A stretch of 33,411 bases of DNA from Dimorphilus gyrociliatus (GCA_904063045.1 CAJFCJ010000150.1:1-33411); one strand, 5' to 3'; numbered from the stretch's first letter, positions 1 to 33,411 are shown. Numbers and translations: made by a program. The notes: a model not told the origin generated them from the letters alone.

Positions 1-559
1 TTTCGGAAACAAAATGGGGGGTGGTAGTAGAACCATTAAAATAATAGAGATGCCATCAGTAAAATAAAAAATAGTAAAGTAAGACCAATAGAGCAGATAT
101 GGGTGATATTTAGTTTCTGTAGATCTACAAAAAAGTGTTTCTTTAAACCTGTCACAAAAATAGGTGAAGGAACAGTATCTAAAACAATCATAAAAAATGT
201 AAAAGAGTATTCCGCTATCATAACTGATGAGTGAAAAGATATAATGTAGTAAAATTACTTGAATAAGATTATTTTACTATTAAACACAAAGATATATTTG
301 TAGACCCAGAAAGAGAAAAACATACTCAAAACATAGAAAATCAATGAAAATGACACAATTGCTATTTAAAAACTTGAGGTAGTAATATAAAGGCAAACAT
401 AAAATCATATATCAACTATTATTTATTTCAAAAAGGAAAAATCTTTTTTTAAAGAATTTTAAATCGGAAGAAAATCAATAAAAAACTATTTTAAATCTTA
501 AAACATTTTTATTTTATTTTAAGAAGCAAATATAGTTGTCCCTGAATCCTCTCTTTACC
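1..559 (+). mobile_element. Decayed Merlin (IS1595/ISXO2-like DDE) DNA transposon, right portion; left end outside window
   Basis: Manual translation across frameshifts and stops gives KMGGG...SKIKNSKVRPIEQIWV..CRSTKKCFFKPV..IITDE*K..HKDIFVDPEREKHTQNIENQ*K. This matches the ISXO2/Merlin pattern (QWVFG, KKCFLVPV, IISDxW, FVDPETGAHTQNIESxW). Confidence 0.8.
533..559 (-). repeat. Putative Merlin terminal inverted repeat (right end)
   Basis: Reverse complement reads GGTAAAGAGAGGATTCAGGGACAACTA, about 100 bp past the end of the transposase remnant. It has a GG terminus as in Merlin TIRs, and a near copy recurs at 32436-32458. The partner TIR is not in the window. Confidence 0.55.
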
Positions 560-2559
560 AGTTTCTTTTTATATTTACGATTAACAAAACTGTTATTCCT
601 GTTTTAATTTTCGGCCACAAGCTCTATTGTTCGAATGTTTGATAAAAAATCTCATTAGATTGTTAATGAATACTTTTCCTGGACAATACAATTGTTTTAT
701 TGATTTAACGTCTGATTTGTTGGCCTTTGATATTGTTTGATAAATAATAACATTTTTAAACTTGTTTTAATCTATAAATATCTGTACAAAATAGTGTATT
801 ATATTAACAGTGTTTTTTATATCATTTTTTGATCTAATAAATATACCTTTTCTTAGTTTTTTAATTTTGTCTACAAGATGTGAATAATTCTTCATATCTA
901 GTTTTTTCTTGGTATTTTCGTTACTCCATGATGTTTCTTTATGCTATAATATAAAGTGTAAACACTATTAACTGTTTTATTTCAAGAAATGGTAATATTA
1001 GCCTTGCTGGCTATTTTTTTATATATCCATTTTAAATTTTCTATAGCTTTTCGAATAGCCTTGTTCTTCTATCAATTGTTAATTATTTTTCAGAGCTTTT
1101 TATGAGTGCATTAAAATTTTTATTAAAGAACGAAACTTCGATTTAGTAAACAAAAAATTCTAAACAGGTACAAAAATTCTTAAAACGGAGACAAACATAA
1201 AATATGTCGAAAAGTGACTAAATTCATCAAAAAACACTGGAATACATCTAAACACCCCCTATTTAGTATATTTGACCACTTTATAGATATTTTACAATAT
1301 TTTTTAGTTTTACAGAAAGGTGTGTTCCAAAACCGAGATTGTGATGACTTTGTACTCCATTGTAGTTTATTACGTACAATAAGTCATATAAAGTTATATT
1401 TTTTTACTAAATCTTAATATTAAGTTTTATTTTTTTATTATCAAATTCAAAGAAACTTCTAATTGATATTATTATGTTAAAAATAACAGTGGAATCTGAT
1501 ATTACTTTAATCACTAAGTTGAACTAGTAAGTTGATGGGGGGTAAAACTTTAATAATCCTGCATTATACGATGAATTTTCATGTTATTCAATGTTAACAA
1601 AATCGCCTGATTTTAATTTTTACTCTTTAGATTTGAATGCTATTTAAATATTCTTGCAAAATTAAAAGACTTGTTATTGAAGATTTTGAGTTATAATAAT
1701 AATAATTTAAGTCTAATATCTTCAAGTTTTTTATTAAATGGATATGGAAGTGTAACTTCTCTATAAGAGAAAGTTTTTTCATCATTCATATTTAAATGGA
1801 ATCAAAATACTATTCTTACTTTAAATGTTTTTCATTTGTCTATATTAATTTATAGAGATTTTCTATCCAGAATTATCCTCTTTCATCACAATTGTATACC
1901 TGAGTGTGAATACCTACAGATTTCTTTTTTAAGTTCAATTTAGATTGAATATTTGCTAACCTTTATTCCTAAACAGGCTTTTTGTTGCAAATGTATAATA
2001 GTTAGTTTATTTATGTGTTTATCAAAAGTAATAAATCTGATGTGCCCAATTTTTTAAACATTTTATGAGATCGATATAAAAAATTGGAAAATTCCAACCT
2101 CTTATATTATGTTTCTATTGATGAAATATAAGTCAAATTATGATATACTTCTTTCTTATAGATGTCTTTTTCTTGTGTTTTACGATGGCAATATCAGGCA
2201 GTGTTTCTTTTTTTTTCATTAGTTTGTTATGAAAACATTTTATATATTTCTTTACATCAAAGAAATTTTCTTTTATACTTAAAGAAGTATCACTTTTACT
2301 ATTAAACATGGTTAACATAGACAAAAAAACAAGTCTTCAAAATACGAAAATACTCTTTTAAATTTATTTAAAACCACAAAAAACATGTTTAATAATTTTC
2401 AAGAAAGACTTTTTTGTTTGTTTTATTTAAGTACTGTTCAGTTTAAAGAGTTTGATTGTATATTTTATTAACTTATTGATTTGTATTAATTAATATATTT
2501 TCATTTTAAACTTCTATATAAAGAATAAGTGGTAAAAAACAAAATAAAAAAAACTATAA

Positions 2560-2830
2560 AAATACTAAATATCGATAATATATTGAATTTAATACTTTTA
2601 TATAAATTTTTAATTATTTATTTAGTAATTTTATATTTTAATTGTATATTATTAGTATTTAATTTATATAATTTTATATTTATTTAGTATTTTAATATAT
2701 ATTTTAAATTTATATTTTTTAGTATTTTAAATTTTAATATATTAAATTTAATATTTTAATATCAATTTTTAATTATTATTTTTTAATTTTAAAAAATGAT
2801 TTAAAATTCTTTTTTTAAAAAATTTGTTTT
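2560..2830. repeat. Extremely AT-rich low-complexity tract with degenerate ~30-35 bp periodicity
   Basis: Almost no G/C. A TAGTA-centred unit (ttTAGTAttttaa-like) recurs at 2623, 2653, 2685 and 2720. Confidence 0.6.
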
Positions 2831-3010
2831 TTATTGTTTTTGTTTTTACATCACAAATTAAATTTCCTGTTTTGTATTTAACTGAAAACTTTATTTAATA
2901 AAGGAATAACAATAGTACAAATTACACATAAAATTGATCACTTTTTATAACAATTAATTTCAACCAATTATGATTAATTAAAATTAAATAGAAAGAATTT
3001 TTTAGACCTA

Positions 3011-3283
3011 ATGGGAACATTTTCAGACAAAGATAATTTGAGAAGAGAAGGAACTTTAAAGTACTACGATTTTAAAAGAGGTTTTGGGTTTATAATACCA
3101 GGAGATAACGAAGTATCTACAGACATATTCTTTCACATTTCAGCTCTACAGAGAACTAAATATAAAATTCCTTTATTTCATTCTGGACAAAAAGTTACTT
3201 ATGACTTGTATGAAGGTAAAAAAGGCTTTTATGGAACTAATGTAAAACTGACTCATGAATTTGATAAAAGTGATTTAATCTAG
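3011..3283 (+). CDS. Stand-alone cold-shock domain protein (90 aa, intronless)
   Basis: RNP1 KRGFGFI and RNP2 DIFFHISAL, followed by GQKVTYDL..GKKG..NV. ATG to TAG is intact and AATAAA lies at 3318-3323. Confidence 0.88.
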   Translation: MGTFSDKDNLRREGTLKYYDFKRGFGFIIPGDNEVSTDIFFHISALQRTKYKIPLFHSGQKVTYDLYEGKKGFYGTNVKLTHEFDKSDLI

Positions 3284-3400
3284 AATTTAAACAGCTATTG
3301 TTAGAGATAAAAATATAAATAAATATATTTTTAAAAAAACTATAAAATCAGTTTATTTATTTATAAATTCTTATTTTAAAAAATTAAGAATAAATCTTTT

Positions 3401-4355
3401 TGTACTTTGTTGTATTGTAATTGTAGGAAGTCCTAGCTCGTCACTATCAAATTCGTCCACTCCAATCATTTACCAATGTGCCAAAGTACTGGTCCAAATA
3501 GAACCTTTCAAGTTCGTCCACAAGTAGTCTTAATAAATGTAATTCCAGTAAAAATTAACCAACAAACACCAGTATTTCATTCAAAGAATATGTATTTGAG
3601 TAAATGAGTTTCTAGTTCTAAAACAAGCAAGTTTGAACAACCAGCTGATGGTTAGAAAACTGAACTGACTACTGTTAAATTCGTAGGGTTTATATACTTT
3701 TCCAATAGTTCACAGTTCACGGATAAAAATATTCACACAAACAAATGTAACAATTTGGATAAAGGGAAAGTTCAAATATACTTCCATGTTTGTTACTTTT
3801 TCTTTATCTTGGAGAACTTTTGCTCCCTATTTTAGTAGGTCAGAAAGTTGCCTAAGATGTAACAATTATTAATAGAAGTTGGATTGATTCCAAAACACAA
3901 AAATAGGAAAAGGTCAACTTGATGCCGTTTTAATATACAACAAATTATTAATAATAATTGTTTGTGTAAGATAATATGTTTCTGTGTAAAGGACTGGTAG
4001 GATAAAAGTATTAAACTTAATCATTCAATATAGTATTGTGCATACAATACTGTTGAAAAGTGGACAATAATCTAAAAGCTCCAAATATAAATAGAATAGT
4101 GGAAGATATAATTAATATTCATTAAATATGATGTGTATAATAATTAGGGTTAACATCTAAGTTGTAAAATACTTTTACAACTTAGTTTAAATAGTGTATG
4201 TTGTAGTTTTAGGTGTGTAAAGTACTCTATAATACTCTTTCAATATTGCTTTCCATTGATGAATGAAATGTAACAATTTGGGTGTATTGTGTGAGTTTGT
4301 GAGCCTGGTTACGAGCTTATGTGTTTAGTACCTACAAACTGCCTAAATGTGTACA
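3401..4355 (-). repeat. LTR copy A (3' LTR of the inverted element), 955 bp
   Basis: Reverse complement of 12156-13108 with TGTAC...GTACA termini. It differs by two 1-bp insertions and at least two substitutions. Confidence 0.95.
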
Positions 4356-4359
4356 AACA

Positions 4360-4371
4360 TCCCACTCCTTT
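4360..4371 (-). other. Polypurine tract of the inverted copy
   Basis: Reverse complement is AAAGGAGTGGGA, identical to 12140-12151, just inside LTR A. Confidence 0.85.
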
Positions 4372-6036
4372 AAGACCTTGCTTCCACGAAAGGTCTTGGG
4401 CTTGAAACAATCAGTGTGTCACCATCCTTTTTGAATGTTGGATAAGTTTGTAGTGGTATTTCTTCTGGTTCAGCTGTTGGGGCTGTAGGTAACTTTTCTT
4501 TTCTAGCTAAAAGCTTAGCTAGCTTGGTGAAGTGTACTCTTTTCCAGTCTTTCTTCCAAAGAAACCAAATCAGAATCCCAATTCCAATGATTATTGTTAT
4601 TGGAAGAAGTATGTTGATGAGTGTTTTGTAAGGTGTCCTGGCCCATGATGAGAATATATGTTCAGTTTTAGACAAAGCAGCATCAATGCCCAAATCATTA
4701 GCAAAAGTTTATGTGCTCTTTATGTCTTGTTAAAGTGTCTTGAATGTATTCTAAAACTTGTTGAACTTGTTGTTGCTTCTTACCAACATCCTCTTTTATA
4801 CCAAGCTGTATTAACTCAGTAAGTCTAGCAACCTCTAATTTTGGTTCTTCAATTTCATTGCTTATTTTCATTCTGATTGATTGTGCTGCTGCAGTCTGAA
4901 ATCTGCATCCTTTCTTTGTGTAATAGATGAATGTTTTCTTTCCAGAATACATTGCTTGTTGATTGTGTTCAATGTCCAGTGGGTTTTTCTTAATTTTGAA
5001 CAGGTGTTGTGTTTGGTCACAATCTCCATATCTTATATCTTCTTTTGTTATGTGGTAAGCATGATGGAGTATTGGATCAAACTGAGAATAAGAGATCTTT
5101 ATACTTGATGAGAAATTCTTTGGAGCATAATCCATTTTTGGTGATAATTGTTGTATCACACACTACTTGAACTGATTTTAATTCTGTACAAGTATTTAAG
5201 GTTGTTAGATCACCAAGCCATGTACTGTGGCATTCCATGCTTAGATCCAAGTATTGTTGGTAGTTGAGGTGCCAATGGTGTGAGTAATGCTACCATCTTG
5301 TTTCTCATAATGAATTCTTTGCATAGAAGTTGTGATACTTGTTTGAAAACTGTTTGTAAATTTTGGAAATTTTTATCAATGTTATTTAATAAAGCAGATG
5401 TTCGAATAGCATCTGCTATGTCTATTTTGTGAAATTTTGGCATCTGTATGCTTTCTGATACTCTTCTCCTCCATTCATGCTTCTTTGGTGTTCTTTGCAA
5501 AAGTGTAAATTTTCCATTTGCTTGATGTGTTTGAAATTGTTTATCTTTTGGACTTTGGTACCAAGTGTCCAGTCTTGGTAAGGGATTGAAACTAATTTTC
5601 TTCTTGTTGAGTTCAAAATCTTCTGCTTTTGCCATTCTAGCAGGTTCCATTTTGGTTGTTTTCAACATTTTGAGTATGTATTTGTTGTTAATATCCCATA
5701 TATCAGGTGAGATTATTTCTCTGACCATCCAGGTCCTAACCAGTGGTGTTACATGATTTTTGATCAGCATATGATAAGTCTTGTCACCATCTCTATACCA
5801 ATCATTATAGGTTAGTATATTTTGTATTTCTGTATTATTTGCTTTTCTCAAAGTTGATATCTTTCCATCATAATTCTGCAATCTTGCAACTTCTTTGTTT
5901 GAAATGATTTTATATTTGATATCTGCCATCATTCTGTTATCAGCATAATTTGAATTTGTAAGATCAGTTCTTAATAAGTCGTATTCCTTCTGGGGTACTA
6001 AAATTCTTGTTCCAGGACCACCATATCCTTTGATAT
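4370..6036 (-). pseudogene. Inverted duplicate of the 3' part of the env-like region, split by three 1-bp insertions
   Basis: Reverse complement of 10478-12141. ORFs 5210-5932, 4698-5159 and 4370-4693 are consecutive pieces of the + strand protein. There is one G/D codon difference, and the copy ends at the N-gap. Confidence 0.93.
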
Positions 6037-6273
6037 NNNNNNNNNNNNNNNNNNNNNNNNNNNNNNNNNNNNNNNNNNNNNNNNNNNNNNNNNNNNNNNN
6101 NNNNNNNNNNNNNNNNNNNNNNNNNNNNNNNNNNNNNNNNNNNNNNNNNNNNNNNNNNNNNNNNNNNNNNNNNNNNNNNNNNNNNNNNNNNNNNNNNNNN
6201 NNNNNNNNNNNNNNNNNNNNNNNNNNNNNNNNNNNNNNNNNNNNNNNNNNNNNNNNNNNNNNNNNNNNNNNNN
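6037..6273. other. Assembly gap (237 N)
   Basis: Run of N between the two oppositely oriented element copies. Confidence 1.
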
Positions 6274-9200
6274 TCTGAAGTGTCAGATAGTGTGGATTCA
6301 GATATGGATATTACTGAGCCAGATACTGGATATGATACAAGTAATACTTATGCTCAAATGAAACTTTGAGTTCTTCTGAAAATTATGATACAGAGATGAG
6401 TAATGAACCAGAGCATAACTCAGACTCAGATTTGGATATTGTTAATGGTATAAAGTCATCTGAAAAAGAAAATGGCAACATAACAGATTCAGACAATGAC
6501 TCAGTTATTATCATTAACTCATCTGCTGAAGAAACTGAAACTGAATCTGAAGAATTAATTACAAAATGGAAATGAAAACACAATACATAGAATTAAAGGA
6601 TGGAATAACTATCAAAGTTGAAAAAGAACAAATGAAAACTCCAGCAACTCCTGAGATAGAAGAATTACTGCTGGAAAGTGTTGAGTTTGAACATATGTCT
6701 AATCAAAATATACACCACATTAATTCAACTACAGTAGAAATTGACAACTATTTACATGTGTCCAAAAATAATCCTGACAAAATCAGGGAAGAATTGAAAG
6801 AAATCATCAAGAATTATGAAGACATTATTGCTACAAATCAAAATGACATTGGCTCACCAGATGTTCCACCAATGGCAATTGAATTATTGGAAGATGTGAA
6901 ACCTTTTAAACAAAGACCATACAGATTACCACCCAACAAACAACAGGAATGTAGGGAACAACTTAATGGATTATTAGCAAATGGTTTGATTAGAGCAAGC
7001 AAAAGCCAATGGGCTTCACCAATTGTTTTTGTGAAAAAGAAAGAAGGAACATTAAGAATGTGTGTAGATTACAGAAAACTTAACAAGCATTCAAAAAAGA
7101 ATTGTTATCCAATCCCACACCAAGAAGATTTATTTGACAAACTTGGAGGAGGACATAAATACTTTTCCATCTTGGATTTGACAAGTGCATTTCACCACAT
7201 CCCTATCAAGGAAGAAGACAAAGAAAAAACTGCTTTCATAACACCATTTGGTCTATTTGAATTTAATCGAATGCCTTTTGGTTTAGCAAATGCACCCTCA
7301 CACTTCAGCTATATTATGGCAAATTTTGTCATAAATGGATTGGAAATTTCTGTATTAACTATATGGATGATATTATTGTTTTTACCAAAACATTGGAGGA
7401 ACACTACACAAGTCTACAGAAACTGATGGATAGAATCAAAGAAAAGGACTTCAGAATCAAGTTAAGCAAATGTGCATTTCTACAAGAATCAGTACAATTT
7501 CTTGGTCATAGAATTACACAGAATGGTATTGAAACTGATCCAGAAAAGATTCAAAAGATAAAAGATGCTGAATTACCAATGTTTGCAAATACTTTACTAA
7601 GTTTTGTAGCATTTTGTGGTTATTATAGAAGATTTATCAAGGACTTTGCAAAAATTACAAAACCATTGAGAGAATTATTAAAACTACATCAGAAGACTGA
7701 AAGACTAAAATGGACTACAGAAGCAGAGAAAGCGTATCAGACACTAAAGAAATCAATGACAGAACCACCAATACTTCAACTACCTGATTTTAGTAAACCA
7801 TTCTATCTAACAACAGATGCCTCCAATTATGCAGTTGGTGCAGTTTTAGAACAAGAATGGGAAGAAGATGGAAAGAAAATAAGAAAGCCAATTTCTTTTG
7901 CTTCAAAACTCCTAATCAATACACAACTAAGGTATGCAGCTTATCAAAAAGAAGCTTTTGCAGTCTATTGGGCAGTACAAAAATTCTCCCATTACTTGCA
8001 GTATAAGAAATTTTTTCTTTACACTGATCACCAAAATTTGGTACAAACATTTGTACAAAACAAATTAAATTCAAGTACTGTTAAATGGGTTATGGCACTT
8101 ATGGATATGGACTTTGAAATAATTTACATACCTGGAAGAACCAACAGAGCAGACTGGATATCCAGAATTGGAGAAACTGATGAAGTTATTGATTTCCGAA
8201 ATTTACTAAAGGAAAGACTAAATGAAGAAAAACAAAATGGCAATACAATTCCACAATTAGCAGAAAGAAAGGATATGCTTAAATGCTTTTATATTGATAC
8301 AGAAGATTTAGAAGACTTAGCTGATTGTTTGGATGACATTTTAGACAATAATGATGGTTATGATGAAGAAGCAGATGACAAAAAATTACAGGTCATGAAA
8401 TTAAAAAATAAACCTGTTGAGATAAACTTCTACACTGAACAAGTTTTGGATGACACGCTAATGAAAATTGTAGAAAAATTGGAAGGAGCAAATATTGATG
8501 TTGAAATGTTCAAGGAATACAAAAATTTTATTGAACATATGTTTGTCAAAGATGATTTAGTATGGTATCTGAATGGCTGTCAACCATTACTGGTAATTCC
8601 ACTACTGACTTTAACAAACCTACTGAACCAAATACATCAACATCAAATATTTGAACACTATGGTGTAGACATAACAATTCATACTTTGGAACAAGCTTTC
8701 TGGCATCCACAACTTAAGAAAACAATTAAAGACCATATAAAGAATTGCAAATTCTGTGAACAATTAAGAGCACCTGGAAACAAACATCTATTGGTTGAAA
8801 CACCCCATCCAACTCTACCAATGCAAAGAATTGCAATGGACATAATGGGACCACTAACAGGACATGAATCTTACAAATACATACTTGTCATTATAGATCA
8901 CATGTCAAGATTTACAAACCTATTTCCATTAAAAACTCAGACAGCTGAAGAAATATCAAAACACTTGTTTTTTAACTACTTTCCAATATTTGGTATTCCA
9001 GAAGAAATTCTCACAGACCAAGGACGGAATTTTCTGGGGGAAATATTTACAGAGATGGTTACATCAATGGGAATAAGGAAAATAAAAACAACAGCATTCC
9101 ATAGCCAAAGTAATGGAATGGTAGAAAGAAAGAATTTGGAAATTCGCAGAGCACTACATAAACATGTAGTTATGGAACAATTAACAGATTGGACAAGACA

Positions 9201-12141
9201 ATTACCAATAATTCAAACATGCTTAAACCAAATTCCAGTGGGAAGCACAGGCAAAACTCCACATGAAATATTATTTGGATTGAAGAATAGGAATGTCTTA
9301 GATTTGTTAATGGAAGTTCCAAGATTAGAACCAACAACAAAATTTCTATTTGATAGAAAGCATGAAATGGAAGAAATAAGAGCTACTGCATTGTGCAAAT
9401 CTGTCATGAAAAAGAAGGCATATAGAGATAGAGTAAACAAAACTATCACAAGAAAACCCCCAACTTACCAAATTGGTGAATGGGTACACATAAAAAATGA
9501 ACACATTGGTCAAGGAATGAATAGGATAAATACAAGCAAATGGAGTGGACCATACATTGTAACTGCTACTGATACTACAAAATGTCTTTATGAATTGGAA
9601 ATATTAAATGGCAAAAGAAAATTCTACCATGCTAGTAGACTAAGATTGGCTAACAAACAACCAACTAGAGTTAACACACTCAAGGTAGAGAAACAAGAAA
9701 GGAAAGTTGGAACACTTCCTATAAGAGGATCCATTGTTTACACTCTGCTAGCGCTATGCTTATTAAACTTGGTTCAGGGAAATGTATCAATAACAAAAGC
9801 AAACATAACTGTGAGAATGCTTCCTTCAGTACAATTCTGTCAAGGGCAACAAGTACATCAGTCATTTGATCTGGCTGATGAACCAATTTGCACATTCAAA
9901 ACTAAACAAATGACCAAAATAATGGCAAATATTTATGAAATTAAAGCTGATAATTTGGCAATACAAGCTGTTAAGTGTTTGGTAAAGAGAAGAATCAACT
10001 TTTACACTCATTACTTCTTTGGAGCAAAGAAACACAGAGTTGAAAAACAAACACTTACCTTAAGTGACAAACAATGCAGAAAAATGTTATTGTCAAAAAA
10101 GACCTTAAATGGACAAAAACTCATTGAAAAAGGAAACCTTCTAATGTACAATGAAAACAAAGGATCAAACTACAAATGGCCAAGAACAACAGTGGTTGAA
10201 GAATTTACAACAATTCTCCAAATTGGCAAAGCTTATTGGCACCCAAGTCAGGATAAGATAACAACCAACTTGGAATATTTAGAGGACTGTTCTATCAAAC
10301 ATAAATTTTGTAGAACTCTGGATTCCATTATTATTTTCAATCCTCAGAAAGGACAAAATCTCCTTGGTCATGAATCCCCATGGAAAGCAGTATCCTACAA
10401 TGTAGAGTGCATTAAGCTTGGAGGATATTTTTCATGTCCCAACTATGCAATAATGGATTTACCTTATCAAGATAGATATATCAAAGGATATGGTGGTCCT
10501 GGAACAAGAATTTTAGTACCCCAGAAGGAATACGACTTATTAAGAACTGATCTTACAAATTCAAATTATGCTGATAACAGAATGATGGCAGATATCAAAT
10601 ATAAAATCATTTCAAACAAAGAAGTTGCAAGATTGCAGAATTATGATGGAAAGATATCAACTTTGAGAAAAGCAAATAATACAGAAATACAAAATATACT
10701 AACCTATAATGATTGGTATAGAGGTGGTGACAAGACTTATCATATGCTGATCAAAAATCATGTAACACCACTGGTTAGGACCTGGATGGTCAGAGAAATA
10801 ATCTCACCTGATATATGGGATATTAACAACAAATACATACTCAAAATGTTGAAAACAACCAAAATGGAACCTGCTAGAATGGCAAAAGCAGAAGATTTTG
10901 AACTCAACAAGAAGAAAATTAGTTTCAATCCCTTACCAAGACTGGACACTTGGTACCAAAGTCCAAAAGATAAACAATTTCAAACACATCAAGCAAATGG
11001 AAAATTTACACTTTTGCAAAGAACACCAAAGAAGCATGAATGGAGGAGAAGAGTATCAGAAAGCATACAGATGCCAAAATTTCACAAAATAGACATAGCA
11101 GATGCTATTCGAACATCTGCTTTATTAAATAACATTGATAAAAATTTCCAAAATTTACAAACAGTTTTCAAACAAGTATCACAACTTCTATGCAAAGAAT
11201 TCATTATGAGAAACAAGATGGTAGCATTACTCACACCATTGGCACCTCAACTACCAACAATACTTGGATCTAAGCATGGAATGCACAGTACATGGCTTGG
11301 TGATCTAACAACCTTAAATACTTGTACAGAATTAAAATCAGTTCAAGTAGTGTGTGATACAACAATTATCACCAAAAATGGATTATGCTCCAAAGAATTT
11401 CTCATCAAGTATAAAGATCTCTTATTCTCAGTTGATCCAATACTCCATCATGCTTACCACATAACAAAAGAAGATATAAGATATGGAGATTGTGACCAAA
11501 CACAACACCTGTTCAAAATTAAGAAAAACCCACTGGACATTGAACACAATCAACAAGCAATGTATTCTGGAAAGAAAACATTCATCTATTACACAAAGAA
11601 AGGATGCAGATTTCAGACTGCAGCAGCACAATCAATCAGAATGAAAATAAGCAATGAAATTGAAGAACCAAAATTAGAGGTTGCTAGACTTACTGAGTTA
11701 ATACAGCTTGGTATAAAAGAGGATGTTGGTAAGAAGCAACAACAAGTTCAACAAGTTTTAGAATACATTCAAGACACTTTAACAAGACATAAAGAGCACA
11801 TAAACTTTGCTAATGATTTGGGCATTGATGCTGCTTTGTCTAAAACTGAACATATATTCTCATCATGGGCCAGGACACCTTACAAAACACTCATCAACAT
11901 ACTTCTTCCAATAACAATAATCATTGGAATTGGGATTCTGATTTGGTTTCTTTGGAAGAAAGACTGGAAAAGAGTACACTTCACCAAGCTAGCTAAGCTT
12001 TTAGCTAGAAAAGAAAAGTTACCTACAGCCCCAACAGCTGAACCAGAAGAAATACCACTACAAACTTATCCAACATTCAAAAAGGATGGTGACACACTGA
12101 TTGTTTCAAGCCCAAGACCTTTCGTGGAAGCAAGGTCTTAA
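6274..12141 (+). CDS. Pol-Env polyprotein, 5'-partial, ~1,950 aa if three single-A losses are corrected
   Basis: The 1592-aa ORF 7363-12141 runs without a stop from the YMDD motif through RNase H, integrase and env. The upstream pieces (6274-6363, 6366-6575, 6566-7426) each join by a -1 shift at A-runs 6361-6363, 6563-6566 and 7344-7346. Confidence 0.85.
6872..7640 (+). other. Reverse transcriptase domain
   Basis: Motifs KQRPYRLP, SQWASPIVFVKKK, RMCVDYRKLN, LDLTSAFHHI, TAFITPFGLFEFNRMPFGLANAP, YMDD (7360-7371), KLSKCAF and FLGHRI. Confidence 0.97.
7801..8166 (+). other. RNase H domain
   Basis: Motifs FYLTTDASNYAVGAVL, ISFASK, YAAYQKEAFAVYWAV, LYTDHQNL and YIPGRTNRADWISR. Confidence 0.95.
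8635..9651 (+). other. Integrase (HHCC zinc finger, D,D35E core, GPY/F tail; no chromodomain)
   Basis: HQHQIFEH...CKFC, then IAMDIMGP, then TDQG followed by 35 residues to the E of SNGMVE, then YQIGEWV...WSGPYIV. Confidence 0.96.
9727..12141 (+). other. Env-like type I membrane glycoprotein, predicted class III fusion protein (gB/G/gp64 fold)
   Basis: Hydrophobic signal-like segment GSIVYTLLALCLLNLVQG (9727-9780) and N-glycosylation sequons NVS and NIT. Cys-rich ectodomain with fusion-loop-like HYFFG (10015-10023 for FFG) and YKWP (10171-10182). gB-like core LLC...STWLGDLTTLNTC...GLCSKEFLIKYK...YGDC. TM helix at 11899-11955; cytoplasmic tail with YPTF. Confidence 0.8.
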
Positions 12142-12151
12142 AGGAGTGGGA
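12140..12151 (+). other. Polypurine tract overlapping the env stop codon
   Basis: TAA(12139-12141)AGGAGTGGGA, then TGTT, then the LTR start. Confidence 0.85.
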
Positions 12152-12325
12152 TGTTTGTACACATTTAGGCAGTTTGTAGGTACTAAACACATAAGCTCGT
12201 AACCAGGCTCACAAACTCACACAATACACCCAAATTGTTACATTTCATTCATCAATGGAAAGCAATATTGAAAGAGTATTATAGAGTACTTTACACACCT
12301 AAAACTACAACATACACTATTTAAA

Positions 12326-12354
12326 CTAAGTTGTAAAAGTATTTTACAACTTAG
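12326..12354. other. Perfect 13-bp-stem hairpin in LTR U3
   Basis: CTAAGTTGTAAAA-GTA-TTTTACAACTTAG, present in all four LTR copies (one mismatch in copy C). Confidence 0.9.
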
Positions 12355-12813
12355 ATGTTAACCCTAATTATTATACACATCATATTTAATGAATATTAAT
12401 TATATGTTCCACTATTCTATTTATATTTGGAGCTTTTAGATTATTGTCACTTTTCAACAGTATTGTATGCACAATACTATATTGAATGATTAAGTTTAAT
12501 ACTTTTATCCTACCAGTCCTTTACACAGAAACATATTATCTTACACAAACAATTATTATTAATAATTTGTTGTATATTAAAACGGCATCAAGTTGACCTT
12601 TTCCTATTTTTGTGTTTTGGAATCAATCCAACTTCTATTAATAATTGTTACATCTTAGGCAACTTTCTGACCTACTAAAATAGGGAGCAAAAGTTCTCCA
12701 AGATAAAGAAAAAGTAACAAACATGGAAGTATATTTGAACTTTCCCTTTATCCAAATTGTTACATTTGTTTGTGTGAATATTTTTATCCGTGAACTGTGA
12801 ACTATTGGAAAAG

Positions 12814-12847
12814 TATATAAACCCTACGAATTTAACAGTAGTCAGTT
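12814..12847 (+). promoter_or_regulatory. LTR core promoter: TATA box plus TCAGT initiator
   Basis: TATATAAA at 12814-12821 and TCAGTT at 12842-12847, with the Inr A exactly 30 nt after the TATA start. This implies a U3/R boundary near 12844. Confidence 0.7.
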
Positions 12848-13109
12848 CAGTTTTCTAACCATCAGCTGGTTGTTCAAACTTGCTTGTTTAGAACTAGAAA
12901 CTCATTTACTCAAATACATATTCTTTGAATGAAATACTGGTGTTTGTTGGTTAATTTTTACTGGAATTACATTTATTAAGACTACTTGTGGACGAACTTG
13001 AAAGGTTCTATTTGGACCAGTACTTTGGCACATTGGTAAATGATTGGAGAGGACGAATTTGATAGTGACGAGCTAGGACTTCCTACAATTACAATACAAC
13101 AAAGTACAG

Positions 13110-14090
13110 AAATATAAACATTTTCAAATATGTTATCAGGTCCTCCTGAAAGAATCAATTTCTGTATACATATCACATGATCATTATGTCATACCTCTTT
13201 TACAGCTTATAATAACTCCATATACAAGGATATTTTTCATGAAATCCAGCCTGAAGAAAACATCACTATCCCTTTCAATTGAAACTACTGTTTCATAATT
13301 TTCATTCTTAAGTAATGATATTGAAAATGTTTCATCAAAACTATTCAAATGGGACAAGTTGATAATTTGAAAATCTAGACAAACATTTCAGAAGGAATTA
13401 TCATAGAATAAACAAACTAACATTTCAGAATTGTAACAAACCTCTCTTTTCAACAAGTTCACCATAGACTTTAACATCACACATTCCAATATATTTATTA
13501 AAATGTTGACTTTTTATTTGTAGAAAAGATCCAATAGCATCAGCTGAACAATTTAAACATTCATAATCATTTAGAAAATTTACGCTTTTCTTCACAGGTG
13601 TACTTCCCCAACTACCGCAAAGTTTATCCTGCTCATCCGCATTATAGGGAGATTGTTTTAGTAAAATATCAAAATTTTTCAACAAGGAAACTGAAATATT
13701 TGAAATAGAGATATAAAAGCTAGGCAAAAATCTTAAGAACTATGTTAATACAAAGGTGATGATCTCCTCTATTTAATAAGCATACAGAAGTTATTCTGAA
13801 TATATCTATTAAATCCACCATCCACCAACTCTTTTCATCTGTTAAGCTATGAGTATAACTACATTGGTAACCTCCACTATCATGACCATTTATAATTTTA
13901 GCATTATTTGCTTTATATCCATAAAATTGAGTTGTACTTTGATAGGTTGGTAAACCTCTTATAAGATTATTTTCTTCATTTGGTTCACCAATTACAAATT
14001 CTGTTTATTTTTAAAATATTAAAATCATTATTTTCTTATAATTTTCAAAAAACAACCTGATAATTGGCAAATTAATATTATTATCAACAT
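13110..14090 (-). CDS. Secreted F-type lectin (fucolectin/FTP) domain protein; one frameshift; 3' end runs up to LTR B
   Basis: Exon 14090-14057 (MLIIILICQLS) splices GT-AG in frame to the exon starting at 14000: EFVIGEPNEENNLIRGLPTYQS...YTHSLTDEKSWWMVDL...NRGD. After a 1-nt shift near 13740 it continues ...LCGSW...C..AIGSFLQI...MCDVKVYG. Further exons lie at about 13376-13110. Confidence 0.75.
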
Positions 14091-15159
14091 TATAACGTTA
14101 TAATTATATCAGTAAAAAAACAGACTAACACTTCCGTAAAGTAGACATTTTGAATAAACAACAAAGCAATGAATATTTTTTTTCAATTTTACAGCACAAT
14201 AAATATTTTATAAAGTTCAAAGCTGGAAAATCAATTTAAGATAATCTATGGAATGAGTGATAGCAGCATTCTTAATGAAGATGAAATATTAAAATTCTTA
14301 CAATGTTGGAGTATGATATAATTGCAAAATATAATTAATTTTTTTATGGATATTATTGGCTAGGGTAAATTTTAGTGTTAGGGTAAAAGCATTGATTTGT
14401 GGCCATTTTTTACAGCATTCAAATTTCTAGACTTTAGTAGATGTGGGTTAATTAATATTAATATTCAAATATTTAAAAATTTAGGTGACCAATCCTCAAT
14501 TATTTGTGTCTTGTATGAAAAGTAAAAATGTTTATTCTATTCTCGGAATTCCACCTTCTCATTACTAGTTTGGGTTTGTTAAGAGGGAAAACGTTACAAC
14601 TTTTAAAATCTGCAAAGTTTAATTTTTAAAAATTACTTTACTAAGTTCCATCGTCATTAAGTATTGTATGTTTAATCATGATTTTCAAAATTCATATATT
14701 AATTGGAAAAAGAGAGAAGCAATCTTATTAACAGATTTTTATGGATGTCAACTGTCCATCACAACAACTAATATGCTATCTTGTATTAGGTGTCAGCCTA
14801 TTAGTGTTCTTCTCAAGTTTATCTTAAGATTTTGTTTATAAGCTGAATGAAGAGAAAAAGAATCAGTTGAAACTTTCAAAAACATTTTTTTTATTTATAT
14901 AATTTATTTTTTAATGAGTACTTAACAATAGCATTTTACACTGGGTATGCATAATTCCATTATACATATACGGCACAATGCACATATGCATGTGAGCATA
15001 CAAAATTCTTACAGATAAATGTAATGAATTTAGCATTAATTATAGAACTACACTAGTCCAGCTTCAACCACTTAAGAACATTAATTTAGCTGCCAGCTAA
15101 AAAGTATCAAAAGGTCAAATTCAACTATTGTTGACTTTTGGATCAGTTCCAAATTCTCA

Positions 15160-16453
15160 CATTCAATGATTGAATTGAATGTTACCAAAATTGTTGCATC
15201 TTGCAAAAGAAGCTGACCATCTAAAGTTATCTGATCTAATTACTCAGGATGAATGAAACCAATAAAAGATGGAACCATTTTTAGAACTTTCAATTGAAGC
15301 TTCCTTATTTAGTTCATCTACCATTTGGTAAAAAGAGCCTTTGGCTAAGACGTACTGTTCAATCTTCTGTGCCAAGCATCAGCTTCATTGTTTGTTCTGA
15401 TACTATAACCAAACCTAGACCATTGTTGAAGTTGCCAAATTGAATTTTCAATCCATTGAAATTTAACATAATCTACCAAATCAGAATATCTGTTTGTTGC
15501 TTAAAAATCATTCTCAATTAAATTGAAGATTCTTGGTATGGTAGAAGAAGGAAGAAATGGCAATTCAAAGTTCTTTTTTAATGTTGACTTCCCATTATTC
15601 ATGTTTGACTGATAATCTTTACTGTATCCCAAATTCTAAAAATATAGATAATAAAGTTAAACTGTAGCAAAATTAACATATTCACCTTACCTGAATTTTT
15701 CTGTACATAGCTTGGCTCCAATGAAATGAACACTCTCCTATGGATACTACTGGATAAATAGATTTCAGAGCTTTCCAAAGTCCTTTTTCAAAATCAACAA
15801 CTACCTCCTCTGGCATTGAATCATCAGTCAGTCATTTAATCTCCTGCAGACAAAAAAAGACAAGCACAGAAAATGAGTTATGCAATATTTTTTATAGACA
15901 AATTATACCTTTAATACATATTTGTAAGCTCTTGACTTTGCTAATGATATAAACACAAACATAAATGGCACTTACACTTACATTACTATTCCTTCCTTTT
16001 CATTATAGAAATCTTTTTGAAGAAAGCCATCTGTAAAAATGCCATTTTTAGATCAAAATTTAATGTTTGCGGTTCAACTGGGCAAATGTTTTGTCTTGTC
16101 AAATTAGCTAGGTGCTGTAAATTTTCCAGTTTAGAAAGTTAGTCGACTTTTTTGCTGTAATAGAACAGTACAGTTTCAGCAATCACTTTTCCTGATGACT
16201 TTAAATCAGTTAAACAAATTTCTCTCAAGTCTGTTCTTGTTTTGATTTCCATTGATAATCTATTTTGTTTTTCATGACAATGTTCCAGTGTGCTTTCAAA
16301 AAATGTTGCTGATTTTTGTATTTCTCTTGCTTGTGGTGTTAACTGGGGCATAGTAGAGTTTATCGCTATGGAAATGTTATTATTACTACTACTACTACTA
16401 ATTGTTGTGTTTCTATCAGAGTTGTTGCTAGTGGGGAATTTAAAAAAAACCAT
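15160..16453 (-). mobile_element. Decayed Mutator-like (MULE) transposase with introns
   Basis: Minus-strand pieces VPFMFVFISLAKSRAYKYVLK, MPEEVVVDFEKGLWKALKSIYPVVSIGECSFHWSQAMYRKIQ, WIENSIW...IRTNNEADAWHRRLN and LFYQMVDELNKEA carry the MULE DFE, CxFH and RTNNxxExWH motifs. Stops and frameshifts are present; TIRs were not found. Confidence 0.85.
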
Positions 16454-17400
16454 AGGTAAAAAATAGATATTTCTTGAAAAATTAATTCTTTTTATTTAAT
16501 CTCAGGCTTTTCATTCATAGTAGTCAAAATGGAAAAGTATTTTATAAATGAAAGTAGCATAGCATTTTATTATCTTTCTGTAAGTAATCACTATCCAATT
16601 GGTTTTGAAATTGAATCTAAATTGGAATGTTCATGTGAGAATGATGTCACATGCCAGAACCTATATTAGGATATTTTTCCCAAGTAGATTTATATTAGCA
16701 TAGGTTTTTTTTAGTTTTTAGACATAAAATATACATATATATTTTAGAATGACAAAAGAGCATGAACACTATCATAAATGGGATGCTAGTGTACATGTCA
16801 CATGTGTAATGTTTTTGACACTATATAATAACATGTTTGTGTATCCTCTTCATTGAAAAATCAGGTGAAATAATATAAAAAGGGTCATAGTTGAACAATT
16901 TCAATAGTGAATAAACTCTCTAAACTTAGAATAAAAGTAGAATTGAATGTTGATTTCATTGGTCACAGGTTATATTTAGAATAAAGGGAGCTGGGAATTG
17001 ATGAAAATGATAATGATTCTAGCATTTTGCCACCTAGCTTTTTTGTTGGAATATATGTCTAAAACCAAAATAGAAAATTCATTTTGTCTTCTAGAGATGT
17101 GCACTTCAGTTTGATATAGATGCTCTTTTTTATTCACAAGAAGAAAGGTTTGTCTATTCAATTAACAAGTTCAATCTGTCAGAAGCTTGGCTATAGTTCA
17201 TTCTTTTCTTTTCCTAATTATTATAAAATGAATTGATAGAACTAGAGGAGTATTTGAAATTTCAACATTTCGTGTAAGATGATTTCAAAGTATGTGAAAT
17301 TACATTATATATATTTTTAATAATCCAGTCAGAGTGTTACCTTTCATTAAGGTACTAAATTCTAAAAAATCTTTTTGATATTGATATTTCAAATAATAAA

Positions 17401-18309
17401 TGTACTTTGTTGTATTGTAATTGTAGGAAGTCCTAGCTCGTTGCTATCAAATTCGTCCTCTCCAATCATTTACCAATGTGCCAAAGTACTGGTCCAAATA
17501 GAACCTTTCAAGTTCGTCCACAAGTAGTCTTAATAAATATAATTCCAGTAAAAATTAACCAACAAACACCAGTATTTCATTCAAAGAATATGTATTTGAG
17601 TAAATGAGTTTCTAGTTCTAAACAAGCAAGTTTGAAGAACCAGCTGATGGTTAGAAAACTGAACTGACTACTGTTAAATTCTAAGGGTTTATATACTTTT
17701 CCAATAGTTCACAGTTCACAGATAGAAATATTGACACAAACAAATGTAACAATTTGGATAAAGGGAAAGTTCAAATATACTTCCATGTTTGTTACTTTTT
17801 CTTTATCTTGGAGAACTTTTGCTCCCTATTTTAGTAGGTCAGAAAGTTGCCTAAGATGTAACAATTATTAATAGAAGTTGGATTGATTCCAAAACACAAA
17901 AATAGGAAAAGGTCAACTTGATGCCGTTTTAATATACAACAAATTATTAATAATAATTGTTTGTGTAAGATAATATGTTTCTGTGTAAAGGACTGTAGGA
18001 TAAAAGTATTAACTTAATNNNNNNNNNNAAAGCTCCAAATATAAATAGAATAGTGGAAGATATAATTAATATTCATTAAATATGATGTGTATAATAATTT
18101 GGGTTAACATCTAAGTTGTAAAATACTTTTACAACTTGGTTTAAATAGTGTATGTTGTAGTTTTAGGTGTGTAGAGTACTCTATAATACTCTTTCAATAT
18201 TGCTTTCCATTGATGAATGAAATGTAACAATTTGGGTGTATTGTGTGAATTTGTGAGCCTGGTTACGAGCTTATGTGTTTAGTACCTACAAACTGCCTAA
18301 ATGTGTACA
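17401..18309 (-). repeat. Solo-like LTR copy C (contains a 10-N gap)
   Basis: Both TGTAC/GTACA termini are present with no internal element sequence on either side. It carries about a dozen differences from copies A, B and D. Confidence 0.92.
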
Positions 18310-18876
18310 GTCATCAAGTGAAATATTTGACAGTATGATTTTGGATTGATTAGGAGGAGTAAAGTTGCTATTAATTTGTAGTTAGGGGGAGGGGCGGATT
18401 GACTATTAATTATAGACTAATGTAGTTTATCAGTTATTATGTCAACAAAGGGGGAAATAAAATGTTGTCCTCATACAATCATCTTATTTACACTGCTATA
18501 GTATTATAAATTTTTATTGTTACTTGAATGATGACATTATGTTTAGCTTTGAAATTCAATTACAAGCACAATATCAAGATTCAGATGTGGATTGCCAATA
18601 TGGTGTCATTTATCTTTCTCTCTCAAATAAGATAAATCCTACAATAATTTACTCAAACCGAGTGCAAAAAATTTATAATATTCTATTCCACAAATAGTAT
18701 GGTAGACAGTTAATGTTATTGATAAAATAATTGATTAATTGACAAGACTATAGGTAATTTAAATGAAATGAAAAGAAGAGCAAATATTCACTAGAAAAGT
18801 AATCAACATATCAATTTTTAGAGAGAAAAAATGTATATAAGAAGATTGAGAGAAAGAGAAAGAAAATGTAAAAAAA

Positions 18877-20220
18877 ATGTGGTGGAATTTCCAACTGCAA
18901 TATTTACTTTTCTCAATAAATTTAATCATTCAAATAATCTCAACTGACACTACTCTAAATAATACTAATCCTGTTAACATTGCTCTAAATCAAGCTACTT
19001 TCCATTCCAGTGTAAAAAATAGTTTATATAATAGTAGTACTGCTGTTGATGGAATATTTAATATACACGAATGTTTTACAACACTGAAGACGTCATCAGT
19101 TTTTGAATGGTGGATGGTAATATTCAAAAAATATTATTTTGTTAGAACCATTAGAATGTTTTATTATACTTTTGGTATGAATGATACTGTTAGTTTATTT
19201 ACGAGCATCTCTGATATTGATCATCCCCAAAATCGTAATAAATTGACACTTTGCAATAAAGTTGATAAAAATTTTTTTGATAAGAAATCTGCAACAATAA
19301 ACTGTTTAAACGGTCCTCAATATTCTAAATCAGTTGTTGCTGAGGTTCTGTCCAAGATATCCCAATTATCCATATGTGAAATTGAAATTTGGACAATGAG
19401 AGATGTTGATAGAGATATTGATAATATTTATGGCTTAGGTTTAAATTTGCTGAAAGGGAATGATGGTATAGGTATATCGTATTATTTGGATCCTTTTTGT
19501 ACTTGGTCCGGTTACGTAAATCCTAGTTGGTGGATGATTAATTTGAATAGTTCTTGCGAAATTTATGCTATATCTTTGATAAATAGAGTGAACACTTTGG
19601 ATCGTTTGGGTTATTTACAAATACTTATAACAAATCTTAAAAATGTAATTCCTCCTTTGCTGCCGGAAATAGTTTGCGGTACAATAGATTATGGAACGCC
19701 TTATATGACAAGAAGGTGCCCAAAGTCTACAATTGGTAGATCAGTTACTCTATACAAAAATTTCACTACATCAATAAATGTACGAGATGGTCTGACACTT
19801 TGTGAAATTGAAATATTTGCTTCATCAATTCAAGATACTATTCATGTCAGTTGGATTGTAAACAACTCAAATTCCATTATTCAACAATACAAAACAGATT
19901 CCTGTAATCCTAAAATTACAGATGTAATTAGAATAATTCAATATAGAACTCAACAAGTAACAATAGAATTAAGAGGTGTGTCACTTTTAAAATCTTGTTC
20001 TAATGGAGCATTTAAATTCCTTTCATCTACTAATGAAAATGTTGAAGAATGTACAATGATAAATTCTTTTGATGGCTATTACACAGAGCTTGATATGCTA
20101 GACTCGTGCAATTTTCAATGTAATTGTTTAAATGATTATTGTTTAGCAATTCATTTTCTAACAATTCAATCTAATTTACTTTCTCTGAATAGAGATTTTT
20201 ATGTAACTGTCAATGTTTAA
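18877..20220 (+). CDS. Secreted protein with two tandem F-type lectin/F5-8C-like domains and a Cys-rich C-terminal domain (447 aa, intronless)
   Basis: N-terminal hydrophobic signal. Domain 1: NIALNQATFHSS...AVDG...EWWMV...LSICEIEIW. Domain 2: SWWMINL...INRVN...CG...IGRSV...LTLCEIEIF. C-terminal CNFQCNC..C. Confidence 0.88.
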   Translation: MWWNFQLQYLLFSINLIIQIISTDTTLNNTNPVNIALNQATFHSSVKNSLYNSSTAVDGIFNIHECFTTLKTSSVFEWWMVIFKKYYFVRTIRMFYYTFGMNDTVSLFTSISDIDHPQNRNKLTLCNKVDKNFFDKKSATINCLNGPQYSKSVVAEVLSKISQLSICEIEIWTMRDVDRDIDNIYGLGLNLLKGNDGIGISYYLDPFCTWSGYVNPSWWMINLNSSCEIYAISLINRVNTLDRLGYLQILITNLKNVIPPLLPEIVCGTIDYGTPYMTRRCPKSTIGRSVTLYKNFTTSINVRDGLTLCEIEIFASSIQDTIHVSWIVNNSNSIIQQYKTDSCNPKITDVIRIIQYRTQQVTIELRGVSLLKSCSNGAFKFLSSTNENVEECTMINSFDGYYTELDMLDSCNFQCNCLNDYCLAIHFLTIQSNLLSLNRDFYVTVNV

Positions 20221-20658
20221 ATTCCTTAACTCAAATTTTCAAATATTTCAATGTTGTAAAAAATGTTAAAAAAGGAAGAAGAAGAGGAAAAGAGAGAGAC
20301 AAAAAAATTTTCTACTATTGATGCTAAATGTTCTATCAAGCTTAATATGATATTTGTATTATAAATTATTTATATATAAATGAATAATTTATCTTATTCA
20401 TCAATAATTTCAATTGTCTTTCCAAATACAAATAAAGAATTTTGGAAATATTATAATGTCACAATAATAAAATATAATTTATAATTAACGACATTTCTAA
20501 AAGATTTCTTATGATATATTGATTGGTTTTTTTTTACCAGTTTATATCTAAAATGTAAAAAATTGTTTGTTTGAGTAGAACTAATACTGATGTAATCTGC
20601 AAAAGGATAATTTGATCATAAAAGAGCAGTACTGCAATTGTGTCAAAATAATTAATAA

Positions 20659-22652
20659 TTAACTTTTTTTTTCTTTAACATTAATTTTGCTACCCAATAA
20701 TCTGACATAGTAATTGACAGTTTCAAAGTCTATATTTGCAGTTGCTTCATCAATCACAATCAAATATGATTGTTTTAATAGAGCTCTCATTAAACTTATT
20801 AATTGCCTCTCTCCAATACTAAAATTCTTTCCGCCTTCCATTACACTTAAATTCAATTGGTGCTTTAAATTTTGAACTTTCCCTGATAATTGCACTTTGT
20901 GAAGATTCAGCCAAATTTCATCATCTGTATACATGTTAAACTGATCTAAATTTGACCTGATTGTTCCAGTGAACAATGCTGGAACTTGAGGGATGACTGA
21001 TATGGCTAATCTTCCTCTTTGGAGACTGCAATCTTTAAGAATATCAACGCCATCTAGTAGAATTTTTCCTTCAACATAGCCTATTTGTAAGAGGGTTGAT
21101 AAAAGGGAACTTTTGCCAGCAGCAGTTCGTCCAACAATTCCAATCTAAAGTATATTGTTTAAATATATAATGAAATTATAAGAAATTAAGAAACCTCTCC
21201 TGATTGAATGCATAAATTGATAGAAGACAATGTGTTAAAGGTAAATCTTTATTATATTTCATAGAAACATTAATTAGTTCCAACTTTCCACTACAAGGCC
21301 AATTTTCATTTTCACATTGTATGCATTCAAAATATAGAAATAATGCAATTTTTTGTTGCAAGCTTCATAAAATTTATCCATTAATTGATTTTCTTTTTGA
21401 AAGCATCTTATTGTTACAAGACCAGTTAGAGTTGTGACCAACATTTCATAAATTGGGCTAGCAGCTATACTATCCAATCTTGTTTGGTAAATTTTCTAAA
21501 TCCTTTTAAACAAATAAAAAATATGATAAAAAAATATTCATAGACAGCCATATTGTTTGTTTCTTTCTGTTACCTTTTCAAGTGAACCCACTTGTAAAAT
21601 TTTTCTATGTTTAACCAAGTTGAAGTCATCATCAAAAATTATATTATCCATAATTGAACCTGTAAAAATCCAAGGATCTTGAGGCATATATGATTTTTTC
21701 ATTGCCATATCTATAAATCCATTCTTTGGCCTTAACTCTTCAAGCATATTGAATAGTAATGTAGTTTTTCCTGAACCAACTTTCCCATATATTCCAATTA
21801 GAGATGCTGATTCCACAGACAAATTGACATTTTTGAAAATGAACTTTGAAGGTGTAGCCTAAAATAATTTAATATAATATTTATATGAAAAAATTTACAG
21901 ATATTCTGTTTACCTTCCAACTGTAATCAACATTTTGCAGTTTACATATTCCCAAGGTTTTATTATCTTTATTACTACTCAGAGTGACAATTTCATTTCT
22001 TTCACATTTTGTCCTATTCTTTGAGCATAATAATTTCTAAAAAAAAAATTGTAATCCAACTGAAACTTTTAACATTTATATGGCCTTGACCTTGATCGTA
22101 ATACTAACCTCAACTAACATTTTAATAGTTTCAATTCCAGATAAAATTTCATTCATAAATTGTATTCTTTTGTCATTTCTAATTGAAATTTGTGATCTGA
22201 GTAAACCTTGCTTATATGCCATATATGATTGAAATGAGGCAATGAAAGCAATTGTTGTAAAACAAGTAAATCCTGATAGAAAACCAAGAAGAATTCCAAT
22301 AGCAATTGATGTTACTATTACTAAAGAAAACTAATTTTTAATTTTTTGAAAAAAAGACAGAAATTATCTGATACAAACAACCACCAAACGCATTAATACT
22401 AGGAAAGGAAGCATTCCCTTCAGTCGATATATGGTTATCTTGAATAGGGAGATATTTCGTCCTAGTTTTAAATCTTTAAACATTTCCCTAAATAATATAT
22501 AAAAATGTTTTATAATCTCTTATGATACTTTCTACAAAAGAACTTACAATTTGTTTTTAGCATGCAATTTTCTTGTATCAAGACTCTGTAATTTTTCATA
22601 TTTATCTAATCTTTCAATCCAATTTTTACCTTTTATCATAAAGTAAACCCAT
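20659..22652 (-). pseudogene. ABCC (MRP4-like) transporter remnant with multiple internal deletions, frameshift and missing first exon
   Basis: Lasso-like exon (WVYFMIKG...), TMD1 piece DKRIQFMNEILSGIETIK, NBD1 GKVGSGKT..QDPWIF, TMD2 piece RLDSIAASPIY..TLTGLVTIR, NWPCSGKL and NBD2 GRTAAGKS..NFSIGERQL..IDEATANID. Only about half of a full ABCC is present. Confidence 0.88.
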
Positions 22653-22719
22653 CTATTTAAAAAAAAATTATTGTTCCTTTCTTTTGTAATTCAAATTTTA
22701 AAAAACAAAGAGAATATCA

Positions 22720-25700
22720 GTCATAGAATTACACAGAATGGTATTGAAACTGATCCTGAAAAGATTCAGATAATAAAAGATGCCAAATTACCTATGTTTG
22801 CCATTATTCTGTTGAGTTTTGTGGCATTTTGTGGTTATTATAGAAGATAAGCTACTAATCAATACACAATTAAGATATGCAGCTTATCAAAAAGAGGATT
22901 TGCAGTATATTGGGCAGTACAAAAATTCTCCCATTATCTACAGTATAAGAAATTTTTTCTCTACACTGATCACCAAAATTTGGTACCAACACTTGTACGA
23001 AACAAACTGAATTCAAGTACTGTTAAATGGGTGATGGCACTTATGGATATGGATTTTGAAATAATATACATACCAGGAAGAGCTAATAGAGCAGACTGGA
23101 TATCAAGAATTGATGAAACTGATGAAGTAATTGATTTTCGAAATTTACTTAAGGAAAGATTAAATGAAGAAAAACAAAATGGCAATACAGTTCCCCAATT
23201 AGCAGAAAGAAAGGATATGCAAAAATGCTTCTATATTGATACAGAAGACTTAGAAGAATTAGATGATTGTTTGGATGACAATTTAGATGATGATTATCAT
23301 GAAGACATACTTGAAACCCAAGCCCAGATTATGAAACATAAAATCACACCAGTTGAAATAAACTTCTATAGAGAACAATTATTAGATACCCCACTAATGA
23401 AAGTTGTAGACAAATTGGAAGGAGAAAACATTGATAATGGGTCATTGAATGAATATAAAAACTTTATTGAATCTATGTTTGTAAAAGAAGACCTTGTATG
23501 GTATCTAAATGGCTGTCAACCACTACTTGTAATCCCAGTAGAAACTCTAACCAACTTATTTGGACAAATTCATCAACATCAACTATTTGAGCACTATGGT
23601 GTAGACATAACAATTCACACTTTGGAGCAAGCTTTCTGGCATCCCAAGCTAAAGAAAACAATTAAAGGTCATATAAAGAGTTGTGAATTTTGTGAGCAAT
23701 TTAAGAGCACCAGGCAACAAACACTTGTTGGTTGAAACACCTCACCCAACTCTACCAATGCAAATAATTGTTATGGACATAATGGGACCTTTGACTGGAC
23801 ATGATTCTTACAAGTATATACTAGTCATTATAGACCACATGTCCAGATTTACCAACTTATTCCCTCTAAAAACTCAAGCAGCTGAGGAAATTTCTAAACA
23901 TTTGTTTTTCAACTATTTCCCAATATTTGGTATCCCAGAAGAAATTTTCGCAGATCAAGGAAGGAATTTTCTTGGGGAAATCTTTACAGAAATGGTAATA
24001 TCAATGGGAATACGAAAAATTAAAACAACACCATTCAATAGCCAAAGTAATGGAATGGTAGAAAGAAAAAATTTGGAAATTCGCAAAGCACTACATAAAC
24101 ATGTAGTAATGGAACAATTGACAGATTGGCAAGGCAATTGCCAATAATTCAGACATGTTTAAATCAAATTCCAGTTGGAAGCACTGGCAAAACCCCACAT
24201 GAAATATTATTTGGATTGAAGAATAGAAATGTCTTAGATCTATTAATGGAAGTTCCAATATTAGAACCAACAACAAAATTCTTATTTGATAGAAAACATG
24301 AACTTGAAGAAATTAGAGCAACAGCACTTTGTAAATCTGTTCTAACAAAGAAGAAATATAGAGATAGAGTTAATAAAGCTATTACAAGAAAACCACCAAC
24401 TTACAAAATTGGTGATTGGGTACACATAAGAAATGAAAACATTGGTCAAGGAATGAACAGAATAAATACAAGCAAATGGAGTGGACCATACCTTGTAACT
24501 GCTACTGATACTACAAAATGTTTGTATGAATTACAAATATTGGCAGATAAAAGAAAATTCTATCATGATAGTAGACTAAGACTAGCTAACAAACAACCTA
24601 TAACAGTTAACACAGTGACAGTAAGGAACCAACAAACAAATGGTGGAATACTTCCTATCAGAGTGTACAACTTTGGTTATATTTTACATGCTTGAACTCT
24701 ATTATTTTATGCAACTTATACATGTACATCTTAAAACCTACGCAAGAAAATGCTATAATATTGGCCAAACATAAGTCTGAAACATAATATAACTAAAGAC
24801 CCCTACCATAAATTCCCACTGGAAATGAGAGAAGCTGCCCAAACAGCTACCTTACTACATGGTATTGATTCAAATTTTAAGAATTTAAAAAAATTTACCC
24901 AACAGCTGTCAAGTCTTCTCTGCTTTTCCAAGTGGAACCAGTTACTCATGTGTTACAGCAAGTCAATTTGGAAGAGATTACCTATAATGAGTGTAGGTCT
25001 AACCAGTTATTCTACAAAACAACTCACAATCAATTAAATCCTATAAGAAACCAACTGATGAAAGACAAAACATATGTGTATTATTCAGAAAGAGGATGCA
25101 GATTTCACACTGTGTCTGCAAAATCCATTCAGTTAAATATCCACAATCACCTTTCTGAACCAAAAATTGAAATTGCCTGATTAGCTGACCTACTCCACCA
25201 TGGGGTAAAGAAGGATATTAGAACTGATCTTACAAATTCCAGTTATGCTGACAATAAAATAACAGAGGATACAAACTACAAGATCATTTCAAATAAAGAA
25301 GCTAATAGTATGGAGAAATATATTGGAAAGAAAACATCACTAAGAAAGGCCAATGTCACAGAAATACAAGATATTTTAACATATAATGATTGGTATAGAG
25401 ATGGTGACAAAACCTAGCATATGCTGTTAAGAAATCATGCAACACCATTAGTGAGGACTTGGTTTGTCAAAGAAATTATTTCTCCAGACATCTGGGATAT
25501 TAACAACAAATACAAATATACACTTTTACAAAGAAAACCAATAAATCACAAATGAAAGAGGAAACAATTAAAAAGCATAGAAATTCCAGAATCACACTGT
25601 ACTTTGTTGTATTGTAATTGTAGGAAGTCCTAGCTCGTCACTATCAAATTCGTCCACTCCAATCATTTACCAATGTGCCAAAGTACTGGTCCAAATAGAA

Positions 25701-26950
25701 CCTTTCAAGTTCGTCCACAAGTAGTCTTAATAAATGTAATTCCAGTAAAAATTAACCAACAAACACCAGTATTTCATTCAAAGAATATGTATTTGAGTAA
25801 ATGAGTTTCTAGTTCTAAACAAGCAAGTTTGAACAACCAGCTGATGGTTAGAAAACTGAACTGACTACTGTTAAATTCGTAGGGTTTATATACTTTTCCA
25901 ATAGTTCACAGTTCACGGATAAAAATATTCACACAAACAAATGTAACAATTTGGATAAAGGGAAAGTTCAAATATACTTCCATGTTTGTTACTTTTTCTT
26001 TATCTTGGAGAACTTTTGCTCCCTATTTTAGTAGGTCAGAAAGTTGCCTAAGATGTAACAATTATTAATAGAAGTTGGATTGATTCCAAAACACAAAAAT
26101 AGGAAAAGGTCAACTTGATGCCGTTTTAATATACAACAAATTATTAATAATAATTGTTTGTGTAAGATAATATGTTTCTGTGTAAAGGACTGGTAGGATA
26201 AAAGTATTAAACTTAATCATCCAATATAGTATTGTGCATACAATACTGTTGAAAAGTGACAATAATCTAAAAGCTCCAAATATAAATAGAATAGTGGAAG
26301 ATATAATTAATATTCATTAAATATGATGTGTATAATAATTAGGGTTAACATCTAAGTTGTAAAATACTTTTACAACTTAGTTTAAATAGTGTATGGAGAG
26401 CTCTGGATGGAGAGCCTACTGTGGAGGAAATATGGAAAGCCCTCCATGACGAATTTGATCTGGATCCTTTGGAGTATCCTTGTCACCAACACAACATCTA
26501 TTTTCTTCATGGATAAGAAAACCTTTCAAAATACTAATAGACACACTTCTTCCAATTATACTCTTGATTGGAATTGGATTCTTCATTTACTTTATTTGGA
26601 AGAAAAAACTGAAAAGAGTTCAATTTACCAGACTGTCTAAACTATTGACAAAAACAAAAAGATTACCTTCAGCTCCAACAGCTGAATCAGAAGAAATAGA
26701 ACTGCAAAATTATCCTATGTTCAGAAAAAATGGTGATAACATAATTGTCACAAGTCCTAGACCTTTTGTGGAAGCAATAAAACCTATTAAATTATATAAA
26801 GAATATTGCTATTTGCAACCTAGCATTAATATTACAATTTATTAATCCATACATTTAGGATTTTCAACTAAAACTAGTTAAATTAATTATCAATTATGCT
26901 AAAATTCTAAGTTTAGATTATATTCACTATCCAACAGTATTGTGTATACA
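22720..26950 (+). mobile_element. Older diverged sister-subfamily copy of the Pol-Env element: deleted, frameshifted, env blocks reordered
   Basis: RT thumb from 22720, a ~270-bp RNase H deletion near 22848, integrase core about 93% identical by manual count, env fragments at 24800-25597 and 26400-26777, and a 31/38 match to the LTR at 26913-26950 (vs 12436-12473). Confidence 0.9.
25598..26395 (-). repeat. LTR copy D, nested antisense in the old copy's env and truncated on the U3 side
   Basis: Matches the reverse complement of 12311-13108; the first 155 bp of the LTR are absent. Confidence 0.93.
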
Positions 26951-26960
26951 GTTTTTGGGG

Positions 26961-27271
26961 AATCATGAAATGCTTGAATCCATAGTGAACTTAACAAAGG
27001 GTCTAAGTCTGTCACATTTGGAAAACATGTCACTTAATGGAGCATTTACAATAGACTGTCTTTATTATGAGGTAACACTTCAGTAGTTCATATTCAGTCA
27101 TTTGAATTTACTAATTTTCAGATTTCTACTAAGAAATACATTTTAAAAATAGAAAATATTTATAATAGAACAGAAACAAATGAGAAAAATGATATTTGTT
27201 CATTAGGCTTATTAGTTAAAAAACTTTTGCAAAAGAGACAGCAACACATCAATATATTAAAGCAAAGATAG
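26961..27271 (+). pseudogene. 5'-truncated paralog of the kinase-like domain
   Basis: NHEMLESIVNLTKGLSLSHLENMSLNGAFTIDCLYYE | intron 27072-27121 | ISTKKYIL...NEKNDICSLGLLVKKLL aligns with the minus-strand copy and has the same phase-0 intron position. Confidence 0.72.
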
Positions 27272-27625
27272 TGAAAAGAGTTCTATGCAACTATCAGTCT
27301 CTCTTTCTCTAGGACTGAACAAATATTCCCATTTTTCTACAGTCCTATGTGTAAAATATGTGAAATTTTCTCTTTAATAATAAAATATTACTTTTTTGAA
27401 ATTATATCGTGATCTTTGAACTAACCATTGCTACGAAGCAATGGTCTGTGGCATTGAAGTGAGTGGTTGTGAAAACCAAAGTGTTATGTTAATGTTAAAT
27501 GTATGTCATATGTTAAAAAGAGGACACAGAGACATCTCGATGTCCAAAGCATGAACTTGATGTAAACTATTTTCTATAAGCTTTATTCAAATTTTTTAAA
27601 CAGAAAGAACATTTAAGAAATGTTT

Positions 27626-28212
27626 TCATTCCTTGAACTCTCTTTCTTTTAGTAATAGACTATTGGCAATATTACCAAAGGCAAAAATATCCTGTTTTTC
27701 ATTTAATAAAGTCTTCTCACAAATACATTGTGTATGTAAAAAATACTTGTCACAAGAAATCTAAGATATAAAGAAGAGAAAAAATGAATAGTTCATGTAA
27801 AGAATAATTGCTGCTAATATTTTTACCTCATAAAGAATATCATTTAATGATATATTTCCATTTAAAGACAGGTTATTTGAATGTGAAAATTCCATGGCTT
27901 TTGTAATATGTATTAAGCACTTTAGCAGCTCTCTTTTTTCCATCAATTTACTTGATTTACTTGATATCTCTACCTTTTTGTATGAATTAAATGTGATCTT
28001 ATGACCAAGAAAGAAGGTATTCAGGTTGTTGTAAAAATCAAAAGCTATAAATATAACAAAAGTATCACTTGAAACCATGAAAGATTAGCATAAAAACATT
28101 TCTATATAAGTTGTTCATCAATGTCCTCCAAGTTAATTTATTGTTGAAGAATAAACTAAATGTTATTAAATAATTACCTTTAGACATTACATCTATATTG
28201 TCCTGTTGTTCT
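27626..28212 (-). CDS. Degenerate Tyr-kinase-like (pseudokinase) domain, predicted C-terminal part of the receptor gene
   Basis: SKGNY (Gly-loop-like), TLMNNLYRNVFML (alphaC/HxN-like), LLKCLIHITKAMEFSHS (alphaE) and DIFAFG (subdomain IX). HRD and DFG are absent. There is a 1-nt shift at the T-run 28080-28082 and an intron at 27761-27826. Confidence 0.65.
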
Positions 28213-28280
28213 CTGTGATTTAAATTAGATAAAAAAAGAGATGAAAGGAAAAAAGAAAACAATTTCAAGTAAAACTTAAC

Positions 28281-31200
28281 AGTCTCTTGAGAAGTTTGTT
28301 TCTTTCCTTAATTTTATAGTTAACAAATTCACCACAAATGAAGCATAATGGGTCAAAAACTGAATTAAAAACTAACATAATTGAAATATACAGAATAATT
28401 GTATTGTTTTTTAATGATTTAAAATCAAAGAATGAAAGTATTCCTGTTTGGAATGAAAGAAAGATAATATACAATGAATATAACTTCATATACTGTATAT
28501 GAAATTCAATGTGGTAGAGAGATTTTCTTACACAAATTCCTTTGATAAATATTGTATAGTCTTAGCGATTTACTCTTTTTCAGAACATATTTTGTTATCA
28601 GCTGTAAGAAAAGCTCCCATCAACCCTTTAAGAAAACACTTTTAAATACCTAATATTGAAAAAAACAACCAGGCAAACATATTTGAAAATGATATTGATA
28701 CAAGTGCATTATGTAATTTCACTTTAGTTCCATTTTTTGCATTCAATTTTTTTGTTGATTTAATATATAAACTACTTATTATACAACAGACTATTGGTGT
28801 GATAATACTAAAGATAGTGAAAGGCATTATCCAATATTTTTTATTCTCCTTTCGTATTTGTACAAAAAAACAAATTGGAGAAAGGCTATGCATTTTCTAC
28901 AAAAACAACAATTTTTCAATGCTATTAATGAAATGTTTTAAATTTTTATTCTTTTGGCCTACACTATTATAAGCTAAAGGAATGATTGACATGAATAGGC
29001 AAAAAATTATTGATATAGAGGCAAATTTCCATTTTGAGGACTTTTTAATCAGAACAGTATGATAACTACTGAGACATATCAAAAGTGTGCTTGTCAAGGA
29101 TAACACTGATGAAAAAGTCATAGCTATTCCTAAAAATTGGCAAATATTACTATTCCTCCATTCATGATCAATTTCTATATAAGATAATGAATAATATGCA
29201 TCAGCAACTGCTATTGCTACCACATAACATGATGTTAAAAAGTCACTTATTATCAAAAGTATTTGAAAATATTTTAGGTTTTTGTTCAAGTAGACACTTA
29301 AACAGAAAGAAACTGCATTACCAATTAGACCCATTATACCAAAAGACCAGAATATTATTCTTACTGAAGTTGAAGTTAACAGTGTTTTACAATTAAAAAA
29401 AAATGACAAAGATGGAAAACACTCTGTTAACTTTCCAAAATATTTCCACACAAGGCAACAAAATTGAAATTTATCGCCATGAATTTCTTTTACTTTTGTT
29501 AGTCCAGATAGCATTTTTCTTGCCTCCAAAATTGAAATATTTGATTGATTTATATAAAGGAATTTAAGATTTTTCAATGAAAGAAATGATTCATTTTCAA
29601 TGGTTTTAATTGGACAATTTGACATTTTCAAAATCTCTAATCTATGCAAAATTTTAAAATCACCTTCTTTAATTATGTTCACATAATTGAATGAAATGTC
29701 AAGATATCTTAAATTGGAACATTGCAAATTCTTTGAAATAAAATTTAGAGATTGAACATAATTAAATGAAATATCTAAATGCTGTAAAATTGTTAGAGGT
29801 CCATATAGGATTATTAGTGTTTCAAGACTATTGGTAACATTATTAAGTTGTAGATAAATTAAATTTGGAAATAGAGTAGCATTCATTTGAAACTGTAAGG
29901 AATGTTTTACACTCAAAAAGAATAAATCTAATGATAAAAAATTCAGAAATCTTTTGGCATTGTTCCAATAATTAAAATTCTTTTGAGATATATCAATTGG
30001 CTACTTTTGTTATTTTTATATTGAAGAAATTGTACTTGATCAACATCTGTAAATTGGCAGGACATTTGAATATTCAAATTGATATTACAATTTGATGTTG
30101 CAGTTATATTTGGTATTGAACAAAACAATTCATCACTTCCACTTAAACAATTCACCAGTCCATCACAAACTTTTGAAGTAGTAATAAAATATCTTTGATT
30201 TCTGCACTTAAAATACCCATTTGCTACAAAATTATCTGAATTTATGGTGAAAACTGTTGAAATATTATAGATTTTTTCTATATGAAACTAACTGCAATCT
30301 GTTTCGTCATCAGCTAGGTAACAATCAAGTGTACCATCACAAATTTGTTCAATGGATATGCAATAGTTGCTTTTATAGCAGAGAATTGTCCATAAGGGCA
30401 TGATGTTCTGACACATTTTGATGTTACTGAGTATAAATCAGTTTTTGGTAGTCCTATAGTGTTTTTCAGGAAATAGCATCTACTTTCATTAGGCTCTAAA
30501 GTGTCTCTAGTCTCTTTTTCGTCAATAGTACAGTCTCTTTTTTCCATCATTTTTCATAAAAACTGGTATACAATAATTCTCGCACTTTAATTGAAAATCT
30601 CTGTTACAACCTGTGCAAAGCATACAAAGTAGAAAAAATAGAATCTAAATGGATCTTGCCTGTTTGATACTCTTTATCAAAGCATTTTCCATAAAGCAAA
30701 TTTCATCAGATTGATCAAAGCAGTTTTTTTCATTATCACATATTTGACTTTTATGAATGCATTGTTTATTGTGACAATTTCTACATTACAATATAAAAGA
30801 AAAGTAATCTTTTTTTTAAAAAGATTGTACCTACATGAAATTTCCAAAACAGCTTTCCTTTCTGTGAAAAATAAAGAAAAATGGTAATGAATTGTTATGT
30901 TAAGAAGATATTGAAAGAACTAACTACAATATCTTTCATCAGAATTGTCAGAACAATCATTCTGATAATTACAAACATTTACAAAGCTAATTTTTTCCCT
31001 TGTGGAAAAACAGTGAAAGTAGTTAGTTTGATGGTCTTGGCAGAATTCTTTGTCTTCATCTTCATTAGTTATACAATCATTAACTCCATCACAAATGTAT
31101 ATTATATTTATATATATTTTAGTACGGTAACAAAAAAAAGTATTCAGCAGGATTGGAGCCTTTTTCTTATTTATTTCTTCAAAGTTTTCTGGTCTATATA

Positions 31201-33411
31201 CATCTATAAATCGAGAAATTGAATATGAAGGAATTGATATAGTGAATAAGAGGGAGAATTGTAAGACTTTAGAGCTAACTCTGAATTTTTTGACAGTAGA
31301 CTGGTCTTTTAAATTTTTCAAAGCAATTGAAAAATTCTACTTCTAAATTATTAATTATCAGAATAGCAGAGCTTTGTGTCATAAAAATTAACTGCTAAGT
31401 AATGACTCAAATTAAAATTGCTTTTAATTACCTCTCATCTAAATCACCTTTTGAATCCTGAAAACTCTGTGCAGCATACAATGAAATAACAAAATATTCA
31501 AATAGTTTTTTCTTTCATGTTGTTTTAGTTCAAGACTTACAAAAAGTGACAACTTCAAACATTTAGATATAAGTAGTTGTTCAGCAGGTTTTGGTTTAAA
31601 AAGAAATTCTCTGTTAAGATTATCAAAAATATGATTTGACTGAAAAAAAAACCCTTTATATATTTATTATTTTTAATATTTTGTTACTTTTTTCATCACT
31701 AACATCACTATGACTGTAAAGAGGAATATTGGTATTTATTCCACTTGAACTCCATAGACTGAATAGTTATTGTGATGTCTCTCTTTTAAATGTACTATTG
31801 AAAGAAAAACAATCAGTTAATTTGAAAGTTTGTTGGAAAAGATATATTTTGAGATCATTTACTAATAATATAATTTCCATAATTGGACTTTAAAGATACT
31901 CTAGAATTTTCAATTTCTTCCTTTAGTGCTATTAGATTGAGAACAAAATTTTTTTCCATGGTTGAAAAATCAGCTAGTTTTAGATTTTCTCTTTGACAAA
32001 CCAATTCCCTCTCCTTGATATTTAATGATATATTTGCATCAAATGAATAATAACATATGTCATATATTATTAAGACTTTTTCACCAAAACAACCTAAAGA
32101 TAAAAGTTCCTTACAAAAGAGTGGGTTTAGAGCAGACAGAACAGAGGGTACAAAAGAACTGTCAATGTCCTTACTCCCTGGATTACAAATAGACCCTTTG
32201 TATCTTTGTTAGACAAACCTATATATGATCTGTTTGAACATTCTATAAAGTACATTGCTGCATGGTACTTTTTTGAATTATCATTTCATTCCTATTAAAT
32301 TACAGATATAATTTAATATGCATTGTCAATTTGGAGGTTAAAGACAAGTGACTTCACAAACAGTTGACCAGGGTGAAATATGATTAATACATAAAATAAA
32401 ACAAATAAAACCTGCCAACTTTATATTTTGTGTTCAGTTGTCCTGAATCCTCTTTTACTTTACTACTAAAATTACGATTTAATGATATTGCAATTAAAAA
32501 GGGAAGTTTCATTTCCATTGCACTGAAGTGATGAATATAAAGCTAAATTGTTTTTCACATAAAGTAGTTCGTGGTATCTGCTAAAGTATAAATTTTCTCC
32601 AATAATAGTTCCATACTTGAAACCAAATGCTTGGCATATCTTTTGAACTTCATTATAGTATAAATAAGCAAAACTGATCCAAGTAAAGTTATATACTTGA
32701 AATCTTCCAGCAAAACTATAAAATGAGTGTTTGTCACCAAGATATAGAATTTTGTCAGGGCTGTTATATAATCTAAAGGCTACAGAATATTTGATTGTGG
32801 CTTTAAATTTTGAAAATAAATGCTATAGAGAAAAGTACAGGAATTATCCTTAACTTTATCACATTTTAGCGAAACAAGAATGAATTCAACTTTTACTTTT
32901 GGAGAAAGTATTACACATGTCTGATTAATGTCTTCAATATTTTGACATTTTGTTAAATATGGTATTTGTTTCTATTAAGCAATTTACAAATATACTTAAC
33001 AACATTGTTTTAAAATTATAGACTTTTGAGACCTTAAATCATTTGTTTTTTTAAAGCAGCTATCTTCTTTCAGTGACATTGACATTAAGCACAAAATACT
33101 TGGCAGTAGAAAATGGATGAACTTTCTCTTTTATTGTAGACTGTTAATAGTAAGCCATATGTTTTGGATTTGATAAATATGGCACTGTTTCCTTTGAAAC
33201 ATATGATAAATAATATTTTTCCCAATTTTTTGCTTCACTGTATTCTAATACTTGAAAATCTTTGAAAAATACAAGTAAAACATGTCATAACATTGTTTTT
33301 TTGAAAATGTTCAGAGAAAGTACTTCAAAATCCATATATGAACAAAAAACATAATGGATGCTCTGAGATATTTCATCAATCATTATTGATTTACTTGAAT
33401 TTAAAATAGTT
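28281..33411 (-). CDS. Multi-exon GRL101/LGR-type receptor: SRCR, several LDLa repeats, LRRs and 7TM; 5' end probably beyond the window
   Basis: SRCR exon 32476-32822 (GRFQV..W..ICQAFGF..LQCNGNETSLFNC). LDLa repeats such as CDGVNDC, CNYQNDCSDNSDE, CDGTLDC..DDETDC and CDGLVNCLSGSDE (30150-31130). LRRs LDISFNY. TM1-7 are joined by in-frame GT-AG introns 28897-28962 and 28444-28649, with TM7 FNSVFDPL. Two 1-nt homopolymer shifts occur near 30384 and 29947. The exon structure above 31340 is only partly resolved. Confidence 0.82.
32436..32458 (-). repeat. Merlin-TIR-like motif in a receptor intron
   Basis: AGTTGTCCTGAATCCTCTTTTAC is nearly identical to 534-558. Confidence 0.5.

What the first reader, a model, noticed from the sequence alone, without database searches (positions are those of the whole stretch)
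7363..12141. Gypsy element with a class III (gB-type) envelope fused in frame to Pol through an internal signal peptide
Seen in sequence: one stop-free frame runs from RT (YMDD) through RNase H and integrase into LPIRG and an 18-aa hydrophobic signal-like segment. It then continues into a Cys-rich glycosylated ectodomain, a single TM helix and a tail with a YxxPhi motif (YPTF). Established knowledge: insect errantivirus env is usually a separate, spliced ORF related to baculovirus F (class I). Class III fusogens (herpes gB, VSV G, gp64) have two aromatic fusion loops and a long central helix followed by a GDxxxxxxC beta-domain. Here HYFFG and YKWP occupy the loop positions of the rhabdovirus-G layout, and STWLGDLTTLNTC...GLCSKEFLIKYK...YGDC parallels HSV gB ARMLGDVMAVSTC...GACYSRPLVSFR...IEPC. 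Inference: this is a potentially infectious retrovirus-like element that makes its envelope as a Pol-Env polyprotein released by signal peptidase, as flavi- and alphavirus polyproteins do. That forces about 1:1 Pol:Env synthesis unless a spliced env mRNA exists. gB-type env genes are known in some invertebrate LTR elements, so the novelty is mainly the fusion and the lineage.
Basis: partly seen in the sequence, partly recalled or inferred. Interest (0 to 1): 0.88.

Follow-up and report, generated by a model that had tools for sequence, protein, structure and literature searches.

The report
Worm retroelement with fused herpes-type envelope
A young virus-like jumping gene, likely of a tiny marine worm, encodes its copying enzymes and a predicted herpesvirus-type membrane-fusion protein in one unbroken reading frame that is likely cut apart at an internal signal peptide; it is real, but it probably belongs to an element family already named in print.

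Summary
Observation confirmed. One stop-free frame (7267-12141) runs from the RT YMDD through RNase H and integrase into a signal-like segment, an ectodomain, one TM helix and a YxxPhi tail. Contigs of 4 of 4 runs bridge the junction without a difference, and a ~85%-identical sister subfamily crosses it without a gap. Class III fold is supported: the top 11 VIA-align rows are gB/G/GP64-type, HSV gB Z 9.1. Corrections: this copy is frame-broken in RT, gag/protease/5' LTR lie beyond an N gap, and 'Cys-rich, glycosylated' is overstated. Novelty is low: the host is likely the annelid Dimorphilus, whose gypsy family Dingle, with a gB-like env downstream of integrase, is published (PMC7854359). Three gB-type errantiviruses carry POL-ENV labels in PMC13524379's supplement, and P0139 is a complete Gag-Pol-signal-class III Env frame. 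I found no text discussing the fusion or its processing. The scan noted related gag-env-pol and Copia Pol-env fusions on other DNA. Processing, splicing and infectivity are untested.

The parts
6551..7426 (+). N-terminal half of RT, in a different frame from the main ORF; preceded by an acidic stretch without a protease motif
   Evidence: Pfam RVT_1 E 4.8e-18; 74% identical over 261 aa to DgyrCDS14407; no protease motif found in 6274-7000
7267..12141 (+). Pol-Env open frame, 1624 codons
7360..7371 (+). RT catalytic motif YMDD
7711..8106 (+). RNase H
   Evidence: Pfam RT_RNaseH and RT_RNaseH_2, E 4e-31
8617..9078 (+). Integrase zinc finger and core
   Evidence: Pfam Integrase_H2C2 E 3e-10, rve E 1e-9
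9715..9780 (+). Predicted internal signal peptide (basic lead-in, hydrophobic core, small residues at -3/-1 of the predicted cut after 9780); no Met between 9517 and 9817
   Evidence: hydropathy and Met list; same position as the N-terminal hydrophobic leaders of P0123, P0125, P0130; 6 synonymous, 2 non-synonymous, 0 stop codon differences among those listed. SignalP not available
9781..11892 (+). Class III (gB/G-type) ectodomain, 704 aa
9910..10527 (+). Fusion domain plus PH-like domain (env residues 44-249), the confident part of the model
   Evidence: pLDDT mostly 70-90; VIA-align Z 9.1, rmsd 7.0, 207 aligned to HSV-1 gB 2gum
10009..10023 (+). Predicted fusion loop 1 (HYFFG)
   Evidence: F79-F80 at the tip between strands 60-78 and 81-92; YFFG invariant in alignment A3
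10171..10182 (+). Predicted fusion loop 2 (YKWP)
   Evidence: in the loop between strands 120-128 and 136-154; W invariant in A3
10543..11070 (+). About 175-residue insertion shared with P0122 and largely absent from the more distant homologues; residues 343-417 fold confidently
   Evidence: no Pfam match up to E 2
11095..11340 (+). Central helix and GD..C motif (gB domain III into IV)
   Evidence: profile A1 matches EBV gB 442-514, E 0.018; homologues hit Pfam Glycoprotein_B below its cut-off; low model confidence here
11893..11955 (+). Single transmembrane helix
11956..12138 (+). 61-residue cytoplasmic tail with YxxPhi (12067-12078)
   Evidence: a YxxF also stands in the decayed sister copy and in P0129
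12140..12151 (+). Polypurine tract
   Evidence: sequence
12156..13108 (+). 3' LTR, 953 nt, TGTAC...GTACA ends
   Evidence: ends defined by the other LTR copies and their flanks and by contig ends
3401..6036 (-). Second, inverted copy of the 3' part of env and the LTR, running into the N gap, with its own flank
   Evidence: 3 substitutions and 5 gap columns in 2631 nt; frame-broken in env as assembled; different 3' flank
22720..26777 (+). Decayed and rearranged sister copy (about 86% identical in pol), interrupted by an LTR of the young family
25598..26395 (-). LTR piece of the young family inside the decayed copy
   Evidence: 3 substitutions in 798 nt
17401..18309 (-). LTR copy with an internal 10-N gap, no target-site duplication seen

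Best explanation
This is a Ty3/gypsy LTR element, likely of the annelid Dingle family, whose RT-RNase H-integrase region and a predicted class III fusion protein lie in one reading frame, so its genome-length RNA would yield a Pol-Env polyprotein that is likely split at an internal signal peptide. Shown: the single frame, its presence in independent contigs and in a diverged subfamily, young copies, and the class III fold of the N-terminal half of Env. Inferred steps: (1) the ribosome finishes Pol in the cytosol; (2) the hydrophobic segment after integrase targets it to the ER and signal peptidase cuts after nucleotide 9780, so that Env becomes a type I membrane protein with one C-terminal anchor; (3) integrase keeps the signal remnant and stays membrane-tethered until the element's protease or a host intramembrane protease trims it; (4) Env trimerises like gB/G, is sorted by the YxxPhi tail and fuses particles with other cells, plausibly carrying the element from soma to germ line as Drosophila errantiviruses do. 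Every ribosome that completes Pol also makes one Env; the ratio to Gag cannot be read because gag lies beyond the gap.
For: Frame and motifs. Junction bridged with 0 differences in 4 of 4 runs, 3 studies: X1 9417-9936, X2 9526-10503, X3 9526-9937, X6 9616-9937; X5 9613-9844 with 1 difference. Sister subfamily: X4 contig 9526-10200, 103 other letters, 0 gaps; two more diverged X3 contigs keep the same length across the junction. The 40 differences shown (of 258) fall in 33 codons: 25 synonymous, 8 non-synonymous, 0 stop; in the signal segment 6, 2, 0. The decayed copy in the window keeps the pol frame, with a diverged linker of equal length, through LPIR. No Met between 9517 and 9817, so Env has no start codon of its own before the signal. 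Class III: homologue P0125 passes the Pfam cut-off for Rhabdo_glycop_FD, E 2e-5; 6 of 7 PDB hits of the profile are gammaherpesvirus gB; all 36 Foldseek rows shown are gB (35) or VSV G (1), best E 2.4e-7; top 11 of 50 VIA rows are class III, first unrelated row Z 4.8. The same design (basic stretch, hydrophobic segment, Env, TM) follows Pol in P0139 and P0030.
Against: No processing, RNA or protein evidence. The signal peptide is judged by hydropathy and homologue position only. The window's Env has no significant Pfam or PDB sequence hit by itself. The model has mean pLDDT 50.5, pTM 0.34, with 418-705 under 50, and TM-scores of only 0.14-0.19, so the C-terminal half rests on a weak profile match (E 0.018). 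One search used 40 of 258 differences, pooled over contigs, with none listed between 9648 and 9741. Some contigs carry indels in the integrase C-terminus or in env (table 4), and the decayed copy has stops after LPIR. The laid runs may include the sample behind the window. Drosophila errantiviruses make Env from spliced RNA, and an AG after a short pyrimidine run lies at the LPIR codons in both the element and the decayed copy. Identity with Dingle was not tested by sequence.
Confidence: 0.7

Rival explanations
1. Most Env comes from a spliced subgenomic RNA that joins a 5' leader with a start codon to an acceptor just before the signal segment, as in Drosophila errantiviruses; the open junction is merely tolerated. 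This can coexist with the polyprotein.
For: Spliced env is the rule in Drosophila iERVs (passage). No Met before the signal. An AG after 7 of 12 pyrimidines at 9725 and at the matching site of the decayed copy.
Against: The candidate acceptor is weak and its -3 letter differs between copies at a synonymous site. The linker keeps length and frame in diverged copies, which splicing alone would not require. No joint into this site among those listed, but none of the runs is on record as RNA and the donor would lie beyond the gap.
Confidence: 0.22
2. The fusion is an assembly error or a private loss of a stop codon in this one copy.
For: The window does show indel-type disagreements with contigs elsewhere in the element and between its two near-identical copies.
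Against: 4 of 4 runs bridge the junction with 0 differences; the sister subfamily crosses it without a gap.
Confidence: 0.03
3. Env is made and membrane-bound but no longer fuses membranes or spreads particles between cells; the element copies itself inside cells and the domain is kept for another role, such as anchoring assembly at membranes.
For: No functional data; a 175-residue insertion of unknown role; no R-x-K/R-R site found; entry mechanism of gB-type errantiviruses is stated to be unknown.
Against: Fusion-loop aromatics and cysteines are invariant across homologues at 27-38% identity; 5 of 5 listed env codon differences are synonymous.
Confidence: 0.1

Closest known systems
Dingle (Dinophilidae Gypsy-like elements), Martin-Duran et al., PMC7854359
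   Same: Ty3/gypsy LTR element of Dimorphilus gyrociliatus with a protein downstream of integrase that resembles CMV and HSV-1 gB by HHpred. The closest named relatives of the window's Pol and Env are D. gyrociliatus proteins.
   Different: The passages and supplement hits I saw do not state that env is in frame with pol or mention an internal signal peptide; Extended Data Fig. 3d (six-frame map) may show it, and I saw only its legend. No Dingle sequence was available for comparison.
HSV/gB-type 'ancient errantiviruses' (Chary and Hayashi, eLife 2026, PMC13524379), in particular Hymenoptera Llat_2, Rotifera Bcal_1 and Tardigrada Pmet_4
   Same: Gypsy Pol plus gB-type Env with signal peptide, fusion loops and TM. 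These three ENV_HSV elements are labelled POL-ENV or GAG-POL-ENV in Supplementary file 4, which I read as single frames (my inference; no definition seen).
   Different: Main text has 0 hits for 'fused', 'polyprotein', 'single orf', 'splic'. The one Dimorphilus entry, Dgyr_errantivirus_1, differs from this element: LTR about 630 nt against 953, a chromodomain, the label GAG-POL, and by its coordinates about 1.7 kb between env and LTR against 14 nt.
P0050/P0139 (unnamed gypsy Gag-PR-RT-RH-IN-chromo-signal-class III Env-TM, one frame)
   Same: Same junction design and env class: Rhabdo_glycop_FD above cut-off after a hydrophobic segment.
   Different: Only 36% identical in RT-RNase H, carries a chromodomain, and its Env has no significant pairwise match to the window's (profile E 4e-7 and 2e-4 in a set of about 139 proteins).
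Atlas virus and other nematode belpaoviruses (PMC9094657)
   Same: Single Gag-Pol-Env polyprotein of 2828 residues with a captured viral fusogen behind integrase.
   Different: Belpaoviridae, not gypsy; class II phlebovirus-like GN-GC.
Drosophila errantiviruses (gypsy, ZAM, Idefix)
   Same: Ty3/gypsy Pol with env at the 3' end before the LTR.
   Different: F-type env from a spliced subgenomic RNA, with a furin site.

Membership tests
Ty3/gypsy LTR retrotransposon (Metaviridae) | Pol order RT-RNase H-integrase with gypsy-type domains | tested here: met
   all 120 listed relatives carry RVT_1 or RNase H with integrase families
Ty3/gypsy LTR retrotransposon (Metaviridae) | LTRs with TG...CA ends and a polypurine tract | tested here: met
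   3' LTR 12156-13108 and PPT 12140-12151; only the 3' LTR of this copy is in the window
Ty3/gypsy LTR retrotransposon (Metaviridae) | gag, protease, 5' LTR and primer-binding site | not testable with these tools
   beyond the N gap 6037-6273; no whole genome held
Class III viral fusogen (gB, G, GP64) | Elongated beta fusion domain with two hydrophobic loops, inserted in a PH-like domain | tested here: met
   homologues hit Rhabdo_glycop_FD
Class III viral fusogen (gB, G, GP64) | Long central helix followed by the gB domain IV beta region | tested here: inconclusive
   helices 439-484 predicted at pLDDT under 50; profile match to EBV gB E 0.018; Pfam Glycoprotein_B below cut-off in P0130 and P0122
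Class III viral fusogen (gB, G, GP64) | Trimer and membrane-fusion activity | not tested
   no trimer model run; activity needs the bench
HSV/gB-type errantivirus (operational term of PMC13524379) | Gypsy Pol plus gB-type env with signal peptide and TM | tested here: met
   signal peptide by hydropathy only
HSV/gB-type errantivirus (operational term of PMC13524379) | Intact gag, pol and env; several near-identical copies | tested here: inconclusive
   this copy is broken in RT as assembled and lacks gag in the window; a second copy is 99.7% identical over 2.6 kb
Dingle (PMC7854359) | Host Dimorphilus gyrociliatus or Dinophilidae | tested here: inconclusive
   best Pol hit and one env hit are D. 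gyrociliatus proteins; host genes of the window were not compared
Dingle (PMC7854359) | gB-like env downstream of integrase | tested here: met
   against passages
Dingle (PMC7854359) | Placement in the Dingle clade of the pol tree; identity with Dingle-1 | not testable with these tools
   no Dingle sequence or figure available
Dgyr_errantivirus_1 (PMC13524379) | About 630-nt LTR, chromodomain after integrase, its listed primer-binding site | tested here: not met
   LTR 953 nt; no Chromo match in the frame; the PBS was not found, but the 5' end is absent, so that item is uninformative
Drosophila-type (F-type, spliced env) errantivirus | Baculovirus F-like env with furin site in a separate frame | tested here: not met
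   no Baculo_F match, no R-x-K/R-R, class III fold, same frame as pol

The most novel reading that the evidence does not exclude
This family makes its class III envelope only as the tail of Pol, with no spliced env RNA, and the leftover signal anchor holds Pol at the membrane where Env collects, coupling enzyme packaging to envelope acquisition; the same junction design has arisen repeatedly in unrelated gypsy lineages (this element, P0139, P0030) as an undescribed, flavivirus-like expression strategy of infectious retrotransposons.
Probability: 0.25. Interest if true: 0.6.

Novelty: already known. Interest (0 to 1): 0.3.

Why it matters
The element kind and probably the family are in print, so discovery value is modest. 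What remains useful: how gB-type errantiviruses express and use a lone gB-like fusogen is stated to be unknown, and this young family in a small-genome annelid offers a defined junction at which polyprotein processing against splicing can be tested. The conservation of the frame and of the signal segment between subfamilies is evidence, not found in the texts I searched, that the Pol-Env fusion is under selection.

Tried and rejected
No whole genome is held, so copies could not be counted. Single-sequence AlphaFold model unusable, pLDDT 31.8. Env alone: no significant Pfam or PDB sequence hit. Search for longer, fused relatives of Env: 0 of 4295 candidates, weak evidence; profile search returned only P0122 and P0123 of 7422 candidates. 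No related loci in viral contigs or metagenome contigs; three alignment queries had no usable conserved stretch. ESM Atlas: not answered for the window's Env, P0125 or P0122; P0126 gave only rows under the bar. No RNA holder listed, so splicing and expression were not tested. RT-RNase H tree of 56 of 121 eligible sequences left the element on a long, unresolved branch; P0002 was not in it. Depth ratios of contigs were not used as copy numbers. I first read the decayed copy's sequence after LPIR as a ruined signal peptide in frame; tblastn shows that copy rearranged there, so I dropped this. The insertion at env 255-430 could not be folded alone (no jobs left), so its fold is untested. No complex prediction was run. 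Literature searches without a text on gypsy Pol-Env fusion processing. The scan's own notes had nothing by sequence or place.


Full report
Observation. The + strand holds a 1624-codon frame from 7267 to 12141. Pfam places the C-terminal part of RT, RNase H, the integrase zinc finger and the integrase core in its first 604 residues. After the integrase C-terminal region come a basic linker, a hydrophobic segment (9715-9780), a 704-residue region with 14 Cys and 3 sequons, a TM helix (11893-11955) and a 61-residue tail with YPTF. A polypurine tract and a 953-nt LTR follow. The N-terminal half of RT is in another frame (6551-7426), so the copy is broken in RT as assembled; contigs of X1, X2 and X3 do not match the window at that break, which suggests an assembly error. 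Gag, protease and the 5' LTR are not in the window: an N gap lies at 6037-6273, and beyond it stands an inverted second copy of 10478-13108 with 3 substitutions and 5 gap columns in 2631 nt and a different flank.

Is the fusion real? Nine runs were listed, none on record as RNA; six were laid. In 4 of 4 runs, from 3 studies, a contig bridges the integrase-signal-Env junction with 0 differences. In one search, X5 does so with 1 difference, and X4 holds a sister subfamily across 9526-10200 with 103 other letters and 0 gaps; two more diverged X3 contigs keep the same length across the junction. The 40 differences shown, of 258, fall in 33 codons: 25 synonymous, 8 non-synonymous, none a stop; within the signal segment 6, 2 and 0. 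These are pooled over contigs, and none is listed between 9648 and 9741. The decayed copy at 22720-26777 keeps the pol frame through a diverged linker of equal length up to LPIR and is rearranged and stop-ridden after it. Some contigs carry indels in the integrase C-terminus or in env, as expected of decayed copies. The best holders may include the sample behind the window. I conclude that the fusion is a property of the family.

What is the envelope? By itself it has no significant Pfam or PDB sequence hit. A scan of 1.84 billion representatives gave 10 relatives. P0125 passes the cut-off of Rhabdo_glycop_FD (E 2e-5); P0130 and P0122 hit Glycoprotein_B below its cut-off. A profile of 11 sequences matches gammaherpesvirus gB in 6 of 7 PDB rows, over the central helix and the GD..C motif, E 0.018 at best. 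AlphaFold on a 10-sequence alignment gave mean pLDDT 50.5, confident in 44-249 and 343-417, poor in 418-705. F79-F80 and Y131-P134 lie at strand tips, where the loops are themselves of low confidence. Foldseek's 36 PDB rows shown are 35 gB and 1 VSV G, with low TM-scores; the viral library's named rows are mostly glycoproteins of chu-, rhabdo-, nyami- and herpesviruses. VIA-align against 48,161 chains ranks 11 class III proteins first (HSV-1 gB Z 9.1, rmsd 7.0, 207 aligned), the first unrelated row at Z 4.8 (second look). The class III call is firm for the fusion and PH-like domains and weaker for the C-terminal half.

How it likely works. There is no Met between 9517 and 9817, so Env has no start of its own ahead of the signal. 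Any ribosome that completes Pol on genome-length RNA runs into the hydrophobic segment, which occupies the place of the N-terminal leaders of stand-alone homologues. By established knowledge of ER targeting (recalled, as in flavivirus and alphavirus polyproteins), it would be inserted and cut by signal peptidase, leaving Env as a type I protein and integrase with a membrane-bound remnant until trimmed. These steps are inferred (confidence 0.7). The main rival is an additional or dominant spliced env RNA, the rule in Drosophila errantiviruses (bioRxiv 10.1101/2023.08.03.551782, passages); a weak acceptor candidate lies at the LPIR codons, and no RNA was available.

Comparison with what is known. 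The closest Pol relative is DgyrCDS14407 of Dimorphilus gyrociliatus (74% over 261 residues), and one Env relative is DgyrCDS14603; the next Pol relatives are at about 40-42% in RT-RNase H and the tree is unresolved. The host is therefore likely this annelid or a close relative. PMC7854359 and its preprint (passages, figure legend and supplement hits; the figure itself not seen) name Dingle, the most abundant transposon class of that worm, a gypsy element whose protein downstream of integrase resembles CMV and HSV-1 gB. The window's element is probably a Dingle copy; this was not tested by sequence. PMC13524379 (abstract, passages, sections 14, 15, 22 whole, first parts of 5, 6, 9, and parts of or searches in its supplements; figures not seen) catalogues 1512 env-bearing gypsy elements and calls the F and gB types equally abundant. 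Its one Dimorphilus entry is a different family by LTR length, chromodomain and spacing. Four names in its Supplementary file 4 carry POL-ENV or GAG-POL-ENV, three of them with ENV_HSV; I read these as single frames, although the main text has no hit for fused, polyprotein or splicing. Directly, among the 120 listed of 226 Pol relatives, two run from integrase through a signal-like segment into Env: P0030 (F-type) and P0050 (class III), whose cluster member P0139 is complete to the TM. Atlas virus is a single Gag-Pol-Env polyprotein with a class II Env in a belpaovirus (PMC9094657, passages). Mosquito Anakin elements carry chuvirus gB-like glycoproteins (PMC7642597, passages). The scan's earlier notes describe gB-type Env fused between Gag and Pol, and an F-type Env fused to a Copia Pol, in other genomes (unchecked), and nothing on this sequence.

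Verdict. What my searches did not find in print is a treatment of the fusion's processing or evidence of selection on it; unseen figures and non-open papers may hold it. Novelty: already known. Interest 0.3; the most novel reading, an obligate polyprotein route with a membrane-tethered Pol, has probability 0.25 and would merit 0.6.

Noticed in passing
window 6274-6880 (+): About 200 acidic, low-complexity codons lie directly before RT with no aspartic-protease motif in any frame as it stands; protease is either further upstream or absent. DgyrCDS14407 has a similar stretch.
   Followed up: partly
window 10543-11070 (+): A 175-residue insertion in Env, of which residues 343-417 fold confidently, has no Pfam match and was not covered by the fold searches; a possible receptor-binding add-on. 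PMC13524379 notes 'extra domain' for two other gB-type Envs.
   Followed up: partly
window 3401-6036 (-) and 6037-6273: Two 99.7%-identical copies point away from each other across an N gap, each with its own 3' flank: either two insertions or a scaffold joined through the repeat.
   Followed up: partly
window 22720-26777 (+): Decayed copy whose env pieces are out of order and of different divergence (39-70% identity), with a young LTR inserted.
   Followed up: partly
window 10774-11082 and 13108: In run X6 a deep contig covers only 10774-11082, and a joint links the LTR end to 10692: possibly an internally deleted derivative.
   Followed up: no
window 12326-12354: A 29-nt near-perfect palindrome within the LTR, present in all four LTR copies.
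   Followed up: no
P0030: Unnamed 2150-aa single frame Gag-PR-RT-RH-IN-signal-Baculo_F-TM: an F-type errantivirus with the same fusion design.
   Followed up: partly
P0050, P0139: Unnamed chromodomain-bearing gypsy element with class III Env in one frame behind a basic stretch and a signal-like segment.
   Followed up: partly
window 2978-3283 (+): Short intronless cold-shock-domain ORF beside the inverted copy's LTR (Pfam CSD E 7e-13).
   Followed up: no
window 18850-21858 and 28897-32822: Host genes: an ORF with a weak F5/8-type match, ABC-transporter exons, and an LRR protein with receptor-like hydrophobic segments.
   Followed up: no
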